The notes beneath the pieces were generated by a model. That model ran no database searches, had not been told where the DNA came from, and saw only the letters and a program-made list of their open reading frames with translations. A DNA stretch of 64,000 bases. It comes from a virus. Its lineage: Duplodnaviria; Heunggongvirae; Uroviricota; Caudoviricetes. The translations under genes were made by a program, and so were the position numbers. Shown here in pieces: positions 1 through 64,000 of this stretch. The stretch lies in the IMG/VR virus record IMGVR_UViG_3300029842_000004, one strand, 5' to 3'. Numbering within the stretch: position 1 is the first letter of the stretch; every line of letters begins with the position of its first letter.

Positions 1-74
1 GTTTTAAAACAGCATTTTGTAGTTTCTACCAACAAAATTAAGACTTACAGCGTTTTTAAAACAGCATTTTGTAG
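1..74. repeat. Two direct repeats gtttt(t)aaaacagcattttgtag (22-23 nt), 50-nt period, first copy at window edge
   Basis: Copies at 1-22 and 51-73 separated by a 28-nt unique segment. The unit may extend upstream of the window. Confidence 0.7.
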
Positions 75-138
75 GTAAGAGTTAAGGACTGCATTATGTG
101 AGTATTTTTTTTTAAGCGGGATGTTTAACAATTAAAAT

Positions 139-426
139 ATGGATGGTATGAACGTATATGACTTTGCGCCTGACTTAGATTTGAGTAAGGAGGGAGAAGG
201 TTCTATTTTTGGGGTGAAAGGAATAGAAGGTAGTGATGGAATAGAATACGCTAAGGTAGTTAGCTGTGTAGACGTTAAGGATTACAGTTGTGATAGGTGT
301 ATTTTTTTTTATGATTGTCATAAGGATAATTGTTATAAGGATAAATGTTTATTATCGCGTAGTGATAGTTGTGTAGATGGAGATTGGCTTTGTAGGTACG
401 AACAGGCTGCCATAGAGGGGGAATAG
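139..426 (+). CDS. hypothetical small Cys-rich protein (95 aa)
   Basis: ATG-started ORF. Multiple Cys pairs (CxxC-like). Confidence 0.45.
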   Translation: MDGMNVYDFAPDLDLSKEGEGSIFGVKGIEGSDGIEYAKVVSCVDVKDYSCDRCIFFYDCHKDNCYKDKCLLSRSDSCVDGDWLCRYEQAAIEGE

Positions 427-520
427 GCGGCGCCTTGGGCTAAGGCCTGCGGTTGTAGGTGGAACGTAGGTCGGAGCAGAGCCGGAACAGTTTATTGTGG
501 AACTAAAAAAAATAAAAAGG
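427..520 (+). other. GC-rich structured element immediately 3' of stop codon (GGCGGCGCC motif, small hairpins)
   Basis: Roughly 90-nt GC-rich island in AT-rich DNA. Hairpin gcctt-gggct-aaggc. T-arm-like hairpin gtaggtcgg-agcagag-ccgg at 466-485. Confidence 0.3.
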
Positions 521-533
521 AGGAGATAGCGAT

Positions 534-614
534 ATGAAAAAGGCATTTAAGATATTTTCTATTATGTTTGTCATAGAAATAGTGCTGATAGCTATTTTAG
601 ATGCTATGGCGTAA
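534..614 (+). CDS. small hydrophobic peptide (26 aa, MKKAFKIFSIMFVIEIVLIAILDAMA)
   Basis: Strong SD aaaaggagga 8 nt upstream of ATG. Single predicted TM helix. Followed by hairpin 657-686. Below the ORF-track size cutoff. Confidence 0.45.
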   Translation: MKKAFKIFSIMFVIEIVLIAILDAMA

Positions 615-656
615 GTGAGAAAAATTTCTTCATTAATTTTCTTATGCTTTAGACAA

Positions 657-686
657 AGTGCTCCCGTCTGCGAAGATCGGAGCACT
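657..686 (+). terminator. GC-rich hairpin (stem agtgctcc(c)g/cggagcact, loop tctgcgaagat), weak T tract after
   Basis: Inverted repeat read directly. Loop motif shared with the 5192-5229 terminator. Confidence 0.45.
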
Positions 687-693
687 TGCTTTA

Positions 694-738
694 TGGGATT
701 CATGGTGCGGTAGGTCGGTTCGATTCCGGCGATCTCAC
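694..738 (+). other. tRNA-like fragment: canonical T-arm (gtcgg-ttcgatt-ccggc) plus acceptor 3' strand gatctca, possible minihelix with tgggatt at 694-700
   Basis: GGTTCGATTCC T-loop/T-stem signature with G53 and C61 present. No D-arm or anticodon arm could be folded upstream. No CCA encoded. Confidence 0.3.
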
Positions 739-766
739 ACAACATTAAAAACAAAGGAGGAAGGAA

Positions 767-1108
767 ATGAAAGATGGCATTAAATTGCATCCAGAACACG
801 GATTGAATCCGTCTATAGAAGTCTGCATGATATGTGGCGAAGAGATGGGGATTGCTTTATTAGGGAATAACATCAAAGGGCAGGCGCCGCATCATATATG
901 CACGGGAGAAATATGTGACAATTGCAAAAAGATAATAGATGACGGAGGTTGTTTTATTATCGAAGTCGAGGATGGATCAGATCAAAAGAATCCGTATCGT
1001 ACAGGGAGATATTGCGCGATAAAGAAAGAAGCAGCAAAGAAAATACTTGGACAGGAACATAGTGTTGTGTACATGGAAAAGTCTGCATACAGTCAAATAA
1101 TACCATAA
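767..1108 (+). CDS. Zn-finger/Cys-rich protein (113 aa)
   Basis: Strong SD aaaggaggaagg. CMICGEEM...CTGEICDNC motifs. Confidence 0.65.
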   Translation: MKDGIKLHPEHGLNPSIEVCMICGEEMGIALLGNNIKGQAPHHICTGEICDNCKKIIDDGGCFIIEVEDGSDQKNPYRTGRYCAIKKEAAKKILGQEHSVVYMEKSAYSQIIP

Positions 1109-1122
1109 AAATAAAGAAAGAT

Positions 1123-1449
1123 ATGTTTACAAAAGAAGAGCGATTATTCATTTGGAAAAATGTATATGAGATGATTGATAGGCAAGAGGATGGGGAATAC
1201 ATATGTGTTGCGTTAAGAAATGTAGTGTTTATGTATTTCAAAAAACATAAAAATATCTATGGGTTTCGTTCAGACGAAATGGTGAGAATATATTTCCCGG
1301 AATTGGAGGAGAAGATAAGTATGGCCACAGAACCAGAGGAAACAAGAACGTTTTATGGGTGGTTTGGTTGTATTAGTCCAGAAACGAAGGAGGTAAGGCT
1401 GAATATTGTGAAAGATATTATAACAGAGGTTTGTTGTTGTGTTCAATAA
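1123..1449 (+). CDS. hypothetical protein (108 aa)
   Basis: ORF in operon-like array. Confidence 0.55.
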   Translation: MFTKEERLFIWKNVYEMIDRQEDGEYICVALRNVVFMYFKKHKNIYGFRSDEMVRIYFPELEEKISMATEPEETRTFYGWFGCISPETKEVRLNIVKDIITEVCCCVQ

Positions 1450-1657
1450 CAGATTCAGGCTTTACGTCTATAGCGGGCGTAATATCGGCTGTTAAAGACA
1501 AGTTACCAAACAAAGATCATAAGAAGATGGTGTTTGAAATCTTGAATGATACGAAAAAAGAGTACGGACGATATAACAATTGTGGGACAAAAGTATTGTA
1601 ATAAAGAGCAGAAAACAATATGTTTATGTAATATTAGTTTTTTCATTTTTATTGAAA

Positions 1658-1695
1658 AGAGCGCCGGCCTGTGAAGGTATGCGCTCTTTGTATTT
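1658..1695 (+). terminator. rho-independent terminator-like hairpin (agagcgc / gcgctct, loop cggcctgtgaaggtat) plus T-rich tail
   Basis: 7-bp GC stem, T-rich downstream. Loop resembles the CTGCGAAGAT motif. Confidence 0.5.
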
Positions 1696-1720
1696 GTATA
1701 ATATATAAAACAATAATAAT

Positions 1721-1975
1721 ATGACAGATAATAACATAGATGTGAATATCGTACCTGTAAAGAATGGTGCGAAACGTGTTGTGGTATCATATTACCATTA
1801 TTCACGCAAGGAGAAAGATCGCATGAGTTCTCAAACGGATTACGTGTGGGAAACAAAGAATGAAGAAATGTTTAAATACTTTGAGGCCAGGAGGACAAAA
1901 GTATTTTATAGTCAGATTCGTGCCATGTGTAGATTCTATGGCAAGAAAAATGTACGTAAATACAAAAAGCTATGA
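1721..1975 (+). CDS. hypothetical protein (84 aa)
   Basis: ORF. Confidence 0.5.
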   Translation: MTDNNIDVNIVPVKNGAKRVVVSYYHYSRKEKDRMSSQTDYVWETKNEEMFKYFEARRTKVFYSQIRAMCRFYGKKNVRKYKKL

Positions 1976-1978
1976 TGG

Positions 1979-2203
1979 GTGATTATACACCATTTTACAT
2001 CAAAGATGAAAAATGATATACATTTGTACGAAACTTCATACTGGGTATCACCAATACCCTCTACCGGTTGCTCAAAAGTGAGATCGCCGGATTCTTTTAC
2101 TAAAAACGTTTTTGATTTTACCCATCTTACGTTTTCAAGATGGAACCTTATATCAAAGACCTCTTTTGCCCAACCGTCTTGTCCGAAACGAGGGACTATG
2201 TGA
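1979..2203 (+). CDS. hypothetical protein (74 aa, GTG start)
   Basis: ORF with GTG start overlapping the upstream stop. Confidence 0.35.
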   Translation: MIIHHFTSKMKNDIHLYETSYWVSPIPSTGCSKVRSPDSFTKNVFDFTHLTFSRWNLISKTSFAQPSCPKRGTM

Positions 2204-2302
2204 TTCGATTGAGTGAAACAAAGCTAGAAAAGAAGAATATGAAATTAAATAACATCCGTATGTTTTATAACATACGTTTAGTGTAAAATATATAATCACC
2301 CT

Positions 2303-3112
2303 ATGATATTAAAAACGACAACCAACGAGTTTTGTTTCATTAACGTAAGTTTCTATGAAACAATAGCAGATCCTCGATATTTCTTTGAACAGGATTATGA
2401 AGAGATGCCAGAATATGAGGAGGAATCGGATTTTGATTTTGATTCTTATTACAATAAGTTTATTCCTTTTGTACAGGAATGGGCGAATGAGGTAAGTGAA
2501 CGCCTTTACGGATATGGCGTGAATAGTATAAAGGTAACATCGGTCGGATATCCAAAAGATCACAATTATGGTACTGATTGGATGGATGTAAGGGTAGAGT
2601 TTTGTGATGAATGGAGGAAAAAGATGTTATCTAACATTGGTAAGATTGTTAATGATGATAAATGCAAGAAGTGTGCGGAGGCTAATTATCGGTCGGTATC
2701 AGGATACATCTTTTTAGGGCCTGAAGATTTAAAGGAATTTGAAAAGAAAATAATAGAAAGAAAGTCAGATTCGGGATATGATGTAACAATATTATTAAAT
2801 ATGTATCTAACTTTGGCTTTTGTAAAAGAATTTGGATTTAAAGCCGGAGAAGCATGGAGTGAAATAACAGAATATGCTTACGGATGTTTGTCGTATTCCG
2901 ATTTTGCAACAACAGAGATGCTTATACCAGAAGGTTCGGAGCATTTATTCAAAGACATTTACACGGCAAAGGCCGACGAATTATATCATCATGTCCTGGA
3001 TAAATTCAGATGGGCGTGGCGTGATCCGAAATATAAGTCAGAAACAGAATTATGCGCGATGCTAAAGTGGGCAAAAGAAAAAGGCTTGACCATTGAAGAG
3101 TTAAGTATTTAA
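2303..3112 (+). CDS. hypothetical protein (269 aa)
   Basis: Long ORF in AT-rich DNA. Confidence 0.65.
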   Translation: MILKTTTNEFCFINVSFYETIADPRYFFEQDYEEMPEYEEESDFDFDSYYNKFIPFVQEWANEVSERLYGYGVNSIKVTSVGYPKDHNYGTDWMDVRVEFCDEWRKKMLSNIGKIVNDDKCKKCAEANYRSVSGYIFLGPEDLKEFEKKIIERKSDSGYDVTILLNMYLTLAFVKEFGFKAGEAWSEITEYAYGCLSYSDFATTEMLIPEGSEHLFKDIYTAKADELYHHVLDKFRWAWRDPKYKSETELCAMLKWAKEKGLTIEELSI

Positions 3113-3139
3113 TTGTTAAACATAAGGCAGTAGTGGTGC

Positions 3140-3424
3140 GTGAGTATAGGTGCTGCCGTTAAAATATTTTATAAGATGAAAAAAGAAGAGATTCAAACTA
3201 TTTTATACACAATCAAAGAAGGAGACAGTATTAAGATCAAAGTACAAGACAAAAGTGAAGAGATAAGACTGCGGGATTATGTAAGAAGAGTACAGAAATA
3301 CGGATACAGATTTTGTTTGTCTCATTTACATGATGGAATTTTCTATCTGGAGAAGTTAAAAGAAGGGGATAAGGATAAATACTATAGAGTAATAAACAGA
3401 GGAAATGGAAAGACCGGAGTATAA
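3140..3424 (+). CDS. hypothetical protein (94 aa)
   Basis: ORF. Confidence 0.5.
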   Translation: MSIGAAVKIFYKMKKEEIQTILYTIKEGDSIKIKVQDKSEEIRLRDYVRRVQKYGYRFCLSHLHDGIFYLEKLKEGDKDKYYRVINRGNGKTGV

Positions 3425-3698
3425 CAAGCTACGTAAAATGGCTAAGACTACTCCAGGTCTGATAGTGGACGAGGCGCAAAACATGATGCGTGTATCGCTA
3501 TACGATAATGGGGAACTTAAGAAGGTGGTAGTAGTAATGAAATGCGATTCTTTTTTACAGTCAAAAAGTAACATAGAAAAGATAATGTTATTATCATCTT
3601 CTATAGAAGATAGAAAAAACAAAGAAAAAAATAAAACAAAATCAGAAAATGAACAGAATAACAAAAATAAGAGAAGAAATAGGAGAAAAACAGGTTGA
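3405..3698 (+). CDS. hypothetical Lys-rich protein (97 aa)
   Basis: ORF. 3' end overlaps the next ORF by 50 nt. Confidence 0.35.
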   Translation: MERPEYNKLRKMAKTTPGLIVDEAQNMMRVSLYDNGELKKVVVVMKCDSFLQSKSNIEKIMLLSSSIEDRKNKEKNKTKSENEQNNKNKRRNRRKTG

Positions 3699-4032
3699 TT
3701 TAACCTTTTACGGGCGCTTTTGCAGCCTTATCGAAGATGATAGAAAGATAATACTAAGGGCGATAAAAAACGGTCGTAAGAAGGGCGTAATTGGAGCCAT
3801 TCAGCCTGGGAGACATGATAGAATTTGGACCACATGGTCTATTGCTTTTGATGATTTGAAGGTAGGGGATACGGTAGAGTTCAGTACATCTGGAAAATAC
3901 AATCCCGGATTTCATGCTACGGAAAAGTATGTAGGGTGTGTAGAATGGATAAAAGGATCGGAATGTGCGATAAAAACCGGCAATGGAATGGCGGTAGTAT
4001 TAATTAAACACATAGAAGGGGTAGTAAAATGA
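3649..4032 (+). CDS. hypothetical protein (127 aa)
   Basis: ORF. ATGA overlap with the next gene. Confidence 0.55.
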   Translation: MNRITKIREEIGEKQVDLTFYGRFCSLIEDDRKIILRAIKNGRKKGVIGAIQPGRHDRIWTTWSIAFDDLKVGDTVEFSTSGKYNPGFHATEKYVGCVEWIKGSECAIKTGNGMAVVLIKHIEGVVK

Positions 4033-4313
4033 TGGGGTTGAGAGAATTTGTAGAACTTTTTGACAAGAATGAAGTAAAGAATTTGTTTAATGCATTGTCT
4101 TCATGTATAGAATACGTAAGGATAGATTTGCATGTATTTAATATAGGTGCTCATGTTGCGTGTCTGTACAGTAATGATCCTGAATTGCTTTCACAGGCAG
4201 AAGGTTGTAATGTGAATATGATAATAGAGGTACCCTACTTGTTTGAAGCATTTATGGAATACGCTTCACCGGAACTGAAAGCTTATTATGATGAACTAAC
4301 AAAAGAAGTATGA
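4029..4313 (+). CDS. hypothetical protein (94 aa)
   Basis: ORF, translationally coupled. Confidence 0.55.
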   Translation: MMGLREFVELFDKNEVKNLFNALSSCIEYVRIDLHVFNIGAHVACLYSNDPELLSQAEGCNVNMIIEVPYLFEAFMEYASPELKAYYDELTKEV

Positions 4314-4783
4314 AAGAGGAAGTAGAACGGATAAAGAAGTTGGTTGGCATAGATCATAACAGATGGGAGCAACCTTGTACATGTGATAAATGTAAAAACA
4401 TGTGTAAAGTTCCTTGTATTGGTACGCCAAAAGACATAGAGGCTATCATAGATGCCGGATACGCTGACAGGTTAAAAGAAACAATGTGGATGGTAGGGTA
4501 TCTTGCAGTGAAAGAAAAACCAATAGCGATGATCCAGCCAACAGAGAAAGACGGGTGGTGCGCATTCCGCCAGCCGGGCGGTCTCTGCGAGCTGCATGAC
4601 CTCGGACTAAAGCCGACTGAAGGAGTTCTGGCTTCTTGTAAGGTGGTTGAAGAAGACGATATTCCGACATACGAAACATCCGTACTTAGAGCAGTAGCTT
4701 ACGAGTGGGTTAAGGTGGAGAACTTTGGAAATGTAATGAAGGTCGTTTTTAAATTTTTGCATGAAAATGAACGTAGAAGATAA
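4310..4783 (+). CDS. hypothetical Cys-rich protein (157 aa)
   Basis: ORF. CTCDKCKNMCKVPC motif. Confidence 0.6.
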   Translation: MKEEVERIKKLVGIDHNRWEQPCTCDKCKNMCKVPCIGTPKDIEAIIDAGYADRLKETMWMVGYLAVKEKPIAMIQPTEKDGWCAFRQPGGLCELHDLGLKPTEGVLASCKVVEEDDIPTYETSVLRAVAYEWVKVENFGNVMKVVFKFLHENERRR

Positions 4784-5171
4784 ATTAAATAAAGTGGTTA
4801 AGATCCTAAAAGAAAAAGGATTCGTAGTATATAGAAAGGGCGGGAAGGAGCCAGGTGTATTTTATGCCAAAGAAGGTGACAGCCGGATAGGATTCGTTTA
4901 TCCAAACAACGGATATATATACGACAGGATAAAAATGTGGTCTTTTTCAAGGGTATATAAACCACATAAGAAAACAGGGTCTTCGTGTTTAATGTGTGTC
5001 AGCGACGAATTTACTATAGAAAATGCGATTAAGAACATAGAGGATAGACTGTGGGTAAATTACATAAAAGATGGTAACAGAAAACGACCAGAAGAATATA
5101 AAAATATAAGAGAATTTGTTGGTAGCTTCACTAAATTCCACAACTCTGTAGAATTAGTTGAGGTTAAGTAG
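4761..5171 (+). CDS. hypothetical protein (136 aa)
   Basis: ORF followed by a clear terminator. Confidence 0.6.
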   Translation: MKMNVEDKLNKVVKILKEKGFVVYRKGGKEPGVFYAKEGDSRIGFVYPNNGYIYDRIKMWSFSRVYKPHKKTGSSCLMCVSDEFTIENAIKNIEDRLWVNYIKDGNRKRPEEYKNIREFVGSFTKFHNSVELVEVK

Positions 5172-5191
5172 TTTTCCATGTAAGTTAGTTA

Positions 5192-5229
5192 CCGGCACTG
5201 GTCTGCGAAGATAGGTGCCGTTTTTTTAT
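5192..5229 (+). terminator. rho-independent terminator (cggcac / gtgccg stem, loop tggtctgcgaagatag, then TTTTTTTAT)
   Basis: 6-bp GC stem followed directly by a T7 run. Confidence 0.8.
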
Positions 5230-5248
5230 TCAAGAAAGGAGGACAAAG

Positions 5249-5500
5249 ATGGAGAAAAGAGACAAGAAGATGCCTTACGAGGTAGTCATACAGGAAAGAA
5301 AAAGAGTGGATTTGTACGGTAACGTAGTGTATTATATCCATTGGTTTGATAAATATGGGTACAATATCACAAAAGAATGGAAATTCTGGAGCAAGGGCCC
5401 GAAAAAGAAATATGATAGAGTTAATCGTTATCTAACGGATAGTTGGCTGAAGGAATACTGTGGGAATAACAATTTAAAGATAAGTAGAATTAAGGAATGA
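5249..5500 (+). CDS. hypothetical protein (83 aa)
   Basis: SD gaaaggagga. ORF. Confidence 0.6.
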   Translation: MEKRDKKMPYEVVIQERKRVDLYGNVVYYIHWFDKYGYNITKEWKFWSKGPKKKYDRVNRYLTDSWLKEYCGNNNLKISRIKE

Positions 5501-6012
5501 AAACGATAAAAGTAGACAAAGTGATATTATATTACATGGATCGGGTAGACCCTGACGGGAATTTATACCGGTTCTATGTGTATAAAGGAATGGCATCTGA
5601 AATAGAATACTTTTGCACGGAAGAGGCAGGTAATATGACTATACCAATCGGAGAAGGAAAGTATATTGAAATCATGCCAAAAGAAATAGAGAAAATACCA
5701 GTAAGGGGATACAGGAGGCTTGCTGGAATATGGAATCGTGAAACATGTAACGGGAAGGGATGGTATAGGCTTTTTAATTATTTCAAATACAAGCCAGACA
5801 TATGTTATATTAAAAACATAGGGCGTGATAAAAATGGAAACACAAGATATGAAATATCATTATTTAATGCCACTATGAATGTGACAAGGTATTTTAATCT
5901 GTGGAGAATGAAGCCAGGGAAGCATGTTATGATAACAAACGAGTACGGAGTCTTGGATATTATAAAAGAAAAATTCGATAACATAAATATAGTGGAATAT
6001 GGTTCTAAATAA
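5497..6012 (+). CDS. hypothetical protein (171 aa)
   Basis: ORF. Confidence 0.6.
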   Translation: MKTIKVDKVILYYMDRVDPDGNLYRFYVYKGMASEIEYFCTEEAGNMTIPIGEGKYIEIMPKEIEKIPVRGYRRLAGIWNRETCNGKGWYRLFNYFKYKPDICYIKNIGRDKNGNTRYEISLFNATMNVTRYFNLWRMKPGKHVMITNEYGVLDIIKEKFDNINIVEYGSK

Positions 6013-6253
6013 ATTGTATAAAGAAATAGAAGAAGCAGAGGCCAGTCTGAATGCAAAAAGATTAAAGTACATCAAAGAAGCATTAGCAGAAAACAATGGA
6101 ATTATAAAGCTAAAATTTAAAGAGTTTAAAGAATTTAAAGAAACTAATGATGTATTTGACTTTGATGATCAGTTTCCAGTGATAATAGAAATTGATGGAA
6201 ATTCCATGTATTTAACGGAAGTGTATGTCAAAAAAAAAACGATTTTCGTGTAG
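5999..6253 (+). CDS. hypothetical protein (84 aa)
   Basis: ORF. In-frame A10 run near the 3' end. Confidence 0.5.
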   Translation: MVLNKLYKEIEEAEASLNAKRLKYIKEALAENNGIIKLKFKEFKEFKETNDVFDFDDQFPVIIEIDGNSMYLTEVYVKKKTIFV

Positions 6254-6355
6254 TCATGCTGGATTATACTGATATGACTTTTTATGATTATAGCAATCCA
6301 GGGGAAAATGAACAGGTTGCTTATTTTATTAACTATTGCTTAAATCAAGACAAAG

Positions 6356-6544
6356 ATGGGAAAGAGTAGAAAAGATTATGAGAAGTATCTTAACTCAATA
6401 TCTCCAGATAGAGACGATGAGAGATGGATCATTGGAGGAAAGAACAGGTATTGCGGTAGAGAGAATTATGGTACTATGATCAAAAGGTATGATCCTATTG
6501 GTTTCAGTGTAGGATACAGGGAGTGGGTAGAACAGCCAGAATAA
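6356..6544 (+). CDS. hypothetical protein (62 aa)
   Basis: ORF. Confidence 0.45.
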   Translation: MGKSRKDYEKYLNSISPDRDDERWIIGGKNRYCGRENYGTMIKRYDPIGFSVGYREWVEQPE

Positions 6545-6627
6545 GGCGGCGCCTGCCTTACAATGAGGCCAGCCTGGCTGTTCGTGGCCAGGATCATACA
6601 TTAATCAGATAGTGAACAACGAAAACA
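6545..6627 (+). other. GC-rich element 3' of stop (GGCGGCGCC motif plus hairpin cctggc-tgttcgtg-gccagg)
   Basis: Second copy of the GGCGGCGCC post-stop motif, with a GC hairpin at about 6571-6592. Confidence 0.3.
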
Positions 6628-6918
6628 ATGCATAAAATGGGAAACGAATTAAAACTTAACAGCGCAGAAGAAGCAGGAGTAATCTTAATAAGATTAACTC
6701 CAGAAGAGTATCCTATTGCGTACGCAAATAAGGTGAAATGTTTAATGCTTTCAGGTCTTAGCAAGAAAGAAGCTGAGAGGATGGCGATGGAGCCAATAGA
6801 TCTTGAATTGTATTATGAAGTAGGTGTAGGGCTGATGGCGGTAGAACCTGGAGCGGTGGAAGCCGGAACAATATACAGTCCATATTCAGGGGAATTATAT
6901 GACAATTCAAAAATTTAA
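6628..6918 (+). CDS. hypothetical protein (96 aa)
   Basis: ORF. Confidence 0.5.
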   Translation: MHKMGNELKLNSAEEAGVILIRLTPEEYPIAYANKVKCLMLSGLSKKEAERMAMEPIDLELYYEVGVGLMAVEPGAVEAGTIYSPYSGELYDNSKI

Positions 6919-6949
6919 TGAGGTAATTATATACCTAAAATAATAGTTT

Positions 6950-7264
6950 ATGACATTCAAAGAATTTATGAAAGAAGTGGGCTATAACCTACTGACTACC
7001 TTTTGGGAAGATTTCAGCATAGCTGACAAGTATGGTATAGCAGGTGTCAAAGATACCTACAAACGTGCATTCAGTGAATGGAAAGATGATTATAAGTTTT
7101 TCACGGAATTAACGCTCGTATTGAATCATAAAATCTGGCAGCATTATGAAAGCAATCGTGAACTGGCTGCATTGTATGACCGGTTGTGGCGAGAAGCTGA
7201 CGAGTATGCCATGAGCAACTTTAAGGGAGAAGAACTTGATTATTATTACAGAATAACCGATTAG
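6950..7264 (+). CDS. hypothetical protein (104 aa)
   Basis: ORF. Confidence 0.5.
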   Translation: MTFKEFMKEVGYNLLTTFWEDFSIADKYGIAGVKDTYKRAFSEWKDDYKFFTELTLVLNHKIWQHYESNRELAALYDRLWREADEYAMSNFKGEELDYYYRITD

Positions 7265-7480
7265 CTATGTTATACCCGTTTTCATTGACGCTTGACTTAT
7301 ATATACAAGCCGAATCGTTTGAAGAAGCCAAGAAATTAGCGGAAGCGTACGTTCAAGATGCTTCGTTAGATACGACTGACTATCCGGAAATAGTGCAGGA
7401 TGTGTTGGAAGTAGCAGAGGCTGACAGATACCGAAGCTTGTGACTGGAATGTCGGTTATAGCGGATATAGTTTTGATTTT

Positions 7481-7966
7481 ATGTTTGACGACCTACTGTA
7501 TTATGAAGACCCGTATGATTGTGACCAAGACATTTGTCTTAGCGATTTGCATGGCAAATTATTGTTTCGCTATATCAATAATAATATTATGCCGTATATC
7601 ACAAAAGGCAGGTATTATTCCAAGGGCAAATATGTAGATGGCAAATACCAATATAAAGACAGACATAGTAAAATATTGCTGGAGAATAACAACTGTCCTT
7701 TAACCGGAGTATGCTACGACCAAGATATTTTAGATCCGATTATCCGATATTACAAGACATGGAACAGTTATCCGGAAGATTTTTCTTGGCCGGATTTGAT
7801 GAGACAATGTTATGACAATTTCTTTAAGAGTTGGCATGAAGAATATGAATATTGGGCTGACGATGAGAGTGCGTTACGAGAGGAATTGCATAACAATCAA
7901 TATGAAGACCGCCTTTATTATAAAAATGGAGACGTATATGTTGGACAATTAAACGAAATAGCATGA
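7481..7966 (+). CDS. hypothetical protein (161 aa)
   Basis: ORF. Confidence 0.55.
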   Translation: MFDDLLYYEDPYDCDQDICLSDLHGKLLFRYINNNIMPYITKGRYYSKGKYVDGKYQYKDRHSKILLENNNCPLTGVCYDQDILDPIIRYYKTWNSYPEDFSWPDLMRQCYDNFFKSWHEEYEYWADDESALREELHNNQYEDRLYYKNGDVYVGQLNEIA

Positions 7967-8355
7967 AAACACAAAAAGAATATGCCTATAAGATTGGTGA
8001 AATCGTTCTCAGGGATGTAGAAAGCTGCCAGAGTGACTGGTTCCTTATTGATCAGGAAATATTTATGCTTCCTGAAAACCGGAACAAGGCATTTATTTTG
8101 GGAACCCGGAAGACCGGATGTGATTTAATAATACTGGGTGGCACTAATTGTGATGAAGGTAGTATGGATTGGCTTTTTGGGAGTCTTGGCAATGAAAATT
8201 TCTATATATGTCAGCCGTTATCTTTCTATAAATCACAACGAGAAATCCAGAAAGTAAATCCGCTTTATGCTTTCAAGGTGGCCACTGCTTATTTTGGAGA
8301 ACAAGGGAAGGTTCCGGTATTTGAAGATAGTAACTGTAGATTAATAAAACTATGA
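7963..8355 (+). CDS. hypothetical protein (130 aa)
   Basis: ORF, ATGA coupling. Confidence 0.55.
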   Translation: MKTQKEYAYKIGEIVLRDVESCQSDWFLIDQEIFMLPENRNKAFILGTRKTGCDLIILGGTNCDEGSMDWLFGSLGNENFYICQPLSFYKSQREIQKVNPLYAFKVATAYFGEQGKVPVFEDSNCRLIKL

Positions 8356-8618
8356 GCATAAAAGCAAGATGGGATTACAATCGTTGCTTTAAGGATGAAT
8401 CACCGGACAAGGATTTGTTCGTAGAAAAATACGGACGGGTAATGGGTGAGCATTATTATAACAAGTTTGTCCATGAATTTGACGGAAATATTCTGAAGAT
8501 GGTTGGTTGCTTCAGAGGTTCCGAAAAAGAGGGGCAAGTCTTCTGCGATATGATAACCGAACGTATTGAAAAATACGAAAAGAGAATGTCATATGATAAA
8601 GGTAAGTTAAACAATTAA
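8352..8618 (+). CDS. hypothetical protein (88 aa)
   Basis: ORF, ATGA coupling. Confidence 0.5.
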   Translation: MSIKARWDYNRCFKDESPDKDLFVEKYGRVMGEHYYNKFVHEFDGNILKMVGCFRGSEKEGQVFCDMITERIEKYEKRMSYDKGKLNN

Positions 8619-8630
8619 AAAGATATTTAT

Positions 8631-9692
8631 ATGAACAATTCAATGGTCGCTCACTTGTGGGCTCATGAACAAGAAGAATCAGCATCAGGGAGCAATTTCT
8701 TCTTTGAAGGTACAAGTATTTATTCTTATGGGCATCACTTTGAAGTCGGGAGAATAGTAAAAAACAAACAAGGGAAGAAAGCATACCTGATAAATGAAGA
8801 TTATCATTCTGTTACCACGAGCAAACATCAATGCTATGTTCGTAATGCGATACCAACTTGGGCAATGGTTTTCAGTGTAGGGGATAATATATCGGATACT
8901 GGTGATATGAGGTTTGTTGCCAGCAAACTGGAATCAATTAAGAAGTCTATTGAAAAATACAAAAGAGCTAAAACAGAATTATCTTATACAGATATTTGGG
9001 GCGCTTTTGGGAATATGATGGATTACATTCAGTTCTTTAACATGGGGACTGCTAAGAGTATCCTTAAAAAGAGTGCTAATGATTGGCTTGGAACCAATCA
9101 TGAATTATCCAAGAGCGGAGATAGTATCAAGCGTAAGCACGTACATGAATTAAAACGCATCTTTCAAATTTTATTAGATCATCAAGGATTAAAAGTGTTA
9201 GGGACCGTAAATGTGATTGTTGATGAAGTTTGCGGGGAAGGTACATGGATTAAGTATTCAGAAAGATCTGAAAGATGGAGAAAGGGTGAGGAAGAAAGAG
9301 AAAGAATAAAATTAGAGAGATTAAGAAAGGAAGAAGAAGCCCGTTACAAGGATTTTGATGAAAAACTGGAAGAGTGGAAGTCAGGAGAAATCAATTTCTT
9401 GAATACACCTTTCTATATTCCTGGTGAAAAACCTAACGCCTGGATTCGTATAAAAGGAAATATTATTGAGACAAGTAAACAGATAAAGATTGGAATAGCA
9501 GAAGCCAGAAAACTGTGGCGGGCCGTGTCGGAAATGCACCGGGGCGCCGAGTTTCGGCACGGTCTGGTGGAGGATGTCACCGGCCACCAGTGGAGTCTAA
9601 ATCGGTACGAAAACGATTTGTTAACCGCTGGATGCCACCGGATTGCATATAGCGAGATGGAAAGTATTGCGAAACAACTGGGATGGGCGTAA
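8631..9692 (+). CDS. hypothetical protein (353 aa) with a GC-rich codon island near its 3' end (about 9520-9600)
   Basis: Long ORF. Local switch to CGG/CTG/GCC codons. Confidence 0.65.
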   Translation: MNNSMVAHLWAHEQEESASGSNFFFEGTSIYSYGHHFEVGRIVKNKQGKKAYLINEDYHSVTTSKHQCYVRNAIPTWAMVFSVGDNISDTGDMRFVASKLESIKKSIEKYKRAKTELSYTDIWGAFGNMMDYIQFFNMGTAKSILKKSANDWLGTNHELSKSGDSIKRKHVHELKRIFQILLDHQGLKVLGTVNVIVDEVCGEGTWIKYSERSERWRKGEEERERIKLERLRKEEEARYKDFDEKLEEWKSGEINFLNTPFYIPGEKPNAWIRIKGNIIETSKQIKIGIAEARKLWRAVSEMHRGAEFRHGLVEDVTGHQWSLNRYENDLLTAGCHRIAYSEMESIAKQLGWA

Positions 9693-9732
9693 GTAACCCA
9701 TCCTGTTTTATAACAATTAAAAACGAAAAGAT

Positions 9733-9990
9733 ATGGAAAATTCAATTATTGTTCCGTTTGATTTAAATACGGCGAGAAAAATTAAAAGCGGAGAAATAGA
9801 AGGTTCGGTATTAATTGATAATATTGAAATAGAATTTGTATATGAGTCGAAAGACTGTGCAGGTCCTTATAATTTGCTTTTTGTAAAAAAAAGATGGATA
9901 TGGGATAAGTGCTATATATGCCAACACGGAAGGTTGTACTATTGGCGGCACCACTCTGGAATTGAAAGTAGAGGCTGGAGCGTATTTTAA
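9733..9990 (+). CDS. hypothetical protein (85 aa), paralog of 10476..10920
   Basis: N-terminal IPFDL.TA.KIK...EIVYE similarity to the frameshifted downstream gene. Confidence 0.55.
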   Translation: MENSIIVPFDLNTARKIKSGEIEGSVLIDNIEIEFVYESKDCAGPYNLLFVKKRWIWDKCYICQHGRLYYWRHHSGIESRGWSVF

Positions 9991-10471
9991 GAAAGGAGAT
10001 GTATTAACAAGCACTAATGGATATCAATTCATATATGATGGAATTATTACCAAAGGGATAATGGGATGTATATGCGGAATGGCATCATTTGGAGATATTG
10101 GGTTTGATTACAAATTATGGACTGATGTGTATGACGAATATAGAAAACGGCATGTAAGAAAGGCTATAGAGGAAGAGAAGAAATTTTTAGCAGAAAAGAT
10201 TATAAAAGCCGAAGACAGTAGAAAAACAGATATAATAAAACGATATTTAAGTGAATATGAGTATCTATTAGATGAGATGCCGAAACGCGACTTCAAACCA
10301 TTTGAACGAGTGCTGGTGAGAAGAACTAACCAAGAGAGGTGGAAATTGCATTTATTTTCCAGAGAATCAGTAGGAGATAATAAATACGAATGCTTAGGAG
10401 GGGTAGGATTTAGTCAATGTATCCCATACGAAGGCAACAAACATCTTTTAGGAACTAATAAAAACAAATAA
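9962..10471 (+). CDS. hypothetical protein (169 aa)
   Basis: ORF. Confidence 0.55.
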   Translation: MKVEAGAYFKKGDVLTSTNGYQFIYDGIITKGIMGCICGMASFGDIGFDYKLWTDVYDEYRKRHVRKAIEEEKKFLAEKIIKAEDSRKTDIIKRYLSEYEYLLDEMPKRDFKPFERVLVRRTNQERWKLHLFSRESVGDNKYECLGGVGFSQCIPYEGNKHLLGTNKNK

Positions 10472-10475
10472 GATT

Positions 10476-10920
10476 ATGGAATATAAAATGGTAACAATCC
10501 CGTTTGATTTAGAAACGGCGAAAAAAAATAAACATAGGGGAAAGAGTAGGTCAGATTGTGACAGAGAAAGGACGAAATAGAGCAGAAATCGTATATGAAG
10601 ACAATTCGTCAATTTGTCCGTTATTGGTTGTAATTCATTCTATTTCTGTATCGGCAGATTGGTTTTCTGCTACAGGAAAAGCATTTAGCAGCGAAAATCG
10701 CCTCCTTCTTGAAGTCCCGGAATATACTACATTTAAAGATGGAGATGTGTTAAGCAACAAAGATGGAAGTTATATTTTTATTTTAAATATGCATGGGAAA
10801 TATTTAACATCTTTGTATGCGAGTCTTGCAGCGGGAACAAGTCTTAATATATTGGATGATTTGGCTGCACACGAAAACCACATAGAATGTTATAGACTTG
10901 CAACAGATTCGGAAAAATAG
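10476..10920 (+). pseudogene. Paralog of 9733..9990 interrupted by a +1 frameshift in an A8 run (10521-10528), or an assembly indel
   Basis: ATG 10476 frame (MEYKMVTIPFDLETAKKNKH) joins the 10558 frame (AEIVYEDN...) if A8 is read as A7. The joined product aligns with the 9733 protein. Confidence 0.5.
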
Positions 10921-11009
10921 AAGATGATTATTTTCCATTCTCATCTGCAAGTATAGTAGCATACGAGTACAAACTACTCTATCATGAGAAATTCTTCGAA
11001 CATCTTCAT

Positions 11010-11195
11010 ATGAAGAGACTGGTTATTGACGAGAATATCCCTTTTCCGGCAAGTACATGGGAGCGCTCATATCGGTATAAAGGATATGGTTACAATATGT
11101 GCCGGGAGACAAAGAAAAAACTTCTACAGGCTATTAAAGGTATAAACGTAGAGGAGGAAGATGTATCTTTGTACACTACTGGAGGATGGAATTAA
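11010..11195 (+). CDS. hypothetical protein (61 aa)
   Basis: ORF. Confidence 0.4.
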   Translation: MKRLVIDENIPFPASTWERSYRYKGYGYNMCRETKKKLLQAIKGINVEEEDVSLYTTGGWN

Positions 11196-11213
11196 CTTAT
11201 AAAACATAGATAT

Positions 11214-11876
11214 ATGAATACATCATTTGAGAAATCTAAAAACAGTACAGATGAATGGTACACACCTAAAGAAATTATAGACGCTTTAGGGGAATTTGAT
11301 TTAGATCCATGTGCGCCTATGCGTCCGTTATGGAGGACAGCCAGGGTTATGTATAACAAAGAGCAAGATGGATTAAAACAAAAATGGGAAGGAAGGGTAT
11401 GGTTAAACCCACCTTATTCAAGACCGACTATAGAGCATTTTATTACTCGTATGGTAGAGCACAATAATGGAATAGCTCTTCTTTTTAATCGTCTTGACAA
11501 TAAGATGTTTCAGGATGTTGTATTCCCGAAAGCAAAAGGTATATTGTTCATGAAAGGAAGGATAAAATTCCACAGAGAAGATGGAACAATAGGTGAAAGT
11601 CCAGGATGTGGGTCTATTCTGGTTGCATTCGGCGAAGAGAATGCGGAAACATTAAGATCTTCTAATATTGAAGGAAGATATATACAGGTCAATCAAGAAC
11701 CGTGTAACACCCATGTAGATTGGGAACAACGTAGATACGAGATAGCAAAAACCATACTTCCTATCACATCCGTATCAGGACGTGGACCTCACGGTGAATT
11801 AATATTGGAAGCGTGTGATAAGGCGGCTGAATTAGCTGTAATATATGCGGATGCTTTAATTAAAGAACTGAAATGA
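11214..11876 (+). CDS. dam: phage-type DNA N6-adenine methyltransferase (Dam_N6 family)
   Basis: DEWYTPKEI, DLDPCAP and NPPYS motifs characteristic of the phage Dam family. Confidence 0.85.
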   Translation: MNTSFEKSKNSTDEWYTPKEIIDALGEFDLDPCAPMRPLWRTARVMYNKEQDGLKQKWEGRVWLNPPYSRPTIEHFITRMVEHNNGIALLFNRLDNKMFQDVVFPKAKGILFMKGRIKFHREDGTIGESPGCGSILVAFGEENAETLRSSNIEGRYIQVNQEPCNTHVDWEQRRYEIAKTILPITSVSGRGPHGELILEACDKAAELAVIYADALIKELK

Positions 11877-12254
11877 AATCAACAGTATATGCTCATCTTG
11901 AGAATGATTATAGATTTTATAGACTTCCTCTATTTAGAGCTACGGCTGTAAAATACGGATGGAATAATCCTATAGGGGAAGATAGTGGGAGAGAGAAAAA
12001 AATATAATTCACAGTATTAAGTAGATATATTATGAGCACAAGTAAAGAATACAAGGCGGTAAGAAACTGCATACTAAATGAACTTCACCTTACCAAATAA
12101 GATATAATCAAAAACATAGAACCATTATTGGAAAAGCTTGTAAAAAGGTGCATGCATAATACATACGGAGGAAACAATCAGATAGAAAATTGGATCAGAT
12201 GTATGGTAAATGACGAACTTAAACAAAAAGAAGGCTATGGTTTTGTAAGGAAAA

Positions 12255-12872
12255 TATGTGGGGGGGGTTATAAAAGATCATGTGTTGAATGAGTTGAACA
12301 TAATTGTAAGACCAAAAAATGAAAGATGCGTATGTGAAAATAGAGTACCATCAAGAAAAGATGGTTTGTATCTAATCTACGGAAACGGACACGCTGAGCC
12401 GTTTGCTGGAGAGAATTTCAAAAAGAATGTGCGTTATATCGGATTAAAGCACAAAGACGTATCGTTTGCTATCTCACTGACGGAGCATGATAGCGTACAA
12501 TTGCTTGACGATGATAGCCGTGAAAAATCCGGAAGTGAGACATATTACGAACGTAAATGTGATGCGCTGTTTGACATTGACGGACGCGGCAATACGGAAC
12601 GCCTTGTGGCCAGAAATCCAAAGTTGAAAAATTTGCTGAAAGATGGCGAGTATATACCATCTCTTGGTCAATTAAATTTAATGGCCCATTATATGGACGA
12701 ACTAAACAAAGCATTCGCTTATGTTTCGGCATCTCCCCTCTCCTCGACGTGGTATAGATCCAGTACCGAGAGCAGCCCGAGCGTCGCGTGGTACGTGGAC
12801 TTCTCCATTGGTAGCGCGTACTACAGTAACAAGTACAACAGTAGCAGGGTTCGGGCGGTAATTGATTTTTAA
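12255..12872 (+). CDS. hypothetical protein (about 205 aa) with a G8 tract in codons 2-4
   Basis: ATG at 12255 in frame with track ORF 12258..12872. ATG GTG GGG GGG GTT. GC-rich codon island near the 3' end. Confidence 0.55.
   Translation, partial: YVGGVIKDHVLNELNIIVRPKNERCVCENRVPSRKDGLYLIYGNGHAEPFAGENFKKNVRYIGLKHKDVSFAISLTEHDSVQLLDDDSREKSGSETYYERKCDALFDIDGRGNTERLVARNPKLKNLLKDGEYIPSLGQLNLMAHYMDELNKAFAYVSASPLSSTWYRSSTESSPSVAWYVDFSIGSAYYSNKYNSSRVRAVIDF
12260..12267 (+). repeat. poly-G (G8) homopolymer at the 5' end of a CDS
   Basis: Read directly. G/C runs this long are rare in this AT-rich window. Confidence 0.9.
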
Positions 12873-12883
12873 AAAGGATTACA

Positions 12884-13690
12884 ATGATAACATCGGTAAA
12901 AATAAAAGACAACACAAAAACTCCTTTTGAATATGCTTCTGACATAGAAGCATTTGAAAATGGCAGAGAATTTATTTTCAAGCCAGGAGTGAACGTAATT
13001 ATAGGTAAAAACGGTAGTGGAAAATCAACCTTGCTTAACATCATATCAATGTATGCGTTATGTGAGAAATCCATGTGCTCTGAAATACCGATCGAGGCAC
13101 TGGATTTTCCACCTATATTTGATGATGATGATGATGATGACAAGGTTCTTGATGGGATTGACATATCATCCGATTATGCAGGGAAAGTATTCCGTTTATT
13201 GCCATCGGCGGAGATGAATCGAGATAGTGTATTAAAAAACATCAGCAACTTAGATTTGTATGTGAATAATATTCGAAGATCTTATGGAGAGAAAGTGGTA
13301 TTATCATTGGAATCACTTTTCAATTTAATGTTCGGTCAAAAGGATTATACATTTCCAATACAAGATCTTGTAGAATACAAGAAAAAATCAAATGCGTTTT
13401 GGATTAAAAGAATTGATAACCTGTTGAAGTATTATGAAAGAAACCGCATAACATTAACAGAAAGCAGTTTTGAATACACGGTTCTCATGGATGAGCCAGA
13501 TAGGAATCTTGACATTGACAACATAATGCAAATTTATAATGTATTGTCATTCCATAAACCACAAACACAAATTATAGCCATAGTACACAATCCGGCATTG
13601 ATTTACAAGTTAAGCAAATTAGATTGTGTGAATTTCATAGAGATGACAGAAGGGTATCTTAATAAAACTTGTACATTTGTGTCCAATTGA
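12884..13690 (+). CDS. minimal ABC-type (AAA_21/SMC-like) ATPase, 268 aa
   Basis: Walker A GKNGSGKST. Signature-like SYGEKVVLSL. Walker B/D-loop VLMDEPDRNLD. H-loop IAIVHNP. Acidic DDDDDDD insert. Confidence 0.75.
   Translation: MITSVKIKDNTKTPFEYASDIEAFENGREFIFKPGVNVIIGKNGSGKSTLLNIISMYALCEKSMCSEIPIEALDFPPIFDDDDDDDKVLDGIDISSDYAGKVFRLLPSAEMNRDSVLKNISNLDLYVNNIRRSYGEKVVLSLESLFNLMFGQKDYTFPIQDLVEYKKKSNAFWIKRIDNLLKYYERNRITLTESSFEYTVLMDEPDRNLDIDNIMQIYNVLSFHKPQTQIIAIVHNPALIYKLSKLDCVNFIEMTEGYLNKTCTFVSN
13121..13141 (+). repeat. (GAT)6GAC trinucleotide microsatellite encoding Asp7
   Basis: gatgatgatgatgatgatgac inside the ATPase CDS. Confidence 0.9.
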
Positions 13691-14407
13691 TCAAGGCATT
13701 TATATGTCATTTTAACACATTTTTTATAAATCAATTAATTATTCATTTTTAAGTTACAGTCATGAAAACATTAAAAGAAAAAGACAAACAATCTTTTTAG
13801 CAAGAAAAGAAGAAGTTTATTCCTTAATAATGGAAATGGGATCATTATTGGCAGATTATGATCATCAATGGTCTAATGAACTAAGAAGAAAATTTGAAAG
13901 AGCTACTTCTTTTCTTTCCTCTATGAATTAGAATATTTTCTATCATCGGGGAACTTGTTGGTAGGATTATAGAATACAAAGTAAAACAACTTATTGCAAT
14001 GGCTTATTTCATATTAATGGGAAGAAGAATCCCCAAACAAGCTATAACAGGCTTCAAATTTCAAAATGAAACAGATAACATTCGTCCTTTTCTGTCAATC
14101 AGGATAAGGGGAAAGGACGAAATTATACCTTTCAAAGATAAAAAAGGAGATACAGTCCGTAAAAGCGCATCTGTGTTCTATCTTCTCCGGATTTGTAAAA
14201 ATAGGCGACTGGTATCTCAAGATGTCGGAAGTTAAGGAATATAAGCCGGTGACCGCCAAAGACATGAACCCCTACATCTTGTTTAAGACATCTAAGTTCG
14301 GAAACATAAAAGTTCGTTTCCCGAAAGATGAAGATATGGATGCAGAATTATTGGTGTTAGATCAACTTTTTGATGTAGAATGAATTATTGATCATATTTT
14401 AGAAATC

Positions 14408-14659
14408 ATGACCTGGAAAGAATTAAAAGACAAAATATCCCTTATGACAGAAGAAGAGCAACGACAAGAAGTTGCAGTCTGGGGAGAAAATATGAATCTA
14501 ATGAAAGATTGTTCCTTGGAGAAAACAGACGAGGATTTGTACTATAATACTGAATGGGATTATACTTGTGAAGAGAGCGAATTGGAGCCGGAAGACAAGA
14601 ATGACCCTGATGCACATAAGGTATATGAAGCAGGCATGCATTATATTTATTCAAATTGA
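14408..14659 (+). CDS. hypothetical acidic protein (83 aa)
   Basis: ORF. Confidence 0.5.
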   Translation: MTWKELKDKISLMTEEEQRQEVAVWGENMNLMKDCSLEKTDEDLYYNTEWDYTCEESELEPEDKNDPDAHKVYEAGMHYIYSN

Positions 14660-14677
14660 TTTTAAAAAGATCTGATT

Positions 14678-15253
14678 ATGGCAGCATTAACAACACTAAA
14701 TATAACGGAAAAGAACGCTAATAACAGTTTGTCTGTAACTGTTAAAGTGAATGTCACCAAAGAAGGAGTGTTTACCACTACCTTGTCAAAAGAAGATGTG
14801 GATAAGATTCATTCTTATGGGATCAAATTACCTACAAACAGATTAGGCAACGAAGGATATTTCAATAGTATAGCACTTTCTGATTTGGAAAGTCAAATCA
14901 GGGAAGTTCTGAAGAGATGTTTGAGTTATAAAATAGTAGAAGAAGTGCCTGTTATTAAGTATCAACTGGAAACGAATTGCCTGTTTTCATATGACAAAAA
15001 CGGAAATATTGTCCCTAACCCCTCTAAGGAATGGACAGGAGGCGATGAAAATGGAAAATGGAGGGATGGAACTTCCCGTTTAGATGCCTTAAACACCCAA
15101 CCTTTCGGTTTTAGTGTTTATGCAAAACCATTTCTAAAAAGAGTAATTGAATATGGAAATGGAGAGACAAAAGTAGAATACAGCAGGTTAAATACAGAAA
15201 AAAGGAACCTATGCGCACTGGCTGAATTGTGTAACGAGCATATCATACAATAG
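14678..15253 (+). CDS. hypothetical protein (191 aa)
   Basis: ORF. Confidence 0.6.
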   Translation: MAALTTLNITEKNANNSLSVTVKVNVTKEGVFTTTLSKEDVDKIHSYGIKLPTNRLGNEGYFNSIALSDLESQIREVLKRCLSYKIVEEVPVIKYQLETNCLFSYDKNGNIVPNPSKEWTGGDENGKWRDGTSRLDALNTQPFGFSVYAKPFLKRVIEYGNGETKVEYSRLNTEKRNLCALAELCNEHIIQ

Positions 15254-15869
15254 ACATAAACAGGTAATGGAAGTGGAGTGTAACGAATGTACCTCGAAAT
15301 TATTCGTTGATATGATCAAGTCCATTTGTAATATAAGCGAACAAGTTAAGAGTTTTGTCAATCCAGAACAAATAAAAGCAATTGCGGAGTCAAATGAACC
15401 GATTTTGCTTTTATCTAACAACTAAAAAATCATGAGGTATGTATGTGTTTTTATCTGCTTTCTGTTATGGCTTATTTTTACATTGTTATTATCATCAACT
15501 GTCATAGGATTGGTTATAAGCGTGAGTGATGAATGGCAGGAAATGGGTGACAAAATAATAGATAAACTTTAATAAAATATGAATAAGAATATAATCAACA
15601 ACGCTCAACTTTTAGAGATTAAAACTAAGATTAGACAACTTGGGACAATGATGAATGCATATCAATGCAGGTTTGTGGTTTCTTCGGGTCAATTGTTTTT
15701 TTGTGGATGATGAATATGCTGGAACGGTTAAACTGACTAATCTTGATAATGGAGAATCTAACATATCATTCCCTTCATGTGACGATGGATTGATAATCAA
15801 TCCAGCCGATAAGCATATTAAATAATTTCAAAACTAAAAATATTTAAATTAATTAAACAATAATAAGAC

Positions 15870-16112
15870 ATGAAACAAGATATAGAATATGCTGTTCCTC
15901 TTTTTAAAGCTGGTGCAGAGTGGCGCATTAACAGCGTATGGCACAAACCGAGTGACATAGCTGAACCAGGAAAGGATTGTTTGGTTGAACACATGGATAT
16001 AGACGGAAATGTCTGCATTTGTATTGATTGGCGTTCTGAATATGAATGGGTAAAATCTTGCTATTACAACAAGATTTTGCGTTGGGCATACATCAAAGAT
16101 TTATTACCCTAA
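15870..16112 (+). CDS. hypothetical protein (80 aa)
   Basis: ORF. Confidence 0.5.
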   Translation: MKQDIEYAVPLFKAGAEWRINSVWHKPSDIAEPGKDCLVEHMDIDGNVCICIDWRSEYEWVKSCYYNKILRWAYIKDLLP

Positions 16113-16160
16113 AACAAGATAAACAATATGGAAAGCGAAAAGAAGAAAATATGAAAGGTT

Positions 16161-16364
16161 ATGACTGACAGAGAACTTCTTGAAGAAAACAATAAGATGT
16201 TAAAGGAAATTCTAAGTTTTGTGAGAAAAGTTGATTCTGCTGAATACAGGGATCATCAAGACTTTATGGAATTTCTTAGAAATGTGGCAGCCGATATATG
16301 GGCGGAATATACGGAGCCTGAACAAAGAGGTAGATTGTTTAATTTAATAAATAAAAAGAAATGA
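16161..16364 (+). CDS. hypothetical protein (67 aa)
   Basis: ORF. Confidence 0.45.
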   Translation: MTDRELLEENNKMLKEILSFVRKVDSAEYRDHQDFMEFLRNVAADIWAEYTEPEQRGRLFNLINKKK

Positions 16365-17029
16365 AAACAGTTTTTGATTTAAGCAGGGATGAGATTGTGT
16401 CATTGACATGCAAAGAGATATATCTGTATATAGACAAAGAGCTTGCTGGTAAAGGTATTCCAATTGAAGCTAAAAACTGGAATATAAAGAACGAAAAAGA
16501 AGTCGTGTATCCAAGAACAGGAGTTCCAGTATTTATGTTAAAAGATATCGGCATCGGTTTTAGAACCATAGAAGGTGCAACAGAGGTGGCTAATTTGCTT
16601 GTTAAATATAATGCATTTAAAACAGAATCAAGGTTCCTGACAGGCTCGTATGAACAATTTCGGATCATAGGGGAAAGTGTTTGCCCGGCTATTAAAGAGG
16701 AGGCGGGGTATAGCAAGGAAGAGTTTGATAAGGTAAACAAGGAAAACGAAGATCCAGAATTGAAAAGTATAAAATCCTTCAATGATACTGTGAAAAAAGC
16801 CAATGAAATCAAAGACAGGGTGTTAAAATACGTGTACAACATAAAACAAGAGCGTTCATATAACAATGACCTGGTTGGTATCTTTGAAAGGTATAAAGAT
16901 ATAGCAGACGGCGACCTGGAAGTAGCTATGAAATTTATCAAGGAGGCCTATCCGTTTAATGAAGAAACAGAGTCGTTTATCAGAAAAAAGTTTGACATGC
17001 CTATACCGGAAGAATCAAAAGAGCAGTAA
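16361..17029 (+). CDS. hypothetical protein (222 aa)
   Basis: ORF, ATGA coupling. Confidence 0.6.
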   Translation: MKTVFDLSRDEIVSLTCKEIYLYIDKELAGKGIPIEAKNWNIKNEKEVVYPRTGVPVFMLKDIGIGFRTIEGATEVANLLVKYNAFKTESRFLTGSYEQFRIIGESVCPAIKEEAGYSKEEFDKVNKENEDPELKSIKSFNDTVKKANEIKDRVLKYVYNIKQERSYNNDLVGIFERYKDIADGDLEVAMKFIKEAYPFNEETESFIRKKFDMPIPEESKEQ

Positions 17030-17103
17030 TTAAGCTAAATTAAATCATTTTGAATCTTTTTTATTATCAAAAGACATATCTTTGCCCAAAAAAAACAAAC
17101 ATA

Positions 17104-17358
17104 ATGGAAGAAAAAGAGATAAAAGAAGCTATGATTGAAGCCCTAACGCACTTAGAGGGGTGTAAGTATTTCGTGGCTACGATAGTAAATGAAGAGGAAA
17201 GAAGATTTGATATGAGCCAAAGAATGTCACAGCATCAATTGGCGTTAGTTATAAAAGGTATCTTATCTAATAATGAGATGATGATGATGGACGTTTTGCA
17301 GTGGTGTTCTGAAAGATTTAAAAATAGTATAGAGAAAGGAAAGAAATCAACTAATTAA
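17104..17358 (+). CDS. hypothetical protein (84 aa). Start revised to ATG 17104.
   Basis: MEEKEIKEAM. Contains an (ATG)4 run encoding MMMM. Confidence 0.5.
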   Translation: MEEKEIKEAMIEALTHLEGCKYFVATIVNEEERRFDMSQRMSQHQLALVIKGILSNNEMMMMDVLQWCSERFKNSIEKGKKSTN

Positions 17359-17369
17359 ATATTAATACA

Positions 17370-17840
17370 ATGAATCGCTGGTTTGAAATTACGGTAAAAG
17401 CCGAGATTGATAACATCGAGAACGGCAAAAAAAAGAAAGTAACTGAAAAGTATTTGGTGGATGCCTTGTCTTATACAGAGGCAGAATCAAGATCGTTGGA
17501 GATCTTTAAGGATTTGTACAATTCTTTCGAGGTTGTAAAAATTAACCCTATTAAAGTGTCAGAAATCTTTTTCAACGGAGAAGCTGAGTACTGGTATAAG
17601 TGCAAGGTGAATTACATTACACTGGATGAAAAGAAAGGTAAAGAAAAGAAAACGCCATACTATATGTATGTCCAAGCCGGCAATCCTAAAGACGCCGAAG
17701 CTGTGTTGACTAAAGGTATGCAGGGTACGTTGGGAGACTGGAATTGCGAGTCTATTGCTGAAACAAAGATCATTGAAGTGTTTAAATACGATCTGCAAAA
17801 AGGTGTAGAAAAATTGGGAGAAAGGAAAACTGATGAGTGA
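17370..17840 (+). CDS. hypothetical protein (156 aa)
   Basis: ORF. Confidence 0.55.
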   Translation: MNRWFEITVKAEIDNIENGKKKKVTEKYLVDALSYTEAESRSLEIFKDLYNSFEVVKINPIKVSEIFFNGEAEYWYKCKVNYITLDEKKGKEKKTPYYMYVQAGNPKDAEAVLTKGMQGTLGDWNCESIAETKIIEVFKYDLQKGVEKLGERKTDE

Positions 17841-18063
17841 TGTTGTTTCCCGTGTAGCACTTGCGACGGCAATTGTATTATTGGTAGTAGCAGGTGCTAC
17901 TTTGTTGATAGTGATTAAGACCGAAGAAGTACCGAGATGGTTAATGAACTTACCATATACGTTATCTTTAACGGCAGTATCCTTTTCAATTATATCACTT
18001 GTATTGAAATATAGAGAGTGGAAAAGAAATTGTACGTCTGCGAAAGATGCGGACGAAAAGTGA
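17833..18063 (+). CDS. small membrane protein, two predicted TM helices (76 aa)
   Basis: Hydrophobic segments. Holin-like topology. Function not established. Confidence 0.45.
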   Translation: MSDVVSRVALATAIVLLVVAGATLLIVIKTEEVPRWLMNLPYTLSLTAVSFSIISLVLKYREWKRNCTSAKDADEK

Positions 18064-18536
18064 TGATAAGAAGTCGTGGCTTATGCCAGGCTTGCAGGAG
18101 TAAAGAGTTGACTCCGAAGAAAAAAGACAGAATTACATCCATTAAAAACAGCAGCAAGAAGAAAAAGTTAGAGAACCCGGATTTATCCGGGTTTTTTCGT
18201 CTTATGCTGGAAGAGTTAAATAATAGTCGGATGTCTATGACCGGTAAGGCTATTCATTTTCCTACAGTATGTAACGTCTGTCACATACTTCCGAAAAGGA
18301 TATATAAGTCAGTTGCTACTTGCAGGGATAATATAGTTTTCCTTCATGAATCGGAGCATACGGTATTCGACATGTATCTTGACCGGATGGAATTTGATAA
18401 ACTTGAAACAGAATTTCCTTTTGTGTGGAAGTATGCGGTAAAGAAGGTACTGGATATGGAAAGCAGAGGAATGATCAAGGAAAGAGGTAGGTTGATTATT
18501 GAAATAATTGATAGGTATGATAGAAGAAAAGATTAA
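18018..18536 (+). CDS. Zn-ribbon protein, possible HNH-like motif (172 aa)
   Basis: CERCGRK...CQAC, then CNVCH...HESEH. Confidence 0.5.
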   Translation: MEKKLYVCERCGRKVMIRSRGLCQACRSKELTPKKKDRITSIKNSSKKKKLENPDLSGFFRLMLEELNNSRMSMTGKAIHFPTVCNVCHILPKRIYKSVATCRDNIVFLHESEHTVFDMYLDRMEFDKLETEFPFVWKYAVKKVLDMESRGMIKERGRLIIEIIDRYDRRKD

Positions 18537-19836
18537 AATATTAATAGATTTAGGGTTTGTACCTATGGTGAAAGGAGAGGGAAATACGTTGTTTAGAATG
18601 AACGATGTTGTGATGTCGGTGTCAGATCCTAACCAAACACCAGAGCAGTTGAAGAAGGAGGTTATGTCTTTAATAAAGAACAGAGACATAGCAGAAAGAG
18701 GCGGACAGGTTCCAGTAGTTAAAGAGCCGGCGCCTGAGCCAGAGCCGGTCCAGAAGGAGGAACCGGAAGCTCAGGCGGAGGAAGCCGCTCCTAACCCTGG
18801 AGAAGAAGATTCGAATCCGTTTACAGAAAATCAGGAAACATTAGAGCCGTTTTATATCTGTGATGAGTTAAAGAAGATTGAGACCCCCAAATTCGTAAGA
18901 TTGACATTAGACGATAATCGTTTTTATGTAAGAAAGATGGATGATGGGACGGCTAAGATATATGCTTCGGTAACAACTTTAATCAAAGATGGGTATGTAG
19001 ATGATAAGACAGCACTTCAGGAATGGAAGCAAGAGATAAAGATGCTTGGTCGCAATCCAGAAGAGGTAGCGCAGTATGAAGCCGATAAGGGAACGATCAT
19101 GCACTACTTATACGGATTGTACCTAACAGGTAGAGATATGGTCTTAAATCGAAGCTTTGTGGTTAAGACAGTGCAAGAAGGCAAGCTGAAGATATCTAAG
19201 AAAAATCTTGATCGGTTCTTTAATAGCATAGATGATCTTGACGATATGATTGTCAGGGTCATGAAGTTTGCCAAATTCTGTTCTGATTACAAGGTGAAAC
19301 CGATGATGATAGAAAGAATCCTTTCTTTAGAGGATTACCTTGTAGCAACACCTATTGATGCGATGGTTAAAATGACATTCAAATACAAAGAAGAAGGTTA
19401 TTTTGGAGCCGTGTATCAAAGGGCTACCGGACAGTTCAAAAAAGGTGATCCGAAGAAGGAAGTAAGAGAAGTGGAAAAAGAAGAAGTGGTCATTCTTGAC
19501 TTTAAATCGGGAGGAATATGGGAATCATATGCATTCCAATTGGAAGCTGAAAGAAGAATGGTTAAAGCATGGTATGGCATTGATGCACGTATTATGAACT
19601 TTTCTCCAAAAAGCACGAGCAGTAAAGGATATACGCTGAAAGAATGGACAGAAGACAGTGTAGCACTTGAAAAGGCGGACTGTGTGTTCCAACAAGGTAT
19701 GTTGAATCACCTTAGAAAAGATAAGAAATTCAAAGTGAGAAAAGGAGTATTGAATATCAATAAACCATACAATGAAGAGGATCATACGGTTGTATATGAT
19801 ATTGCAGAGGAAATATCTAAAAGGTTCATGATATAA
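18508..19836 (+). CDS. PD-(D/E)XK family nuclease-like protein (442 aa)
   Basis: VILDFKSGG motif (hhhDxK[ST]G) and YAFQL motif typical of RecB/Cas4/YqaJ-type nucleases. Confidence 0.55.
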   Translation: MIGMIEEKIKILIDLGFVPMVKGEGNTLFRMNDVVMSVSDPNQTPEQLKKEVMSLIKNRDIAERGGQVPVVKEPAPEPEPVQKEEPEAQAEEAAPNPGEEDSNPFTENQETLEPFYICDELKKIETPKFVRLTLDDNRFYVRKMDDGTAKIYASVTTLIKDGYVDDKTALQEWKQEIKMLGRNPEEVAQYEADKGTIMHYLYGLYLTGRDMVLNRSFVVKTVQEGKLKISKKNLDRFFNSIDDLDDMIVRVMKFAKFCSDYKVKPMMIERILSLEDYLVATPIDAMVKMTFKYKEEGYFGAVYQRATGQFKKGDPKKEVREVEKEEVVILDFKSGGIWESYAFQLEAERRMVKAWYGIDARIMNFSPKSTSSKGYTLKEWTEDSVALEKADCVFQQGMLNHLRKDKKFKVRKGVLNINKPYNEEDHTVVYDIAEEISKRFMI

Positions 19837-19858
19837 AAAGCAATGAGAGGAGCTAAGG

Positions 19859-20872
19859 ATGCTTGATTTTAGAAAATACGAAAACGTACCTCGGTTTCAA
19901 CTTGACCGCAGGCCTGGCAGGAGCCGACTGAAGCTAACCTGCCCGGCTTGCGGGAAAAGCCGGTGCCTTACCCCTTATATTGATGTGGCAACCGGTCAGG
20001 TCGTTGGCAATGAGTTTGGAAGATGCGATCATGAACGAACTTGCGGTTATGATAAACGACCTACCGGCAAGGATGTAGGTGACAAAGATCTTTGGATTTC
20101 GGGAAATAAGTGCATAAGAGCTTATCGTCCTCCTGTAAATCCTGACGTTGTAAATTACATACCTTTTAGCGAGTTTGAGAGGACTGTAGTTCCAGACGAT
20201 AGAAACACCGTATTTAGATTTTTATCGTCTCTATGGGGAAAAGAAAGGGTATCTGATGTATTTAGAAGGTATCATGTTGGAACAATGGACTTATGGGGAT
20301 GGAAAGGGTGTTGTATATTCTGGCAGATAGATAAGGACTTTGTATGCAGAACCGGCAAGATTATGGATTTTTATATAAAGACCGACAGCCAGGGGAATGA
20401 GATTGATGTAAAAAGAGTGAAGGAAAAAGACGGTGACAATGAGCGACCTCATGTCATGTTTTATCACTCGTTGCATGCAAGAGACTTCTTGTTTAGACAA
20501 TGCCTGTTTGGAGAACATCTTCTAAGCCAGTATCCAGATAAGGTAGTTAATTTGGTGGAGTCAGAAAAGACGGCTATTATATGCGCCGTGAATAAACCAG
20601 ATGAGTTGTTTGTAGCTACCGGTGGGTTGCAGAACTTAAGACCGGTAGTGATAGATGTTTTAAAAGATAGAAAGACTGTAGCTTTTCCGGACAAAGGACA
20701 AGCATTTGACACATGGAGTAAAAAGATAGATGGGATGATGATGAAGTCAAGGATAAAAGTATCGGACTATCTTCAGAGTGTTGAGAATGTAGGGGACGGA
20801 GATGATGTGGCAGATTTGATAATTAATAACAAAGTAAAAGAGAAATATTATGAGCCTGGACGTTTATATTAA
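19859..20872 (+). CDS. DNA primase-like protein (N-terminal Zn finger plus Toprim-like region), 337 aa
   Basis: CPACGKSRCL...GRCDHERTCGY zinc finger. VESEKTAIICA...ATGGLQN...PDKGQAFD acidic Toprim-like motifs. Confidence 0.6.
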   Translation: MLDFRKYENVPRFQLDRRPGRSRLKLTCPACGKSRCLTPYIDVATGQVVGNEFGRCDHERTCGYDKRPTGKDVGDKDLWISGNKCIRAYRPPVNPDVVNYIPFSEFERTVVPDDRNTVFRFLSSLWGKERVSDVFRRYHVGTMDLWGWKGCCIFWQIDKDFVCRTGKIMDFYIKTDSQGNEIDVKRVKEKDGDNERPHVMFYHSLHARDFLFRQCLFGEHLLSQYPDKVVNLVESEKTAIICAVNKPDELFVATGGLQNLRPVVIDVLKDRKTVAFPDKGQAFDTWSKKIDGMMMKSRIKVSDYLQSVENVGDGDDVADLIINNKVKEKYYEPGRLY

Positions 20873-21203
20873 GAGCAAGAAGAAAGAAGAGGATCGTAAA
20901 TGGGTTGCAAACATCACCCACAACATGAACAAGATGGCACAAAAAATATTCGTATCAGAAAACAAAGAAACACTATACGATTATGTTTGGAGACCGGAAG
21001 AATTGGGCAGGGAAATAGATACTAAGGAGATGGTGAAGATACTCACAAAAGGTATATATATTATGATCTCCAAGAGAAAGAGTCTTTTGAGATACGAACC
21101 AGAAAACGGATGGGGGTCTTATGATTCATTTCTTAAGTTTCTTATCGAATACAAAGAGGCATGTGAAGATAATCCAGGGTGTGTAATTGAAGCAAGTAGA
21201 TAA
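20850..21203 (+). CDS. hypothetical protein (117 aa)
   Basis: ORF. Confidence 0.5.
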   Translation: MSLDVYIKSKKKEEDRKWVANITHNMNKMAQKIFVSENKETLYDYVWRPEELGREIDTKEMVKILTKGIYIMISKRKSLLRYEPENGWGSYDSFLKFLIEYKEACEDNPGCVIEASR

Positions 21204-21465
21204 CAACATGGAAAATTATAAAAACACTTTAAACGAGGTAGTGGTGATCGAATCATCACCAGAAACGTATTTTGTTTACGCTATTCGTAATGCTATTCGT
21301 ATCTCTAAATGTGCGTATCCTACAGCCAAGAAAGTAATTTTCAAAAGAGAGGACGTAGAGGTGGAGATCTCGGAAATGGAAACTGAAAGCAGTTTGTATG
21401 AAAAGTTTAAAGAGAAACAAAAGGATAGAGTATGGAACTCAATGTGCGGCAACAACGGATTTTAA
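21187..21465 (+). CDS. hypothetical protein (92 aa)
   Basis: ORF. Confidence 0.45.
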   Translation: MKQVDNNMENYKNTLNEVVVIESSPETYFVYAIRNAIRISKCAYPTAKKVIFKREDVEVEISEMETESSLYEKFKEKQKDRVWNSMCGNNGF

Positions 21466-21998
21466 GAGGCGAAATTTGCCCTTATTGCGGAAGAGAAACC
21501 GAGTTGGTCAATGCCGATAAAATATATAGCAGAAAAGGCTTAGGGATGGTTATGATGTGTAAACCATGCAACGCTTATGTCGGTGTTCATGAATCAGGGC
21601 CGAATAAGGGAAAAGCTAAAGGCCGGCTTGCGGGGCCATCACTGAGGTCTCTTAAGATAAGAGTCCATGCCGAACTTGATAGACTATGGCCTACGCCAGA
21701 GGAACGGGAAAGGATGTATAAAGATTTATCTGAATTTCTCGCTATACCGGAAGAGTACACACATATAGGTATGTTTGGCGAGAAGACGATGGGAAAAGTC
21801 TTTCAGTTCTGTCATGTAAACAAAGAACGATCAGGTTCGAGAATAGAATGGCATAAACCTGGAGATAAGTGCCCTAATAAGAACAATCAAATAGTGTCAG
21901 GCAGTAGCGCATGCAGAGGATGCCCTGAGTATCTCCATGATGAGAAAGACGGGTATGTCTGGTGTGATCCCGATATGAGCTACGGCAGGTTGAAATAG
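21432..21998 (+). CDS. Zn-ribbon protein (188 aa)
   Basis: CPYCGRE...CKPC and a C-terminal CRGC Cys cluster. Confidence 0.55.
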   Translation: MELNVRQQRILRGEICPYCGRETELVNADKIYSRKGLGMVMMCKPCNAYVGVHESGPNKGKAKGRLAGPSLRSLKIRVHAELDRLWPTPEERERMYKDLSEFLAIPEEYTHIGMFGEKTMGKVFQFCHVNKERSGSRIEWHKPGDKCPNKNNQIVSGSSACRGCPEYLHDEKDGYVWCDPDMSYGRLK

Positions 21999-22051
21999 GA
22001 CGCGAATTACCTATCTTTGTGCTATTATTCATCAAAAAAAAATATAAGCAC

Positions 22052-22330
22052 ATGGGTAGATCGACAGAGTACTACAGGACTCATCCCGAAGCCAGGAAGA
22101 AAAAGGCTAAAAAGGACAAGGAGATAAATGCCAGACCGGAACAGAAAGCCAAACGCCGGGAGCTTGGTCGTAAAAACTACGAAACGGACAAGAAGAAAGG
22201 CAAAAGCTGGAGGAAAGGCAAAGATTGTTCTCATACCAAAAACGGTCTTAGGTATAAATCAGTAAAAGCTAATAGGGGATCCAAATCGGATACAAAAGGT
22301 GACAAAAATGCACGAGGAGATAGCAAATAG
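22052..22330 (+). CDS. highly basic Lys/Arg-rich small protein (about 92 aa)
   Basis: KKKAKKDKE...KRRELGRK...KKKGKSWRKGKD. Start taken at ATG 22052 after an A9 run. Confidence 0.5.
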   Translation: MGRSTEYYRTHPEARKKKAKKDKEINARPEQKAKRRELGRKNYETDKKKGKSWRKGKDCSHTKNGLRYKSVKANRGSKSDTKGDKNARGDSK

Positions 22331-23426
22331 GATAGATATAAGAAGGATATTCAAAACCTCCAAACAGGTTATGGAAGAGGCGTATGAGAATATCTTAAAA
22401 TACAGGCGGGGAGAGCTTATCCCCGCTAAAACCGGATACGATTATATTGATGAGGCTTTGCTTGGAGGTATTTTCCCTCAGCATGCTATTGCCATAGGGG
22501 CTCGGCCATCTGTGGGTAAATCGTATGTGGCCCAAAAGATATTGGAAAATGTGATGAATCCGATGATCAACCCACAAGCAGAAGATTATTTTCTTGTCAA
22601 TTGCGAGTTCGAAATGAATCCTCAAGATCTTCTTCTTCGCAGAATGAGTCAGGATATGAAAAAACGGGCTCCTGAAATATTAAGAAGGCAAGATTCTAAT
22701 ACAGTAGAAGAGATAAGGATGTTTGAAATCCTTCAAGGTGAAATCAGAAATAATATAATATACATCGACGCTCCGTGTACGGTAAAAGAGTTTGAGGCGG
22801 CTGTGTATCATATAGCTACCAAACACAAAGACAAACGTCTTATAATATTTAAAGTCGATCATATTGCTTTGATAAAAAGAATGGGATTAGATCCTAAGTC
22901 GGCTATAGATGATTTGGTGGCGGTTATGAACGAAGCTAAATTAGTATATAAAAACATATTTTTCCTCATCATATCCCAATTCAACAGAGAGATAGAAGGA
23001 AGGATAAAAAGCCCTCAAGAGCAGCCTCCCCGTCTTTCTGACTTTTATCAGTCTGATACGCTGGGGCAACTATGTACGTTAATGATAGGTTTGCATAATC
23101 CTCGCAGATACGGGCTGGACAAGTATATGATATTTGGGAAAGACTGGTATCAGACTCTTGATAGGTTTAAAACTGAAAACAAAACATCATTCAGGACAGC
23201 CGGACTGGTGTTTCATCATATACTGAAGGTAAGGCAAGTTAGTATGGAAGAGCTTACTAATACAATCCACCCAGAGATACTGCCGGGACATGAATGGATG
23301 TACGGGGAGGGCGGGACGAAGTTCGTGAACCCCAACCAGCCGCCGACGCCGCCTAAGCTCTATACTGTGGAAGACGTTACGGACAATCAGGAACAAGAGA
23401 CAAAAGAAGAACAGTCATTGTATTAA
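22299..23426 (+). CDS. DnaB-like replicative helicase (RecA-fold C-terminal domain)
   Basis: GYDYIDEALLGGIFPQHAIAIGARPSVGKSYVA matches the DnaB H1/Walker A region. IIFKVDHIALI Walker B-like. Confidence 0.75.
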   Translation: MTKMHEEIANRIDIRRIFKTSKQVMEEAYENILKYRRGELIPAKTGYDYIDEALLGGIFPQHAIAIGARPSVGKSYVAQKILENVMNPMINPQAEDYFLVNCEFEMNPQDLLLRRMSQDMKKRAPEILRRQDSNTVEEIRMFEILQGEIRNNIIYIDAPCTVKEFEAAVYHIATKHKDKRLIIFKVDHIALIKRMGLDPKSAIDDLVAVMNEAKLVYKNIFFLIISQFNREIEGRIKSPQEQPPRLSDFYQSDTLGQLCTLMIGLHNPRRYGLDKYMIFGKDWYQTLDRFKTENKTSFRTAGLVFHHILKVRQVSMEELTNTIHPEILPGHEWMYGEGGTKFVNPNQPPTPPKLYTVEDVTDNQEQETKEEQSLY

Positions 23427-23441
23427 AAAAAAATAAGAACC

Positions 23442-24044
23442 ATGAGACTAACAGTAGAAGAAAACGAATACCTGATAAGTAAGTTCCTTTTGGTTCTTAC
23501 TGAGTTTGCAGGGGATGAAAGAGAGATGTTTTTAATCAACTCCATACATGATAAGGCGGTGGCGGATATGAATTATCGTCTTCCGTCTTTAATAAGCAGA
23601 GAACGTAAAAGACGAGTTATTGAGCTCCTTAAAGAAGGAACCAGAATAATCAAGGACTTTTCTGGCTATGCTGGTGATATGGGTATGATTAACGAATACG
23701 ATCGTCTAAAGAAAGAAATAGGAACCGTCCAAGACCAGCTTGGTGACGTAGAAGGTCAACTTCGGGCAGCAGGAGAAGTTATTAAAAAAGAACTTGATAT
23801 GATTGCTGACCGAATCAAAGAAGATCTTCTTGATCGAGAACTGGCTAAAAGTAATGCCGAGGCTGAAAGAAAAGCCAAAGTAGATCCGAGATACGAAGTA
23901 GCTTTAGGTGATTACAAGGAGATGCTGGAAGTGATTTTTACAACCAGAAACAAGTATTCTACGGTAGATTCTGTACATGACGATCTTCGACAGTCGGTAT
24001 CTACCGGTAGAAATTCGATTATTAAAGAAGGGTACAACAGTTAA
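23442..24044 (+). CDS. hypothetical coiled-coil protein (200 aa)
   Basis: ORF. Confidence 0.55.
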   Translation: MRLTVEENEYLISKFLLVLTEFAGDEREMFLINSIHDKAVADMNYRLPSLISRERKRRVIELLKEGTRIIKDFSGYAGDMGMINEYDRLKKEIGTVQDQLGDVEGQLRAAGEVIKKELDMIADRIKEDLLDRELAKSNAEAERKAKVDPRYEVALGDYKEMLEVIFTTRNKYSTVDSVHDDLRQSVSTGRNSIIKEGYNS

Positions 24045-24059
24045 AAACAAGGAGGGAAT

Positions 24060-24257
24060 ATGGAAAAGAAGGAATTTAAAGTAGGAGAAGTGTTTACTGC
24101 CGGACTTGTAAGATTAAAATGTGTGGAAGGTGATACATGCGATGGATGTATATTCGAAGATTACGATTCTTGTTCATGTACAGACATAATTATTGGTCCA
24201 TGTGGACATGTTGATAGACAAGATAACAAGAATGTTATTTTTATTAAAGCTGATTAA
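24060..24257 (+). CDS. small Cys-rich protein (65 aa)
   Basis: SD acaaggaggg. CVEGDTCDGC...CSC...CGH. Confidence 0.5.
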   Translation: MEKKEFKVGEVFTAGLVRLKCVEGDTCDGCIFEDYDSCSCTDIIIGPCGHVDRQDNKNVIFIKAD

Positions 24258-24259
24258 GA

Positions 24260-24973
24260 ATGTACATCAATTTCAGACAACTTGCAGCATCAGACATGAC
24301 TCCTAATGATCTTGCTAATCTTCTTGCCATAAGACAGAAGGATTCGGTTATGATCGAAGCCATGCCGGAAGAAGATGCTGGGAGGTATATAGAGCTTGGC
24401 CTGGTTGAGAAATTAAAATCAGGCGTGATGAGATTGACCAACAAAGGAACGTCTTTTGTGAATTATATAGAGACACCGGAGATGACAGACGAGGTTCTGG
24501 AAACGTTGAAGATTATGATAGGAATGTACGAATCGTATTCAAAAGACATAGGTGTCAGCAGAAAAGAAGCGGAATCCAGATTGTGTTGGTTTATGGGTAA
24601 CACCTCATTCAAGAAAGAGGTCATACTTCAGGTAACGGAATCTTATATAGCAGAGTCAGGAGATTATACAATGAGCTTATGCAACTTCATATGGAAACCG
24701 CCTTCTCAGGCTTTTTCAGTTTATATGAACCTTAAAAATTCAAAGCTCTTTGACTTAATAGCTGAAAAATTTAAGATCGCTACCGAGCCTTATTTGGAGT
24801 CTAAGAAGAATAAGGAAATGGATTGGTTGTTTGCCGTATCTAAATTGCCTACGCCGCCAGCTAAAGGCAATCCGGATTATTTGTTTACCGGAAGTTCTGA
24901 AACAGACAAAGAGCGATTGAAAAACATAAAAACGTATTTATTTAACAAAATTAGAAAGCAATGGAAAAAGTAA
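24260..24973 (+). CDS. hypothetical protein (237 aa)
   Basis: ORF. Confidence 0.6.
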   Translation: MYINFRQLAASDMTPNDLANLLAIRQKDSVMIEAMPEEDAGRYIELGLVEKLKSGVMRLTNKGTSFVNYIETPEMTDEVLETLKIMIGMYESYSKDIGVSRKEAESRLCWFMGNTSFKKEVILQVTESYIAESGDYTMSLCNFIWKPPSQAFSVYMNLKNSKLFDLIAEKFKIATEPYLESKKNKEMDWLFAVSKLPTPPAKGNPDYLFTGSSETDKERLKNIKTYLFNKIRKQWKK

Positions 24974-25212
24974 GAATCAGAAAGATAATAGAGGATATAA
25001 TTATTACTCAGTTTCTTAATTCGGAAATAGATATAATTCATGAAGAAGATGTGACGTTTAAAGAACTTGGATTAGATTCTGTTGATCAAATTGAACTGGA
25101 AGTGATGGTGGAACAAAAATTCAATATTGTTATTATTGATTATAATATGGAGACCATCAAAGATATGACTGATCTTGTTTACAAAATAATAACAGAAGGG
25201 TATGGGAAGTGA
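24961..25212 (+). CDS. acyl-carrier-protein-like small acidic protein (83 aa)
   Basis: ELGLDSVDQIELEVMVEQKFNIVI matches the ACP helix-II phosphopantetheine-attachment motif (LGxDSLD.VEL). The Ser falls in DSV. Confidence 0.55.
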   Translation: MEKVRIRKIIEDIIITQFLNSEIDIIHEEDVTFKELGLDSVDQIELEVMVEQKFNIVIIDYNMETIKDMTDLVYKIITEGYGK

Positions 25213-25690
25213 TATAATTTTATGCATGGCTTTAATAGCATCATTTGCTTTTGTTATACAGTTTTTGTTGTCGATATTAGGATCTGATCTGGATACGGAT
25301 ATTGACAATGCTTCTGATTTAAGCATGTCTTTATCAGACATCATATCATTTAAGGGTATAACACATTTTATTCTTGGATATAGCTGGACTACCTACTTTT
25401 CGGGTTCTCATTTAGTAGGGGTTGTGATAGGGTCGTTTTTCTTTATCGTTTTGTTTTACGTATATAAGTTACTTCTTAAGTTAAAGCAAGAAATGGTGTA
25501 CGAATGTCCGGAAGATTTAAATGGCAGAGAGGTGGAGATAGTATTTAGATCAGGGAAGAATCATTATATGGTAAATATTTCGAAAAATGGAAGACAGGAG
25601 CAAATGAGAGTAAGATGCTTGTCTGGAAAAACTTACAAAAACGGTGACAAGGTGAATATAAAATACGAAGAAGGAGAACTAAGTATCTAA
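25202..25690 (+). CDS. NfeD-like membrane protein (N-terminal TM helices plus C-terminal OB-like beta domain), 162 aa
   Basis: Three hydrophobic helices, then GREVEIVFRSG...MRVRCLSG...GDKVNIKYEEGELSI. Immediately upstream of an SPFH gene, the canonical NfeD-SPFH arrangement. Confidence 0.6.
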   Translation: MGSDIILCMALIASFAFVIQFLLSILGSDLDTDIDNASDLSMSLSDIISFKGITHFILGYSWTTYFSGSHLVGVVIGSFFFIVLFYVYKLLLKLKQEMVYECPEDLNGREVEIVFRSGKNHYMVNISKNGRQEQMRVRCLSGKTYKNGDKVNIKYEEGELSI

Positions 25691-25722
25691 TTTTTTTTAT
25701 CAACAATTAAATTTTAAAAGTT

Positions 25723-27168
25723 ATGACAACAATCATATACGTGTCAGCTATCTTAGCTGTAGTGATTATTTTGACAATCATCGGAGTCTTATCAAGGTAT
25801 CGTAGATGTAAGCCTAATCAGGTCTTGGTCGTTTATGGTAAGACAGGTGGGGAAAAGAAATCGGCGAAATTATATCATGGTGGAGCGGCATTTGTCTTGC
25901 CTATTATTCAAAGCTATGATGTTTTGTCAATGGAGCCTATGCAAATAGATTGCAAGCTTACCGGTGCTTTGTCATCTCAGAATATTAGAGTAGATGTTCC
26001 TACGACTATTACAGTAGCTATCAGTACAAATCCAGAGATCATGCAAAATGCGGCAGAAAGACTTTTGGGAATGGATACCGAATCTACTGAAAATCTTATT
26101 ACGGACATCGTTTACGGTCAGATGCGTTTGATTATTGCTGAAATGACAATCGAAAAACTTAATTCTGACAGGGATGAGTTTTTGGATAAGGCAAGAAAGA
26201 ACATTGATAACGAGCTTAACAAGTTAGGTCTTTACCTCCTGAACATCAACATCAGTGACATTAGAGACGAAGCCGGTTATATTATGAACCTTGGTAAGGA
26301 GGCTGAAAGTAGGGCTCTGAACGAAGCACAGGCTAATATCGAAGAACAGGAGAAGCTGGGGGCTATTAAGATTGCTGTACAGCAGAAGGAGAAAGAAACG
26401 GCTGTGGCTAATACCAAAAAAGAACAAGAGATTCAAATTGCTTGTACTGAAAAAGAAAAGGAAACAATAGTAGCTGAAACGAAGAAAGAAAAAGAAGTAG
26501 CTTTGGCTTTAACCGATAAAGAAAAACAGATCGGTGTAGCTCAAGCCGATAGAGATAGGGCTGCGGCTATAGCAAAGACTTTGGCTGACAAGGAATCAGC
26601 GATTGCAAGATCTAAGGCGGAACTTGAAGTAAACAAAGCTGAAGCCGAAAGAATGGAAGAAGCTAAGGCTAAGAAAGTTCAGGCTGCGCTTAAGGCTGAA
26701 AAGATTGTGCCGGCTGAAACCCAGAAGGAAGAGGCTATCTTGCAAGCTGATGCCGAGGCCGAGAAGATCAAACGCCAGGCTGAGGCTGAGGCATCAGCAC
26801 ATTTGGCAAAAGCTGAGGCAGAGGCAAAAGCTATTCAGATGAAGCTGGAGGCAGAAGCCGAAGGTAAGAAAAAGTCGTTAATGGCAGAAGCCGACGGATT
26901 TAAGGCTATGGTGGAAGCAGCAGAATCCAATCCTCAGATCGCCATCCAGTACAAGATGGTTAATCAGTGGAAAGAAATTGCTGGAGAACAGGTTAAAGCA
27001 TTTGAGCACATTAATCTCGGAAATATCACGGTATTTGACGGCGGTCAGAACAGTACCGGTAATTTCCTTAACAATGTTGTCAAGACCGTCGCTCCGGCAT
27101 TGGGAGTCATTGATCAGCTTCCGATTGCAGATACTTTAAAGAAATTAAAAGGAGATGACAAAAAATAA
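25723..27168 (+). CDS. flotillin-like SPFH/band-7 protein (YqiK/FloT-like), 481 aa
   Basis: N-terminal TM anchor. SPFH core (LVVYGKTGG...QIDCKLTGALSSQNIRVDVPTTITV...IIAEMTIEKLNSDRDEF). Long Ala/Glu/Lys-rich flotillin coiled-coil repeats. C-terminal conserved tail. Confidence 0.8.
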   Translation: MTTIIYVSAILAVVIILTIIGVLSRYRRCKPNQVLVVYGKTGGEKKSAKLYHGGAAFVLPIIQSYDVLSMEPMQIDCKLTGALSSQNIRVDVPTTITVAISTNPEIMQNAAERLLGMDTESTENLITDIVYGQMRLIIAEMTIEKLNSDRDEFLDKARKNIDNELNKLGLYLLNINISDIRDEAGYIMNLGKEAESRALNEAQANIEEQEKLGAIKIAVQQKEKETAVANTKKEQEIQIACTEKEKETIVAETKKEKEVALALTDKEKQIGVAQADRDRAAAIAKTLADKESAIARSKAELEVNKAEAERMEEAKAKKVQAALKAEKIVPAETQKEEAILQADAEAEKIKRQAEAEASAHLAKAEAEAKAIQMKLEAEAEGKKKSLMAEADGFKAMVEAAESNPQIAIQYKMVNQWKEIAGEQVKAFEHINLGNITVFDGGQNSTGNFLNNVVKTVAPALGVIDQLPIADTLKKLKGDDKK

Positions 27169-27385
27169 ATACAATGGCCCAAGGTTACACTTGGGCCTAA
27201 TTGAAGAAATAAAAGCAGCATTCATAGATTTCCTGCCTGCGGGAACAGTGATTTTAAGTGCTTTACTAATTACGATATTTTTAACATGGATTTTGGACAA
27301 GATTTAGAACCAGAAGAACTGACCAAGCATTATGATCAGTGTTATGGAATTGATTTTGAAACAGAAGAAGAGGAGGATGAAGAGT

Positions 27386-27691
27386 ATGACCGATGAGGGA
27401 TTTGCATTAGATAATAAGAAAAAGGTTGTTGTAAGAAAAAGAATATCTTATTTAAACAAAGGGGATAAAGTGTGGATTGTGTCTTCCGATGGGTATCTAC
27501 TACACACGGACGTAGTTAGAGCCGACCGCGGTAGATCTTATGTGGATATAGACGGGATTCTGTATTGGAAGCGAGGATTAGATGGCAAGCATCGTAATCG
27601 TAATAACTACATGCAGTTTGCCATGACACCAGAAGACGGTAAAAAGTATGTCGTATATTACCCAGAAGGGTTTAAAGACAATGACTTATGA
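27386..27691 (+). CDS. hypothetical protein (about 101 aa). Start revised to ATG 27386 after SD aggagg.
   Basis: Track ORF 27332 probably starts too early. SD-ATG spacing supports 27386. Confidence 0.5.
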   Translation: MTDEGFALDNKKKVVVRKRISYLNKGDKVWIVSSDGYLLHTDVVRADRGRSYVDIDGILYWKRGLDGKHRNRNNYMQFAMTPEDGKKYVVYYPEGFKDNDL

Positions 27692-28707
27692 TGGTCCCGG
27701 AAACGCATTTGCTATATAAGGAGTTTAATGGAGTGAAACGCCTTGCCATATCTTATTCCCAGATAGATACGTTTCTTACCTGTCCAATGAAATGGTATAA
27801 GACTTATGTGGAAGGTAAAAGGTCTACAGAAAAACAAGAAGCTACGTCTTATGGTACGGTTATTCATAAGACACTGGAATACTTCTTCAAGAACGGAAGG
27901 CAGCCTTCTGGCAAAGACCTTGGAGAAGCAATAAGTTACTATGCTTACCAAGAAGACATACCTTGGCAATCACCGGAAAATATGATGATAGCCATGAAAC
28001 AATCTGGGGAGCTTCTTGCTTGGATTGTGGATCTGTTTAAAAAAGACGGCAATAGGTTTATGATAGCTGATAGTGATCTTAATCCTTGTGAGAAACTTAT
28101 CAGACACGGCGCTATAGTTGGAGTCGAAGAAGATTTTGTGCTGCCGTACCGCCTTCCTAAGCCAGTTGACATAAATGGGGTAATTCATACCCATGTGTAC
28201 ATAGTAGGATCAGTAGACCTTCATCTGGCTATAAAGAGCAAGAACGTAATTCACCATTATGTCATAGATTGGAAATCAGGGAATAAGGTTTTTGATTCTA
28301 AGAAGTTGGAAACGAATTTACAGCATCCTATATATTCGTTTTACATCTATAGAAAATATGGTGGGGTTCTACCAGATATGAACATCTATTTCTTTACCAG
28401 AACCAGGCAGTACCAAAAGGTTAAGGTGGATGAGGAACGTAAAACAAAATCTATAGAGATGCTAAATGACACTTTATCTAAAATGTATGATTTTGAAGAT
28501 AATAGTGTAAAATCATTTCAAGCGTACATCCAGGGAGCAGAAGGAGCCAGATATAGCAAGAGGCGTGCCACCCTAAGCCAGCCTGTTTCGCAAAACAAGC
28601 TGCCCTGCCCGTCAGCACTGTGTTATTATTGTGACTTTGGATTACATAACAAAAACGAATGCCCTTTCTCTTCAGATTGGGATCCGTCTAAAAAGATAAA
28701 TCGATGA
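27688..28707 (+). CDS. Cas4/RecB-like PD-(D/E)XK exonuclease with C-terminal Cys cluster (339 aa)
   Basis: SYSQIDTFLTCPMKWY N-terminal motif. GSVDL. VIDWKSG (hhDxK[ST]G). C-terminal CPSALCYYCDF...C cluster. Confidence 0.65.
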   Translation: MMVPETHLLYKEFNGVKRLAISYSQIDTFLTCPMKWYKTYVEGKRSTEKQEATSYGTVIHKTLEYFFKNGRQPSGKDLGEAISYYAYQEDIPWQSPENMMIAMKQSGELLAWIVDLFKKDGNRFMIADSDLNPCEKLIRHGAIVGVEEDFVLPYRLPKPVDINGVIHTHVYIVGSVDLHLAIKSKNVIHHYVIDWKSGNKVFDSKKLETNLQHPIYSFYIYRKYGGVLPDMNIYFFTRTRQYQKVKVDEERKTKSIEMLNDTLSKMYDFEDNSVKSFQAYIQGAEGARYSKRRATLSQPVSQNKLPCPSALCYYCDFGLHNKNECPFSSDWDPSKKINR

Positions 28708-28873
28708 AATACGAGGACGTTCAAAAGTTAAGAACAAAATATCGGCAAGATCCGGAAGTCATATATCTTGAAGAGATGAGGAACGTGGCGGTACGGTGCG
28801 GAAATTTTAAAAAGGCGTTTGAGTTCCAGGAGAAACTTGAGGCTATTTGGTTTAACTACTTAAAGGGAGTGCA

Positions 28874-29197
28874 ATGAAAGAAGATCTAATATGTGGAGTA
28901 GCGATCCTTTTGTATTTAGTTTTATTATACTTGCTCACGACAATTTTCATAAAAACAGGTGAAGCAGTAGATCGTTATAAGATGAAGAAGAAAACTGACA
29001 AAATCAAAGTAGGTCAAAGATACGAACATAAGAACTACTTTGAGGATCCATTTGAAAGAGGCAAGCATGTGATTAAGATATTAGACATAAAAGAAGGGTA
29101 CGCTCTATATGAGTACGAAGAAAAACTATATATACGTTCTTCTGAGAGTCTTGAATATATTGTTAAAAAATATATTTTAATTACTGATATAAAATAA
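28874..29197 (+). CDS. small membrane-anchored protein (107 aa)
   Basis: N-terminal hydrophobic helix. Confidence 0.5.
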   Translation: MKEDLICGVAILLYLVLLYLLTTIFIKTGEAVDRYKMKKKTDKIKVGQRYEHKNYFEDPFERGKHVIKILDIKEGYALYEYEEKLYIRSSESLEYIVKKYILITDIK

Positions 29198-29203
29198 GGG
29201 GTT

Positions 29204-29590
29204 ATGGAAAAGAAAGTTACAATCAAAGAAGGGATGGATATTTTTTACAAAAATGCAGGGAAAGATATATGGGTCTATATTGGACTTTTTGGAAATAAAG
29301 TGCTATCCATTTTAAAAAACAAAGGTGTTATTGCATGTGAAAACGATGCTGAATATTGCGTGTTGATGGATGGAGAAGATCATTTTATAAGTATAGCAAA
29401 AGACATGAGTCACGACTATTGTTGTGAATACGTTGTAGAAAGAGCAGAAGCCTACAGAGACTACCCCTCCAAAGGTGCTACATGCAGTGTATGTCTGTTT
29501 GAAGATAATGAGAATAAAGCGAGAGAAATGCTAAAGGAGGCGATAATAGAACTTTCAAAAAACAGTAAAATAGATTGCGATGGGCTTTGA
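29204..29590 (+). CDS. hypothetical protein (128 aa)
   Basis: ORF. Confidence 0.55.
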   Translation: MEKKVTIKEGMDIFYKNAGKDIWVYIGLFGNKVLSILKNKGVIACENDAEYCVLMDGEDHFISIAKDMSHDYCCEYVVERAEAYRDYPSKGATCSVCLFEDNENKAREMLKEAIIELSKNSKIDCDGL

Positions 29591-31001
29591 ACTTAGACCT
29601 TACCAAAAAGAGGCCGTAGATGTCGGGCTTAAGTTTCTTACAGGAAAATCTAAGAAGCCTGGCATAATAGTGGCCCCATGCGGAGCAGGTAAGAGCCTTC
29701 TGATATCCAAGATAGCGCATGAGATAAATAGACCGACGTTAGTATTGCAGCCATCAAAAGAGATTCTGGAACAGAATTATGCGAAAGCCATATCATTTGG
29801 AGCTAAACCTACCATATACTCTGCCTCATGTGGCGTAAAGGAATTATCGGCTATGACTTATGCTACACTTAAAAGCATAAAGAAAGACGTAGCAAGGTTG
29901 AAAGATATAGGGATAGACACCTTATTGGTGGACGAATGCCACTCGGGGTATTCCCCTGAGGAAGGTTCTGAATTTATGGAGTTTATGAGCGAGTTTCCCG
30001 AGGCGAAGGTGCTGGGCTTCACCGCCACGCCCTGCCGCCTCCGGACCTACAGCTCCATGCTGGAAGGAAACTACAGCAAACTTAATATGCTGACGAAAGA
30101 CGAACATAACTTCTTCAAGAAAATAGTTCATGTAATACAAATACAAGAGCTAACTTCTCAAGGTTTTTGGTGTCCACTTAAGTACGAACGATGGTCGTTT
30201 GATGAATCGGCTCTGATGTTAAACAGTACCGGAGCCGAATACACCAACGAATCTATCAAAGAAAGCATTGTACGAAACGGCTTAAACAACTCTATCTATA
30301 AGCGTCTTCTTCAGCTTATGAACGAGCGTAAGGCCATTTTGGTTTGCATGGATTCTATCGAATCATGTAATAGAATATCCGAGTTCATGAATGCCAGGAT
30401 GGGAGCCATAACAGGTGTCGTAACATCGCTAACAACCAAAAAGAAAAGAGAGCAAATCATATCCGATTTCAAAGAAGGTAAGTTGAAGGTGGTTTTTAAT
30501 TATTCAACGCTTGCTACCGGATTTGATTTTCCCGAACTTGATTGTGTGATGTTTGGACGACCAACATTCTCATATTCAACATATTACCAGGTGCTCGGCA
30601 GGTGCGTTCGTATTCATCCTGATAAGAAAGAGGCGCTGATAGTTGATTGCTGCGACAACATGAGGCGTTTCGGCCGGATAGAAGATTTAACGATCGAACA
30701 ATTTCCTTCTAAGGGATGGTGTATGTTTGCCGGCGATCAACTTCTGTCCAATATAAGGATGGGTGATATTATTACCAAAGACGAAATCCTTCGCCGGGCA
30801 GCCTCGCTTAAATCCGTAAATGGAGATGGTAGGAGAGAGGACGATCTTGACAGCATAATAATGTGGTTTGGAAAATATGAAGGAATTAGATTCAAAGACA
30901 TACCGGTGTCGTATTTTAGGTTCTTGGCTGAGAATATGGCAGTAAAACCGGGAGATAGGAAAGAAAAGATTATCGAATATTATAATAGGATAAAAGCATG
31001 A
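29580..31001 (+). CDS. SF2 DExH-box DNA helicase (473 aa)
   Basis: RPYQKEAV (Q-motif/motif I region). APCGAGKS Walker A. LLVDECH DExH box. Motif VI-like QVLGRCVRI. Confidence 0.8.
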   Translation: MGFELRPYQKEAVDVGLKFLTGKSKKPGIIVAPCGAGKSLLISKIAHEINRPTLVLQPSKEILEQNYAKAISFGAKPTIYSASCGVKELSAMTYATLKSIKKDVARLKDIGIDTLLVDECHSGYSPEEGSEFMEFMSEFPEAKVLGFTATPCRLRTYSSMLEGNYSKLNMLTKDEHNFFKKIVHVIQIQELTSQGFWCPLKYERWSFDESALMLNSTGAEYTNESIKESIVRNGLNNSIYKRLLQLMNERKAILVCMDSIESCNRISEFMNARMGAITGVVTSLTTKKKREQIISDFKEGKLKVVFNYSTLATGFDFPELDCVMFGRPTFSYSTYYQVLGRCVRIHPDKKEALIVDCCDNMRRFGRIEDLTIEQFPSKGWCMFAGDQLLSNIRMGDIITKDEILRRAASLKSVNGDGRREDDLDSIIMWFGKYEGIRFKDIPVSYFRFLAENMAVKPGDRKEKIIEYYNRIKA

Positions 31002-31360
31002 ACAACAAAAGACGTAAGAAAATAGAGGATATTATTTCCAATTTGGAAAAGCATAAAACAGATCTTGAGTTTATCAAATCAAAGCTGTCAGAGGTCAGGC
31101 ATAATCTGGATTCAGCCAAGGATGATGTTGATATGATTTTAGACGAGGAGACAGAAGCAAGAGACAATATGCCGGAGTCGTTACAAGATACAGAAAGATA
31201 TTATCAATCAGATGAGGCTGTAGCTAATATGGAGGCGGTTGTTGATGATATGGAAAGTATTGTAGGGGATTTAGAGAATGCGGTTTCAACCATTGATGAT
31301 AAAATCGATGAGATAGAAACTGATATTATAGGAAATTTAGAGGCAGCCATAGGCGCATAG
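30998..31360 (+). CDS. acidic coiled-coil protein (120 aa)
   Basis: ORF, ATGA coupling. Confidence 0.5.
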   Translation: MNNKRRKKIEDIISNLEKHKTDLEFIKSKLSEVRHNLDSAKDDVDMILDEETEARDNMPESLQDTERYYQSDEAVANMEAVVDDMESIVGDLENAVSTIDDKIDEIETDIIGNLEAAIGA

Positions 31361-31409
31361 TATAAAAAATACAATAATAAAATTTAACACAGTATATTTG
31401 TATAGGTAT

Positions 31410-31446
31410 AATACGATACATATTTTTGTATCGTATTATTTTTTAT
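31410..31446 (+). terminator. rho-independent terminator (10-bp stem aatacgatac / gtatcgtatt, then ATTTTTT)
   Basis: Perfect inverted repeat followed by a T-run. Lies inside the track's TTG-started ORF 31426, so the real start is downstream. Confidence 0.75.
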
Positions 31447-31458
31447 GTGTTATATTTT

Positions 31459-32193
31459 ATGAAAACGAATGTCACAATGGTATCAAAAGACCGAGAATTA
31501 TTTGGCGTAATAATTAAGCAGGACACTAAAACTTCGTTTATGTCCTTAACAGACCTTCAGGAAGCCTACACGAAGAAGAGGGTTGAGATGGGGTGGAATG
31601 AAAAGAGAATAGAGAATATCCTATCTAATAAGGAGAGTGCGGAACGGGTTTACTATATCCTTGAAAAACAGGGATATAAGATAGAATCAGGATTTCCTGG
31701 TTTTATACAATCTGTTGAAAAAGAATCACTTATAAAAGTGATGAAAAAGATGGGAGCCTATAAAACAATGGGTAGAGGAGAGAATAGAAGGACTATGTGT
31801 AATCCATATATATGGGTGCTTGTAGCTATGGAACTGAACCCTATGTTGTACGCTGAGGTTGTTACGTGGTTGACAGATAAGCTTATCTTAAACCGAATAG
31901 AGGCAGGTGATAAATACAATGTCTTATCAAGAGCTATATCAAGATTTCCGGATGCCGATTACTCCAAGATGGCTAAAGGCTTAAATTGGATTGTATTTAA
32001 TGAGCATGAAAGCATGATAAGAAATAGGGCTACACAGGAGCAGTTGAAAGAACTTGAAACCCTACAGTCTAATCTTGCATTCTGCATAGAGATGGGAACC
32101 ATCTCTTCTTTCTCTAATTTAATGAACATGATGAGATCTATATATGTAAAGAAATGGGGAGAAGAGACTGTAACCTCTAAAAAAGTAAAATAA
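31459..32193 (+). CDS. KilA-N-like domain protein (about 244 aa)
   Basis: N-terminal VSKDRELFGVIIKQDTKTSFMSLTDLQEAY resembles the KilA-N/APSES fold. ATG start after the terminator. Confidence 0.5.
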   Translation: MKTNVTMVSKDRELFGVIIKQDTKTSFMSLTDLQEAYTKKRVEMGWNEKRIENILSNKESAERVYYILEKQGYKIESGFPGFIQSVEKESLIKVMKKMGAYKTMGRGENRRTMCNPYIWVLVAMELNPMLYAEVVTWLTDKLILNRIEAGDKYNVLSRAISRFPDADYSKMAKGLNWIVFNEHESMIRNRATQEQLKELETLQSNLAFCIEMGTISSFSNLMNMMRSIYVKKWGEETVTSKKVK

Positions 32194-32194
32194 T

Positions 32195-32482
32195 ATGGGA
32201 GTAAAAGAAATAAGAGAACTACTTAGACTCTACAATCTCGAACATAGTGTCGTCCAAAACAAAAGCTCTGGGCGCTATTCTATTATTCTTCACAATAACA
32301 TAATAGGAACGAACGTAGACGGAGAGAAAGTAGTTGTATTCAGGACCATTCCGGAAGGAAGCAACACGTTCTCTATGGAACGAAATAGATTCTATGAGGA
32401 ATTTGTAGAGGTTTTTGATGACGATAAGGCGATTGAAGCCGTAAGACAGTATTTTGAGAAAAACAGGAATGATAGGGTATAG
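32195..32482 (+). CDS. hypothetical protein (95 aa)
   Basis: ORF. Confidence 0.5.
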   Translation: MGVKEIRELLRLYNLEHSVVQNKSSGRYSIILHNNIIGTNVDGEKVVVFRTIPEGSNTFSMERNRFYEEFVEVFDDDKAIEAVRQYFEKNRNDRV

Positions 32483-32543
32483 GACGAAGATGAATTATAT
32501 TACTATCTAAATATGGTAAAACAACGATAAAACAAAATAAAAG

Positions 32544-33089
32544 ATGGACGATATTATTATTAAAAAAGGAACCGATGTAGTTCTTAACAGAGATCTTAAT
32601 GTTCGTGAAGTAACAGTAGCCAGAAAAGGACTTAAGGTTGCATGTGAAAAGGATATCAAAAAAGGAGATACAGAAGTTACACTGTCATACGAAGGTCGTA
32701 TGGAGTTCGATGTACCAGTTGAATATATATCTAAGAGTGATAATACTCTTTTTGAAAATAAAGAAAGTAAGTCGGTAAAGAATGACATCATTGACGACAA
32801 ACTACGATGGGATTTGCTTCCAATGGAAGAGATTGAGGATATTGTAAGAGTCTATCATGCTGGTGCAAAGAAGTACGGACCCAATAAATGGCAGAACCTT
32901 GACAACGGGTTTGAACGGTATCGTGCTGCGGCTGCCAGGCACCTAATGGAATACATGAAAGGGGAAAGAATAGACTCAGATACAGGAGCTTTTCATCTTG
33001 CACAATGTGCATGGAATTGTATAGCTATGCTGTGGTATGATAAGCACGGGAAAGGATTAATACCATTAAATAAGGAGGAAAAGAAATGA
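32544..33089 (+). CDS. dATP/dGTP diphosphohydrolase-like (MazG-related phage family) protein (181 aa)
   Basis: LRWDLLPMEEIEDIVRVYHAGAKKYGPNKW...AARHLMEYMKGERIDSDTGAFHLAQCAWNCIAML matches the conserved N-terminal domain of phage dNTP pyrophosphohydrolases. Confidence 0.6.
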   Translation: MDDIIIKKGTDVVLNRDLNVREVTVARKGLKVACEKDIKKGDTEVTLSYEGRMEFDVPVEYISKSDNTLFENKESKSVKNDIIDDKLRWDLLPMEEIEDIVRVYHAGAKKYGPNKWQNLDNGFERYRAAAARHLMEYMKGERIDSDTGAFHLAQCAWNCIAMLWYDKHGKGLIPLNKEEKK

Positions 33090-33397
33090 CAATAGAACAA
33101 CTAAATTATTTATTAAGAAAAGAGCTTTATGCTATAAAAAACCATAAAGACAACATTGATAGAATCAAAAAAGAATATTTTGATTCCAATTATGGGTTAA
33201 AAGAAGGAGATAAGATCCGTATTTTACACGAAGCAGGAGATGAAATGATAGGCTTCTTGAAAAAAGTTGAAGTATGTGAAGACGGAGATCTGTACTTGAC
33301 AATCCAAAAACAAAACGAAAAAGGTGACAGAGGCAGAGGGAAATGGAATATGTATCTATCATCAAAATTAATTAAAATAGAAAAATTATCAGATTAA
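33086..33397 (+). CDS. hypothetical protein (103 aa)
   Basis: ORF, ATGA coupling. Confidence 0.5.
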   Translation: MTIEQLNYLLRKELYAIKNHKDNIDRIKKEYFDSNYGLKEGDKIRILHEAGDEMIGFLKKVEVCEDGDLYLTIQKQNEKGDRGRGKWNMYLSSKLIKIEKLSD

Positions 33398-33404
33398 TAA
33401 CGAT

Positions 33405-33947
33405 ATGATTAGAGCAAGATTTTACATTAAAAAATCCGACTGCGGTAACGACTACCGTCCAGTCAAATGGCCTATAAAATATCCATATTGGTGTAGTGGT
33501 GAATCCGATGATTCATTCATACTTGTAGCGTATGCCGAAGACGAAGACAGCATAAAAGAGCTGTGGCCGGAAGCATACGATATTAATGTCTTAGAAAAAG
33601 ATACTGAGGTTAAATTCACATTAAGATTTCCTAAGCCTAAATGGTATGAATTGCAAGAAGAGAGATCAGAAGAGTATGATAAATTATATGGTAAATTCGT
33701 ATGGGTTACAGACATGTGTCTAAAAGATGGGAAAATAAGAAAGGTAAAAGCCAGAATAGAAGATTGTGGTGGTCTTTTATTAGCCGACACTCCTGGTCGT
33801 TACACCCCTTATCAGATAGGGGATTGTGCTTTTGAAAGCAAGGAAGAGGCTTTAAAACATGCAGAGGAACAGAGAACGAATTTAATTAAGTCTCTTAGGT
33901 TACAAATACATGAACTTGAAAATCTAAAATTCGAATGCGATGATTAA
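33405..33947 (+). CDS. hypothetical protein (180 aa)
   Basis: ORF. Confidence 0.55.
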   Translation: MIRARFYIKKSDCGNDYRPVKWPIKYPYWCSGESDDSFILVAYAEDEDSIKELWPEAYDINVLEKDTEVKFTLRFPKPKWYELQEERSEEYDKLYGKFVWVTDMCLKDGKIRKVKARIEDCGGLLLADTPGRYTPYQIGDCAFESKEEALKHAEEQRTNLIKSLRLQIHELENLKFECDD

Positions 33948-34653
33948 CTATGCAGCAAAAGCCAGAAAAGCTTATTTGATAAACAATTTCGATAAGATTC
34001 TTAACAGCCTCAACACGCTTCATTCAACGGTTGAAACCATGACGTTGTTCGTAAATGACCAGGCTTATAATTACATTCTTAAGCTAAAGGAAGTAATTAA
34101 AACCAGTCCTATATATAAGCACAATATCAAGCGTCTTTTAAATGATATGGACAAAGAGATAAAGAAGTACAATGCTTCTATCTACTACATAAATAAAGAG
34201 CGTAGTGAGGTTATAGCTGATATAACACAAGCGATGGAAGATTACCTCATGCCATACATAGACGACCTGGCCGGCGCTATAAGGGCAGCCGTGTGGTCGA
34301 GGGGTGTATCCGAGGAGCGGACGGAGGTGGCGGTACTGTCCCTAATCGTATCCTCCTTGGCCACGACATCAGGCAGACTTATTTCAGGTGGATATCAGAT
34401 CATGAAAGAAATGGGTGGTGGATGGGGTGGTAATCCATTTACGTTTATGAGCATTGATAAGATAAGACACTTATCTACATCATTATCTGATGCTATTACC
34501 GGTGGAGAAATAGCTCTTGAAGAAAAAGAAGCCAATGACATAACTAAGGCAATGGATGTTTTTATTGAGAAAATGTCTGATTCGGATATTGTCGATAAGG
34601 TGATCAACATACTCGAAGAGGCAGAATCTAAAAATAAGGAGGAGCAATCGTGA
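33940..34653 (+). CDS. hypothetical protein (237 aa)
   Basis: ORF. Contains a GC-rich codon island at about 34280-34350. Confidence 0.6.
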   Translation: MINYAAKARKAYLINNFDKILNSLNTLHSTVETMTLFVNDQAYNYILKLKEVIKTSPIYKHNIKRLLNDMDKEIKKYNASIYYINKERSEVIADITQAMEDYLMPYIDDLAGAIRAAVWSRGVSEERTEVAVLSLIVSSLATTSGRLISGGYQIMKEMGGGWGGNPFTFMSIDKIRHLSTSLSDAITGGEIALEEKEANDITKAMDVFIEKMSDSDIVDKVINILEEAESKNKEEQS

Positions 34654-34841
34654 ATTATTTGGATGGGTATGTAGAAGAAGTTCTTTCTGAGCCGTACTAT
34701 GACGATTATGGCTCTGGGGTTTTTAGGTGGTGGGTGAAAGTGTCTTACGTTTGTGAAGGAATAGGAGCTGTCACTACCTTAATGTTTGATACGAGAGAAG
34801 AAGCGGAAGCTGTAAAACCAGGTTACAAATTTTTATGCTGA
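34650..34841 (+). CDS. hypothetical protein (63 aa, GTG start after SD aaggagg)
   Basis: ORF. Confidence 0.45.
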   Translation: MNYLDGYVEEVLSEPYYDDYGSGVFRWWVKVSYVCEGIGAVTTLMFDTREEAEAVKPGYKFLC

Positions 34842-34848
34842 AAATAAT

Positions 34849-35034
34849 ATGAAGTATTTTATTTTATTGATGACATTAGTATTATCATCATGTTCAAATA
34901 ATCATCAGGTTAATGACGGATGGGTTATATATGATCTACGTCCTTTACAGGGTGGACTATTGAAGGGAAGGGTATTGTTACATCAAATAACTGCTGGTGC
35001 CAAGGTGATGTTTCGGATGCATTTAAGGATCTGA
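34849..35034 (+). CDS. putative lipoprotein (signal peptide plus lipobox LSSC), possibly frameshifted into the downstream frame (to about 35154)
   Basis: MKYFILLMTLVLSSCSNN. An adjacent frame continues open for about 66 codons to 35154. Confidence 0.45.
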   Translation: MKYFILLMTLVLSSCSNNHQVNDGWVIYDLRPLQGGLLKGRVLLHQITAGAKVMFRMHLRI

Positions 35035-35208
35035 TGCCTGATAATGCTACTTGGGCTACGAAGGAGGAATTTGACAAAGCCCCTGTAGTAGGATATATTA
35101 TAGAAGGTGTTGGTTTGGTTTTAACAGATAGGACAGGTCATGAAATTAATGCTTAGGAACTTATTTCATATTCCTCTTAGAATAGTTGAAAGAAAATTAA
35201 CTAATGGG

Positions 35209-35270
35209 GAATTGACATATTCTCATAGCTAAAGCAAGCGGGATTCTTGGATACAAACGTATGAAACCTT
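35209..35270 (-). pseudogene. remnant of a paralogous gene 3' end (YPRIPLALAMRICQFPIS*), one copy of a 48-bp imperfect repeat
   Basis: 35209-35257 matches 44297-44345 (about 43 of 48 nt), which encodes the C-terminus HPRIPFALAMGVCQTGNCII of the 44279..45004 gene. Confidence 0.45.
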
Positions 35271-35346
35271 AGTATTTTGTTGCAAGAAAAGATGGTAATT
35301 ATAACAATCCCCAGCCATACAATAGGTGTACGGTTGGGGATTGTTG

Positions 35347-36000
35347 TCATATCGTAAAATTAAGTGTTTTTTCTAATATTAGATATTCAGTATGAATTTT
35401 ACTTCCGCCATCATCTATCAAGTCCAAATTAATATAAGCCGTATATGATACATGATGATCACCAGGAGTGAGACGCTTCATTTCTGATAAGAACATAGAA
35501 TTTAAACCTTGGCCAGACCATGATTCTGGATATGGCAAAGGTGTAAAGTCGGCATCTGTACATTTTATAGCCCAAGTAAGATTAGGATCTGCCCTAACTA
35601 TTCTATCATGAGGTCCATCAATTACAAGATCTGGCATCTCATATTGGTAACTATCATAATTAAGGACAATAGGATCACCAAAGTTTATACAGTATATAGC
35701 AGCAGGTGGAGTAAGGCTTGTTATTAAAAAGGTTCTATAAATCCTATTGGTTGTTCTTAGCGTAAACTCATCAGGTGCTATCACACTTACTCTAAATCCA
35801 TAATAAGGAGAGGTTTCTAAAGCAATAGCAAGAACCACCGAATCCTGTTCAAGCAATTCCTTTATCGTATCAACTTGACTATCGATCTCTTGCCTATCTT
35901 CTATTGGAACACCTCCTCGAATATACACAGTATCCAACCTTTTTTTTAGAAGATTGGTATATAAGCTCACCACCATCAGGGATGGTTCCGATAAGTTCAT
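35347..36000 (-). CDS. hypothetical protein (217 aa)
   Basis: ORF. First gene of the minus-strand block at the convergent junction. Poly-G9 lies 13 nt upstream of its ATG. Confidence 0.6.
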   Translation of the reverse strand: MNLSEPSLMVVSLYTNLLKKRLDTVYIRGGVPIEDRQEIDSQVDTIKELLEQDSVVLAIALETSPYYGFRVSVIAPDEFTLRTTNRIYRTFLITSLTPPAAIYCINFGDPIVLNYDSYQYEMPDLVIDGPHDRIVRADPNLTWAIKCTDADFTPLPYPESWSGQGLNSMFLSEMKRLTPGDHHVSYTAYINLDLIDDGGSKIHTEYLILEKTLNFTI

Positions 36001-36013
36001 TGTTTACATAACA

Positions 36014-36022
36014 CCCCCCCCC
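36014..36022 (-). repeat. poly-G (G9 on the coding strand) in the 5' leader of 35347..36000
   Basis: C9 on plus strand. Minus-strand context gtataGGGGGGGGGtgttatgtaaacaATG. Confidence 0.9.
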
Positions 36023-36089
36023 TATACAGTTACTAACTATTTTATACTCATATAGTTTAGCATTATTTTCAAATCTTCTTCTCATAATT

Positions 36090-36800
36090 TCATAAAATTA
36101 ATTCAGTAAAAGGACGGACATAATGATAACTACCCCTTGAACCTGTATCCAAATGATCTCCTTGGATGTTTATATCATAATACCACGAATAGGAAAATTT
36201 TGTATTTCGAGTGGATGTCCACATTCTATTACTCATTATCGTACCTCCTACCATTAAAAGGCATTCGTTTATTTCATTCGCATACAATGATATCAAAAAA
36301 AACTCTCCGGCGCCACCTACATATCCATTTTGACCATTTTTAAATAAATAGCTATTAGCTTTATTAAAAGCGTAATCTGTATTACTGGTATCATATTCAA
36401 GATACGCATTCTGATTTTCACGCCCCCAATAATCCTTTTTAATAGTTCCCATATGAGAACTATCTTGTGCAAATATATTGTCTATTTGTCCATCCTTACC
36501 CCAACGAAATGTGCCAATATATTCGGTGGCTATAACAAAACACACTTTATCTACAAGAGCTATTCCATTGCATAGATCATTGGAATATCCTTTATTAGAC
36601 CAATTTTCTTTTGTATATAATCCTCCATCTACATGTTGGATGTATATGCCTTTATTGATTATAAGCGAGGGATTTACCCCCCCCCCATCCCTATTCGAAA
36701 TCTTCGTCTCATGATTTTTTGTTTGCAAGATAGCAATAATTGACAACATAAAAGAAACCGGTTCCCTATCATCTCTGACTGAGAACCGGTAAGAAAACAA
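36090..36800 (-). CDS. hypothetical protein with N-terminal hydrophobic anchor (236 aa), containing an in-frame poly-G10
   Basis: N-terminal FMLSIIAILQ. The G10 tract encodes DGGGV about 40 codons into the ORF. Confidence 0.55.
   Translation of the reverse strand: MFSYRFSVRDDREPVSFMLSIIAILQTKNHETKISNRDGGGVNPSLIINKGIYIQHVDGGLYTKENWSNKGYSNDLCNGIALVDKVCFVIATEYIGTFRWGKDGQIDNIFAQDSSHMGTIKKDYWGRENQNAYLEYDTSNTDYAFNKANSYLFKNGQNGYVGGAGEFFLISLYANEINECLLMVGGTIMSNRMWTSTRNTKFSYSWYYDINIQGDHLDTGSRGSYHYVRPFTELIL
36677..36686 (-). repeat. poly-G (G10 on the coding strand) inside the CDS
   Basis: C10 on plus strand, read directly. Confidence 0.9.
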
Positions 36801-36926
36801 TTTCAGAAAAAATTAAACCTACATAACCTTAAAGTAAGAACAAAAAAACGTATAGTCTACTCTTTGACAATGCTAAGATAACATATCTGGCTCACATCAA
36901 AGTAATGTAAGCTCGATATTCTTCGT

Positions 36927-39900
36927 CTATTTGTAGCTTGTATCCTCATCACCTTCCGAATCAGGAGTGGCGCCGATGAAGAACATCATTGACTTGTTGT
37001 TCGTCTGCTGCCACCAATTATAGGCGCGCGCTACGTCTTCCGGCGTCTTGATATTATACCATTGTTTGATAAACGTCTGTTTGGCGAGTTGCCTAAATAA
37101 CTTAGACTCTCCCTTGTATGTACCGGATGTTACTTTATCAAGTGAATAATTCCTAAGATCGGTAAGATCCTTCAGTTTTCGCCCCATAACAAACGGATCG
37201 TTAATGATATCTACCACGTTAAGCTCCATAATAAACGGCATCTGTGAAGCTATTTCGTTTATGGTTCTGAATCCGACATAGGATCCAAATTGAGTAAGCC
37301 AACTTTCTTCGTTTTCATCATCATCACGCCATCCGGCAAGAAGCATAGATACGGCCTGCATGATAAGGAACGTGCCGGCATAGACACTGAGACGTTTGAG
37401 ATTGGTTTTTTCTACCTCATTCATATTGTCTTTATTTTCATTCCAGACATCTATGATGTTTTTCATACCAGACTCGGAAGCCAGGCTAAATGCTTTGGCT
37501 ATCATATTCTTTAACGTAATTGACAACCCTTCCTCTTCTTGCATTGTCTGGAAATTGAAGCCACGTCTTTTCCACAGACGTTGAGCTGCCAGCACCAGCC
37601 AGCCTCGGTGGGCGGTCATGAACCTGGCTATCCAGTTGCGCGATGCGGCAGTTCGATTTTCTTCATTCAAAAATCCGTTACATATCTGCGACAAACTACG
37701 AACTTGATTTCTGGTTATAGCCATCTGGGTTTCAACTTCCTCAACAGTAACACCCGATCCCGGCTTTACAACCACCTTTCCATCCACGACGTCTACCATA
37801 CTCCATAAAGTACGATCTTTTAATGCGTTCCATTCTCTTTTTATGGTACTCTGTTCTTTATTTCGTTCTTTTTCCATCTTGAAATCTTGGAACGTGTAGA
37901 ACCGGCCTTTGTAATAACGAACATTGTCCATAGTAGCAATCATAACCTGCGGATCAAGAGGGTAGTTCAGGATTTCCATAAAAGCATACATAGGCGAATG
38001 CATTAAGGTCCTGGCCGCTCTATTGTATCCGGCACCATACATACGATTTCGGATATTGAATATCCCCATTCTCTCACCTATGACATATAATTTACTTTTT
38101 CTATCTATGTCTCCGGTTTCTGCTATACAAGATGGCGCAAGACGTGAAAACTCAGCCGATGCGTATTTAAGGGAATCTTTGCTTATATACTGTCCTACGG
38201 CAGATTCCATGATGAGGTTGATGTGGCCGGTAAGGGCGCCGGTAGCTGCCACAAACGGAGACAGTGCCAAGTTCATGACCGACATAAACCTTTCAACAGC
38301 CATCATAATTCTTGTAAGGTCTACCGTATATCCTCCGATGTTCACCGTAAGTTTTTTGGTGTTCATCCTAATGCCATAATAATGATCGTTGAAGAAGTCC
38401 CTAAACATCTGATATGCTTGGGTTGCTTCAGCCTTCTTACCGCCCTCAAATTGTTTGTTCAGCAACATCTGCTCCAGTCCTTGGGCAAGCTCTATAGACT
38501 TCTGCTTTTCGTTGTATAACGATGACTGCATCATAAGCATCGAATAAGAGTAGCCAAAATCGTGAGATACATCATCTTGGTTCTCCAATTCATATATGTA
38601 GTATTTAGGTATAGACCTAAGCCTGTCTTCAGGATCATATACTTCCCCCTGTCTGGTTTTACCGTATAGAGAATCGTCTACTCTGTCCAGGCACAGATCT
38701 GATACAAAATTACGAACCGTATTTTTGAAGTTAATACCCAATCCTTCTACACGTTCTATGTCTTGTTTTGATATCTGTGGAATAGCATATAGGTTCGGGC
38801 TCTGCTCTTTGTATAGATCAAGTGATTGTCTTTTTATTTCCTTGAGTTTTTGAATCATATTCCACTGCTCTACGTTTTTAGTAGCAACTTCATTACCGTC
38901 AGCATCATACTTGATACCAAAGTCATTGAAATACGATTCATCACGATACAGGCTTTTCTTAGGCATGCGATGACCATACCCATGATCTTTTACATAATCG
39001 GGATTACGGCCGCTATTTTCGGCTTCAGATTCAGCCACCCATGCCCTTGCAGGATCGAAAGACAGGTACGATATGTCCATGCCATAATCTTGGGTGGATG
39101 TACCGTTTTGTACGTCCTTAACCATCTGCGCCACATCTATCTCACCTCGACCTATTTTGTCGATCATGGCCGCATATCCGGTAGGCGCCATGCGTTTATA
39201 GTACGAAAAGACCTGGCTCCTGGCAAATTCATTAACAATAGCATTGGCCTCTTCTATGCCCTCTTCTCTTGTATTATTTAAAAACAAGCTGGCCATCTTA
39301 GCATTAACAGCATTCCTGAAATCTCTACCGTCTAATTCTTTGCTTATACCAAGCTTTTCTGACAGGTAGTTGGTTTCAGATACGGTAAACAGATATCGGT
39401 TATCAGCAGCCTTAAACAGCTTATCCCTTAAAGCCTGAATCCTTTTTGCTTTCTTCGCCGTAGTATGACGTTGTACGAACTTCCATTCCACTTCCTTGGA
39501 GTCAGCAAGAGCATTTAAATAAGACTGATTTACTTCGTTTTCGGCCTTACTGCTTTTAGTAAGGTACTTATCAATATCTTCAAGACCCACCATCTTAGCA
39601 TAATCTATTAAGATAGCGTAATCAGCTTCAATAGCTTCAGATGCGGCCCTAAAAGCATCTCTTTCAGATGAGGTAAATGTCGCTTCGTTAATTTCTCCGA
39701 TATCAGCCACATCTCGGTTGTTTCCGATTATTTCCTTGATAATGGCCTTATTTTTTTCTATATCTTTCACAATCGAATCCACGTCAGTCGCATCTCTATC
39801 ACTTGTCGTAGAACTAATGATATCATGCGCCATTTTAAGATACGAAGCCTTGTTATTTGATTCGGTACGCGCCGACTGTTCCGATTCTACTTCATTCCAA

Positions 39901-42900
39901 AACCGATCATTGAACGACAGGTGACCTCCCAACATAAGTGTCTTCAGCGCAGCTTCTCCTCCCGACTCGCTCTGAATCGTTCTTAATTTTTGCAAAAACG
40001 ATTCTGATACGGCATTAGTGGCATTATTTGATTCTTTTCTCCAAACTTCATTTATGGCTTGTATTTCTTTGGCCATCTTAAGTTGGTCGCCGGTTTTTTC
40101 CACTCTCCTGGTTCCTACATATATGTATTCCGAAGCTGCCTCCTTACGTTGTTTACGAAGCAGTCCTTCTTCTTCGTAGTTACTACTCTTATAGTAGGCA
40201 ACCTCATCAAAATTACCACCGCTATCAATAAAAGGCTGCCTCAATATCCGTTTTTGCCGGGATAAGGCATTAAGGTATTCTTTGGTTGTTTGAGAAACCG
40301 GATGTCCTAATTCTTCTTCAGCCTTTTTGTATATGGATTCCATTCTTGTGGCATAACTTTCACTAAATTCCAATTCTGAATTTTCAGCATCCCACTTTTC
40401 CATCTGCTCCGTATAGATCTTTTCCTGCTCGATGGTAAAAATATCGGTATTAACCCTATCGGACGATGGTTTAAATTTAGCGTTTTCAGTAACCGTATTT
40501 CCGTCCTTGTCAACTACTTCTCTTTTAAATACGTAATTACGATTATTGTCAACCACATCACCAATTTCTTCTTCTGATATCTCTATGTTCATGGCAGTCG
40601 CAAACGCTCGCATCTGCGCCAGCTTCTTATTACGATCGTATTTAGCCATATCAAGAGCACTACGAAGGTAATTAGAAGTTTTGCCGTCTACTTTCTGAAG
40701 CAGTTTTTCAAATTCAGATTTGTTAAAACCATGCTTTTTAGCATATGCCAGGAAGTCGGATATGGCGGGCTGGGCATTCACCATCGCATTGTAATTGTCT
40801 TTGGCAATCATAGCTCCAAGAGCGTTATTGAACGGACTGGAAGAATGCTCTAATATACCAAACCACCTACTTATCCAAGAAACATCGTGTTGAACCTTGT
40901 CGAAAAATTCTTTTACTCTCTTTACCTTATCTGCCGGCACATGAAGTTCGTTCATTAACTTATCAAGCAACGTACTTTCATCAAGGTCTTGTACTGATTT
41001 AATATCAGACTGAATACCATTGATGTCGGCAATGACGGTATTGATCCTATTTGTATAATCCTGCTTTTCACGTTCATCAAATTCGGTACTTCTGTTACGG
41101 ATATATCCTCGAAGATCGTTCATGATCGGAAGAACCTGATTGTTGATAATATCTACGTTCTTTCGATCATTGGTATTGAAGTGAAGCTTACCGTCTTTGG
41201 TATCACCATGAAGGATGGTGTTCACCACATTGCTTAAGTATCTGACCTGAGCTTCGGCTGTGGAGATCATGCTGTTCATGGCAGCCGCCATCTCATTCTT
41301 GTCTATCTCGGTCTCTACTTTATTTATCTTATCTTCTATGGTCTTAAGCTGAGCAAGGGTCATAGACGTAGTTACAGCCCTATCAGAGCTTATCTGACGT
41401 AAGTCTCTTAATGTTTTTCTTAGCGATCTGATCTTAGACTCAAGAAACTTGTTCTTGTTCATAGAAGAAAGGGAGTATAATGTAAAGTCATTATCCTTTA
41501 ACAGAGAGGTGTCAAATCCTTTATCTATGTCAGTAATGGCAAGATCACGAATGTTTTTAATAACGTTATTCAAATCTTGTCTTTGGGTTGATAAAGCTGA
41601 TTTAAGCCAGCTTACTATTCCAGAGAAAAGCCGCCGGACGCGCCCCAGGAAGGAGGTGGGCTCTACCGGCGCCTGTGCTGTGCCGGTCTGCATCTCCCTG
41701 GCGAGGATCTTTCCAAGAATTTCTCTCCTAACAGCATTATCAAGCTCAGCTCCTTCATATACCTTACCGTATGTATTATAATACTGACCTGCATACTGGT
41801 TCCACTCTTCCGTACCTTCCACATCTTGCAGAACAGCCTCAACAGCATTCTGATCTCTGTACGCCTCTACAAGGAAGTGGGCTGTTTCTTCTACTAAATC
41901 AGATAAAGTAGCATCTTCACCAACTGCTATTACGTTATTAGCAATATCCGCCAATGCCTTAGCAGAAGGTTCGTGCCCGTATTTGGTTTGGTACTTCTCT
42001 ATATAGTCGGTCATACCTATGACACTAACGCCAAGCGTTTTCAGTATCTCGACAATAGAATTTCGTTGGTCACGTTCCTGCCTGCTATAATCTGATACGA
42101 TCTTAGCTTTAGTATCAGCATAAAGATCGTTATCTTCTAATATGAATGAAACTACAAGCGCATCAAAATGATCGTACTTGGCGTCCAATTCATTGTATCT
42201 TCCTGACTTAAGATCGTTCTTTATCTGTTCCCTACTAACCCTTTCCGTTCCTCCGGTGGCGAGTCTCATAGTTACCTTACTGTTATCCAACGAGCTTATG
42301 GTTATCATACCTTGGTCGTTCATGGAAACATCGGAACCAAAATGATTACGGAGCTCGGTGTATGATAAGGCTGAATTGAAAAGTCTAATTTGTCCTGTAT
42401 AACCTTCTCCTGTAAGATAATAGCTTCTTGTTTCAGAATCGAATATCTTAGATCCTGACAAAAGACCTTTCTTTATAAGGTAGTTAATTATCCCGCCTTT
42501 TGTTGATAAAGAAGTAGAAGCAGAAGCGGTCATGACCGGTATAAAAGACTTGGGATTATTAAGAACATACTTTCCAGCTTTGTAAGTAATGTCTGCCACG
42601 CCATCCACGGTAGATTCTTGAACGGTTCCTGATAAGAATCCTATTCTAATATCATTCCCGCCAGAGCGAAGAGCTTCTCCGTAATCTTCAAATAATTGAC
42701 TACGATCGTTCATGAAAAACAAACGAGGCTCTCCAGTCTGATACGTTACACCCACAGGATTAGAATCTGTTTCTGGTAGCTCTTCTGGGCTAAATATCTT
42801 AAGACCGTCTTTTATAACCATATAATTAACACCCTTATCCTGTACCACAGATACGGGAGTGAAGTCCGAAGATATAGCATCTTGTAAATACTGCCCGGCG

Positions 42901-43349
42901 TCTATTCCTGGTTCTTCCGGTACGGAAATACTTGATGGGATCATAGCATCCACCAACATAATATTATCACCCAGATCTTGGCTATAGAATCCGAAGCCTG
43001 ATTCTTGAATCCCATAAGTTGCATCTGATTTTGATACAAGAACAGGATTACTCATCTTAGAAGCCTTATCCAGCACCCTTTCTCTATAAGCTTCCGGAAT
43101 AAGATCAATGTTGGATTTAACCTTATTATAAGCCGGTTTGTTGATAGGCACTCTCTTTCTCCAGTCGCCAAAATCCTTTAAGAACTTATTAGAAAATACG
43201 GTTTTAAAAACAGTAGTAGCCCGTTCCCTGTTCTCCATAAGAGGAATAGATGCTATCTTATCAAACAACATAGACCTGTCCCCTGATCTGGTAGAGACAG
43301 AAACAACTTTCTTTTTATTATCTCTTTTAATAATACACGTTGACGTCAT
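36927..43349 (-). CDS. giant protein (2140 aa), probable virion-associated or ejected cargo protein
   Basis: Uninterrupted 6.4-kb ORF in AT-rich DNA. Coiled-coil rich. No catalytic motif recognised. Confidence 0.8.
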   Translation of the reverse strand: MTSTCIIKRDNKKKVVSVSTRSGDRSMLFDKIASIPLMENRERATTVFKTVFSNKFLKDFGDWRKRVPINKPAYNKVKSNIDLIPEAYRERVLDKASKMSNPVLVSKSDATYGIQESGFGFYSQDLGDNIMLVDAMIPSSISVPEEPGIDAGQYLQDAISSDFTPVSVVQDKGVNYMVIKDGLKIFSPEELPETDSNPVGVTYQTGEPRLFFMNDRSQLFEDYGEALRSGGNDIRIGFLSGTVQESTVDGVADITYKAGKYVLNNPKSFIPVMTASASTSLSTKGGIINYLIKKGLLSGSKIFDSETRSYYLTGEGYTGQIRLFNSALSYTELRNHFGSDVSMNDQGMITISSLDNSKVTMRLATGGTERVSREQIKNDLKSGRYNELDAKYDHFDALVVSFILEDNDLYADTKAKIVSDYSRQERDQRNSIVEILKTLGVSVIGMTDYIEKYQTKYGHEPSAKALADIANNVIAVGEDATLSDLVEETAHFLVEAYRDQNAVEAVLQDVEGTEEWNQYAGQYYNTYGKVYEGAELDNAVRREILGKILAREMQTGTAQAPVEPTSFLGRVRRLFSGIVSWLKSALSTQRQDLNNVIKNIRDLAITDIDKGFDTSLLKDNDFTLYSLSSMNKNKFLESKIRSLRKTLRDLRQISSDRAVTTSMTLAQLKTIEDKINKVETEIDKNEMAAAMNSMISTAEAQVRYLSNVVNTILHGDTKDGKLHFNTNDRKNVDIINNQVLPIMNDLRGYIRNRSTEFDEREKQDYTNRINTVIADINGIQSDIKSVQDLDESTLLDKLMNELHVPADKVKRVKEFFDKVQHDVSWISRWFGILEHSSSPFNNALGAMIAKDNYNAMVNAQPAISDFLAYAKKHGFNKSEFEKLLQKVDGKTSNYLRSALDMAKYDRNKKLAQMRAFATAMNIEISEEEIGDVVDNNRNYVFKREVVDKDGNTVTENAKFKPSSDRVNTDIFTIEQEKIYTEQMEKWDAENSELEFSESYATRMESIYKKAEEELGHPVSQTTKEYLNALSRQKRILRQPFIDSGGNFDEVAYYKSSNYEEEGLLRKQRKEAASEYIYVGTRRVEKTGDQLKMAKEIQAINEVWRKESNNATNAVSESFLQKLRTIQSESGGEAALKTLMLGGHLSFNDRFWNEVESEQSARTESNNKASYLKMAHDIISSTTSDRDATDVDSIVKDIEKNKAIIKEIIGNNRDVADIGEINEATFTSSERDAFRAASEAIEADYAILIDYAKMVGLEDIDKYLTKSSKAENEVNQSYLNALADSKEVEWKFVQRHTTAKKAKRIQALRDKLFKAADNRYLFTVSETNYLSEKLGISKELDGRDFRNAVNAKMASLFLNNTREEGIEEANAIVNEFARSQVFSYYKRMAPTGYAAMIDKIGRGEIDVAQMVKDVQNGTSTQDYGMDISYLSFDPARAWVAESEAENSGRNPDYVKDHGYGHRMPKKSLYRDESYFNDFGIKYDADGNEVATKNVEQWNMIQKLKEIKRQSLDLYKEQSPNLYAIPQISKQDIERVEGLGINFKNTVRNFVSDLCLDRVDDSLYGKTRQGEVYDPEDRLRSIPKYYIYELENQDDVSHDFGYSYSMLMMQSSLYNEKQKSIELAQGLEQMLLNKQFEGGKKAEATQAYQMFRDFFNDHYYGIRMNTKKLTVNIGGYTVDLTRIMMAVERFMSVMNLALSPFVAATGALTGHINLIMESAVGQYISKDSLKYASAEFSRLAPSCIAETGDIDRKSKLYVIGERMGIFNIRNRMYGAGYNRAARTLMHSPMYAFMEILNYPLDPQVMIATMDNVRYYKGRFYTFQDFKMEKERNKEQSTIKREWNALKDRTLWSMVDVVDGKVVVKPGSGVTVEEVETQMAITRNQVRSLSQICNGFLNEENRTAASRNWIARFMTAHRGWLVLAAQRLWKRRGFNFQTMQEEEGLSITLKNMIAKAFSLASESGMKNIIDVWNENKDNMNEVEKTNLKRLSVYAGTFLIMQAVSMLLAGWRDDDENEESWLTQFGSYVGFRTINEIASQMPFIMELNVVDIINDPFVMGRKLKDLTDLRNYSLDKVTSGTYKGESKLFRQLAKQTFIKQWYNIKTPEDVARAYNWWQQTNNKSMMFFIGATPDSEGDEDTSYK

Positions 43350-43392
43350 AAGAATTTATTTTGTTTTGACACAAAGGTAATTAAAAATCAGG

Positions 43393-43437
43393 CACATGAT
43401 AAAAACAAAGCCGTCTAACTTCCCAGTCTGACGGCTT
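43393..43437 (-). terminator. rho-independent terminator on minus strand (stem aagccgtc / gacggctt, then T-rich on minus)
   Basis: 8-bp GC stem. Minus-strand downstream sequence ttgtttttatc. Confidence 0.6.
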
Positions 43438-43491
43438 AATAAATATTATGAAAAAAATAATTATAATCTGACGTAAATCGTCAAGTTACGC

Positions 43492-43848
43492 TTACGCATT
43501 ATATTTGTACCCATTTCTATGAATAAACCTTCCTGATTCGAACCTTTCCACATCATCCGGTCCAATAGGTCCGCAGTCTTCCCTCCTTGCCTCATACCAC
43601 AGCCCCGGCTTACGGAGCCGGCAGGTTATGACGTATTTAAAGCAGTTGTGAGTAAAATGGAATACGGAGCCTACTGGGAAATACCTGGTAGTTTGAAACA
43701 CTATTCTTTTTCGTTTAGTATCAAACACTATATCTCCTACTACCTTAGTCACGTAATAGCTTATGCCATTTAACGTTTCATCTGTTTGTGGTATCCAATA
43801 ATAACCTTTTGCCATGCTACAAATATACGAAAAAGTCGGATAACTCAC
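43492..43848 (-). CDS. hypothetical protein (118 aa)
   Basis: ORF. Confidence 0.5.
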   Translation of the reverse strand: MSYPTFSYICSMAKGYYWIPQTDETLNGISYYVTKVVGDIVFDTKRKRIVFQTTRYFPVGSVFHFTHNCFKYVITCRLRKPGLWYEARREDCGPIGPDDVERFESGRFIHRNGYKYNA

Positions 43849-44165
43849 GTACCCGACTTCATTATTTGTTTAAACATACCAATTCCGTTTATTACAATAT
43901 GACCGCTTCGCATACGACCATTATTATGATTGTGTAGAAAATTGAAACCACTTTCTTTTTCCTGTCTTTCAAAAGAACTGATATCCTTTCCTCTACGGGC
44001 TCTTTCAAAAGCTTTCTTGAACAACTTGCCTCTAAAGGTCTTGACGAGGATCTTGGTAGCGTTATTGCCGGCTTTTACCATTGCTTTCCTTGCCTGGTCC
44101 TCCGAGACAAAACTACTTCGGAAAATATACGATGCTGCTGCTTGTATGTCCTGCTTGGTGATCAT
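43845..44165 (-). CDS. hypothetical basic protein (106 aa)
   Basis: ORF, ATGA coupling. Confidence 0.5.
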   Translation of the reverse strand: MITKQDIQAAASYIFRSSFVSEDQARKAMVKAGNNATKILVKTFRGKLFKKAFERARRGKDISSFERQEKESGFNFLHNHNNGRMRSGHIVINGIGMFKQIMKSGT

Positions 44166-44278
44166 ATGATAAACATTTCTTTCAAGATACTGATATTTAT
44201 TGCGTATATCAGTTTTATTTCATCTTTATTATATACGTCAAAAAAGGATTTACTTAAGTCCTTTGAATCTGCGCTCAA

Positions 44279-45004
44279 TTAAATTATGCAATTACCAGTT
44301 TGACATACTCCCATAGCTAAAGCAAATGGGATTCTTGGATGCAAATTACCCCAATCGATTCTTTTTATCTTACGACCTAATTTAAGCCGTTCTAAAGCCT
44401 GTTCGAATGTCATGCCACGACGAGGCAGTTTGAGATACTTTTTAAGTCTGTCGGCGGCTTCATTTGGTGTATGGCCATCGTATTCGAAAGCGGTTTCTCT
44501 TTCAGGAACATCAAACAAATCCCAGTATTTGCTTTCATAGTGATTAGATACCTGACCGGTAGGTAGGATCGCCATCACAATAAACCAATCATCAGAACCG
44601 AAGCATTTTTCTCCGTCGCTGTGTCTCCTTGATTTACAAACTTCAACCTGTCCGTTTCTGGCTAATAGATTAAAGAAGGCGGCGTTATACAACATGCGAT
44701 ACCGATACAATTCATTGAAAGTATGGTATCCATCAGAAACTTCTCCCACGTCTACAGGCTTCTTGTTTTGAATACTACCCAAAATCTTCTCTACATAGAG
44801 CTGTATTTTATACAGACCCATTTCGGTGTGGCCGTATTTGTTCAAGATATTATTGACATCGTATTGTATATTAAAATCTTTTTCAAATTCTACTTCAGGA
44901 TGATTAGGATAGAAGTAATCTACTGATGCTTCTAACACTGACTTTACGTGTTCTATTATCCTCGCAACATCATCACGTTTAAAAAAAATGCTTAAATCTT
45001 TCAA
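44279..45004 (-). CDS. hypothetical protein (241 aa), weak DUF2829-like motif at the C-terminus
   Basis: C-terminal MTFEQALERLKLGRKIKRIDWGN resembles the DUF2829 N-terminal helix (MxFxEALxxLKxGKKxxRxxW). This part is truncated. Confidence 0.6.
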   Translation of the reverse strand: MKDLSIFFKRDDVARIIEHVKSVLEASVDYFYPNHPEVEFEKDFNIQYDVNNILNKYGHTEMGLYKIQLYVEKILGSIQNKKPVDVGEVSDGYHTFNELYRYRMLYNAAFFNLLARNGQVEVCKSRRHSDGEKCFGSDDWFIVMAILPTGQVSNHYESKYWDLFDVPERETAFEYDGHTPNEAADRLKKYLKLPRRGMTFEQALERLKLGRKIKRIDWGNLHPRIPFALAMGVCQTGNCII

Positions 45005-45112
45005 CGAATTTAATATCTTCGTTGATTGCTGATTCGAACTCTTCTTTTGTCATTACTCTAACCACATCTTTAAAATCTTTTAATTCCATGATTTGTTTTA
45101 AATTAATTGTTA

Positions 45113-45748
45113 CTATACTTTCTTTATCCTACAATACAAACCCCACAAAAACTCAGCGGAGAAACTATCCCATACATTATTCTTCTGCCAAAGTTCTACT
45201 TTGTTAACAAACCAAGACCATGTGGGACCCTCATATGAAGAATCAGATGATGATCCCAATCCGATTTTCTCCATTTCATTCGCCACATCAGAATAAGGAT
45301 CTAAATCGACTCCCCTAATCATGTTAATGATATCATCCTTGTCTAATGTAAATTGAAACCGCTCCTTGTTAGTAGGCGGATCTTGATTCAATTTACCAGT
45401 CGCAAGCCATTCTCCATCATGATACAATTCGGCAAGTTTCTTTACCTTATTTTTAAGAAAAGAATACTCTTGTGTGACTTCTATAAAATCAGCTTCGTTA
45501 GCTTCACCCTCTATGAAGATAACGGTTTTGCTTCCAGGTCTATGATCGTCTAAGCTTGCCGGGATCCCCAATATCGTCCATCCTTTAAACTCAGCTATCT
45601 TAAAACGCATGACGTCAAATACCTTATAGAAATCATCACAATCTACAGATTCTATTACCTTAATATCCTCTTCTGTGAATTTACCTCGTATCGGAATAGC
45701 GTAATGACCAGGGCAGCCATCGGTTCCGAAATATGCGATTCTAACCAC
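45113..45748 (-). CDS. hypothetical protein (211 aa)
   Basis: ORF. Confidence 0.6.
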   Translation of the reverse strand: MVRIAYFGTDGCPGHYAIPIRGKFTEEDIKVIESVDCDDFYKVFDVMRFKIAEFKGWTILGIPASLDDHRPGSKTVIFIEGEANEADFIEVTQEYSFLKNKVKKLAELYHDGEWLATGKLNQDPPTNKERFQFTLDKDDIINMIRGVDLDPYSDVANEMEKIGLGSSSDSSYEGPTWSWFVNKVELWQKNNVWDSFSAEFLWGLYCRIKKV

Positions 45749-45768
45749 GATATTTACAATATTTTAAT

Positions 45769-45984
45769 TTATTTTGCTAAAACATTCATATAACATGGCA
45801 CATCTACCACATCTCTTCTACGAAGTCCCTTATCAAAATAGGAAACCATATAAGTATTTTTACCTTCGTGATCAGGTCTGGGATCAAAACATTCAAAAAC
45901 GAATCTTGTTATACCTTCCAAATGACCAAGCATGAAAACAAATTCGCCACTGTATCTTTTATTAGCCAATTCTTCTACAGTCAT
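45769..45984 (-). CDS. hypothetical protein (71 aa)
   Basis: ORF. Confidence 0.45.
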   Translation of the reverse strand: MTVEELANKRYSGEFVFMLGHLEGITRFVFECFDPRPDHEGKNTYMVSYFDKGLRRRDVVDVPCYMNVLAK

Positions 45985-46208
45985 AATCTGTCCCCTCCTA
46001 ATCCTGAATTGATGCTAACGTACTTAACACGGACATCATTTCCACGTCCAAGCTGACCCCAGCCGGGCGATGGCGTTCCCTTGGCCGGAGCAGGGACAGC
46101 CCTAAGCCGAGACCAGTCCTGCTTTTGCCTCATGGCTTCAGCCTCTTTGTAATACAGGTTACACAGTTCTTGATCTTCGTAACCAACGTAATCTTCCTTA
46201 TTTTCCAT
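45981..46208 (-). CDS. hypothetical protein (75 aa)
   Basis: ORF, ATGA coupling. Confidence 0.45.
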   Translation of the reverse strand: MENKEDYVGYEDQELCNLYYKEAEAMRQKQDWSRLRAVPAPAKGTPSPGWGQLGRGNDVRVKYVSINSGLGGDRL

Positions 46209-46674
46209 ATAGAATACTTTTTCAACAAAAGTACGACATTCATGAATTAATTAGATTTAAAATAAAACAATATGAATTAAAATAAAAACCCGATACGTTA
46301 AAATCGCATCGGGCCTGGTATTGAAAAAAATAGGTTCAGATCTTGGGTAAAGATTCGAGCCAATTTTTAACATCTTTATATTTAGGGTCTTTGTCTATTC
46401 TATCTTTCAGTTCATGCAATGCTGAGTCCATAACCGTATTCGGTACGCCAATCAACTCTCCTATTAAATACAATGGGGTTTTATTCGATTTAGATTCGTG
46501 TGCTATATTCATGTCAAAAAAAAGTTATGTGAAACAAACCGGCCACGGGTATTCTATTGCCCGCCGACCGGTATAATATTTTTATTCCTTTTTTCCAAAC
46601 GGGAAAAACGGGAATGCGGGAATCATATTTTTTACTATGGCTCCCGCACCACCGGAAGGACCTGGATCTGGATC

Positions 46675-46968
46675 TCAGGTCAGATCCTTCCAGTTTATTT
46701 TTTCGCCGAGGTAATCTTGCACGGCAAGCCATCTTATAAAGGCTACTCCTTCGGGAGCATCCGGATCATCCAAATACATTAACGTAGCTTTCACCAACTC
46801 GTTCTCACATTTGAAGACCTTCGGAAAACCATCCGAATAGTACATTGCAAAGACATATTGGACATCGCCCCATGTCGCTTTATCCGGCTTCTTCGCTCCG
46901 CACTTTTCAAAAATATCTTTTATTTCCGGCTGCTTCCAGATCCTCTTGGATCCATCGACGTTGACCAT
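46675..46968 (-). CDS. hypothetical protein (97 aa)
   Basis: ORF. Confidence 0.5.
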   Translation of the reverse strand: MVNVDGSKRIWKQPEIKDIFEKCGAKKPDKATWGDVQYVFAMYYSDGFPKVFKCENELVKATLMYLDDPDAPEGVAFIRWLAVQDYLGEKINWKDLT

Positions 46969-47061
46969 CTTCTTTACCGCCTCATCAGCGAGAGCATTAG
47001 AAAAATGGTAGCCGTAAGTATCTACATATTTCTGATAAGCTGGATCCTCTGCGTCTGCTCC

Positions 47062-47430
47062 TCAATAAGAACGACCTCTGCCACGTCCGCGACCTCTACG
47101 CATCTGAGGTCCGTCACCGTAGTATCTGTCGTCTCCATAGTAATCGGTCGGGTAGGATTCGTAACCCATCCTCCGGTATTCCCGGTCCTCCATTTCATGA
47201 CGACGTTCGCGCTCTTCGAGCCTTCTTTCCCTTTCTTCCAGCTCGTTTTCGCGTTCTTCCATTTCTTTCATCTTCTCATGCATACCGTAATGGTCGTAAA
47301 TACCACCACCGTACCCCATGTACGTCCCATCAGAACGCCGGCTTCTGCCTCTGCCTCCACCTCGTCTGTCTTCTATCTCGTCATATCCAGGATATTCTCT
47401 GTGTCCTGAATTTAAATCATATACTATCAT
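47062..47430 (-). CDS. low-complexity Arg/Gly/Tyr-rich protein with RGRGRGRGRS tail and ERE coiled-coil repeat (122 aa)
   Basis: ORF on the block strand. GC-rich locus. An antisense plus-strand ORF 46858..47409 is probably spurious. Confidence 0.45.
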   Translation of the reverse strand: MIVYDLNSGHREYPGYDEIEDRRGGGRGRSRRSDGTYMGYGGGIYDHYGMHEKMKEMEERENELEERERRLEERERRHEMEDREYRRMGYESYPTDYYGDDRYYGDGPQMRRGRGRGRGRSY

Positions 47431-47437
47431 ATTATAC

Positions 47438-47861
47438 TTATTTCAAACGTTCTACAATTAACTTCTTTAAATCTTCGAATGAATCAGTAAGGTCATTCAC
47501 CTTATTTTCTATACCAGCTATTTTACGATCCTGCTCTCTCGTTTGTTTGAATGCCGGATTGATGTCTTCTAATATAGATTCACAAGCCTCTATCTTGGCA
47601 CGATGGGCATCTACGCTGTTTATTATGTCTTGACTGGTGTTTTTTTATAGCATTCAGTTCGTTCATAATCGGATCTATGCTGGTAGATAATGTTATGCCC
47701 ATAGCCTTAGCCACATTCTGGGATTCCGGGACCGTATAGGTCTTGGTTTCGCCAGTGAGCTCTACCGTCAGATCCACCACGCGGGTCTGCATCTCCCTCA
47801 TTTCCAACTGACAGAATTTGTCGTTGATCATAACGGTTTGGGCGTCAAGTTTCGCAGACAA
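47438..47861 (-). pseudogene. ORF split by a frameshift at an A7 run (plus-strand T7, 47640-47646): 93-aa ORF plus about 66 codons open in the Bro-N frame
   Basis: Reading A7 as A6 joins ...NELNAIKK to TSQDIINSVDAHRAKIEACESILEDINPAFKQTREQDRKIAGIENKVNDLTDSFEDLKKLIVERLK*. Confidence 0.4.
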
Positions 47862-48376
47862 GATATTGAATTGGCTTGTGGCTTCTCTGCCTCTGCCTGC
47901 GACTTTTCGGCTATAGCTTTTTGAGCAGCTTCATATTGATCAGCCCAGGCTCTTGCTGCATCTGCCGGATTAGAAAAGTCAGGGACCAAAATTCCCTTTC
48001 CACCGGAACTTGTTTTATATTCTCCTGTTTTACGAATAGAAGGAAGAACCTCAGATGTTACCCATTTCTTAAATCTCTTAGCAGACTCTAATTTTGAAGA
48101 TAATATAAGAGAATATAAACCAGATTCATTAATTATTCTTATACTATCTATATATCTAGTTTTCAATATAGATCGTTTTACGCCCCATTGATTATCAGAT
48201 ACTTGAAAAAGCATAGAATCATCATCATCTACATGTCTTTTTACCGCATCTTTAGCATTTATATATCCAAGAGATTTAGCCACATCTGACGCCACAAACC
48301 AAACATCTCCTTTTGGATCTACAATAATTCTAAGCTCTCCAAAATCCGAACTTTCAAAAACAGAAACTTTATCCAT
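47828..48376 (-). CDS. Bro-N domain protein (phage antirepressor/BRO family), 182 aa
   Basis: FESSDFGELRII.DPKGDVWFVASDVAKSLGY...ESGLYSLILSSKLESAKRFKKWVTSEVLPSIRKTGEY matches the Bro-N consensus. Confidence 0.85.
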   Translation of the reverse strand: MDKVSVFESSDFGELRIIVDPKGDVWFVASDVAKSLGYINAKDAVKRHVDDDDSMLFQVSDNQWGVKRSILKTRYIDSIRIINESGLYSLILSSKLESAKRFKKWVTSEVLPSIRKTGEYKTSSGGKGILVPDFSNPADAARAWADQYEAAQKAIAEKSQAEAEKPQANSISCLRNLTPKPL

Positions 48377-48550
48377 GATAAAAAAAATAGGCCCAAAAGA
48401 GAATGTCAGATCCCACTATGACAAACCCTAATGAGCCAAAAATATCTTTCAACATCAAACAACCAGAGGTGGGATCTCGTTGTTCATTGTTTCTGGAGCA
48501 AAGATAGGAACAGGATTTTAAATAGCAAATATTTTAATACTTTTTAAATC

Positions 48551-48580
48551 AAACCAGGGCCCGCATCACTGCGAGCCCTG
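48551..48580 (-). terminator. GC-rich hairpin (cagggcccgca / tgcgagccctg, loop tcac) in a long AT-rich intergenic region
   Basis: Stem of about 10 bp with one mismatch. Minus-strand downstream is T-rich. Confidence 0.45.
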
Positions 48581-49015
48581 ATCTACACTAATCTAAACTA
48601 ATACCATGAAAAACTTAAATCTAAAAACTAAAGAACACACAAATGTAGGAAAATGTATGCCTTTCACAAAGAATCTGTATCCTGTTCTTTTGTGTGATTC
48701 AAGACATGGGATATAGTTCTGATACTTAATCCGGTTTGATTTTGTATCAGATTATAAATATAGGATTTTGAAACTACAGTTCTTAATTGACCTAAATCAT
48801 TCATAATGTTTTTATACATAAGATGAATGCTGTTGTTACGTTTGATGGTACTGATTCTCGTTTCCTACTGTTATTAGTTACGTTCGGTTCTTACTTTTTC
48901 CTTATTTCCATAATCCCTTCCTGAAACTAATATTGCAAACTTAATAAAAATAATTCATAAACAATGAAAATCTAACTTTTCTTGTATGTTATTGATATAC
49001 GTGCATATATAAGAA

Positions 49016-49046
49016 AAGTGAGACTTTCACAAGCCTCACTTCCCAA
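49016..49046 (-). terminator. hairpin aagtgag / ctcactt (12-nt loop) downstream of the 759-aa gene, T-rich after it on minus strand
   Basis: Inverted repeat read directly. Confidence 0.4.
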
Positions 49047-49087
49047 ATTATAACTATGAAAAAACTATATATATATATATACAAAAA

Positions 49088-51367
49088 TTACCTGCATTCC
49101 AATTTGTTAAGATCATCCAATTCAGACTTGCTTACGGTCATGTCTTGCGTCAAGCCAGATCTGTTTTGGTATGGAGCGTAATCAGTTTCTACCGTCTTAG
49201 CCTTCTGAGTAGAATCGTATTTCACCTCCGATTCGGTTCCTGTCAGATTTTGGTAGATAGAGCCGGAACTACTCTCGCTTACTTTAGACCATATCTTATT
49301 ACCTACTCTTATAAAATTATCATAAATACCTTCTGCTGTTATAACACCACCTTGCTCTACGATATTAGAACCCGATTTTTCTTTTAACAAATACGGGTGC
49401 CTGGTGTAAAAATAGTGTTCAAAATCATTCCCAGCATACGAAGGGTCATACCTCTCCAAATAAAACAATTCTGATAAAGAAGGGTCGGTACTGGTCATGC
49501 TATAATCAAACAACATCAACCTGTCTTTTCCAGATAAAGATAATTCTATTGATTTCAAAATATCAGGATCATCAGAAATAAGACCCAAAGATGGACCAGG
49601 TTTGAAGTCAAGATACTTATAGGCATTATCATATAATTTTGTTTTATGGAGTTTGTTGTCAAGGTAAGATTGGTATAAATCGAATAAGGATAATGGGTTT
49701 TCGCTATCTTGTTTTTTGTTCATGTATCGACTATACTCCCGATCCACATCCACGTAAGGAACGTCAAGTACCGCCGGGTGTCCAAACGCCATCCTGGTCA
49801 TTATCATGTCCTCTGTGTTCTGAGAATCCATGAACGATCTGACGTATTTTTTAATGGAATCCATGAGCGTATTATTATCTACGTTCCGTACTTTCTCTTT
49901 ATCCAAAACGCCGTTCTTAAAACAAGATTCAGGATATATTTTAGCAGGAAAGTGAGTTAGGTCGTGCTTGGCTAACACTGTTGATATTTGATACATCTCG
50001 TTAAGATCATCTTTGCTGATCCTTTGATATAGATTATCTCCTACCTTAAGCAATGAATGTTTCTCAAATGCCTCTACTGGGTCTATATCGGATTCAGAAT
50101 AAACGATATTCAAATTATCCATATACTCCGGTAATAATCCAAAATAATAATCTGTGCTATCACCAAGAACATCGTCTATAGAAGATGCCAGCGTAGGAGC
50201 ATAATTCACATCATTGTGCCTGGCCACATAAATATCAAGATCCAGCATCAAATTATCTATCTTATTCAAAGATTGTTCTGTGCCATCATAAGTTTCCGAT
50301 GTCCCTATTATATCTATACCAAACCACGTACAAGCCTCTTCTATATCCCATATCATGCTTCTTAAATCAGATTCGGTGTCAGCGTTAGCCCTATTTAAAT
50401 AAGCTGATATACGAGCTCTTAGAAATTCTATTTTACCGGGATTATAATAAGACAGGTCTTGTAGCTTAGATAAAGATCTTTTCTTCCCTTCTACCACATC
50501 ATCACCTTCTATGTTTATTACCGGTATCTTTTCCATAGATGAAAACTCATCAAACATAGATTCAGCAAATTTTTTATCAGAAACAAATTTCTCGACCAGC
50601 TCAGGATACAGGTTCCTCAACGATTCAAAAGCAGATGAAAATTCAGAAAAGTTTTTTATGCCGCCTACTGTTTTGCACATAGCCCAATAAAGCTCAGAAG
50701 GATTATATGGTACTTTTTTACCAAATTGGTTAAACACTCCCTCCTTGTAAACAATAGGACCATACTGATAGTCAATAGACATAAAATAATTATCTTTTTC
50801 CCTATCATGTTCGTTATTGGAATAATCCAATAACTTCCTCATGGATGTCAAAACTTCATTAAGAACAGAAGGGTCAGATAAGATTCTACTTATCTCTGTT
50901 TCATTATACAAGCCTGATCTTCTTAAATTCTGCTCATTCAGTATCAAACTACCATCTACATAAAAATAATGAAGAATGATGTTGGATAATGATGGTGCCG
51001 TATAAACACCATAGGTAGATAAAAGAAAATCTCTTACATCCTTAACATCCTGATCCGTTAGAGGATCGGCAAAATAAGTTTGACGCTTCATATACGACAG
51101 CACGTCTTCTAAAAGAGGTTCACCATTGGAATCGGTATTAAACATCTCCCCTGGAGCCGGGTTATTCCAATGACCGTAATACGACAAAAAACCAGGAGTG
51201 TAAGCCTTAGCCCATACATGAAGAGCCCGCTCACTGTTTCCTAATAATTTTAAGGCACTTTCGTAAAGAACGGAAGACTCCCCGTTAGGAGCCTCAACCC
51301 GTTCTATTTTATTTTCCTTCTTTTCTATCTGACATTTGACACCCATAGTGATAAATATTTTAGACAA
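49088..51367 (-). CDS. large structural-module protein (759 aa)
   Basis: Uninterrupted ORF. Confidence 0.75.
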   Translation of the reverse strand: MSKIFITMGVKCQIEKKENKIERVEAPNGESSVLYESALKLLGNSERALHVWAKAYTPGFLSYYGHWNNPAPGEMFNTDSNGEPLLEDVLSYMKRQTYFADPLTDQDVKDVRDFLLSTYGVYTAPSLSNIILHYFYVDGSLILNEQNLRRSGLYNETEISRILSDPSVLNEVLTSMRKLLDYSNNEHDREKDNYFMSIDYQYGPIVYKEGVFNQFGKKVPYNPSELYWAMCKTVGGIKNFSEFSSAFESLRNLYPELVEKFVSDKKFAESMFDEFSSMEKIPVINIEGDDVVEGKKRSLSKLQDLSYYNPGKIEFLRARISAYLNRANADTESDLRSMIWDIEEACTWFGIDIIGTSETYDGTEQSLNKIDNLMLDLDIYVARHNDVNYAPTLASSIDDVLGDSTDYYFGLLPEYMDNLNIVYSESDIDPVEAFEKHSLLKVGDNLYQRISKDDLNEMYQISTVLAKHDLTHFPAKIYPESCFKNGVLDKEKVRNVDNNTLMDSIKKYVRSFMDSQNTEDMIMTRMAFGHPAVLDVPYVDVDREYSRYMNKKQDSENPLSLFDLYQSYLDNKLHKTKLYDNAYKYLDFKPGPSLGLISDDPDILKSIELSLSGKDRLMLFDYSMTSTDPSLSELFYLERYDPSYAGNDFEHYFYTRHPYLLKEKSGSNIVEQGGVITAEGIYDNFIRVGNKIWSKVSESSSGSIYQNLTGTESEVKYDSTQKAKTVETDYAPYQNRSGLTQDMTVSKSELDDLNKLECR

Positions 51368-51387
51368 AGATATTATAAAAATAGAAA

Positions 51388-51970
51388 TTATGAAACTTCT
51401 ATTTCATAATGCGAGGCCTCTGTTTCAACTATCAATCTTCCCTCTCCTTCGAACTCAACACTGTCATTTCCCGGACCAGTAACAAAAGGGAAATCAGATA
51501 CGGATGTTACATAATCTCCAGAACCACCAGAAAAAGACTGACTTTTACTTTGTTTGTAATTGATAGTCAATTGTGTTTTACCTGGCTGAAGAGTTCCAGA
51601 TAAATTTTTAGTATAAGTGGTGGTAGTCGTAATATTCCCATTTTTATAGCAATACATTATAAAAGTAGTAACCGGACTCTTTTTAATATTACTATCTGGA
51701 CCTTCATGATAAGATTCATTTCCTCCAAATATGCTACTAATATGACAATAAGGACCAACTCTTTTATTTGAAGTTTTAGCCTTATTCTCTACTCCCTTCA
51801 AAGATATAGTAACCTTGCTCTTGTATTCAATATCCCTCCAGTTGCAAACTCCTTCACTTACGTTTCCAACAAATCTGTCATCAACATAAACCTCTATATC
51901 CCCCCCCCTGCTGATTGGTCTTCAACTGGTAAGAAACAAGACTTGAGGTATCTTCGTATCTCCTTCTCAT
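51388..51970 (-). pseudogene. gene interrupted by a poly-G9 tract: ATG 51970 ORF stops shortly after the tract; G8 (or G11) would give about 193 aa continuous with the 137-aa ORF 51388..51801
   Basis: Manual translation. ATG AGA AGG...CAG CAG GGG GGG GGA TAT AGA GGT TTA TGT TGA with G9. With G8 the frame runs into MKGVENKAKT... The track ORF begins at TTG. Confidence 0.5.
51900..51908 (-). repeat. poly-G (G9 on the coding strand) at the gene-interrupting position
   Basis: C9 on plus strand, read directly. Confidence 0.9.
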
Positions 51971-51972
51971 AC

Positions 51973-54900
51973 TCAACACTCCTTATTTAACTCATTTATA
52001 GAATCTGAATTATCAGATTTTTTTACAAGATTCTTATTCCTGTCTATCTCTTCCTGACTCATGTTTCTTATCATGTTCTGTATTTCTCTTCCAGATTGTA
52101 ATAAGGAACGTATAAATTCACTGGAACTTATTTTAACTCCAAGATCGGGTTTAGCCCTGAACGCCTCACCGGTGTTGATGTTGTACAAATCATACAAACC
52201 TGAGTTCATGTAGAATTTGTATATCCAGTTTCCACCAGCTTTTTTGTATCCTAATTTGGTTAACTCGACTACACTCATACCAAATTTAATGCCATTACGA
52301 CCCATTATCTTCTCCGGTATAGGTTCTACCTTAGCCGGAACAGATGTATATGCTTCATCACCGCCGTACAGGAAATAAGGGGTTGTCACCCTTGATATGT
52401 GAGTAAGCGGTTCTTCGGATATACGAGGTTCGTCTTTTTCTATTTCTCCTTTTGTAGATCCAGGTAATTCGACATTTCCTTTAACTTCGACATTTGTTCT
52501 GGATTGTCCTTTGCCTTCTCCATCTCCCTTTTTATCGCCATCTTCCTCAGTGCGTACCGCACCGCCTTCTGCACTTCCTTCTTTTCCATCATTTAAAATA
52601 TTATCTGATTCTGACTCTATAGACTCCACAACAGCATCATACTCTGGTATGCCGCTAAGGAAATCTGCTACGTTATTCAAAAACTCTATTTTTTCCTCGT
52701 TTGTCATATCAAGGCTTTCCACGGGCCCCCATATGGCGGGCAAGTTGTTTGATTTTATTACAGTAGAAACATCTTCTATAGTTTGGTTGTCCACCGTAGG
52801 CAAAACTTTAGAAACCAAACTATTGATATCAGATTCCATTTTTTCTACTTCCTCTTTTGTGCCATATTCTTTTAGGGTATCCATGCCATTAACTCTAAGA
52901 GAATAATTCAAAGCCTTGCTTGGAACAAAATTAATATATTTCAAAAAGTTTTTCAACTCTGATATAATTTGTTCGTCAGATCTTGGCCCAACATAATCCT
53001 CGACTACCTGATCTGTTTGAGAACGAAGCCAAGAAACGTATTCTTCTAAAGTCTTACCACCTTTACCGGAAGGAGTGGATATTTTATCACCTACTGTTCC
53101 TTTAGGTTCTAATCCCATTTCCTCCTTAAGGCTTTTAGGATTACCTCTCTCACGAAGAAACCTCAAATCACCTCCTACAATCTTCCTTGCTATAAAATCA
53201 AAAATATTAGCATAAGGCGGCAATCCCTCTTTTTCTATATGAGATTCTATTTCGTTTAACATAAGAGAGAAGTTTTTCCTGGAGGTACGCTTCTTGCCAG
53301 GTAAAGACTGCGCATCTTGTGCCGCAGGAGCCGGCTGAGCTAATGGCGCCGGCTGAGTCTCCCGGGCAGCCCCTTCCTCTGGCATTTCCTCTTCATAAAC
53401 TTCCACGTCTTCCTTAGAAGTAACGGTCTTACCCTCATCAGAGAAAGGAAGATCATCCTCTATAAGTGATTTAGGTCTTGAAGATGATTTACCAAACTGG
53501 ATCCTGATCTTAGGAGCAACAAACATCTCACCTTCGAAATCTATTCCAGATTCTACTTCAGACGTCACAATGTCTTTCACGCTCCTACTTCCATCTTCTA
53601 CCCACTTAACAACATCAGGAACTGTAGATAATTCTTCTATAGCCTCACGAGCTTTTCTAAGACCTGAAATAGGATTCAAATACGATACTTGATACGAAGC
53701 CGGATCAAGACCTAACTTGGTTAGATACGCATTAAGATCTTGTATGTCATCTTGACCCATCTGTAGCAATTCAGAATCACCAGATTCAAGCAGCATATCT
53801 ATAAAAGACATCCATTTCTGCCCTTCCTCTGATTCTACAGAACGTAGGCTAACTGGGAAAAGATAATTAAGACCGTTTTTACCTTTGATGACGACTACCG
53901 GAACTCTTACATTTTTGTAATTATTCCCCTTGTCATTTAATATAGAATAAGCAAATGGGAAGCCTGTGTATTTAGATCCGTTCTTAAGCACGACTTTGCC
54001 ATTTAATACATATCCAACATCAGATACTTTTTCAGCACCTTTTTCGGTAATAGGGAGATTTTCTATCTGGCCATATCCTTGACCGTTCACCTTCATGTTA
54101 AACACCGGTCTTCCGGGAAGGGTCTGGGCAACAACATGCGTGCCGACGCCGATGGTAGCCGACCGGCCGGCGTCCTTCTTCCACTTGTTAAAAGCCGTTC
54201 TTCTTATTTTACTTATACCATCTATGCCTCCTGTATCAGCTTTTACAACAGAAACGAATCTGTTCCCACTCATGACCTTGATAACCATATTGGACACCAG
54301 TTTATTCTCAGCAGATTCTATTCTTTTTTTATCGCCGGACTGAACAGCATCATTGTATTCGGCAAAAAGAGACTGATTATAAGTATCATTTACATCTATT
54401 TCGAGATTAACCTTATCTCCTTTTTTCAAAGAAGATAATGCTTCCTGATCTATTTTATCTACCTCATTCTCTCCGAATCCGACACCCGTTCTGTACGGAA
54501 CCAATTCATCTGAATCAAGACGCTTATAAACCAAAGAATAGGAATTACCCACGTCCTGAATAGACACGTCTGTGTAACGGTTAAGAACACGAGCCGATTC
54601 TTTGTCTATAGACCATCTCGCATGATAAGGCAGTTCAATTATAGTAGCCGTTTCTCCACCTATGTTAAGAGAATACCTTTTAGTACCATTAGCGTTCGTT
54701 TCAGAGCTTATTTGAATAGGAACCAATGATTTTATAGAAGATATAAATTTATCGGCTCTAAGACCCGCAATTTCATACCTTTCGTTGCCATCGTTGGATA
54801 TTCTTCTAACCATCAACGTCTCTGGATTTTGGGCACTATCTATGTTAGCTCCAGGCGTATTATCGGATTCATCTAACTCATTTACAAGAGAATCTATATT

Positions 54901-57900
54901 GGTATCATCCTCCCCAAAATTACTTAACGTAGATTCGGAAATACGACCTTTATCAATAATCCTGTTTTGTTCGATATAAGGAAGGAGATCTGTGATGTTT
55001 CCAACCTGGCCAAGATCTTCTATGGTAAATACAGAATCGGCAAGCTTATCTTCGTCAACCTTCTCCCCTTTATCCCGTCTGTTCATTATATCAACATACG
55101 AAGAAATAGCATCATCAAGTTCCTTCCTTTGATCTGGTTCCAAATTGGATTTAGCCATATCAATAATAGCTTTATTATCCTCATACACAGATCGATGTTC
55201 AGTGAGTCTCCTAACTTTATCTGATAAATCTTTTATCATCTTAGCCGGACTATCACCAAGATTTGATATATAATCATCAATATCCTGTTTATACTTTTCA
55301 TATATCTCCTTCTCCCTTGGAGATAAAAGATCTTGATTACCTGTATATATCTTATCTACGATACGTTCTTTAACCTCTATAGGTGCAGACAAAAGATCTT
55401 CCATTGCCGACTCATAATCAAAATCAGACAATATATCTTCTTTCGGCTTCTGAGTTATACCATCGTTTAGATGACCAAATACTTTCATGGTAAATGCTTC
55501 ATCTGAATTTATTTCTCCATTATTCAGAAGCTCATCTATTTTTTCATCCAAACTGATATTATTACCCTCTGTCTGGTAAAAACGATCACTTTCTATAGAT
55601 TTAGTATTAGAAGATACCATATCATTTAAGAACTTAGAAAATAAAGAAAAATCATGTCTCATGAATTTCTTATCCTGTATGGAGTTCATAAATGACCGTA
55701 AAACCTTATATTGGGTAATGGCTTTCTGGTATTTCACCACCATATTTCTTAAATCCTCTGCTTCTTTCTTCCCTTTATTATTCTCAATATAAGTACTTAA
55801 AGAAGCTACAGAGTCATAAGCTTTCAATATATCTTCAGCAGTTATTGTTTCGGATTTAAACAACTCAAGAGCTAATACTCCAGGATCAAAAGAATAAAAT
55901 ACTTCTTTATAACTACTAAGAAGATCTTCTGACAACCTTCTATATTCCTTATTAAGATTATCGTATTTAATAGTTTTTTGTTTTATAGCCTCTGCTTCGG
56001 TATCATTGCCATCCTCTACTCTTCTCGGAGTTGTAGCCAACCTCTCTATTTCAGCATTCAGATCATTGATCTCATTACGCAATTCCCTTAACTGATTAAC
56101 TGTATCAAAAGCTTGACTTGATAATGAATAAAACGTATTTATATCATCAAACAAATTATTGTCATTTACATAATCAGCAATATCATTTGATGCTTCCATT
56201 GCTATATCTTCTGCATCCAACCCCTTAAACACAGCATTAGCAACATTAGATCGATAAAGATCAGATGAAGTCTCAGCAGTAATAGCCTCAGCAAAAGAAG
56301 AAGCTTTTTTATAATTGGCTAACTTCTTATCAAAATCTTTTATAATATCTTCCTTGTATTTTTTAACAGTTTCTTCATCTACTTTCATTTCAGAAGCCAA
56401 CTCATTTTCGTCAAGGCTTTTAACCATTGACCTGAAATTGTTAGCCGTATCCTCTAATATTCCCATTCTGTCAGATAATTCAAATTTAGAATAATAATCT
56501 GATTCAGGATCATTCATTTGAGCATTAAATTCGGCTAAATTTCGCATAGAGTCTTTTACGGATTGAGAAGTAAAAGCATTATTACTATTAAATTTCTCAA
56601 CATCAGTATTAATAGTACGCTCTTTATTTCTCCTTTCATATAAACCAAAAGCACCATTTCTGGCTCCAAATAAACCACCAATCAGGGCTCCTATGCCAAT
56701 CTCTTTCAATCCTTCTTTGGTTGTAAATTGTTCAGCTATAGCCTTAGAAAAAGAATCAACTATAGAAGACGTAGCATCAAGATACGTCTTATCATATCTT
56801 GATCTAATAAAATCTTCTCCCATGCGCTGAGCAACACCTTGCATGCCTTCCTCCCATACACCTTCAGATATGGGTCTTTTAGATACATTCCAAATAGTAG
56901 CTAAGGATTTCTGGAATAAATTTGCTTTTACCGTCTGTAATCTTCCAGCATCACCCGCTACCTTCTTAGTCCCTAATCCAAACAAATAGCGATCTACAAA
57001 ACTCTTTGATCCCCTATATGTGTTTGATACACCCTTTAATCCAGGTATGTATTTAGAAGCAAAACCAGTGTCTACTCCAAGATATTTTCCCAGAAGAAGA
57101 TAATTGGATAATCCAACTATACCCATATTAGCTAAAAATATGCTGTTTGCCGTATCGGAAATAGAACTCTTAAATTCAGCCATCTCAGACTGATTAGGAT
57201 TCCGACCATACATATTTTTAAAATATTCCTTGTATTTACTTTCAGAGTCTTTCATAAAGGACTGAGCCTCCACGGCAGACTCCCAGCCGGCGCCCACAAA
57301 CGTATTTACTCCTACCTTGGCCATATTGCCTATGGCCCTGCCGTACATCGCTCCTGCCCTATACGCTCCAAAAGCAGATTTTACAGCACTTGCCGCAATC
57401 TTAGACGCCGCCATCTTTCCGGCCACCCTCATCCCTACTTTAGCACCAACAGCTCCAAGACTTGACACACCCATCCCACCTGTAAGGTAGGCAGACAAAA
57501 TAGCTCCTGTCGTAAACGATAGACCATTTCCAATAACATCATTAAAAATAAAATTTGCAGTTCCAAGACTCTGCAAAAATCCCATATCACGTTCTTCTCT
57601 TGTATAATAATGAGGAAGAGAGTGGTTTATTCTTTCATCTATATCATTTATGGTTCGTGTAAAATCATTGTCAAATGCAGAAGATAACGTACCAGTCTTT
57701 ATAAGATTATACGCAGCCGGGATAATACCTACTACTCCTGATACACCATATAATGCTGTTTTTGTGACAAGCTTCCCTATGCCATTAACAGCCTTATTCC
57801 AAGTAGTTTGACTTCTTCCGTAATAATCTTCATTATCCCTTCCTGGCATATAACTTTTAAACCTTGCAAGACCGATGTTCCCATCGGATAAAAAGTCATA

Positions 57901-58380
57901 TGCTTCATCTAACTTAATAGTTCTTCCTTTACCAAATACACCAAAATCAGCAGCAGATGACTGTTGATTACCAGCTATAACCTCACCATAAGACGTTTGT
58001 TTACCAGAATAAGTATTCCTTGATTTATCTTGAATAGATTTTATCATGGAATTTAACTTATTATAAGACTCCTCTTTCTTCTTTCTTGGATCATCTCCAC
58101 CATTCAGAGCCGATTTTAGTCCAGAAAAAGATGTGTCTACATCAAAAGAAGTATCTATTCCGCTAATATCATATCCTTTTTCTGAATCATCATCAGGATT
58201 TATGGCTGATACCGGGGGAGTATATGAACCTACTTTCATCCTCTCCATCTCTCTTTTTGCTCCCTCAATAAGAGAAGATTCTTCTTCATATCGCGTAGGA
58301 ACTCCGGCATTATACCCTCTCAATCCAGTAGATGGTAAGAAACCTGATTTCTCTACCAATGTCTGTTCCTTATTTTCCAT
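51973..58380 (-). CDS. giant protein (2135 aa), probable virion-associated or ejected cargo protein
   Basis: Uninterrupted 6.4-kb ORF. Central coiled-coil region. Pro/Ala-rich linker. Stop overlaps the downstream start. Confidence 0.8.
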   Translation of the reverse strand: MENKEQTLVEKSGFLPSTGLRGYNAGVPTRYEEESSLIEGAKREMERMKVGSYTPPVSAINPDDDSEKGYDISGIDTSFDVDTSFSGLKSALNGGDDPRKKKEESYNKLNSMIKSIQDKSRNTYSGKQTSYGEVIAGNQQSSAADFGVFGKGRTIKLDEAYDFLSDGNIGLARFKSYMPGRDNEDYYGRSQTTWNKAVNGIGKLVTKTALYGVSGVVGIIPAAYNLIKTGTLSSAFDNDFTRTINDIDERINHSLPHYYTREERDMGFLQSLGTANFIFNDVIGNGLSFTTGAILSAYLTGGMGVSSLGAVGAKVGMRVAGKMAASKIAASAVKSAFGAYRAGAMYGRAIGNMAKVGVNTFVGAGWESAVEAQSFMKDSESKYKEYFKNMYGRNPNQSEMAEFKSSISDTANSIFLANMGIVGLSNYLLLGKYLGVDTGFASKYIPGLKGVSNTYRGSKSFVDRYLFGLGTKKVAGDAGRLQTVKANLFQKSLATIWNVSKRPISEGVWEEGMQGVAQRMGEDFIRSRYDKTYLDATSSIVDSFSKAIAEQFTTKEGLKEIGIGALIGGLFGARNGAFGLYERRNKERTINTDVEKFNSNNAFTSQSVKDSMRNLAEFNAQMNDPESDYYSKFELSDRMGILEDTANNFRSMVKSLDENELASEMKVDEETVKKYKEDIIKDFDKKLANYKKASSFAEAITAETSSDLYRSNVANAVFKGLDAEDIAMEASNDIADYVNDNNLFDDINTFYSLSSQAFDTVNQLRELRNEINDLNAEIERLATTPRRVEDGNDTEAEAIKQKTIKYDNLNKEYRRLSEDLLSSYKEVFYSFDPGVLALELFKSETITAEDILKAYDSVASLSTYIENNKGKKEAEDLRNMVVKYQKAITQYKVLRSFMNSIQDKKFMRHDFSLFSKFLNDMVSSNTKSIESDRFYQTEGNNISLDEKIDELLNNGEINSDEAFTMKVFGHLNDGITQKPKEDILSDFDYESAMEDLLSAPIEVKERIVDKIYTGNQDLLSPREKEIYEKYKQDIDDYISNLGDSPAKMIKDLSDKVRRLTEHRSVYEDNKAIIDMAKSNLEPDQRKELDDAISSYVDIMNRRDKGEKVDEDKLADSVFTIEDLGQVGNITDLLPYIEQNRIIDKGRISESTLSNFGEDDTNIDSLVNELDESDNTPGANIDSAQNPETLMVRRISNDGNERYEIAGLRADKFISSIKSLVPIQISSETNANGTKRYSLNIGGETATIIELPYHARWSIDKESARVLNRYTDVSIQDVGNSYSLVYKRLDSDELVPYRTGVGFGENEVDKIDQEALSSLKKGDKVNLEIDVNDTYNQSLFAEYNDAVQSGDKKRIESAENKLVSNMVIKVMSGNRFVSVVKADTGGIDGISKIRRTAFNKWKKDAGRSATIGVGTHVVAQTLPGRPVFNMKVNGQGYGQIENLPITEKGAEKVSDVGYVLNGKVVLKNGSKYTGFPFAYSILNDKGNNYKNVRVPVVVIKGKNGLNYLFPVSLRSVESEEGQKWMSFIDMLLESGDSELLQMGQDDIQDLNAYLTKLGLDPASYQVSYLNPISGLRKAREAIEELSTVPDVVKWVEDGSRSVKDIVTSEVESGIDFEGEMFVAPKIRIQFGKSSSRPKSLIEDDLPFSDEGKTVTSKEDVEVYEEEMPEEGAARETQPAPLAQPAPAAQDAQSLPGKKRTSRKNFSLMLNEIESHIEKEGLPPYANIFDFIARKIVGGDLRFLRERGNPKSLKEEMGLEPKGTVGDKISTPSGKGGKTLEEYVSWLRSQTDQVVEDYVGPRSDEQIISELKNFLKYINFVPSKALNYSLRVNGMDTLKEYGTKEEVEKMESDINSLVSKVLPTVDNQTIEDVSTVIKSNNLPAIWGPVESLDMTNEEKIEFLNNVADFLSGIPEYDAVVESIESESDNILNDGKEGSAEGGAVRTEEDGDKKGDGEGKGQSRTNVEVKGNVELPGSTKGEIEKDEPRISEEPLTHISRVTTPYFLYGGDEAYTSVPAKVEPIPEKIMGRNGIKFGMSVVELTKLGYKKAGGNWIYKFYMNSGLYDLYNINTGEAFRAKPDLGVKISSSEFIRSLLQSGREIQNMIRNMSQEEIDRNKNLVKKSDNSDSINELNKEC

Positions 58381-58383
58381 ATA

Positions 58384-61300
58384 TTATTCCCTATTTACAC
58401 TATTCAACAACTTCATCAACTTGCCGTTTTTATTCAAAGACGTAGGCAAATTACCTCCTTCTTTTGCTGCCACCATATCCTTAATCTCTTCTGTTATGGC
58501 TGCCACAACAAAATCAACTATTTTTTTCTGAGGCGCAACAGCAAGTTCTTTAGACACATTATCCGCAAACCATACATTAGGAGTATCAAACGAATCTATT
58601 AACTCAGGTTTACCATTCTCCATAAGATAAAGCCTTGTCTCATATCCATAACCGTAACTTGTCTTAGGATCATAACCTTCAACCTTTACACCAAGCTTTC
58701 CACTGTTATCCAATATATCTTTAGCTGCATTAAGAAGCCAAACCTTTTGTTCTGGCATATCATCTAAATTATTACCAGATTCATTTATCATATCCGATAA
58801 CACTTTCATCATTGAAGATACAGAAGCATAAGCGGGTGATATATCTGAATTTTCAAGCATCTTCGGATACCACATATTGGTATCACTTCCAAATGTAGGT
58901 CTTATAATACCACTTTCATATCCACCTATATCGACGGAAGGAGTATTAATACCAGGATCTATGCCATTATTTATCAACTCTGTTTCAGATACCTCAACAA
59001 TATCTATTTCCCCTCTTTCACCAGTATGATTAGCAACCAAACTGTAAGTCTTCTCTCCATTGTCGGCTATTCCCGATTCTGTCAAAGAAAATGATTCAAT
59101 AGTTGCCGATGATGATTTCGATTTACCAACAGGATGCTCTGCCATTTTCTTAGTAAATAGATCCCTGAGAACCCCCATCTCTCTATAACCAGCCTCCTTG
59201 GAGGTTAATTTGGTTGAATACGTTACTGTGTTAGGTGAATACAGTTCGAGATATTCTTTACGTATCTCATTTATACCATCATCTTGAACCTTAGTTATTT
59301 GATCAGCTATATTAATATCACTTACTGCATAGTTTCCAACGCCCTCCATTCCACTAATAGAATACAGTGCATTAAAAAACACCTTTTCTTCACCATCCGA
59401 GAAACTATTTTTTACATCATCGTATTTTTTTAAGAAATACCTGCCACTTTTGCTATCCCTCTCAAATACTTTAGATAAATCAATGCCATCATTTTTCACC
59501 CTCTTTCTTATAGTAGCTATATCAGCAGGCGAGAATCCTTTTTCATAATATCTTACTCCAGATTCTACATCGCCGACTGTACCTCTATTTTTTCTTAAAA
59601 TATCATTAAGGGATAACGCTGTAGCATAGGCTATATATTCTTCGGGTTTACCTCCTTCCTTCTGCGCGATCGCATTTGCTATTTCAGATACAATATTATC
59701 ATAAATCTTATTCTCCTTCTTAATTCTATCATTCTCTATATCCATCTTGTCTACAGCGCTATTAAGCTGCATATAAGCATCTGTGGCAGCTTTTCTCTCT
59801 GCCATAGGTAGCTTATCAAACATATCATTAGAAAGACCTCCATTGTCCTTTATATACTTAAGAAGTTTTTCTTCATCCATAAGATACTTGTATCCTGATG
59901 TTTCATCCGTCATATTTCTTGATATGGCAGCTTGAATATTTTTCATGTTTTCAGCACCAAGGGCCGTAGATAGCCTACTTCCGGATGTTACAAGATCTGT
60001 ATATGCCTTATTAAACTTCTTATGAGTTTCTTCTGATATGCTAATATTTTTAGTTTCGATAGGATTAGCTGAAATAGTTCCACCAGAGTTTGTGCCAACG
60101 CCCACCTGCATGGCTCGGCTTCCAGCTCTGCCGCCTGCCGCTCCTGCACCAGAGGACATAAGTTTTGCTATTCTGGCTTCATTAAGCCTATTCTGCATCT
60201 TCAGACGTTCTTCGTCTAATCCAAATCTGGCTTCATCCTTATTCTTACCATATTCAAACTCTGCAATATCCCTATTTCTTTCATATTCAAATTCTATCTT
60301 CCATTTTTCGAAATTCAAATTAGCTAATCTTTCCCTCTGATTATATTCTTTGGTTTTCCAGTAAAGCTCGTCGGCTTTGATTATGAAAGACGAATTATCA
60401 TAAGCATATGAAGCAGCAGCATTATTAATAAAATTATTTTCAATAACCTTCATCGCTCCAAGATACGGATCGTAAGTCCTTTCATCCATTCTGCTAAATT
60501 CAGATTTCATGGAAGCTATTTCAGATTTGGCTCTCTTTATTTCATTTTCAACCATTTCTTTCTTTGCAGGATCAGAACCCAAACCGGAAAGATCGGCAGT
60601 AAGAGCATCAACATACCTCTGCTTATCACTTATCTGCTTATTCATAAAACCAAGAACAGAATCATACGAATATAAAGAGGGATTAGAGTCTACCATGTAA
60701 ATAGCCTCCACCTGCATCTGCTGCCTTGCTTTATCTGATAACCCTGACAATGCGAAAGAAGCTATCTGTTCAGGAGTAAGCATATCCTTAGTTACTTCTT
60801 GTACTGCCCCGGTAGGATGACCATCCTTGTCAAGAATAGGAATCTGAACTTTAGCTCCTTTATGAAGCTTGCTTATAAAATCTATCCTATCTTTTAATTC
60901 CTTATTATAATCAGTATAAGGAGTATATTGAAGAGGAGCAAGACGGGAACCAGCCTTTCCATCATTCACCCATTCATTATACGGCTTTAAAGCCGCATAA
61001 GCATTCGCAGCAGAATAAAGTTCTGGATTATTTATTTGTAAATCAGATAGCATTTTATGCATTCTCCTGCCTTCTTTTGTGCCGGCAATCGCGTTAATGA
61101 CCGTATCATCCAACACTGAACTGATCTCTCCTTGTATAGCTCTCGTAATACCATCAGAAGAAAGATCCACGCCTTTGAATTTTTGATTGATGTTAGCAAT
61201 CACACCTGACATCTTATCTTCCATATAAGCGCGGGCTTCAGGCTTATCTATCTCTTGACCCATAAGATAATCTACCTGGGTATAGATCTTTTCACGAGCA

Positions 61301-61407
61301 GCATCAACCTTCTGCTGTTTGTACATCATGACGTCCTTAACAAGATCTATGTTGTAAGGACTAACATACGGGGCATATTGCCTTAAAATACTATACTGTG
61401 AAGCCAC
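58384..61407 (-). CDS. large structural-module protein (1007 aa)
   Basis: Uninterrupted ORF, adjacent to the giant ORFs. Confidence 0.8.
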   Translation of the reverse strand: MASQYSILRQYAPYVSPYNIDLVKDVMMYKQQKVDAAREKIYTQVDYLMGQEIDKPEARAYMEDKMSGVIANINQKFKGVDLSSDGITRAIQGEISSVLDDTVINAIAGTKEGRRMHKMLSDLQINNPELYSAANAYAALKPYNEWVNDGKAGSRLAPLQYTPYTDYNKELKDRIDFISKLHKGAKVQIPILDKDGHPTGAVQEVTKDMLTPEQIASFALSGLSDKARQQMQVEAIYMVDSNPSLYSYDSVLGFMNKQISDKQRYVDALTADLSGLGSDPAKKEMVENEIKRAKSEIASMKSEFSRMDERTYDPYLGAMKVIENNFINNAAASYAYDNSSFIIKADELYWKTKEYNQRERLANLNFEKWKIEFEYERNRDIAEFEYGKNKDEARFGLDEERLKMQNRLNEARIAKLMSSGAGAAGGRAGSRAMQVGVGTNSGGTISANPIETKNISISEETHKKFNKAYTDLVTSGSRLSTALGAENMKNIQAAISRNMTDETSGYKYLMDEEKLLKYIKDNGGLSNDMFDKLPMAERKAATDAYMQLNSAVDKMDIENDRIKKENKIYDNIVSEIANAIAQKEGGKPEEYIAYATALSLNDILRKNRGTVGDVESGVRYYEKGFSPADIATIRKRVKNDGIDLSKVFERDSKSGRYFLKKYDDVKNSFSDGEEKVFFNALYSISGMEGVGNYAVSDINIADQITKVQDDGINEIRKEYLELYSPNTVTYSTKLTSKEAGYREMGVLRDLFTKKMAEHPVGKSKSSSATIESFSLTESGIADNGEKTYSLVANHTGERGEIDIVEVSETELINNGIDPGINTPSVDIGGYESGIIRPTFGSDTNMWYPKMLENSDISPAYASVSSMMKVLSDMINESGNNLDDMPEQKVWLLNAAKDILDNSGKLGVKVEGYDPKTSYGYGYETRLYLMENGKPELIDSFDTPNVWFADNVSKELAVAPQKKIVDFVVAAITEEIKDMVAAKEGGNLPTSLNKNGKLMKLLNSVNRE

Positions 61408-63962
61408 TATTTGGTCCTCCTTCTTCTTTTATTTTCGTCATCTTCTTCATTTAAACTTCTCAAGTAAGGTGTAGAATAATCACCCATATTCATCACATCC
61501 TGATTACCTTGAACGTAAATAATTTGGCCACTTGGAAGCATTCTCATATTCGGAGCTATGGAAGCTATGGTATTCAACGATGTACGAACATTGAACTTAT
61601 TCTGTATTTCGCTGTTTATGCTATCATAATAACGAGCAAGATTTTCATCCCTTATAGCCATAGCCTTCAATAACCCAGATTCATAACGTTGCCTTTCCGC
61701 TATGTTCTTATCGTCTGTCTGAACATAAGCCATTTCATTGAATCTATCAGCTTCGTTTATTTGCCTTGCGTTATTGAAATTTACTTCGTTAATATACTTG
61801 GCTATATTGCTTCCGGCTATGGCGTTCATATTAGCCAGAATAGCGGAGCGCTGGGAGTCGGGCACGTCACCTACTGCGTCCAACTGAGCCGATGTCGCGC
61901 GGTTGAGCTCGTTGATATACTGATCAGCAGATTGAAGAACTGGGTCTATTCTCGGAGCCTGATGTCTTTCCAGACCTTCTATCTCCAAGCCTGTATCGAG
62001 CGTTCTCAGCATCTCCGGGAAGATAGGACCGAACGCCGCCGGTCTGCCCTGCCCTTTAGGTCCGTTGTCTTCAACCACCTCCTCTGTATCGGTGTCGGTT
62101 GCAGTCGTAGGCGTACTTGCTTTCGGTTTTACCTCTACCCTTCCAGGAGATCCAATCTTAGGCGGTGTAAGGCCTGGTGCTATGGGACCGGCCTCAATAG
62201 GCTTCATTTCTGGTTTAACAGACTCAAGAACGAAGTCTATTTCCGGCATTAACCCACTATCTCTTAAAGCAACAAACTTATTATAATCGGAGCCCAGAAT
62301 CTTCTTAGCGGCATCAGATTTATCACCAAATAAGTCAACATAATTCTTTATCCCTTTTTCGTTTAACAATCTTTTTTGCTCTGCCGAAACAACGTCCAAC
62401 CCATAATAAGAACGAGTAGCTGTTGTCTGACCAAACTTATCATCTACGGCAAATGAATTATAAGCCTGATTCCCTCCGTAGCTTCCGGCGTCCTGGCCCC
62501 AGAATCCGTATTCATCTCTGAATTTCTTGGCTGCATCAGCATTCGTAATAGCGCCTACATTAGCTAACGCCCACAATGCATTTAATTGCCTGTTGTATCC
62601 TTTCTGGAAACCTTCTGTATCAAAATCACCATCCGTATTGTACTTGTTAGCCCATCGGTTTACGTCGAGCAAATTAGATACCGCCTTATCATTTACCCTG
62701 CCGTATCCTAAATTGCTTCTATGTTGGAGATTCTGATTGGCATTGACACTGGAATCAGGATTAAGAATCTGCTCACGACCACTAACATCAGATACAGTCA
62801 TATTAAGAGTTCGTCCAAATAACTGATTGATAAGCTTATTGTAGCCGATAGCATTCTTTCTAAGTTCCTCCAGCTCCTTCTGAGTAGGTCCACCTTCAGC
62901 CATTTTTCTGGTTTGCTTAACATACTCGTCATATATCCAGTTCTTAGCATCTGATTCTGCAATATTAAAGGCCTTAGCTTGTTTCTTTACCTGATTCAGA
63001 TCAACAACCCCGCCATCCCTGAAAAAAGCATCCATCTTCTCGTTACGCTTAGATTCTTCCTGTTTGCCATAAACGATTTCAGCGAAAGAACGAAATTGTG
63101 CTTCAAGCTCGTCTATCTCTTTCTGGTTTTCATTGACGTACTTGGAAAGAATAGAAGCATTAAGATTAGATGTGTTTTTGTCTTTTACATCTTCATTTTT
63201 CTCTAATCTCTTATATACACGCTCCTGATCTTCGTACTTATCAGACAAACCAATCTTCTTCTTATATCGATCAAGGAGTGTAGCGTATGTATCTTTTGAC
63301 GTTGCCTTAATACCATAATTTTCTCTAACGTAAGAGGCAAACTCATCATCTATCTTACGATAATCGGAAACAATATAAGCCTCTGGCAAATCAACCGGAG
63401 TGCCACCATTTTCATGTCTGTTCCCTTTGGCTTCCATAGGCCCTACGGAGTCAGGAGTCAGCACGTACTCGCCTTTCTCTATCTCTACATTCGCAGCATC
63501 TTCCATAGACTTGGGAAGAGGATAAATATATTCGCCGGTCATATCAGACGTATCTATCTTCTGACCGTTACCTAAATTCACGCCACCACCTTCACGTTCC
63601 CACTTGATGAATTGCTGCCGGCGCTCCTTGGCAAGTTTTTCCCTCGCTGCCTGCTCGTCTCTGCTGGCTGCATACGCAGCAGATGAAGCTCCCATGATAT
63701 TACGGGTAAGACCTAATCCTAAACTAACACCAGACAAGGTAGCTTGAGCCACATTAGCACCGACCTTATTACCGGCTCTTATCCGACCAAGACTTGTACC
63801 GAACATTTGAGCTCTGCCGGTTAGATCGGGTGAATAATATGGGGTAGTCATAGGATCCAGAGGATTACCATCTTGGGAACGTTTTTCTTTAGAGGAATCA
63901 GAATCAACACCACCTAAATTCATTGCATTATCAACGACTGATTTCTCTACGTTTTTAACCAT
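61407..63962 (-). CDS. large structural-module protein (851 aa)
   Basis: Uninterrupted ORF. ATG at 63962. 1-nt overlap with the downstream gene. Confidence 0.8.
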   Translation of the reverse strand: MVKNVEKSVVDNAMNLGGVDSDSSKEKRSQDGNPLDPMTTPYYSPDLTGRAQMFGTSLGRIRAGNKVGANVAQATLSGVSLGLGLTRNIMGASSAAYAASRDEQAAREKLAKERRQQFIKWEREGGGVNLGNGQKIDTSDMTGEYIYPLPKSMEDAANVEIEKGEYVLTPDSVGPMEAKGNRHENGGTPVDLPEAYIVSDYRKIDDEFASYVRENYGIKATSKDTYATLLDRYKKKIGLSDKYEDQERVYKRLEKNEDVKDKNTSNLNASILSKYVNENQKEIDELEAQFRSFAEIVYGKQEESKRNEKMDAFFRDGGVVDLNQVKKQAKAFNIAESDAKNWIYDEYVKQTRKMAEGGPTQKELEELRKNAIGYNKLINQLFGRTLNMTVSDVSGREQILNPDSSVNANQNLQHRSNLGYGRVNDKAVSNLLDVNRWANKYNTDGDFDTEGFQKGYNRQLNALWALANVGAITNADAAKKFRDEYGFWGQDAGSYGGNQAYNSFAVDDKFGQTTATRSYYGLDVVSAEQKRLLNEKGIKNYVDLFGDKSDAAKKILGSDYNKFVALRDSGLMPEIDFVLESVKPEMKPIEAGPIAPGLTPPKIGSPGRVEVKPKASTPTTATDTDTEEVVEDNGPKGQGRPAAFGPIFPEMLRTLDTGLEIEGLERHQAPRIDPVLQSADQYINELNRATSAQLDAVGDVPDSQRSAILANMNAIAGSNIAKYINEVNFNNARQINEADRFNEMAYVQTDDKNIAERQRYESGLLKAMAIRDENLARYYDSINSEIQNKFNVRTSLNTIASIAPNMRMLPSGQIIYVQGNQDVMNMGDYSTPYLRSLNEEDDENKRRRRTK

Positions 63963-64000
63963 GCCCCTATTATCAGCGAGATATCCTGCATATCCTGCAT

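What the first reader, a model, noticed from the sequence alone, without database searches (positions are those of the whole stretch)
36001..36030. G9 tract 13 nt upstream of the start codon of the first late-block gene
Minus-strand context is gtataGGGGGGGGGtgttatgtaaacaATG. A long homopolymer in the leader or promoter region is the classic arrangement for transcriptional or translational phase variation. I checked whether it could fuse the upstream 236-aa ORF to this gene and rejected that: a stop codon lies between them.
Basis: seen in the sequence. Interest (0 to 1): 0.65.

Follow-up and report, generated by a model that had tools for sequence, protein, structure and literature searches.

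The report
Frame-switching poly-G tracts in gut phage
The G9 run is not in a promoter or leader but sits inside the coding sequence (three glycine codons) of a small virion-operon gene of a human-gut crAss-like phage, and it is one of three such runs whose length varies between natural phage genomes and switches these genes in and out of frame, a behaviour so far documented only for Campylobacter phages.

Summary
The G9 run exists (minus strand, 36014-36022), 13 nt before an ATG at 36000. That ATG is not a start codon. The real gene starts at 36085 (MRRRFENN...), 4 nt after the upstream gene's stop, and reads through the run as Gly-Gly-Gly (codons 22-24). Over 100 homologues are continuous 245-aa proteins. 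In this window a +1 frameshift in an A8 run (35940-35947) splits the gene, which creates the apparent 217-aa ORF.

The window is an epsilon crAss-like phage, about 95% identical to crAssE-Sib. It has three poly-G runs of 9 or more (0.1 expected). Each lies 9-21 codons after an MRRR[F/Y] start of a small gene in the virion structural operons.

Across about 150 related contigs the tracts range from G4 to G12. Roughly half the pure tracts are out of frame, and adjacent genes switch independently. Contigs with identical flanks differ in tract length. A T8 and a G5 run nearby never vary. GGG is the rarest Gly codon.

Best reading: slipped-strand contingency loci that switch accessory virion proteins on and off, as in Campylobacter Fletchervirus phages. 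The proteins' function, the within-population switching and the adaptive value are inferred. Phase variation is supported; the leader/promoter mechanism and gene model are not.

The parts
36014..36022 (-). G9 tract of the finding. It forms codons 22-24 (Gly-Gly-Gly) of gene 2 and is in frame with the MRRRF start in this window.
   Evidence: Searches give the sequence and frame. Searches show the same leader plus tract in relatives. Searches show length polymorphism (G8/G9/G10 for this allele, G7-G12 for the family).
35347..36085 (-). Gene 2, the true gene containing the tract. It belongs to a 245-aa family with leader MRRR[F/Y]xNNAKLYEYKIVSNCI-GGG-[CV]YVNNELIGT... In this window it is split into a 63-aa ORF (36085-35894) and a 217-aa ORF (36000-35347).
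   Evidence: L026, L061 and L083 have a continuous ORF; most of the 120 listed homologues are 245 aa at 100% coverage. AF2 model with pLDDT 80, all-beta.
35940..35947 (-). A8 run carrying a window-specific +1 frameshift. Relatives read AAAAAACGG (K K R). It causes a premature TAG at 35896-35894 and the spurious 217-aa ORF.
   Evidence: The allele is absent from IMG/VR.
36090..36712 (-). Gene 1, family MRRRFQIGMGVNPSLIINKG..., 205 aa in relatives. It lies immediately upstream of gene 2.
   Evidence: comparison with crAssE-Sib WOZ57324; 137 related stretches in IMG/VR.
36677..36686 (-). G10 tract at codons 9-12 of gene 1. It is out of frame with the MRRRF start; G5, G8 or G11 would be in frame.
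   Evidence: Sib has G5. G4 x1, G5 x54, G6 x10, G8 x4, G9 x3, G10 x1 (window). L032 has a pure in-frame G10 in another allele.
51388..51970 (-). Gene 3, family MRRRYED..QQG.IEVYVDDRFVGN..., 192 aa in crAssE-Sib. It starts 2 nt after the stop of the 2135-aa ORF and shares the N-terminal module of gene 2.
51900..51908 (-). G9 tract at codons 21-24 of gene 3. It is out of frame; G8 or G11 would be in frame. This expansion is unique to the window.
   Evidence: Sib has G4+A and an intact gene; 64 relatives have GGGGA or GGGGG, all in frame; no tract of G7 or longer in IMG/VR.
36927..43349 (-). 2140-aa virion structural protein gene, the operon context upstream of genes 1 and 2.
   Evidence: phrog_37651 'virion structural protein', E = 2e-75; annotated as structural protein in crAssE-Sib.
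51973..58380 (-). 2135-aa giant ORF directly upstream of gene 3, separated from it by 2 nt.
   Evidence: phrog_32390; annotated as structural protein in crAssE-Sib.

Best explanation
The G9 run is an intragenic hypermutable homopolymer, a simple-sequence contingency tract. It lies in the 5' coding region of a small accessory gene of the virion structural operon of an epsilon crAss-like phage.

Proposed mechanism:
1. Translation starts at the conserved ATG at 36085 (MRRRFENN...).
2. The run encodes a conserved Gly-Gly(-Gly) turn, 21 codons into the gene.
3. During phage DNA replication, slipped-strand mispairing adds or removes G residues.
4. Any change that is not a multiple of three moves the 220-aa body out of frame, and the frame then ends after about 24-44 residues (OFF).
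5. A further slip restores the frame (ON).

The same device sits in two other MRRR-start genes of this window: G10 at 36677-36686 and G9 at 51900-51908. A phage population can therefore carry up to eight combinations of three accessory virion proteins. The gene 2 product is predicted to be built of Ig-like beta-sandwich domains with a conserved N-terminal module and variable C-termini. That fits a surface-exposed adhesin or host-recognition accessory.

In this particular genome the finding's tract is in frame, but the gene is inactivated downstream by a +1 frameshift in an A8 run. Genes 1 and 3 are out of frame at their tracts.

Shown directly: the gene model, the frame logic, the natural length polymorphism and its specificity to these tracts. 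Inferred: slippage as the cause, reversibility within a population, virion location, a role in host recognition, and adaptive value.
For: Gene model:
- The start at 36085 is shared with crAssE-Sib and with all cassette types, always 4 nt after the upstream stop.
- L026, L061 and L083 have continuous ORFs through the tract.
- Of 212 homologues, most of the 120 listed are 245 aa and include the leader and CIGG[G/E/R/D].

The glycines are a protein feature:
- Distant relatives keep the motif ..SNC.GG.[IV]Y.D.

Non-random homopolymer:
- G9 pattern: 0.10 matches expected, 4 observed.
- GGG makes up 12.7% of Gly codons, and 0 of 42 Gly-Gly pairs in long ORFs are GGG-GGG.
- A sister cassette encodes the same turn as GGC GGA, with no run.

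Length polymorphism:
- Tract 1: G4-G10.
- Cassette B: G8 x4, G9 x13, in-frame 10 nt x19 (including 4 interrupted forms), 11 nt x3.
- Ten independent samples encode an identical downstream protein but carry G8 (6) or G9 (4).
- 27 ENA gut contigs range G7-G12 and about half are OFF. These include contigs at about 150x coverage.

Specificity:
- A T8 run is invariant in 75/75 loci and a G5 run in 79/79. All coding A/T runs of 5-6 are invariant.
- G runs of 7 or more occur essentially only at the two tract sites, always as G on the coding strand.

Rate:
- Contig pairs with 0 differences in 1200 flanking nt differ in tract length in 3 of 5 cases. With 1-2 differences it is 14 of 21. This equals the level seen in highly diverged pairs.

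Independence of adjacent switches:
- ON/ON 39, ON/OFF 23, OFF/ON 12, OFF/OFF 6.

Assembly quality:
- ORFs of 2140, 2135, 1007, 851 and 759 aa are intact. Other non-triplet indels against Sib are almost all in intergenic A/T runs.

Context and fold:
- The neighbouring giant ORFs match PHROG virion structural proteins.

Precedent:
- Fletchervirus polyG tracts in RBP genes (Sorensen 2021, Cell Rep 35:109214, cited in PMC12823448, PMC10877375 and PMC11959909).
Against: - No read-level data were available, so heterogeneity and reversibility within a single phage population are not shown.
- Differences between assembled consensus sequences could partly reflect Illumina or PCR slippage at G9-G12. I had no invariant G/C run of comparable length to use as a control.
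- The function of all three proteins is unknown. There are no Pfam, PHROG or NCBIfam hits. The fold matches are generic. The gene 1 model failed with pLDDT 31.
- In the window, the tract 3 expansion (G9) and the A8 frameshift are unique among relatives. A DUF3988 gene in the same genome carries both a nonsense codon and a G8 frameshift. This genome may therefore simply be accumulating homopolymer lesions in dispensable genes.
- Many lineages carry interrupted, permanently in-frame versions such as CIGGE, CIGGR and CIGGD. Mutability is therefore not universally retained.
- crAssE-Sib itself has no long tract at any of the three sites.
Confidence: 0.75

Rival explanations
1. Neutral mutational hotspot. 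The run is only an unlucky codon choice for a Gly-Gly-Gly turn in dispensable genes. Slippage keeps breaking and occasionally repairing them. OFF alleles are loss-of-function variants drifting in the population and are not a selected bet-hedging switch.
For: - The window carries several apparently degenerative homopolymer lesions: the A8 frameshift in gene 2, a unique G9 in gene 3, and a DUF3988 gene with both a TAA and a G8 frameshift.
- Many lineages have interrupted, stable tracts.
- crAssE-Sib lacks long tracts.
- Genomes with all genes OFF exist, so the genes are dispensable.
Against: - GGG is the rarest Gly codon, and GGG-GGG pairs are otherwise absent in about 9,800 codons. Despite this, pure G8-G12 tracts persist across alleles that differ by about 20% in protein sequence.
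- The same device recurs at three MRRR-start genes, always near the 5' end and always as G on the coding strand.
- ON and OFF are near 50:50 and statistically independent between neighbouring genes. That pattern is expected for rapid reversible switching and is not expected for one-way decay.
Confidence: 0.17
2. The G9 lies in the promoter or 5' leader of a 217-aa gene that starts at 36000, and it tunes that gene's transcription or translation initiation.
For: The run is 13 nt upstream of an ATG that opens a 217-aa ORF in this window.
Against: - That ORF is an artefact of a window-specific frameshift. In relatives the frame starting at that ATG closes after about 32 codons, and the body is read from the start at 36085.
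- More than 100 homologues include the leader and the glycines in one ORF.
- The upstream gene ends 4 nt before the true start.
- No promoter-like site exceeds chance.
Confidence: 0.02
3. Technical artefact. The tract-length differences between contigs are sequencing or assembly errors at long G homopolymers, and the true sequence is a fixed in-frame length.
For: - Long G runs are error-prone on several platforms and in PCR-based libraries.
- All evidence comes from assembled consensus sequences.
- No invariant G/C run of 9 or more was available as a control.
Against: - Short tracts that are easy to sequence also vary. G5 versus G6 was seen in 10 of 73 contigs at tract 1.
- Differences of 2-5 nt occur: G5 versus G10, G9 versus G12, G4 versus G9.
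- OFF lengths are found in contigs assembled at about 150x coverage.
- A T8 run is invariant in 75/75 loci.
- Interrupted alleles are mostly in frame: 4 of the 7 interrupted cassette B forms, while the 3 eleven-nt forms are out of frame.
- Independent pipelines (IMG/VR, ENA, Logan) give the same picture.
Confidence: 0.05
4. Programmed recoding. RNA polymerase slippage or ribosomal frameshifting on the G run (and on the A8 run) yields a fixed mixture of products from every genome. On this view the DNA length matters little.
For: - Homopolymers of 8 or more can promote transcriptional slippage (established knowledge).
- In the window, the A8 run would need only a 1-nt deletion in the mRNA to restore the full 244-aa protein.
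- Gene 1's body can be reached from alternative upstream starts in other frames: ATG 36749 in the window, and the 'MQKKNEKK...' form of P0152, which has 3,360 member sequences.
Against: - The alternative frames after the tract close within 2-20 codons, so no second conserved product exists.
- No conserved stimulatory structure and no Rfam element were found.
- The A-run and G-run lengths at gene 1 show no compensatory pattern.
- This rival is not exclusive of DNA-level switching.
Confidence: 0.08

Closest known systems
Hypermutable polyG tracts in receptor-binding-protein genes of Campylobacter Fletchervirus phages (Sorensen et al. 2021, Cell Rep 35:109214; cited in PMC12823448, PMC10877375, PMC11959909)
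   Same: - Poly-G runs lie inside phage genes of the virion and host-recognition module.
- Length changes shift the frame and give ON and OFF phage subpopulations.
- Several tracts occur per genome.
   Different: - The phage lineage is unrelated (epsilon crAss-like, about 150 kb, human gut), and so are the proteins. There was no tblastn match in 50,697 phage records.
- The host is unknown. It is presumably Bacteroidales, whose own phase variation relies mainly on DNA inversion and not on polyG (my knowledge, and PMC11959909).
- Receptor-binding function, virion location and within-population switching are demonstrated for Fletchervirus. Here they are only inferred.
Bacterial simple-sequence contingency loci (polyG/polyC tracts in Campylobacter, Neisseria and Haemophilus surface-structure genes; e.g. 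PMC4965091, PMC3315296)
   Same: - A homopolymer of 7 or more sits in the 5' part of an ORF.
- The mechanism is slipped-strand mispairing.
- Each locus switches ON and OFF stochastically and independently.
- Interrupted tracts act as locked alleles.
   Different: The tracts are carried by a virus, so the unit of variation is the phage burst or population and not a bacterial lineage. The targets are virion accessory proteins and not glycosyltransferases or restriction-modification enzymes.
Promoter or leader homopolymer phase variation (e.g. poly-C in Bordetella fim promoters, poly-G/poly-C in the Neisseria porA and opc promoters; my knowledge)
   Same: A long G/C homopolymer close to an ATG.
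   Different: Here the tract is translated (codons 22-24). It does not lie between promoter elements or in a 5' UTR.
Other phage host-range diversifiers: DGRs (Bordetella phage BPP-1; also reported in Epsilonunovirus, PMC11054128) and invertible tail-fibre segments (Mu Gin, P1 Cin)
   Same: They share the presumed purpose, which is to generate virion heterogeneity within one phage lineage. A DGR is reported in the same phage genus, so the two systems may coexist.
   Different: The mechanism is entirely different. There is no reverse transcriptase, no TR/VR pair in the window and no invertase or inverted repeats. These tracts switch genes on and off and do not diversify sequence.

Membership tests
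Simple-sequence (homopolymer) contingency locus with translational phase variation | A homopolymer of about 7 nt or more lies inside the ORF, typically in its 5' part | tested here: met
   G9 forms codons 22-24 of the 245-aa gene. G10 forms codons 9-12 of gene 1. G9 forms codons 21-24 of gene 3.
Simple-sequence (homopolymer) contingency locus with translational phase variation | Tract length is polymorphic among otherwise near-identical genomes, while other repeats are stable | tested here: met
   Tracts range G4-G12 across about 150 contigs. Contigs with identical 1200-nt flanks carry G9, G10 or G12. T8, G5 and coding A/T runs are invariant.
Simple-sequence (homopolymer) contingency locus with translational phase variation | Length changes toggle the reading frame, and both ON and OFF alleles occur in nature | tested here: met
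   State table: 39 ON/ON, 23 ON/OFF, 12 OFF/ON, 6 OFF/OFF. Cassette B has 19 in-frame and 20 out-of-frame contigs. Gene calls of 221-227 aa start after the tract on OFF contigs.
Simple-sequence (homopolymer) contingency locus with translational phase variation | High-frequency, reversible switching within a clonal population | not testable with these tools
   This needs read-level or experimental data. Only consensus assemblies were available.
Simple-sequence (homopolymer) contingency locus with translational phase variation | ON and OFF states give different phenotypes | not testable with these tools
   The protein function is unknown and there is no isolate or host.
Fletchervirus-type polyG-regulated phage receptor-binding proteins | The tract-bearing genes encode receptor-binding or virion proteins | tested here: inconclusive
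Fletchervirus-type polyG-regulated phage receptor-binding proteins | Sequence homology to the Fletchervirus RBPs or their phage lineage | tested here: not met
   tblastn of P0002 against 50,697 phage records found no match. The window is an epsilon crAss-like phage.
   The tract is translated in a conserved ORF. The gap to the upstream gene is 4 nt. There is no excess of promoter-like sites.
Programmed ribosomal frameshift or transcriptional slippage site | The alternative frame downstream encodes a second conserved product, or a conserved stimulatory element is present | tested here: not met
   Shifted frames end within 2-20 codons. There is no Rfam element.
Diversity-generating retroelement target | A TR/VR repeat pair with adenine-specific differences, next to a reverse transcriptase | tested here: not met
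   A self-BLAST of the window finds only one 46-bp repeat, unrelated to these genes. The DGR reported for the genus (PMC11054128) is not in this window.

The most novel reading that the evidence does not exclude
Epsilon crAss-like phages, a widespread human-gut lineage, may carry a multi-locus poly-G 'phasome'. At least three independently switching tracts sit in accessory virion-protein genes, and the gene 2 slot holds exchangeable cassettes. Every burst would then contain a mixture of virion types. This could act as a counter-strategy to the phase-variable capsules of Bacteroidales hosts. It would be the first case of phage-encoded homopolymer phase variation outside Campylobacter phages and the first in the commensal gut virome. 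In the same genus it may operate alongside a DGR.
Probability: 0.45. Interest if true: 0.75.

Novelty: new member of a known kind. Interest (0 to 1): 0.6.

Why it matters
Phage-encoded homopolymer phase variation has one documented precedent, the Campylobacter Fletchervirus phages, which a 2025 review calls 'an exceptional case' (PMC11959909). If the tracts here behave the same way, the strategy is not a Campylobacter peculiarity. It would also be used by crAss-like phages, which are among the most abundant viruses of the human gut and whose long-term coexistence with phase-variable Bacteroidales hosts is an open problem.

There are two practical consequences.
- Gene callers split or truncate these genes. 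Annotations and pan-genome counts for this phage group are therefore distorted at exactly the loci most likely to determine host interaction.
- The hypothesis is directly testable with existing deep metagenomes, because the tract positions and in-frame lengths are now defined.

Tried and rejected
- **Fusion by frameshift at the G run.** G8 and G10 both run into stops (ATG TAA, or CAA TGA) before 36000, so the tract does not fuse anything to the 217-aa ORF. The fusion point is the A8 run.
- **Promoter or leader role.** Rejected.
- **RNA element.** An Rfam scan of 34500-37500 gave only chance-level hits.
- **DGR involvement.** Gene 1's C-terminus looked like a lectin-type variable region, and some tracts differ from relatives by A-to-G changes. 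However, the window has no TR/VR pair.
- **Compensation between the 5'-UTR A5/A6 run and tract 1.** The idea was that an upstream ATG is the real start. The cross-tabulation shows no such pattern.
- **Generic homopolymer error in the assembly.** Rejected because the giant ORFs are intact and the other indels are intergenic.
- **Function by sequence.** Pfam, PHROGs, NCBIfam and PDB sequence searches gave nothing for the three small proteins.
- **Function by structure.** The gene 2 model gave only generic Ig-like matches. The gene 1 model failed with pLDDT 31 and was not used. AFDB50 was unavailable.
- **Prior reports.** The Sorensen 2021 paper itself is not held in the library and is cited through three papers that reference it. 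Searches found no report linking crAss-like phages to homopolymer switching.
- **Recurrence of the window's alleles.** The window's A8 allele and its expanded tract 3 were not found in IMG/VR.

Full report
**1. Observation**

On the minus strand the window reads gtataGGGGGGGGGtgttatgtaaacaATG. The G9 occupies 36022-36014 and the ATG is at 36000. A G9 pattern matches four times in the window, which corresponds to three tracts. Dinucleotide-preserving shuffles give 0.10 matches on average, and none of 100 shuffles reached four. The run is therefore real and non-random.

**2. Identity of the window**

Region 34500-38500 is about 95% identical to phage 'csAssE-Sib' (OR575929, 151 kb, human gut). 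This phage is crAssE-Sib of Babkin et al. 2024 (PMC11054128), an epsilon crAss-like phage of the proposed genus Epsilonunovirus. That paper reports a DGR and a C-type-lectin RBP. It contains no mention of homopolymers, polyG, frameshifts or phase variation.

Minus-strand genes run from at least 63962 down to about 35200, where they converge with a plus-strand replication block. The finding's gene is the second-to-last of that minus-strand structural block, not the first.

**3. True gene model**

- In crAssE-Sib, the two genes after the giant 'structural protein' both begin with MRRRF.
- The window has the same start (ATG AGA AGA AGA TTT) at 36085, 4 nt after the TGA of the upstream gene. That frame reads the run as GGG GGG GGG and continues CYVNNELIGTIPDGGELIYQSSKKK... 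to a TAG at 35896-35894.
- Three IMG/VR contigs with the same allele (L026, L061, L083) carry one continuous ORF: MRRR[F/Y].NNAKLYEYKIVSNCIGGGCYVNNELIGT.PDGGELIYQSSKKRLDTVYIRGG... They read AAAAAACGG where the window reads AAAAAAAAGG.
- The window therefore has a +1 frameshift in an A8 run (35940-35947). This splits the gene into a 63-aa ORF and the 217-aa ORF. The ATG at 36000 is an out-of-frame internal triplet. In relatives, the frame that starts at that ATG closes after about 32 codons.
- A database search with the repaired protein returned 212 homologues. Most of the 120 listed are 245 aa at 100% coverage and include the leader and CIGG[G/E/R/D].
- The A8 allele occurs in no IMG/VR contig.

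**4. The tract is one of a set**

The window has only four G/C runs of 7 or more. Three are runs of G9 or longer on the coding strand, each shortly after an MRRR[F/Y] start.

| Tract | Coordinates | Gene | Position in gene | Relatives | State in window |
|---|---|---|---|---|---|
| G10 | 36686-36677 | gene 1 (MRRRFRIGM...) | codons 9-12 | crAssE-Sib has G5, in frame | out of frame |
| G9 (the finding) | 36022-36014 | gene 2 | codons 22-24 | see section 5 | in frame at the tract |
| G9 | 51908-51900 | gene 3 (MRRRYED...) | codons 21-24 | crAssE-Sib has G4+A and an intact 192-aa gene | out of frame (G8 or G11 needed) |

Gene 3 starts 2 nt after the stop of the 2135-aa ORF.

Genes 2 and 3 share an N-terminal module. 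Distant members of the family keep it as MRRR..Y.Y.[IV].SNC.GG.[IV]Y.D....G.[IV]...I.[IV].GGVP, followed by different C-termini. A 405-aa member has the module twice. The glycines are therefore a conserved protein feature. The homopolymer arises from codon choice: a sister cassette encodes the same turn as GGC GGA ACC. In 12 long ORFs of the window, GGG accounts for only 12.7% of 623 Gly codons, and none of 42 Gly-Gly pairs is GGG-GGG.

**5.

- **Tract 1.** Eighty IMG/VR loci were fetched around gene 1. Lengths are G4 x1, G5 x54, G6 x10, G8 x4, G9 x3 and G10 x1 (the window).
- **Gene 2 slot.** It holds at least four cassette types:
  - the window's type A;
  - the common type B, from the same 245-aa family;
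  - type C, which has no run;
  - the unrelated 149-aa type D, found in crAssE-Sib.
- **Type B.** G8 x4, G9 x13, in-frame 10-nt tracts x19 (15 pure G10 and four interrupted forms such as GGGGGTGGGG), and 11 nt x3.
- **The window's own allele.** G9 in L026, L061, L083, L245 and L254. G8 in L060. G10 in L271.
- **A sister allele.** Ten independent Logan/ENA samples encode an identical 221-aa downstream product but carry G8 (6 samples) or G9 (4 samples), where G10 would be in frame.
- **Metagenome scan.** An independent scan gave 27 scorable human-gut contigs with G7-G12. About half are out of frame, including contigs assembled at about 150x coverage.
- **Gene calls on OFF contigs.** Database entries of 221-227 aa that begin 'MYVNNE...' or 'MYRGGVIVE...' are gene calls that start at a GTG or TTG at or after an out-of-frame tract.

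**6. Controls**

- In the same loci, a T8 run inside gene 1 is 8 in 75/75 contigs, a G5 run is 5 in 79/79, and all coding A/T runs of 5-6 are invariant. Only two non-coding A/T runs upstream of gene 1 vary.
- G runs of 7 or more occur essentially only at the two tract sites, always as G on the coding strand.
- Contig pairs with zero differences in 1200 flanking nt differ in tract length in 3 of 5 cases. With 1-2 differences the figure is 14 of 21. The level in highly diverged pairs is about 0.7, so tract length is already randomised at the shortest distances observable. For example, L069, L257 and L258 have identical flanks and carry G10, G12 and G9.
- The states of the two adjacent genes are statistically independent: 39, 23, 12 and 6.
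- The window's assembly is not generally poor at homopolymers. ORFs of 2140, 2135, 1007, 851 and 759 aa are intact, and other non-triplet indels against crAssE-Sib lie almost entirely in intergenic A/T runs.

**7. What the genes encode**

- The three small proteins have no Pfam, PHROG, NCBIfam or PDB-sequence match.
- Their giant neighbours match PHROG 'virion structural protein' families.
- An AlphaFold2 model of the gene 2 family has pLDDT 80.4 and is all-beta.
- The gene 1 model failed with pLDDT 31.
- The family is narrow, with 31 representative clusters among 1.84 billion proteins. It has no relative in 50,697 deposited phage genomes.
- A role as a surface-exposed virion accessory or host-recognition protein is therefore an inference. 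It rests on the operon position, the tight coupling to structural genes, the Ig-like fold, and the modular architecture of a conserved N-terminus with variable C-termini and cassette exchange.

**8. Mechanism and rivals**

The best-supported reading is an intragenic contingency tract. Slipped-strand mispairing changes the number of G residues and toggles the frame between the MRRR start and the body of the protein. This happens independently at up to three genes. In this genome, gene 2 is ON at its tract but broken at the A8 run, and genes 1 and 3 are OFF at their tracts.

Rivals:
- **A neutral slippage hotspot in dispensable genes.** This is plausible in part. The window also has a DUF3988 gene with a unique TAA and a G8 frameshift. 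Many lineages carry interrupted, locked-ON tracts.
- **Sequencing artefact.** This is unlikely given the G5/G6 differences, the multi-nucleotide differences, the OFF contigs at high coverage and the T8 control.
- **Constitutive recoding by slippage.** This is not excluded as a modifier.
This is refuted by the gene model.

A caveat for gene 1. In the window, A6 plus G10 happens to place the body in frame with an upstream ATG at 36749. A common database form (P0152, 3,360 member sequences) reaches the same body from another upstream start. Relatives show no compensatory pattern between the A-run and the G-run.

**9. Comparison with what is known**

The closest system is the set of hypermutable polyG tracts in the receptor-binding-protein genes of Campylobacter Fletchervirus phages (Sorensen 2021, Cell Rep 35:109214). 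I could cite it only through PMC12823448, PMC10877375 and PMC11959909, because the paper itself is not held. The mechanism and logic are the same. The phage lineage, the proteins and presumably the host are unrelated, and the functional steps shown for Fletchervirus are only inferred here.

Formally, the tracts meet the three sequence-level criteria of a bacterial-type simple-sequence contingency locus. Within-population reversibility and phenotype cannot be tested with these tools. No paper in the library connects crAss-like phages with homopolymer switching.

**10. Verdict**

The run is real, but the annotation around it is wrong.
Phase variation is supported, but it works by an intragenic frame switch and not through a leader or promoter.
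- This is a new member of a known kind. It is of moderate-to-high interest because of the phage group involved, the number of loci, and the roughly 50:50 ON/OFF split in natural populations.

Noticed in passing
window 12032-12872 (+); TAA at 12098-12100; G8 at 12260-12267: A DUF3988-family gene (278 aa in crAssE-Sib, WOZ57377) is hit twice in this window. It has an in-frame TAA at codon 23, where all 69 relatives have GAA. It also has a G8 run that is +1 out of frame, where the closest relatives read TGT GGG GAG GTT. This looks like a decaying gene, or the G8 may be a fourth slippage-prone site.
   Followed up: yes
window 35347-36085 (-) and loci L004-L083 around positions 3591-4400: The slot after gene 1 holds at least four alternative cassettes. 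All start 4 nt after gene 1's stop with an MRRR[F/Y] codon block: types A, A' and B (one 245-aa family with poly-G), type C (MRRRYENDIKLYEYVINSNCIGGTIFVDG, no run) and type D (149 aa, crAssE-Sib type, unrelated body). Homology to crAssE-Sib breaks at 36063 and resumes at 35352. This suggests cassette exchange at the conserved leader.
   Followed up: partly
window 36713-36830 (-); ATG at 36749; A6 at 36715-36720: Upstream of gene 1's MRRRF start there is an open frame with an ATG (MLSIIAILQTK...). In the window, A6 plus G10 puts the gene 1 body in frame with it. The A-run before the ATG is polymorphic (A5/A6, and A8/A9 in a second leader allele). A database form, P0152 (MQKKNEKKISNRGGVNPS..., 3,360 member sequences), reaches the same body from another start. 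This may mean alternative N-termini and not simple OFF states. Relatives show no compensatory pattern.
   Followed up: partly
window 36757-36790 (-): A conserved 8-bp-stem hairpin, ACCGGTTC-(18 nt)-GAACCGGT, lies in the 214-nt gap between the 2140-aa ORF and gene 1 and is retained in relatives. It could be a terminator or attenuator, or a regulatory element for the gene 1/gene 2 pair.
   Followed up: no
window 35212-35257 and 44300-44345: A 46-bp direct repeat (89% identity) is the only internal repeat found in the window by self-BLAST. Both copies lie at the 3' ends of minus-strand gene groups. The first copy overlaps a 49-aa hydrophobic ORF (35201-35350).
   Followed up: no
window ~42521, inside ORF 36927-43349 (-): There is a 20-nt indel relative to crAssE-Sib. 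The window's 2140-aa ORF is intact. In the crAssE-Sib record the gene is annotated as two overlapping CDS (WOZ57322 and WOZ57323), so the deposited genome appears to be the frameshifted one.
   Followed up: partly
window 36677-36686, 35940-35947, 51900-51908, 12260-12267: All four window-specific homopolymer changes relative to relatives are expansions (+5, +1, +4, +1). Three of them are unique among 64-80 related contigs. This could point to a lineage-specific slippage bias from the replication or repair background, or to a property of how this genome was sequenced.
   Followed up: partly
window 5665-7962 and 55357-60892: These stretches have no BLASTN match to crAssE-Sib in an otherwise syntenic alignment. 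They include the C-terminal part of the 2135-aa ORF and most of the 1007-aa ORF. These are divergent or replaced segments of the structural genes.
   Followed up: no

What the first reader, a model, noticed from the sequence alone, without database searches (positions are those of the whole stretch)
36660..36700. In-frame G10 tract near the N-terminus of a membrane-anchored late-block protein
The G10 tract encodes DGGGV about 40 codons into ORF 36090..36800. A single-unit slip truncates the protein after its N-terminal anchor. This is the textbook arrangement of phase-variable surface or adsorption-related genes, and is unusual for a phage. It sits next to the G9 leader tract, so two contingency tracts lie within 700 bp.
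Basis: partly seen in the sequence, partly recalled or inferred. Interest (0 to 1): 0.7.

Follow-up and report, generated by a model that had tools for sequence, protein, structure and literature searches.

The report
Hypervariable poly-G switch in phage lectin gene
A run of ten G's sits at the start of a small sugar-binding-type (lectin-like) gene of a human-gut phage; its length differs between otherwise near-identical phage genomes and shifts the reading frame, and in this genome it leaves the gene switched off.

Summary
The G10 tract is real: it is C10 on the + strand at 36677-36686. It is far from chance. The window has four G/C runs of 8-10 nt and no run of 6-7.

Comparison with 158 related gut-phage loci and with distant homologs puts the true start at ATG 36712 (MRRRF...), 8 codons before the tract. 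The claimed "N-terminal anchor" overlies a terminator-like hairpin and is not conserved. From the true start, G10 reads MRRRFRIGMGGG*, so the gene is OFF. G5, G8 or G11 would be ON.

Relatives carry G4 (7), G5 (116), G6 (20), G8 (4), G9 (7) or G10 (this window only). These changes are scattered over the tree and occur between identical flanks. A 99.92%-identical contig differs by indels only at this tract and the neighbouring one.

The product is a confidently modelled C-type-lectin-like (Lcl_C/DUF1566) adhesin domain. It is closest to a Bacteroides fimbrial protein and to the ends of phage tail-fibre proteins.

The "G9 leader" is codons 22-24 of the next gene, whose tract is G8-G10 in most of its 79 copies. 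The closest precedent is the poly-G receptor-binding genes of Campylobacter phages. I rate this a new member of a known kind. Reversible switching within one population was not shown.

The parts
36677..36686 (-). G10 homopolymer (C10 on + strand): the flagged tract. It covers the third base of codon 9 (an ATG) and codons 10-12 of gene c, within a Gly linker.
   Evidence: Relatives carry G4, G5, G6, G8 or G9 here.
36710..36712 (-). Conserved start codon of gene c (ATG, MRRRF...).
   Evidence: This ATG is in frame with the lectin domain in 93 of 117 loci in the first survey. It stays in frame in A6/G5 genomes, where the upstream frame is broken. It is the annotated start of WOZ57324.1 in phage csAssE-Sib. 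Distant homologs start MRRRF, MRRRY or MKYLRKF. The motif occurs 3 times in the window against 0.02 expected.
36090..36712 (-). Gene c as conserved in relatives: MRRRF head, Gly linker carrying the G tract, then a 194-aa lectin-like domain (36093-36674; stop codon 36090-36092). In this window the frame is broken at the tract (MRRRFRIGMGGG*).
   Evidence: AF2 model pLDDT 94.4. Fold matches.
36715..36720 (-). A6 tract just upstream of the start codon. It is A5 to A8 in relatives.
36757..36790 (-).
   Evidence: dG -19.6, z -3.38. The sequence is conserved in relatives, including a G-to-A change that turns a G-U pair into an A-U pair.
36295..36302 (-). Mid-gene T8 tract (A8 on + strand). This is a second frameshift hot spot of gene c.
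   Evidence: T7 or T9 in 20 of 100 relatives. It is the sole lesion in 21 of 67 broken copies.
35347..36085 (-). Gene b (MRRRFENNAKLYEYKIVSNCIGGG...). It starts 5 nt after gene c ends. Here it is broken at the A8 tract, so it appears as a 63-aa ORF plus a 217-aa ORF.
36014..36022 (-).
   Evidence: In 79 loci with this cassette the run is G8 (15), G9 (30), G10 (25), G7 (4), G6 (2), G5 (1) or G12 (1).
35940..35947 (-). A8 tract (T8 on + strand) that frameshifts gene b in this genome. Relatives have AAAAAAC, which is in frame.
   Evidence: P0020 reads ...IYQSSKKRLDTVYIRGG.
51388..51970 (-). Gene a (MRRRYED...). It starts 2 nt after the 2135-aa virion gene ends. Its G9 tract at 51900-51908 puts it out of frame (29-aa product).
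   Evidence: All 14 relatives have G5 and an intact 192-aa ORF.
12032..12872 (+). Gene d, a distant paralog of gene c (Lcl_C-like), on the other strand. It is broken by the G8 tract at 12260-12267 and by an in-frame TAA at 12098-12100.

Best explanation
Gene c encodes a small accessory protein of about 205 aa in a roughly 150-kb human-gut phage. The lineage is distantly related to Cellulophaga phi4:1-like phages, so the host is probably a member of Bacteroidota.

The protein has three parts: a short conserved basic head (MRRRF...), a glycine linker, and a C-type-lectin-like (Lcl_C/DUF1566) ligand-binding domain. Domains of this kind form Bacteroides fimbrial proteins and the ends of proteins named tail fibre in other phages. 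I infer that the protein is a virion-associated adhesin or auxiliary receptor-binding protein.

The G run lies in the glycine-linker codons, where GGG codes for Gly. It gains and loses G's by slipped-strand mispairing during phage DNA replication. From the conserved ATG at 36712, lengths of G5, G8 and G11 are in frame (ON). G4, G6, G7, G9 and G10 terminate within a few codons (OFF).

This genome is in an OFF phase, with a 12-aa product. A gain of one G or a loss of two would restore the gene.

The same arrangement recurs in two other late genes with an MRRR[FY] head and in one paralog. The phage population is therefore a mixture of particles with different sets of these accessory proteins.

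Shown here: tract length variation, its frame consequences, the true start, and the fold. Inferred: the slippage mechanism, virion association, and that switching is reversible and adaptive.
For: True start:
- It is the annotated start in csAssE-Sib.
- Homologs at 30-40% identity begin MRRRF, MRRRY or MKYLRKF, often followed by a Gly-rich linker.
- The ATG-AGR-MGR-AGR-TWY motif occurs exactly 3 times in 64 kb against 0.02 expected. Each copy is followed by a long G run within 9-24 codons.
- A terminator-like hairpin lies upstream of this ATG.

OFF state: translation from 36712 gives MRRRFRIGMGGG*.

Hypervariability:
- Across 159 loci the tract is G5 (116), G6 (20), G4 (7), G9 (6, plus 1 pure G9), G8 (4) or G10 (1).
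- On a neighbour-joining tree of flanks, 26 non-G5 tips require 26 independent changes, the same as for shuffled labels. G4, G5, G6, G8 and G9 occur with flanks identical or 0.08% different over about 1.2 kb.
- Contig L152 is 99.92% identical to the window over 8.66 kb. Its only two indels are one G in this tract (G9 vs G10) and one G in gene b's tract (G8 vs G9).

Not sequencing noise:
- A5, A6 and A7 runs in gene c and in the adjacent 2140-aa gene are invariant (0/22 to 0/100).
- OFF lengths occur in assemblies at 490x coverage.
- Lengths differ by up to 6 nt.

Fold:
- AF2 pLDDT 94.4, pTM 0.90.
- BFVD TM-scores of 0.81-0.88 to crAss-like phage proteins and to a protein named tail fibre.

Functional, not junk:
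- 663 homologs share a conserved core.
- Amino-acid variation among close relatives clusters at residues 51-80, 146-162 and 176-184.

System level:
- Gene b's tract is G8 (15), G9 (30) or G10 (25) across 79 loci, with ON and OFF forms about equally common.
- Gene a (G5 to G9) and gene d (GGGGAGG to G8) are also expanded and out of frame in this window.
Against: - 73% of relatives carry only G5, which is not normally a hypermutable length. G8 or longer at this site is rare (about 8%).
- No read-level data were available, so reversible high-frequency switching within one population is not shown.
- Gene c evolves almost neutrally among close relatives: pN/pS about 0.9, against 0.069 in the adjacent 2140-aa gene.
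- Gene c is broken in 67 of 140 complete copies. 21 of these breaks are at a mid-gene T8 and 13 are other lesions.
- Gene d in this window also carries a nonsense codon. These observations fit simple loss of dispensable genes as well.
- With A6 plus G10, an upstream ATG (36749) is in frame and could in principle still give a 219-aa product.
- Virion association is inferred only from gene position and from the fold's occurrence in fibre proteins.
- Pfam's Lcl_C model does not hit gene c itself.
Confidence: 0.58

Rival explanations
1. Relaxed selection or decay. Gene c and its paralogs are dispensable accessory genes that are being lost. Homopolymers are simply the most mutable sites, so they collect the inactivating indels. 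Once a copy is broken, the run drifts longer. There is no maintained, reversible, adaptive switch.
For: - pN/pS is about 0.9 for gene c against 0.069 for the neighbouring gene.
- 48% of complete copies are broken, many at the mid-gene T8 or by deletions.
- All four tract-bearing genes are broken in this window. Gene d also has a nonsense codon, and gene b is broken at an A8 tract rather than at its G tract.
- G5 is the majority state.
Against: - Run lengths in the genome are bimodal (5 or less, or 8 and more). All four long runs sit in the 5' part of their genes: three in the first 9-24 codons, and gene d's about 77 codons into a 279-codon gene.
- Gene b keeps a G8-G10 run in most of its 79 copies, with ON and OFF forms about equally common, plus 'locked-ON' interrupted alleles.
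- The 5' G5 site varies about 8 times more often than a mid-gene G5 in the same gene (about 27% against 3.5%). A frameshift at either site would kill the gene.
- Amino-acid changes cluster in loops instead of being spread evenly.
- The family is large and its core is conserved.
Confidence: 0.25
2. The 236-aa ORF from TTG 36800, or the 219-aa version from ATG 36749, is the real protein. G10 is then the in-frame ON state, and the N-terminal hydrophobic stretch anchors the protein in a membrane.
For: - The ORF is open in this window.
- One relative type, A6/G4 (P0006, L026), is also open in this frame.
- Gene callers often choose such alternative-frame starts (P0001, P0026).
Against: - The upstream frame is broken in A6/G5 genomes (7), in A5/G4 genomes and in the alternative upstream allele.
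- It overlies a terminator-like hairpin plus U tail.
- The hydrophobic stretch has only about 8 residues and no charged n-region.
- Distant homologs conserve the MRRRF/MKYLRKF head, not this extension.
- The near-identical contig L152 has A6/G9, which is closed in every frame.
Confidence: 0.08
3. Sequencing or assembly artefact. The long G runs and their length differences are homopolymer errors, not biology.
For: - G runs of 8 or more are error-prone on most platforms.
- The window and L152 differ by exactly one base in each of two runs, which could be consensus error.
- No read data were available.
Against: - The same site shows G4 to G10 in independent collections: GenBank, IMG/VR, ENA and Logan.
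- Variants include assemblies at 150-490x coverage.
- Differences reach 5-6 nt.
- A5-A7 control runs never vary.
- Interrupted alleles (G7AGG, G5AG4, GGGAG) and base changes accompany the length changes.
Confidence: 0.03
4. Expression by slippage at the RNA or ribosome level. The G10 genotype is still expressed because RNA polymerase stutters on the run, or the ribosome shifts on it, so some product is in frame. The tract would then set the expression level instead of acting as an on/off switch. This is not exclusive with the best explanation.
For: - All MRRR-head genes are out of frame at the DNA level in this genome, yet they keep intact downstream ORFs.
- Transcriptional slippage on long homopolymers is established for A/T runs of about 9 or more in bacteria (general knowledge).
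Against: - DNA-level length variation is directly observed and is sufficient to explain the pattern.
- G5 relatives need no recoding.
- No stimulatory structure or slippery heptamer was found.
- Slippage on G runs is less documented than on A/T runs.
Confidence: 0.06

Closest known systems
Hypermutable polyG tracts in receptor-binding-protein genes of Campylobacter Fletchervirus phages (Sorensen et al. 2021, Cell Rep 35:109214; cited in PMC12823448, PMC10877375 and PMC11959909)
   Same: Several G runs per phage genome lie inside genes for host-recognition-type proteins. Length changes shift the frame and create subpopulations. [quoted passage not shown] PMC10877375 adds that such phages encode up to four receptor-binding proteins.
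   Different: This is a different phage lineage (about 150 kb, human gut, related to Cellulophaga phi4:1-like phages), with a probable Bacteroidota host. The protein family is different: DUF1566/C-type-lectin-like with an MRRR head. At this particular site most genomes carry a short G5. No experimental switching or phenotype data exist here.
Simple-sequence-repeat contingency loci of bacteria (Campylobacter, Haemophilus and Neisseria polyG/polyC phase-variable surface genes)
   Same: A homopolymer of 8 nt or more lies near the 5' end of a surface or ligand-binding gene. There are several loci per genome, and ON/OFF is set by frameshift through slipped-strand mispairing.
   Different: The genome here is viral. 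Switching would act between phage generations. Reversibility and rates were not measured.
Lcl_C / DUF1566 C-type-lectin-like domains, including Bacteroides fimbrial protein BACOVA_04982 (PDB 4eps), the Legionella Lcl C-terminal domain (8q4e), and the DGR target proteins of Bacteroides phages (PMC8143477)
   Different: In Bacteroides phages such domains are diversified by DGR mutagenesis of a variable repeat. Here no template-repeat copy of the gene exists in the 64-kb window, and diversity comes from on/off frameshifts plus cassette exchange. Pfam's Lcl_C model does not reach its threshold on gene c.

Membership tests
SSR-mediated phase-variable (contingency) locus | A homopolymer long enough to be slippage-prone (about 7-8 nt or more) within or just upstream of a coding region | tested here: met
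   G10 at 36677-36686, at codons 9-12 from ATG 36712.
SSR-mediated phase-variable (contingency) locus | Tract length varies among closely related genomes much faster than the surrounding sequence | tested here: met
   G4 to G10 across 159 loci. 26 independent changes are needed on the tree. G4, G5, G6, G8 and G9 occur on flanks that are identical or 0.08% different. L152 differs from the window only at the tracts as far as indels go.
SSR-mediated phase-variable (contingency) locus | Length changes switch translation of the gene between in-frame and out-of-frame | tested here: met
   G5, G8 and G11 are in frame with the conserved ATG. G4, G6, G9 and G10 terminate within a few codons.
SSR-mediated phase-variable (contingency) locus | Reversible, high-frequency switching within a clonal population | not testable with these tools
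   No read-level or experimental data. Only assembled consensus sequences were available.
SSR-mediated phase-variable (contingency) locus | The long tract is maintained by selection at the locus across the lineage | tested here: inconclusive
   At gene c, 73% of loci have G5 and only about 8% have G8 or longer. At neighbouring gene b, a run of 8 or more is present in 71 of 79 copies.
Fletchervirus-type phage polyG receptor-binding-protein variation | The tract-bearing genes encode virion receptor-binding proteins | tested here: inconclusive
   The fold is lectin/adhesin type and is found in proteins named tail fibre. The gene lies in the structural block after a PHROG 'virion structural protein'. 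There is no direct evidence that the product is in the virion.
Fletchervirus-type phage polyG receptor-binding-protein variation | Several polyG tracts per phage genome | tested here: met
   Four G/C runs of 8-10 nt lie in 64 kb. All four sit in the 5' part of a gene: three within the first 9-24 codons, and gene d's about 77 codons in.
Fletchervirus-type phage polyG receptor-binding-protein variation | Homology to the Campylobacter phages or their receptor-binding proteins | tested here: not met
   At DNA level the only phage record hit is csAssE-Sib. At protein level the relatives are Cellulophaga phages. No Campylobacter phage appears among the matches.
Lcl_C / DUF1566 (C-type-lectin-like) domain family | Pfam PF07603 hit above the gathering score | tested here: not met
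   Gene c has no Pfam hit. Paralog gene d scores 24 bits against a cut-off of 34.9. More distant homologs P0061 and P0064 do pass, at 42 and 41 bits.
Lcl_C / DUF1566 (C-type-lectin-like) domain family | Structural similarity to solved Lcl_C or CLec domains | tested here: met
DGR (diversity-generating retroelement) target gene | A template repeat matching the 3' variable region, plus a nearby reverse transcriptase | tested here: not met
   blastn (word size 7) of genes a-d against the whole window finds only self matches. No reverse transcriptase was seen among the proteins scanned. The rest of the roughly 150-kb genome is outside the window.

The most novel reading that the evidence does not exclude
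A widespread human-gut phage lineage with a probable Bacteroidota host carries a modular repertoire of accessory adhesin genes. The genes share a short MRRR[FY] head and sit directly behind giant virion-protein genes. Each is gated by its own hypermutable homopolymer (G8-G12, A8 or T8). Virion populations would therefore be combinatorial mixtures of adhesin sets. This would be an SSR-based alternative to the DGR system that other Bacteroides phages apply to the same lectin fold. It would also be the first phage phase-variation system outside the Campylobacter phages.
Probability: 0.4. Interest if true: 0.7.

Novelty: new member of a known kind. Interest (0 to 1): 0.55.

Why it matters
A 2025 review describes phase variation encoded by the phage itself, as opposed to its host, as an "exceptional case", known from Campylobacter Fletchervirus phages (PMC11959909). 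My literature searches found no report of it for gut Bacteroides-type phages.

If the tracts here are working switches, a common human-gut phage lineage hedges its bets on which lectin-like adhesins it displays. That bears on three questions: how gut phages persist alongside hosts with phase-variable capsules, how host range is read from metagenomes, and how genes are called. Automatic callers mis-start or split these genes in about half of the assemblies.

The system is also directly testable. Over 150 public assemblies already carry the locus in different states.

Tried and rejected
- Pfam and PHROGs on the 236-aa ORF gave no hit. The fold was resolved only after a library-wide HMMER search and an AF2 model.
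- I tested whether the lectin domain's fusion to 2300-2400-aa proteins in other phages links it to the upstream 2140-aa gene. P0057 is not homologous to that gene, so the 'Rosetta stone' argument was dropped.
- The AF2 model of gene b failed (pLDDT 38, shallow alignment). Gene b's fold remains unknown, and no fold search was run on it.
- An exact-protein look-up of the window's 217-aa ORF found nothing on record. A neighbouring gene was used instead and led to the near-identical contig L152.
- A fusion of the 63-aa and 217-aa ORFs by a shift in the G9 tract was rejected. Both alternative frames hit stops just after the tract. The real junction is the A8 tract.
- A -1 ribosomal frameshift on A_AAA_AAG in gene b was considered. 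It leads to the wrong frame, so it was rejected (reading sequence).
- The sigma-70 promoter and simple terminator scan found nothing useful near the gene. The hairpin was found by folding. Bacteroidota promoters are not covered by the scan.
- Rfam gave nothing near its gathering scores in 35000-37200.
- A DGR template repeat was not found in the window.
- A literature search for 'csAssE-Sib' found no paper.
Full report
**1. The observation**

The + strand carries C10 at 36677-36686, which is G10 on the minus strand. It lies in the mechanical ORF 36090..36800(-), 236 aa with a TTG start, and that frame reads ...SNRDGGGVNPS....

The window is 37.8% G+C. C runs number 5 at length 5, none at lengths 6-8, then two C9 and one C10. 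G runs number 4 at length 5, then one G8.

An 8-mer of G (either strand) matches 8 times against 0.65 expected from dinucleotide-preserving shuffles. None of 100 shuffles reached 8.

The tract is therefore real, at the stated place, and not chance. It belongs to a set of four:

| Tract | Coordinates |
|---|---|
| G8 | 12260-12267 (+) |
| G9 | 36014-36022 (-) |
| G10 | 36677-36686 (-) |
| G9 | 51900-51908 (-) |

**2. What genome this is**

The only phage record similar at DNA level is OR575929.1, 'phage csAssE-Sib' (151 kb, human gut). It is 95-96% identical around the locus.

An 851-aa late protein is 99% identical to csAssE-Sib and 27% identical to structural proteins of Cellulophaga phages phi4:1 and phi17:2. 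I infer a Bacteroidota host.

The flagged gene follows a 2140-aa protein that matches a PHROG 'virion structural protein'.

**3. The gene model**

In csAssE-Sib the tract is G5, an A6 further upstream is A5, and the annotated CDS starts ATG AGA CGA AGA TTT, giving MRRRF.

Scans of IMG/VR (115 loci), of ENA/JGI metagenome contigs (43 loci) and a few exact look-ups gave 159 loci carrying this ATG and the tract.

Evidence that ATG 36712 is the true start:
- In the first survey the MRRRF ATG is in frame with the downstream domain in 93 of 117 loci. A different upstream allele also lacks that frame.
- Homologs at only 30-40% identity begin MRRRF, MRRRY or, most often, MKYLRKF. This head is often followed by a glycine-rich linker before the globular domain.
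This looks like the terminator of the 2140-aa gene.
- The 'anchor' is about 8 hydrophobic residues.

I conclude that the gene starts at ATG 36712. From there G10 reads MRRRFRIGMGGG-stop.

The tract is 'in frame' in this window only because A6 (+1) and G10 (+5 relative to G5) together open a non-conserved upstream frame.

**4. Is the tract hypervariable?**

Lengths at the site across the 159 loci:

| Tract | Loci |
|---|---|
| G5 | 116 |
| G6 | 20 |
| G4 | 7 |
| G9 | 6, plus one pure-G9 allele lacking the ATG |
| G8 | 4 |
| G10 | 1 (this window) |
| Interrupted or substituted forms | 4 |

Evidence that changes are frequent and independent:
- On a neighbour-joining tree of about 1.2 kb of flanking sequence, the 26 non-G5 tips need 26 changes. 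Randomly shuffled labels need the same number.
- G5, G6 and G8 occur on identical flanks, and G4 on flanks that differ by 0.08% (L099, L037, L089 and L057). G9 also occurs on flanks identical to G5 genomes (L034).
- Contig L152 is 99.92% identical to the window over 8.66 kb. It differs by five substitutions and two single-G indels. One indel is in this tract (G9 vs G10) and the other is in the neighbouring tract (G8 vs G9).

Controls:
- A5, A6 and A7 runs in gene c and in the 2140-aa gene never vary (0/22 to 0/100).
- A second G5 in mid-gene varies in 4 of 114 loci.
- A mid-gene T8 varies in 20 of 100 loci.
- Out-of-frame lengths occur in assemblies with 150-490x coverage.

Assembly error therefore does not explain the pattern.

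**5. Frame consequences**

G5, G8 and G11 are ON. G6 and G9 are closed in every frame, because a TAG lies just upstream in that frame. G4 and G10 are OFF from the conserved start.

Of 140 complete copies, 73 are intact and 67 are broken. The causes are the G tract (33), the T8 alone (21) and other lesions (13).

**6. What the protein is**

A library-wide HMMER search found 663 homologs. The roughly 190-aa domain occurs in two settings: stand-alone proteins of 200-235 aa, and the C-terminus of proteins of 600-2400 aa.

- AF2 on an alignment of 35 sequences gave pLDDT 94.4 and pTM 0.90.
- In BFVD the best matches (TM 0.81-0.88) are proteins of crAss-like phages, a 1417-aa protein named tail fibre, and DUF1566 proteins.
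- Pfam's Lcl_C model misses gene c itself but weakly hits its paralog gene d.

Virion association remains an inference.

**7. Selection**

Among close relatives, pN/pS of gene c is about 0.9. The last 1.2 kb of the adjacent 2140-aa gene gives 0.069. Synonymous divergence is also lower in gene c than in its neighbour, which suggests cassette exchange.

Amino-acid variation clusters at residues 51-80, 146-162 and 176-184 of the domain. This fits diversifying selection on binding loops. It does not exclude relaxed selection.

**8. The neighbouring tract and the wider system**

The 'G9 leader' is codons 22-24 of gene b, which starts MRRRFEN at 36085, 5 nt after gene c ends.

- In relatives gene b is one 245-aa ORF.
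- Across 79 loci its run is G8 (15), G9 (30), G10 (25), G7 (4), G6 (2), G5 (1) or G12 (1). G10 is ON. G9 and G8 are OFF. Interrupted in-frame alleles also exist.
- In this window's allele, G9 is in frame but an A8 tract at 35940-35947 breaks the gene. Relatives have AAAAAAC there.
- The same slot holds at least three different cassettes, all beginning MRRR[FY]xN. Two of the three lack a G run.

Gene a (MRRRYED, 2 nt after the 2135-aa gene) is G5 and intact in all 14 relatives. Here it is G9 and yields 29 aa.

Gene d is a lectin-like paralog on the other strand. Relatives have GGGGAGG. Here it has G8 plus a nonsense codon.

The MRRR[FY] start motif occurs exactly three times in the window against 0.02 expected. 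Each copy lies upstream of a long G run, and each is out of frame here.

**9. Mechanism**

The best reading is slipped-strand mispairing in a G run that encodes a glycine linker. This toggles translation of a lectin-like accessory adhesin, and this genome is in an OFF phase.

The main rival is neutral loss of dispensable genes, with homopolymers acting as mutational hot spots.

Evidence against the rival:
- The bimodal run-length spectrum.
- The placement of all four long runs in the 5' part of their genes.
- Persistence of a long run in gene b across the lineage.
- Roughly eight-fold higher variability of the 5' G5 than of the mid-gene G5.

Evidence for the rival:
- The near-neutral pN/pS.
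- The many other lesions.
- The double hit in gene d.

Reversibility and phenotype cannot be tested with assemblies alone.

**10. Comparison and novelty**

The closest known system is the set of hypermutable polyG tracts in receptor-binding genes of Campylobacter Fletchervirus phages (Sorensen 2021, as cited in PMC12823448, PMC10877375 and PMC11959909). A 2025 review calls that system an exceptional case.

The fold is the one that DGRs diversify in Bacteroides phages (PMC8143477). No template repeat is present in this window.

I found no report of polyG variation in gut Bacteroides-type phages.

Verdict: a new member of a known kind. The ORF start, the anchor, the ON state and the 'leader' tract were mis-read.

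Noticed in passing
window 12032-12872 (+): Gene d is a lectin-like paralog of the flagged gene, lying among early/middle genes. It is broken twice here. An in-frame TAA at 12098-12100 replaces the GAA found in relatives. A G8 tract at 12260-12267 replaces GGGGAGG. In 8 relatives it is one 279-aa ORF starting MSTSKEYK.
   Followed up: partly
window 51388-51970 (-): Gene a (MRRRYED...) starts 2 nt after the stop of the 2135-aa virion gene, which suggests translational coupling. Its G9 at 51900-51908 shifts the frame. All 14 relatives have G5 and an intact 192-aa protein of unknown fold.
   Followed up: partly
window 35347-36085 (-); loci L002-L197: The slot after the flagged gene holds at least three exchangeable cassettes, all starting MRRR[FY]xN. 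One carries a G8-G12 run (79 loci). Two lack it (40 and 9 loci; one has GGC GGA at the same place). This looks like a shared N-terminal docking module with swappable bodies.
   Followed up: partly
window 36295-36302: The mid-gene T8 of the flagged gene (A8 on the + strand) is T7 or T9 in about 20% of relatives. It alone accounts for 21 of 67 broken copies, making it a second frameshift hot spot in the same gene.
   Followed up: yes
window 36090-38129: There is a sharp contrast in selection. pN/pS is about 0.9 in the lectin gene and 0.069 in the adjacent 2140-aa gene. The lectin gene also has lower synonymous divergence than its neighbour, which suggests recent cassette spread by recombination.
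   Followed up: partly
L118 3470-3500: An 11-nt tandem duplication (GAAAATGATAT twice) frameshifts the gene in the gene-b slot of this relative. This is a different route to the same outcome.
   Followed up: no
homologs P0007, P0008, P0014, P0017, P0018, P0021, P0025: Many database homologs of the lectin gene carry different internal in-frame deletions of 40-80 residues. They could be real deletion variants or assembly chimeras.
   Followed up: no
window 25723-27168 (+): A 481-aa phage protein has SPFH/Band 7 and flotillin domains (Pfam E 5e-26 and 2e-9), which is unusual cargo for a phage. Nearby are a Bro-N protein (47828-48376) and a WDGH-domain protein (44279-45004).
   Followed up: no
window 6230-6239, 22034-22042, 23425-23433, 105-113, 302-310: These are long A/T runs (A10, A9, A9, T9, T9). 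I did not examine their position relative to genes or their variability in relatives.
   Followed up: no
window 36715-36720 and relatives: The A run immediately upstream of the MRRRF start codon varies from A5 to A8. In another allele it is A8-A9 and abuts the ATG. It could tune translation initiation in a host that lacks Shine-Dalgarno pairing.
   Followed up: partly

What the first reader, a model, noticed from the sequence alone, without database searches (positions are those of the whole stretch)
51880..51972. G9 tract splits a roughly 193-aa gene between two giant cargo-like genes (OFF-state or indel)
Manual translation shows the ATG at 51970, which overlaps the stop of the 2135-aa gene. 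From there the frame runs through G9 into a stop. With G8 or G11 it continues seamlessly into the 137-aa ORF (MRRRYEDTSSLVSYQLKTNQQGGDIEVYVDDRFVGNVSEGV...KGVENKAKT...). The locus is either a phase-variable structural or accessory gene caught OFF, or a homopolymer sequencing error.
Basis: seen in the sequence. Interest (0 to 1): 0.7.

Follow-up and report, generated by a model that had tools for sequence, protein, structure and literature searches.

The report
Poly-G on/off switch in crAss-like phage
A run of nine Gs has switched off a small virion-module gene in a human-gut crAss-like phage; near-identical phage genomes carry eight Gs and an intact gene, so this is most likely a reversible slippage switch of a kind already known in Campylobacter phages.

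Summary
On the minus strand an ATG at 51970 opens a frame that runs into a G9 tract (51900-51908) and stops after 29 codons. G8 or G11 gives an intact 193- or 194-aa gene ending at 51388.

The window is from an epsilon crAss-like phage, about 93% identical to crAssE-Sib. About 75 relatives carry an intact orthologue with only G4 or G5 at this site. Three assemblies that match the window with 0-1 substitutions over 3.5-12.4 kb carry G8, the intact gene. The window's contig and three similar contigs carry the split form. Another lineage has G6, also out of frame.

All three genes in the window that start with MRRR[FY] carry a 5' G9-G10 tract, and all three are off. In relatives these paralogous tracts vary from G4 to G11 between genomes with identical flanks, and about half or more are out of frame. 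Other MRRR-leader gene families in this phage group carry similar tracts.

Best reading: a slipped-strand poly-G contingency locus caught in the OFF state. This mechanism is known from Campylobacter Fletchervirus phages, but I found no report of it in crAss-like phages. A homopolymer miscall of G8 as G9 cannot be excluded without reads. The protein's function is not established; an all-beta fold and its genomic context hint at a virion adhesin.

The parts
51900..51908 (-). Poly-G tract, G9 in this genome. It lies at codons 21-24 of the gene, and this length puts the gene out of frame (OFF).
   Evidence: Relatives carry G4AA (56), G5A (17), G6 (1 shown plus 2 unseen), G8 (3) and G9 (the window's contig plus 3 unseen).
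51388..51970 (-). The complete small gene: 193 aa at G8, 194 aa at G11. It has an MRRRY N-terminus and an AAGGAG ribosome-binding site 8 nt upstream of the ATG. As written it yields a 29-aa peptide that stops at 51883-51881.
   Evidence: The intact 192-aa orthologue in crAssE-Sib is WOZ57302.1. An intact 193-aa gene is called in ERZ918321, ERZ27305861 and ERZ28638724.
51973..58380 (-). Upstream 2135-aa gene, annotated 'structural protein' in crAssE-Sib. Its stop lies 2 nt before the small gene's ATG, so the two are probably co-transcribed.
   Evidence: phrog_32390, function unknown. No match to solved structures by sequence.
49088..51346 (-). Downstream 752-aa gene of unknown function.
   Evidence: Gene calls. 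No Pfam or PHROG match.
36090..36712 (-). Paralogue-type gene T3, starting MRRRF. It would be about 206 aa at G8 or G11. Its G10 tract at 36677-36686 stops it after 12 codons (OFF).
   Evidence: In relatives the tract is G5 in 59, G6 in 9, G8 in 4, G9 in 3 and G4 in 1 of 76 scored, plus one G10 allele in L099 (ATAGGGGGGGGGG, outside the scoring pattern). Genomes with identical flanks differ in tract length.
35347..36085 (-). Paralogue T2, starting MRRRF, 245 aa when intact. Its N-terminal domain resembles that of the 193-aa protein. The G9 tract at 36014-36022 is in frame here, but an A8 run at 35940-35947 shifts the frame (OFF). Relatives have AAAAAAC at that position.
   Evidence: Across IMG/VR the main (MRRRFENN) subfamily of this gene shows G10 in frame 21 times, G9 out of frame 21 times and G8 out of frame 15 times.
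12260..12267 (+). A fourth G tract, G8. It splits a gene of about 280 aa (ATG at 12032; DUF3988 protein in crAssE-Sib). That gene also carries a GAA-to-TAA nonsense change at 12098-12100, so it is a pseudogene in this strain and not a clean switch.
   Evidence: The closest relatives have GGGGAGG at this position.

Best explanation
The G9 tract is a hypermutable poly-G contingency locus in the 5' end of a small accessory gene of an epsilon crAss-like phage, seen here in the OFF state. Strand slippage during phage DNA replication adds or removes Gs. At G5, G8 or G11 the full 192-194-aa protein is made. At G6, G9 or G10 translation stops after about 29 codons. The tract encodes glycines in a predicted beta-hairpin turn, so in-frame length changes add or remove only a Gly. 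The phage population therefore holds a mix of particles with and without this protein.

The gene belongs to a set of small genes that share an MRRR[FY] leader and a 5' G tract (or C tract) and that follow giant virion-module genes. Switching them independently would give combinatorial virion variants.

What is shown: the tract and the frame logic; the intact gene in relatives; the G8/G9 polymorphism among near-identical genomes; and tract-length variation at the paralogous sites. What is inferred: that the change is reversible, that it happens within one population, that the protein is a virion adhesin or receptor-binding accessory, and that switching is adaptive.
For: 1. Frame logic. G8 or G11 restores a 193- or 194-aa ORF.

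2. Conservation. The orthologue is intact in crAssE-Sib and in about 75 IMG/VR, ENA and Logan relatives.

3. Tract change on an otherwise unchanged background. ERZ918321 (run ERR912129) matches the window over 12,408 bp with no substitutions, apart from G8 in place of G9 and a 2-bp TA indel. ERZ27305861 and ERZ28638724 have G8 with one substitution in 3.5 kb. Four contigs carry the 137-aa OFF call. A separate lineage has G6, which is also OFF.

4. The downstream frame shows no decay. It is identical to the ON allele.

5. All three MRRR-start genes in the window carry a G9-G10 tract within their first 25 codons.

6. Paralogous tracts vary on identical backgrounds. At T3, 20 of 42 genome pairs with at most 2 mismatches in 1200 bp of flank differ in tract length, for example G5, G6 and G8, or G4, G5 and G9, with no flank mismatches. 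At T2, G8, G9 and G10 are spread across relatives with ON and OFF roughly equal. Alleles with an interrupted tract also exist.

7. The design recurs in distant contigs (L259, L260) and in two further MRRRF families in IMG/VR. One is a 371-aa family with G8-G11. The other is a 133-aa family with C8-C10.

8. A general homopolymer error problem is unlikely. The eight largest ORFs (24.9 kb) contain 30 runs of 6 or more bases and no frameshift. T2, T3 and the A8 run read the same in the window and in both assemblies of ERR912129, by ENA and by Logan.

9. The AlphaFold2 model (pLDDT 88.7) places the tract residues in a turn between strands 11-17 and 22-28.
Against: No reads were available, so heterogeneity within one sample is not shown. 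A G8/G9 miscall by one assembler remains possible. I could not establish whether ERZ27256539 and ERR912129 are different samples.

At this site the long tract occurs in one strain cluster only. All other relatives have G4, G5 or G6, so this particular switch is young rather than conserved.

The same strain also has frameshifts at short A runs (A8 in T2, A6 at about 14145). Its G8-bearing gene at 12260 has a second lesion, a nonsense codon. Some of this therefore looks like ordinary decay of dispensable genes.

The gene is also knocked out by CAG-to-TAG changes in three relatives (L030, L033, L160). That fits recurrent loss as well as it fits switching.

Confidence: 0.72

Rival explanations
1. 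Homopolymer sequencing or assembly error. The true tract is G8 and the gene is intact in this genome; the extra G is a consensus miscall.
For: G8 and G9 differ by one base in a long homopolymer, and near-identical genomes were assembled with either length. Reads were not available.
Against: Four contigs carry the 137-aa OFF call and three carry the ON call. The other tracts (G10, G9, A8) read the same in the window and in both the ENA and Logan assemblies of run ERR912129. The window has 30 homopolymers of 6 or more bases in 24.9 kb of large ORFs and none is broken. Out-of-frame lengths that are easy to sequence, such as G6 and G4, occur at the homologous sites in many relatives. An error also cannot explain the growth from G5 to G8.
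Confidence: 0.13
2. Irreversible pseudogenisation. The gene is dispensable and is simply decaying in this strain. The tract is a mutational accident, not a maintained switch.
For: All three MRRR genes are off in this strain, one of them through an A8 run. The G8-bearing gene at 12260 also has a nonsense codon. A 127-aa gene is truncated by an A5-to-A6 change. Three relatives carry amber codons in the orthologue.
Against: The tract is the only lesion in the 193-aa gene, and the remaining 169 codons are identical to the ON allele. ON and OFF alleles coexist on the same background. Decay does not need growth from G5 to G8/G9, whereas growth through an in-frame G8 fits the building of a tract. Long tracts are conserved at T2 and in the 371-aa family across many genomes with mixed ON and OFF states.
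Confidence: 0.12
3. Programmed recoding. The G9 allele is still expressed, because transcriptional slippage or +1 ribosomal frameshifting on the G run yields some full-length protein. G9 would then be a dimmer setting rather than fully off.
For: Long homopolymers can cause RNA polymerase slippage; this rests on general knowledge and was not tested here. The downstream frame is intact.
Against: Relatives encode the protein in a single frame with no slippery tract (G4AA or G5A). Observed tract lengths fall in all three frames. A fixed frame offset is therefore not conserved, as programmed frameshifting would require. The zero-frame product would be a 29-aa peptide that is not conserved.
Confidence: 0.03

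Closest known systems
Hypermutable poly-G tracts in receptor-binding protein genes of Campylobacter Fletchervirus phages (Sorensen et al., Cell Rep 2021, pmid 34107245; as summarised in bioRxiv 10.1101/2025.10.21.683753 and PMC12823448)
   Same: A lytic-type phage. G tracts of 7-11 lie inside several virion-associated genes. Tract length sets the reading frame ON or OFF, which creates subpopulations. The predicted hosts, like Campylobacter, have phase-variable surface structures.
   Different: The phage lineage is different (epsilon crAss-like, predicted Bacteroidia hosts) and the proteins are unrelated. Here the tracts sit right after a shared MRRR[FY] leader in a family of small genes. Receptor binding and any phenotype are not shown. 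At this particular gene the tract is strain-specific and recently expanded from G5.
Phage contingency loci in T2 and T4 (Gomez, Barrick & Waters, bioRxiv 2025, 10.1101/2025.10.21.683753)
   Same: Homopolymer repeats in phage coding sequences undergo reversible frameshifts by polymerase slippage, which is interpreted as bet-hedging.
   Different: In that study the repeats are mostly short A/T or mixed runs of 6 or more bases, spread over all gene classes and depleted in tail-fibre genes. Here long G tracts are concentrated in one gene family in the virion module.
Bacterial simple-sequence contingency loci (Campylobacter, Haemophilus, Neisseria poly-G/poly-C tracts; review PMC11868660)
   Same: 5'-proximal homopolymer, frame switching, many independent loci per genome, and a run-length spectrum enriched at 8-10.
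   Different: Here they are carried by a virus, not a cell. Switching rates and dependence on mismatch repair are unknown.
Diversity-generating retroelements of crAss-like and Bacteroides phages (crAssE-Sib DGR, PMC11054128; Hankyphage)
   Same: Both are diversification devices aimed at putative receptor-binding genes in the same phage group. One MRRRFF-leader family with a poly-G tract (371 aa) has a C-terminal region about 35% identical to Hankyphage DGR variable proteins.
   Different: A DGR rewrites codons through reverse transcription. The tract only turns a gene on or off. The 193-aa gene shows no repeat pair of the template/variable kind.

Membership tests
Phage poly-G contingency locus (Fletchervirus type) | Homopolymeric G tract of about 7 or more inside a coding sequence | tested here: met
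   G9 at 51900-51908, at codons 21-24. The window holds four tracts of G8-G10 against 0.65 expected G8 matches.
Phage poly-G contingency locus (Fletchervirus type) | Tract length differs among otherwise near-identical genomes | tested here: met
   G8 versus G9 with 0-1 substitutions over 3.5-12.4 kb. At the paralogous T3 site, G4, G5, G6, G8 and G9 occur with no flank mismatches.
Phage poly-G contingency locus (Fletchervirus type) | Length heterogeneity within one phage population, and reversibility | not testable with these tools
   No read data and no passage experiment were available.
Phage poly-G contingency locus (Fletchervirus type) | Length change toggles between a conserved full-length ORF and early termination | tested here: met
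   G5, G8 and G11 give 192-194 aa. G6 and G9 give about 29 aa. The full ORF is conserved in about 75 relatives.
Phage poly-G contingency locus (Fletchervirus type) | The gene encodes a receptor-binding or virion surface protein, and switching changes host range | tested here: inconclusive
Programmed ribosomal frameshift site | A slippery site and a fixed frame offset conserved in relatives, with two functional products | tested here: not met
   Relatives have a single-frame gene with G4AA or G5A. Tract lengths fall in all three frames.
Homopolymer sequencing artefact | Indels scattered over homopolymers in general and not reproducible between assemblies | tested here: not met
   The large ORFs are intact despite 30 runs of 6 or more bases. 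The T2, T3 and A8 runs are identical in the window and in the ENA and Logan assemblies of run ERR912129. For the single G8-versus-G9 call at this site the test remains open without reads.
Alternative genetic code (TAG read as Gln) explaining the apparent stops | ORFs extend when TAG is read as sense, or a suppressor tRNA is present | tested here: not met
   Reading TAG as sense hardly changes the ORF map. The window has no tRNA genes. The stops after the tract are TGA TGA.

The most novel reading that the evidence does not exclude
Epsilon crAss-like phages may carry a dedicated, modular phase-variation system. A short conserved leader (ATG-AGA-MGN-MGN-TWY, encoding MRRR[FY]) followed within about 10-25 codons by a G tract (or C tract) would act as a portable on/off cassette. 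It is fused to at least five unrelated families of small genes: 133, 193, 205, 245 and 371 aa. Some of these, or related MRRR-leader genes in distant contigs, have lectin-like, Laminin-G or DGR-target-like domains. Independent switching would give each phage population a combinatorial set of virion surface variants, matched against the phase-variable capsules of Bacteroidia hosts. The growth of G5 runs to G8-G10 on otherwise identical backgrounds would point to an unusually slippage-prone replication of G runs in this phage group.
Probability: 0.35. Interest if true: 0.75.

Novelty: new member of a known kind. Interest (0 to 1): 0.55.

Why it matters
CrAss-like phages are among the most abundant viruses of the human gut, and how they persist alongside Bacteroidia hosts with phase-variable capsules is still debated. 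A set of slippage switches on small virion-module genes would give these phages their own bet-hedging device, alongside the DGR already described in this group. That could help explain their stable coexistence with the host and the variable host range between strains. There is also a practical point: gene callers split or truncate these genes, so annotations and pangenome counts for this abundant phage group are systematically affected. In the searches I ran, the papers held in the library described poly-G switching only in Campylobacter phages, with brief mentions for BPP-1 and PB1-like phages, and none described it in crAss-like phages.

Tried and rejected
- TAG-as-Gln recoding. I considered it because two relatives have TAG where others have CAG, and rejected it. 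ORFs do not extend under that code, there is no tRNA, and the giant neighbouring genes are intact under the standard code in those contigs.
- Pattern scans for a tract of G6 or longer at this exact site. IMG/VR and JGI metagenome contigs both gave no hits. The G6, G8 and G9 alleles were found only through exact-protein look-ups in ENA and Logan assemblies.
- Pfam and PHROG searches of the three small proteins gave nothing.
- Sequence searches against solved structures gave nothing.
- Beta-propeller 'hits' in the HMM search (P0061, P0069) were dismissed as low-complexity matches.
- The T3 protein reminded me of DUF1566 / C-type-lectin-like domains. Pfam did not support this even at E = 10, so it stays an untested memory-based lead.
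- The C8 scan was meant as a negative control. It instead uncovered another MRRRF family with poly-C tracts, so it is not a clean control.
- I could not list the 'similar places not shown' contigs, and I could not find out which samples lie behind ERZ27256539.

Full report
**1. The observation**

Reading the minus strand, the 2135-aa ORF ends with TGA at 51975-51973. Two bases later, and 8 nt after an AAGGAG ribosome-binding site, an ATG at 51970 opens MRRRYEDTSSLVSYQLKTNQQ. The frame then enters a run of nine Gs (51908-51900; C9 on the + strand), continues as GGGYRGLC, and meets TGA TGA, with the first stop at 51883-51881. Changing the run in silico to G8 or G11 joins this start to the long open frame that ends at 51388. 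The products are 193 and 194 aa. G7 and G10 do not restore the frame.

The only slip is that the ATG is adjacent to the upstream stop and does not overlap it.

The tract is not a chance feature. The window is 37.8% GC, and its G/C runs number 103 of length 4, 9 of length 5, none of length 6 or 7, and then one G8, two G9 and one G10. GGGGGGGG matches 8 times against 0.65 expected, and none of 100 dinucleotide-preserving shuffles reached 8.

**2. What the sequence is**

The only close GenBank relative is OR575929, about 93% identical in DNA. The collection lists it as 'csAssE-Sib'. It is described in the literature as crAssE-Sib, a 151-kb epsilon crAss-like phage from human stool, in the proposed genus Epsilonunovirus. 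Hosts predicted from CRISPR spacers are Bacteroides, Parabacteroides and Porphyromonas (PMC11054128).

In crAssE-Sib the gene order is: tail lysozyme, three large 'structural protein' genes, an intact 192-aa hypothetical gene (WOZ57302.1), then a 752-aa gene. The 192-aa gene is the orthologue of the split gene. The alignment shows CAGCAGGGGAATATAGAG in crAssE-Sib where the window has CAGCAGGGGGGGGGATATAGAG.

The window matches ENA contig ERZ27256539 k119_12166 (151,222 bp) exactly over 12.4 kb, so that contig is almost certainly its source.

**3. The site in relatives**

I tallied 78 related sequences from IMG/VR, ENA, Logan and GenBank:
- G4AA, reading QQGN: 56
- G5A, reading QQGD: 17, two of which also carry a CAG-to-TAG change just upstream
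- G6: 1
- G8: 3
- G9: 1

The gene is intact and conserved in nearly all of them. The closest G5 relatives are 96-97% identical in DNA.

The long tract belongs to one strain cluster, and inside that cluster its length varies:
- Contig ERZ918321 (run ERR912129, project PRJEB9576) matches the window over 12,408 bp with no substitutions. It has G8, and the gene caller reports an intact 193-aa protein. The only other difference is a 2-bp TA indel about 2.8 kb away.
- ERZ27305861 and ERZ28638724 (sample SAMEA5814183) also have G8, with a single substitution in 3.5 kb.
- The 137-aa OFF call is on record in four contigs.
- A more distant lineage (Logan ERR6170152, plus two similar contigs) has G6, which is also out of frame.
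- An exact-sequence look-up finds the G5 and G8 proteins and the 137-aa fragment in the public collection. It does not find a G11 form.

The tract therefore changes faster than any other position in a 12-kb neighbourhood. In-frame and out-of-frame lengths coexist, and the 169 codons downstream of the tract are untouched in the OFF allele.

**4. The pattern around it**

The window has exactly three genes that begin with MRRR, and each has a G9-G10 tract within its first 25 codons.
- **T3** (36712-36090). The product MRRRFRIGMGGG stops at once because of a G10 tract at 36677-36686. G8 or G11 would give about 206 aa. CrAssE-Sib has G5 and an intact 205-aa gene.
- **T2** (36085-35347). The G9 tract at 36014-36022 is in frame. 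The N-terminal domain (…CIGGGCYVNNELIGTIPDGG…) is recognisably similar to that of the 193-aa protein. An A8 run at 35940-35947 then shifts the frame; relatives have AAAAAAC there and a 245-aa product.

All three genes are therefore off in this genome.

In run ERR912129, both the ENA and the Logan assemblies show the same G10, G9 and A8 as the window, with 100% identity over 9.9-11.4 kb. Those lengths are reproducible, not assembler noise.

Across relatives the T3 tract is G5 in 59, G6 in 9, G8 in 4, G9 in 3 and G4 in 1 of the 76 scored sequences. One further locus (L099) has a G10 allele that the scoring pattern did not capture. Of 42 genome pairs with at most 2 mismatches in 1200 bp of flank, 20 differ in tract length. 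With no flank mismatches at all, L074, L106 and L093 carry G5, G6 and G8, and L087, L115 and L118 carry G5, G4 and G9.

The T2 tract is long in every relative that has this gene version. In the main (MRRRFENN) subfamily across IMG/VR the counts are G10 in frame 21 times, G9 out of frame 21 times and G8 out of frame 15 times. Some alleles have the tract broken by a substitution.

**5. The design beyond this phage**

A profile search of 1.8 billion representative proteins found a small, divergent family of 180-225-aa proteins. They share the MRRR start and an N-terminal motif, VYVDG-x-VG-x-VS-x-G…W…Y…VTVSL.

Two of their contigs were examined:
- L259 holds several MRR(R)F genes, two of which were scored here. 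One has G8 and is OFF; it would be 199-200 aa at G7 or G10. Another has G9 and is ON at 176 aa.
- L260 has an MRRRFF gene with G8 that is OFF. At G6 or G9 it would give 214-215 aa and would include the stretch called as a Laminin_G_3 protein.

Pattern scans of IMG/VR gave the following:
- An MRRR[FY] start followed by 8-38 nt and then G8: 64 stretches. Forty-eight of them belong to a 371-aa family (MRRRFFNKIGGGG…) with G8-G11 that is mostly out of frame.
- The same start with a 38-68-nt gap: 86 stretches.
- The same start followed by C8, intended as a control: 12 stretches. Ten of them belong to yet another MRRRF family (133 aa, MRRRFDIGSPPPHK…) with C8-C10.

Nearly all hits lie on 80-155-kb contigs of this phage group. 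The C-terminal third of the 371-aa family is about 35% identical to the DGR variable proteins of Hankyphage-type Bacteroides phages.

**6. The protein**

Pfam and PHROG find nothing for any of the three small proteins. With the deeper alignment, AlphaFold2 gives a confident all-beta model (mean pLDDT 88.7). The first 8 residues are disordered. The tract-encoded residues (21-23) sit in the turn between strands 11-17 and 22-28, which explains why G5, G8 and G11 are all tolerated.

Function is therefore inferred from context only. The relevant points are the position directly after giant virion-module genes, the adhesin-like fold, and sister MRRR-leader genes with lectin-type or Laminin-G domains. 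I propose a virion-associated accessory or adhesin protein that is docked by a shared N-terminal part. My confidence in that part is modest.

**7. Mechanism and rivals**

The best-supported reading is slipped-strand mispairing at a poly-G contingency locus, seen here in the OFF state (confidence about 0.72).

*Sequencing error* (about 0.13). It cannot be excluded for the single G8-versus-G9 call without reads. The following argue against it:
- the other tracts reproduce between assemblies;
- there are no frameshifts across 30 homopolymers in 24.9 kb of large ORFs;
- several contigs support each state;
- easily sequenced out-of-frame lengths (G4, G6) are frequent at the homologous sites.

*Plain pseudogenisation* (about 0.12). 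There is real support for it:
- this strain also has frameshifts at A runs (A8 in T2, and A5-to-A6 at about 14145, which truncates a 127-aa gene);
- the G8-bearing gene at 12260-12267 carries an additional nonsense codon at 12098-12100;
- three relatives have amber codons in the orthologue.

However, the 193-aa gene has only the tract lesion. ON and OFF alleles share one background. And the growth from G5 to an in-frame G8 is what building a switch looks like.

*Programmed frameshifting* (about 0.03). Relatives encode a single-frame gene, and tract lengths occupy all three frames, so no fixed offset is conserved.

**8. Comparison with what is known**

The mechanism matches the hypermutable poly-G tracts in receptor-binding genes of Campylobacter Fletchervirus phages (Sorensen et al. 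2021). I know that work here through its summaries in bioRxiv 10.1101/2025.10.21.683753 and PMC12823448. It also matches the more general phage 'contingency loci' reported for T2 and T4 in that preprint.

Full-text searches found no paper linking crAss-like phages with poly-G tracts, homopolymer frameshifts or contingency loci. The crAssE-Sib paper does not use the words 'homopolymer' or 'frameshift'.

I therefore rate this as a new member of a known kind. A more novel reading is also possible: a portable MRRR-leader-plus-tract switch cassette serving several gene families.

Noticed in passing
window 36677-36686 (minus strand), gene 36090-36712: A G10 tract stops an MRRRF gene after 12 codons. 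G8 or G11 would give about 206 aa. CrAssE-Sib has G5 and an intact 205-aa gene. Relatives show G4, G5, G6, G8, G9 and G10, often with identical flanks.
   Followed up: yes
window 36014-36022 and 35940-35947 (minus strand), gene 35347-36085: The second MRRRF paralogue has an in-frame G9 but is broken by an A8 run; relatives have AAAAAAC there and a 245-aa product. Its N-terminal domain resembles that of the 193-aa protein.
   Followed up: yes
window 12032-12872 (+), tract 12260-12267, nonsense codon 12098-12100: A gene of about 280 aa (DUF3988 protein in crAssE-Sib), next to an AAA_23 ATPase gene (12884-13690), carries both a G8 frameshift and a GAA-to-TAA stop. Relatives have GGGGAGG at the tract position. 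It is a pseudogene in this strain. Relatives encode a Gad2-domain protein (PF26128) nearby.
   Followed up: partly
window about 14145 (+), and about 13794: An A5-to-A6 change truncates a 127-aa gene to 78 aa. A T6-to-T5 change lies where some relatives have a 56-aa gene. Short A/T homopolymer indels in small accessory genes of this strain therefore occur alongside the G tracts.
   Followed up: partly
L030, L033, L160 (orthologues of the 193-aa gene): Three relatives have CAG-to-TAG changes at codons 15, 20 or 21, just before the G run. The giant neighbouring gene is intact under the standard code in L160, so there at least the TAG looks like a true knock-out rather than recoding. The phage group encodes a cytosine-5 methyltransferase, so deamination of methylated C at these sites is a possible but untested cause.
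   Followed up: partly
IMG/VR loci L261-L324, for example L268 8227-9365; not in the window: A 371-aa MRRRFFNKIGGGG family carries G8-G11 tracts and is mostly out of frame. Its C-terminal third is about 35% identical to DGR variable proteins of Hankyphage-type Bacteroides phages. No reverse transcriptase was seen next to it in L268. It may be a poly-G switch placed on a DGR-target-type lectin gene.
   Followed up: partly
IMG/VR loci L325-L336: A 133-aa MRRRFDIGSPPPHK family has poly-C tracts (C8-C10) at codons 9-12 and is mostly out of frame. This is the same design with C in place of G.
   Followed up: partly
L160 719-1249; protein P0022: Some relatives have an extra 176-aa MRRRF paralogue inserted between the giant gene and the 193-aa gene. 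One database protein is a hybrid of that paralogue's N-terminus with the C-terminus of the 193-aa protein, which suggests cassette shuffling by recombination.
   Followed up: no
L161 472-1554, L248 1-1084, L260 1190-2395: IS605 OrfB/TnpB (Cas12f-like) genes are inserted next to these variable genes in several relatives.
   Followed up: no
L039 5922-5931: One relative has a G10 tract in an apparently non-coding stretch about 2.3 kb downstream of the 193-aa gene.
   Followed up: no
window 51365-51372 (minus strand): TATCTTTG fits the Bacteroides -7 promoter consensus TAnnTTTG (consensus recalled from memory). It lies between the 193-aa gene and the 752-aa gene, which would agree with a Bacteroidia host.
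   Followed up: no
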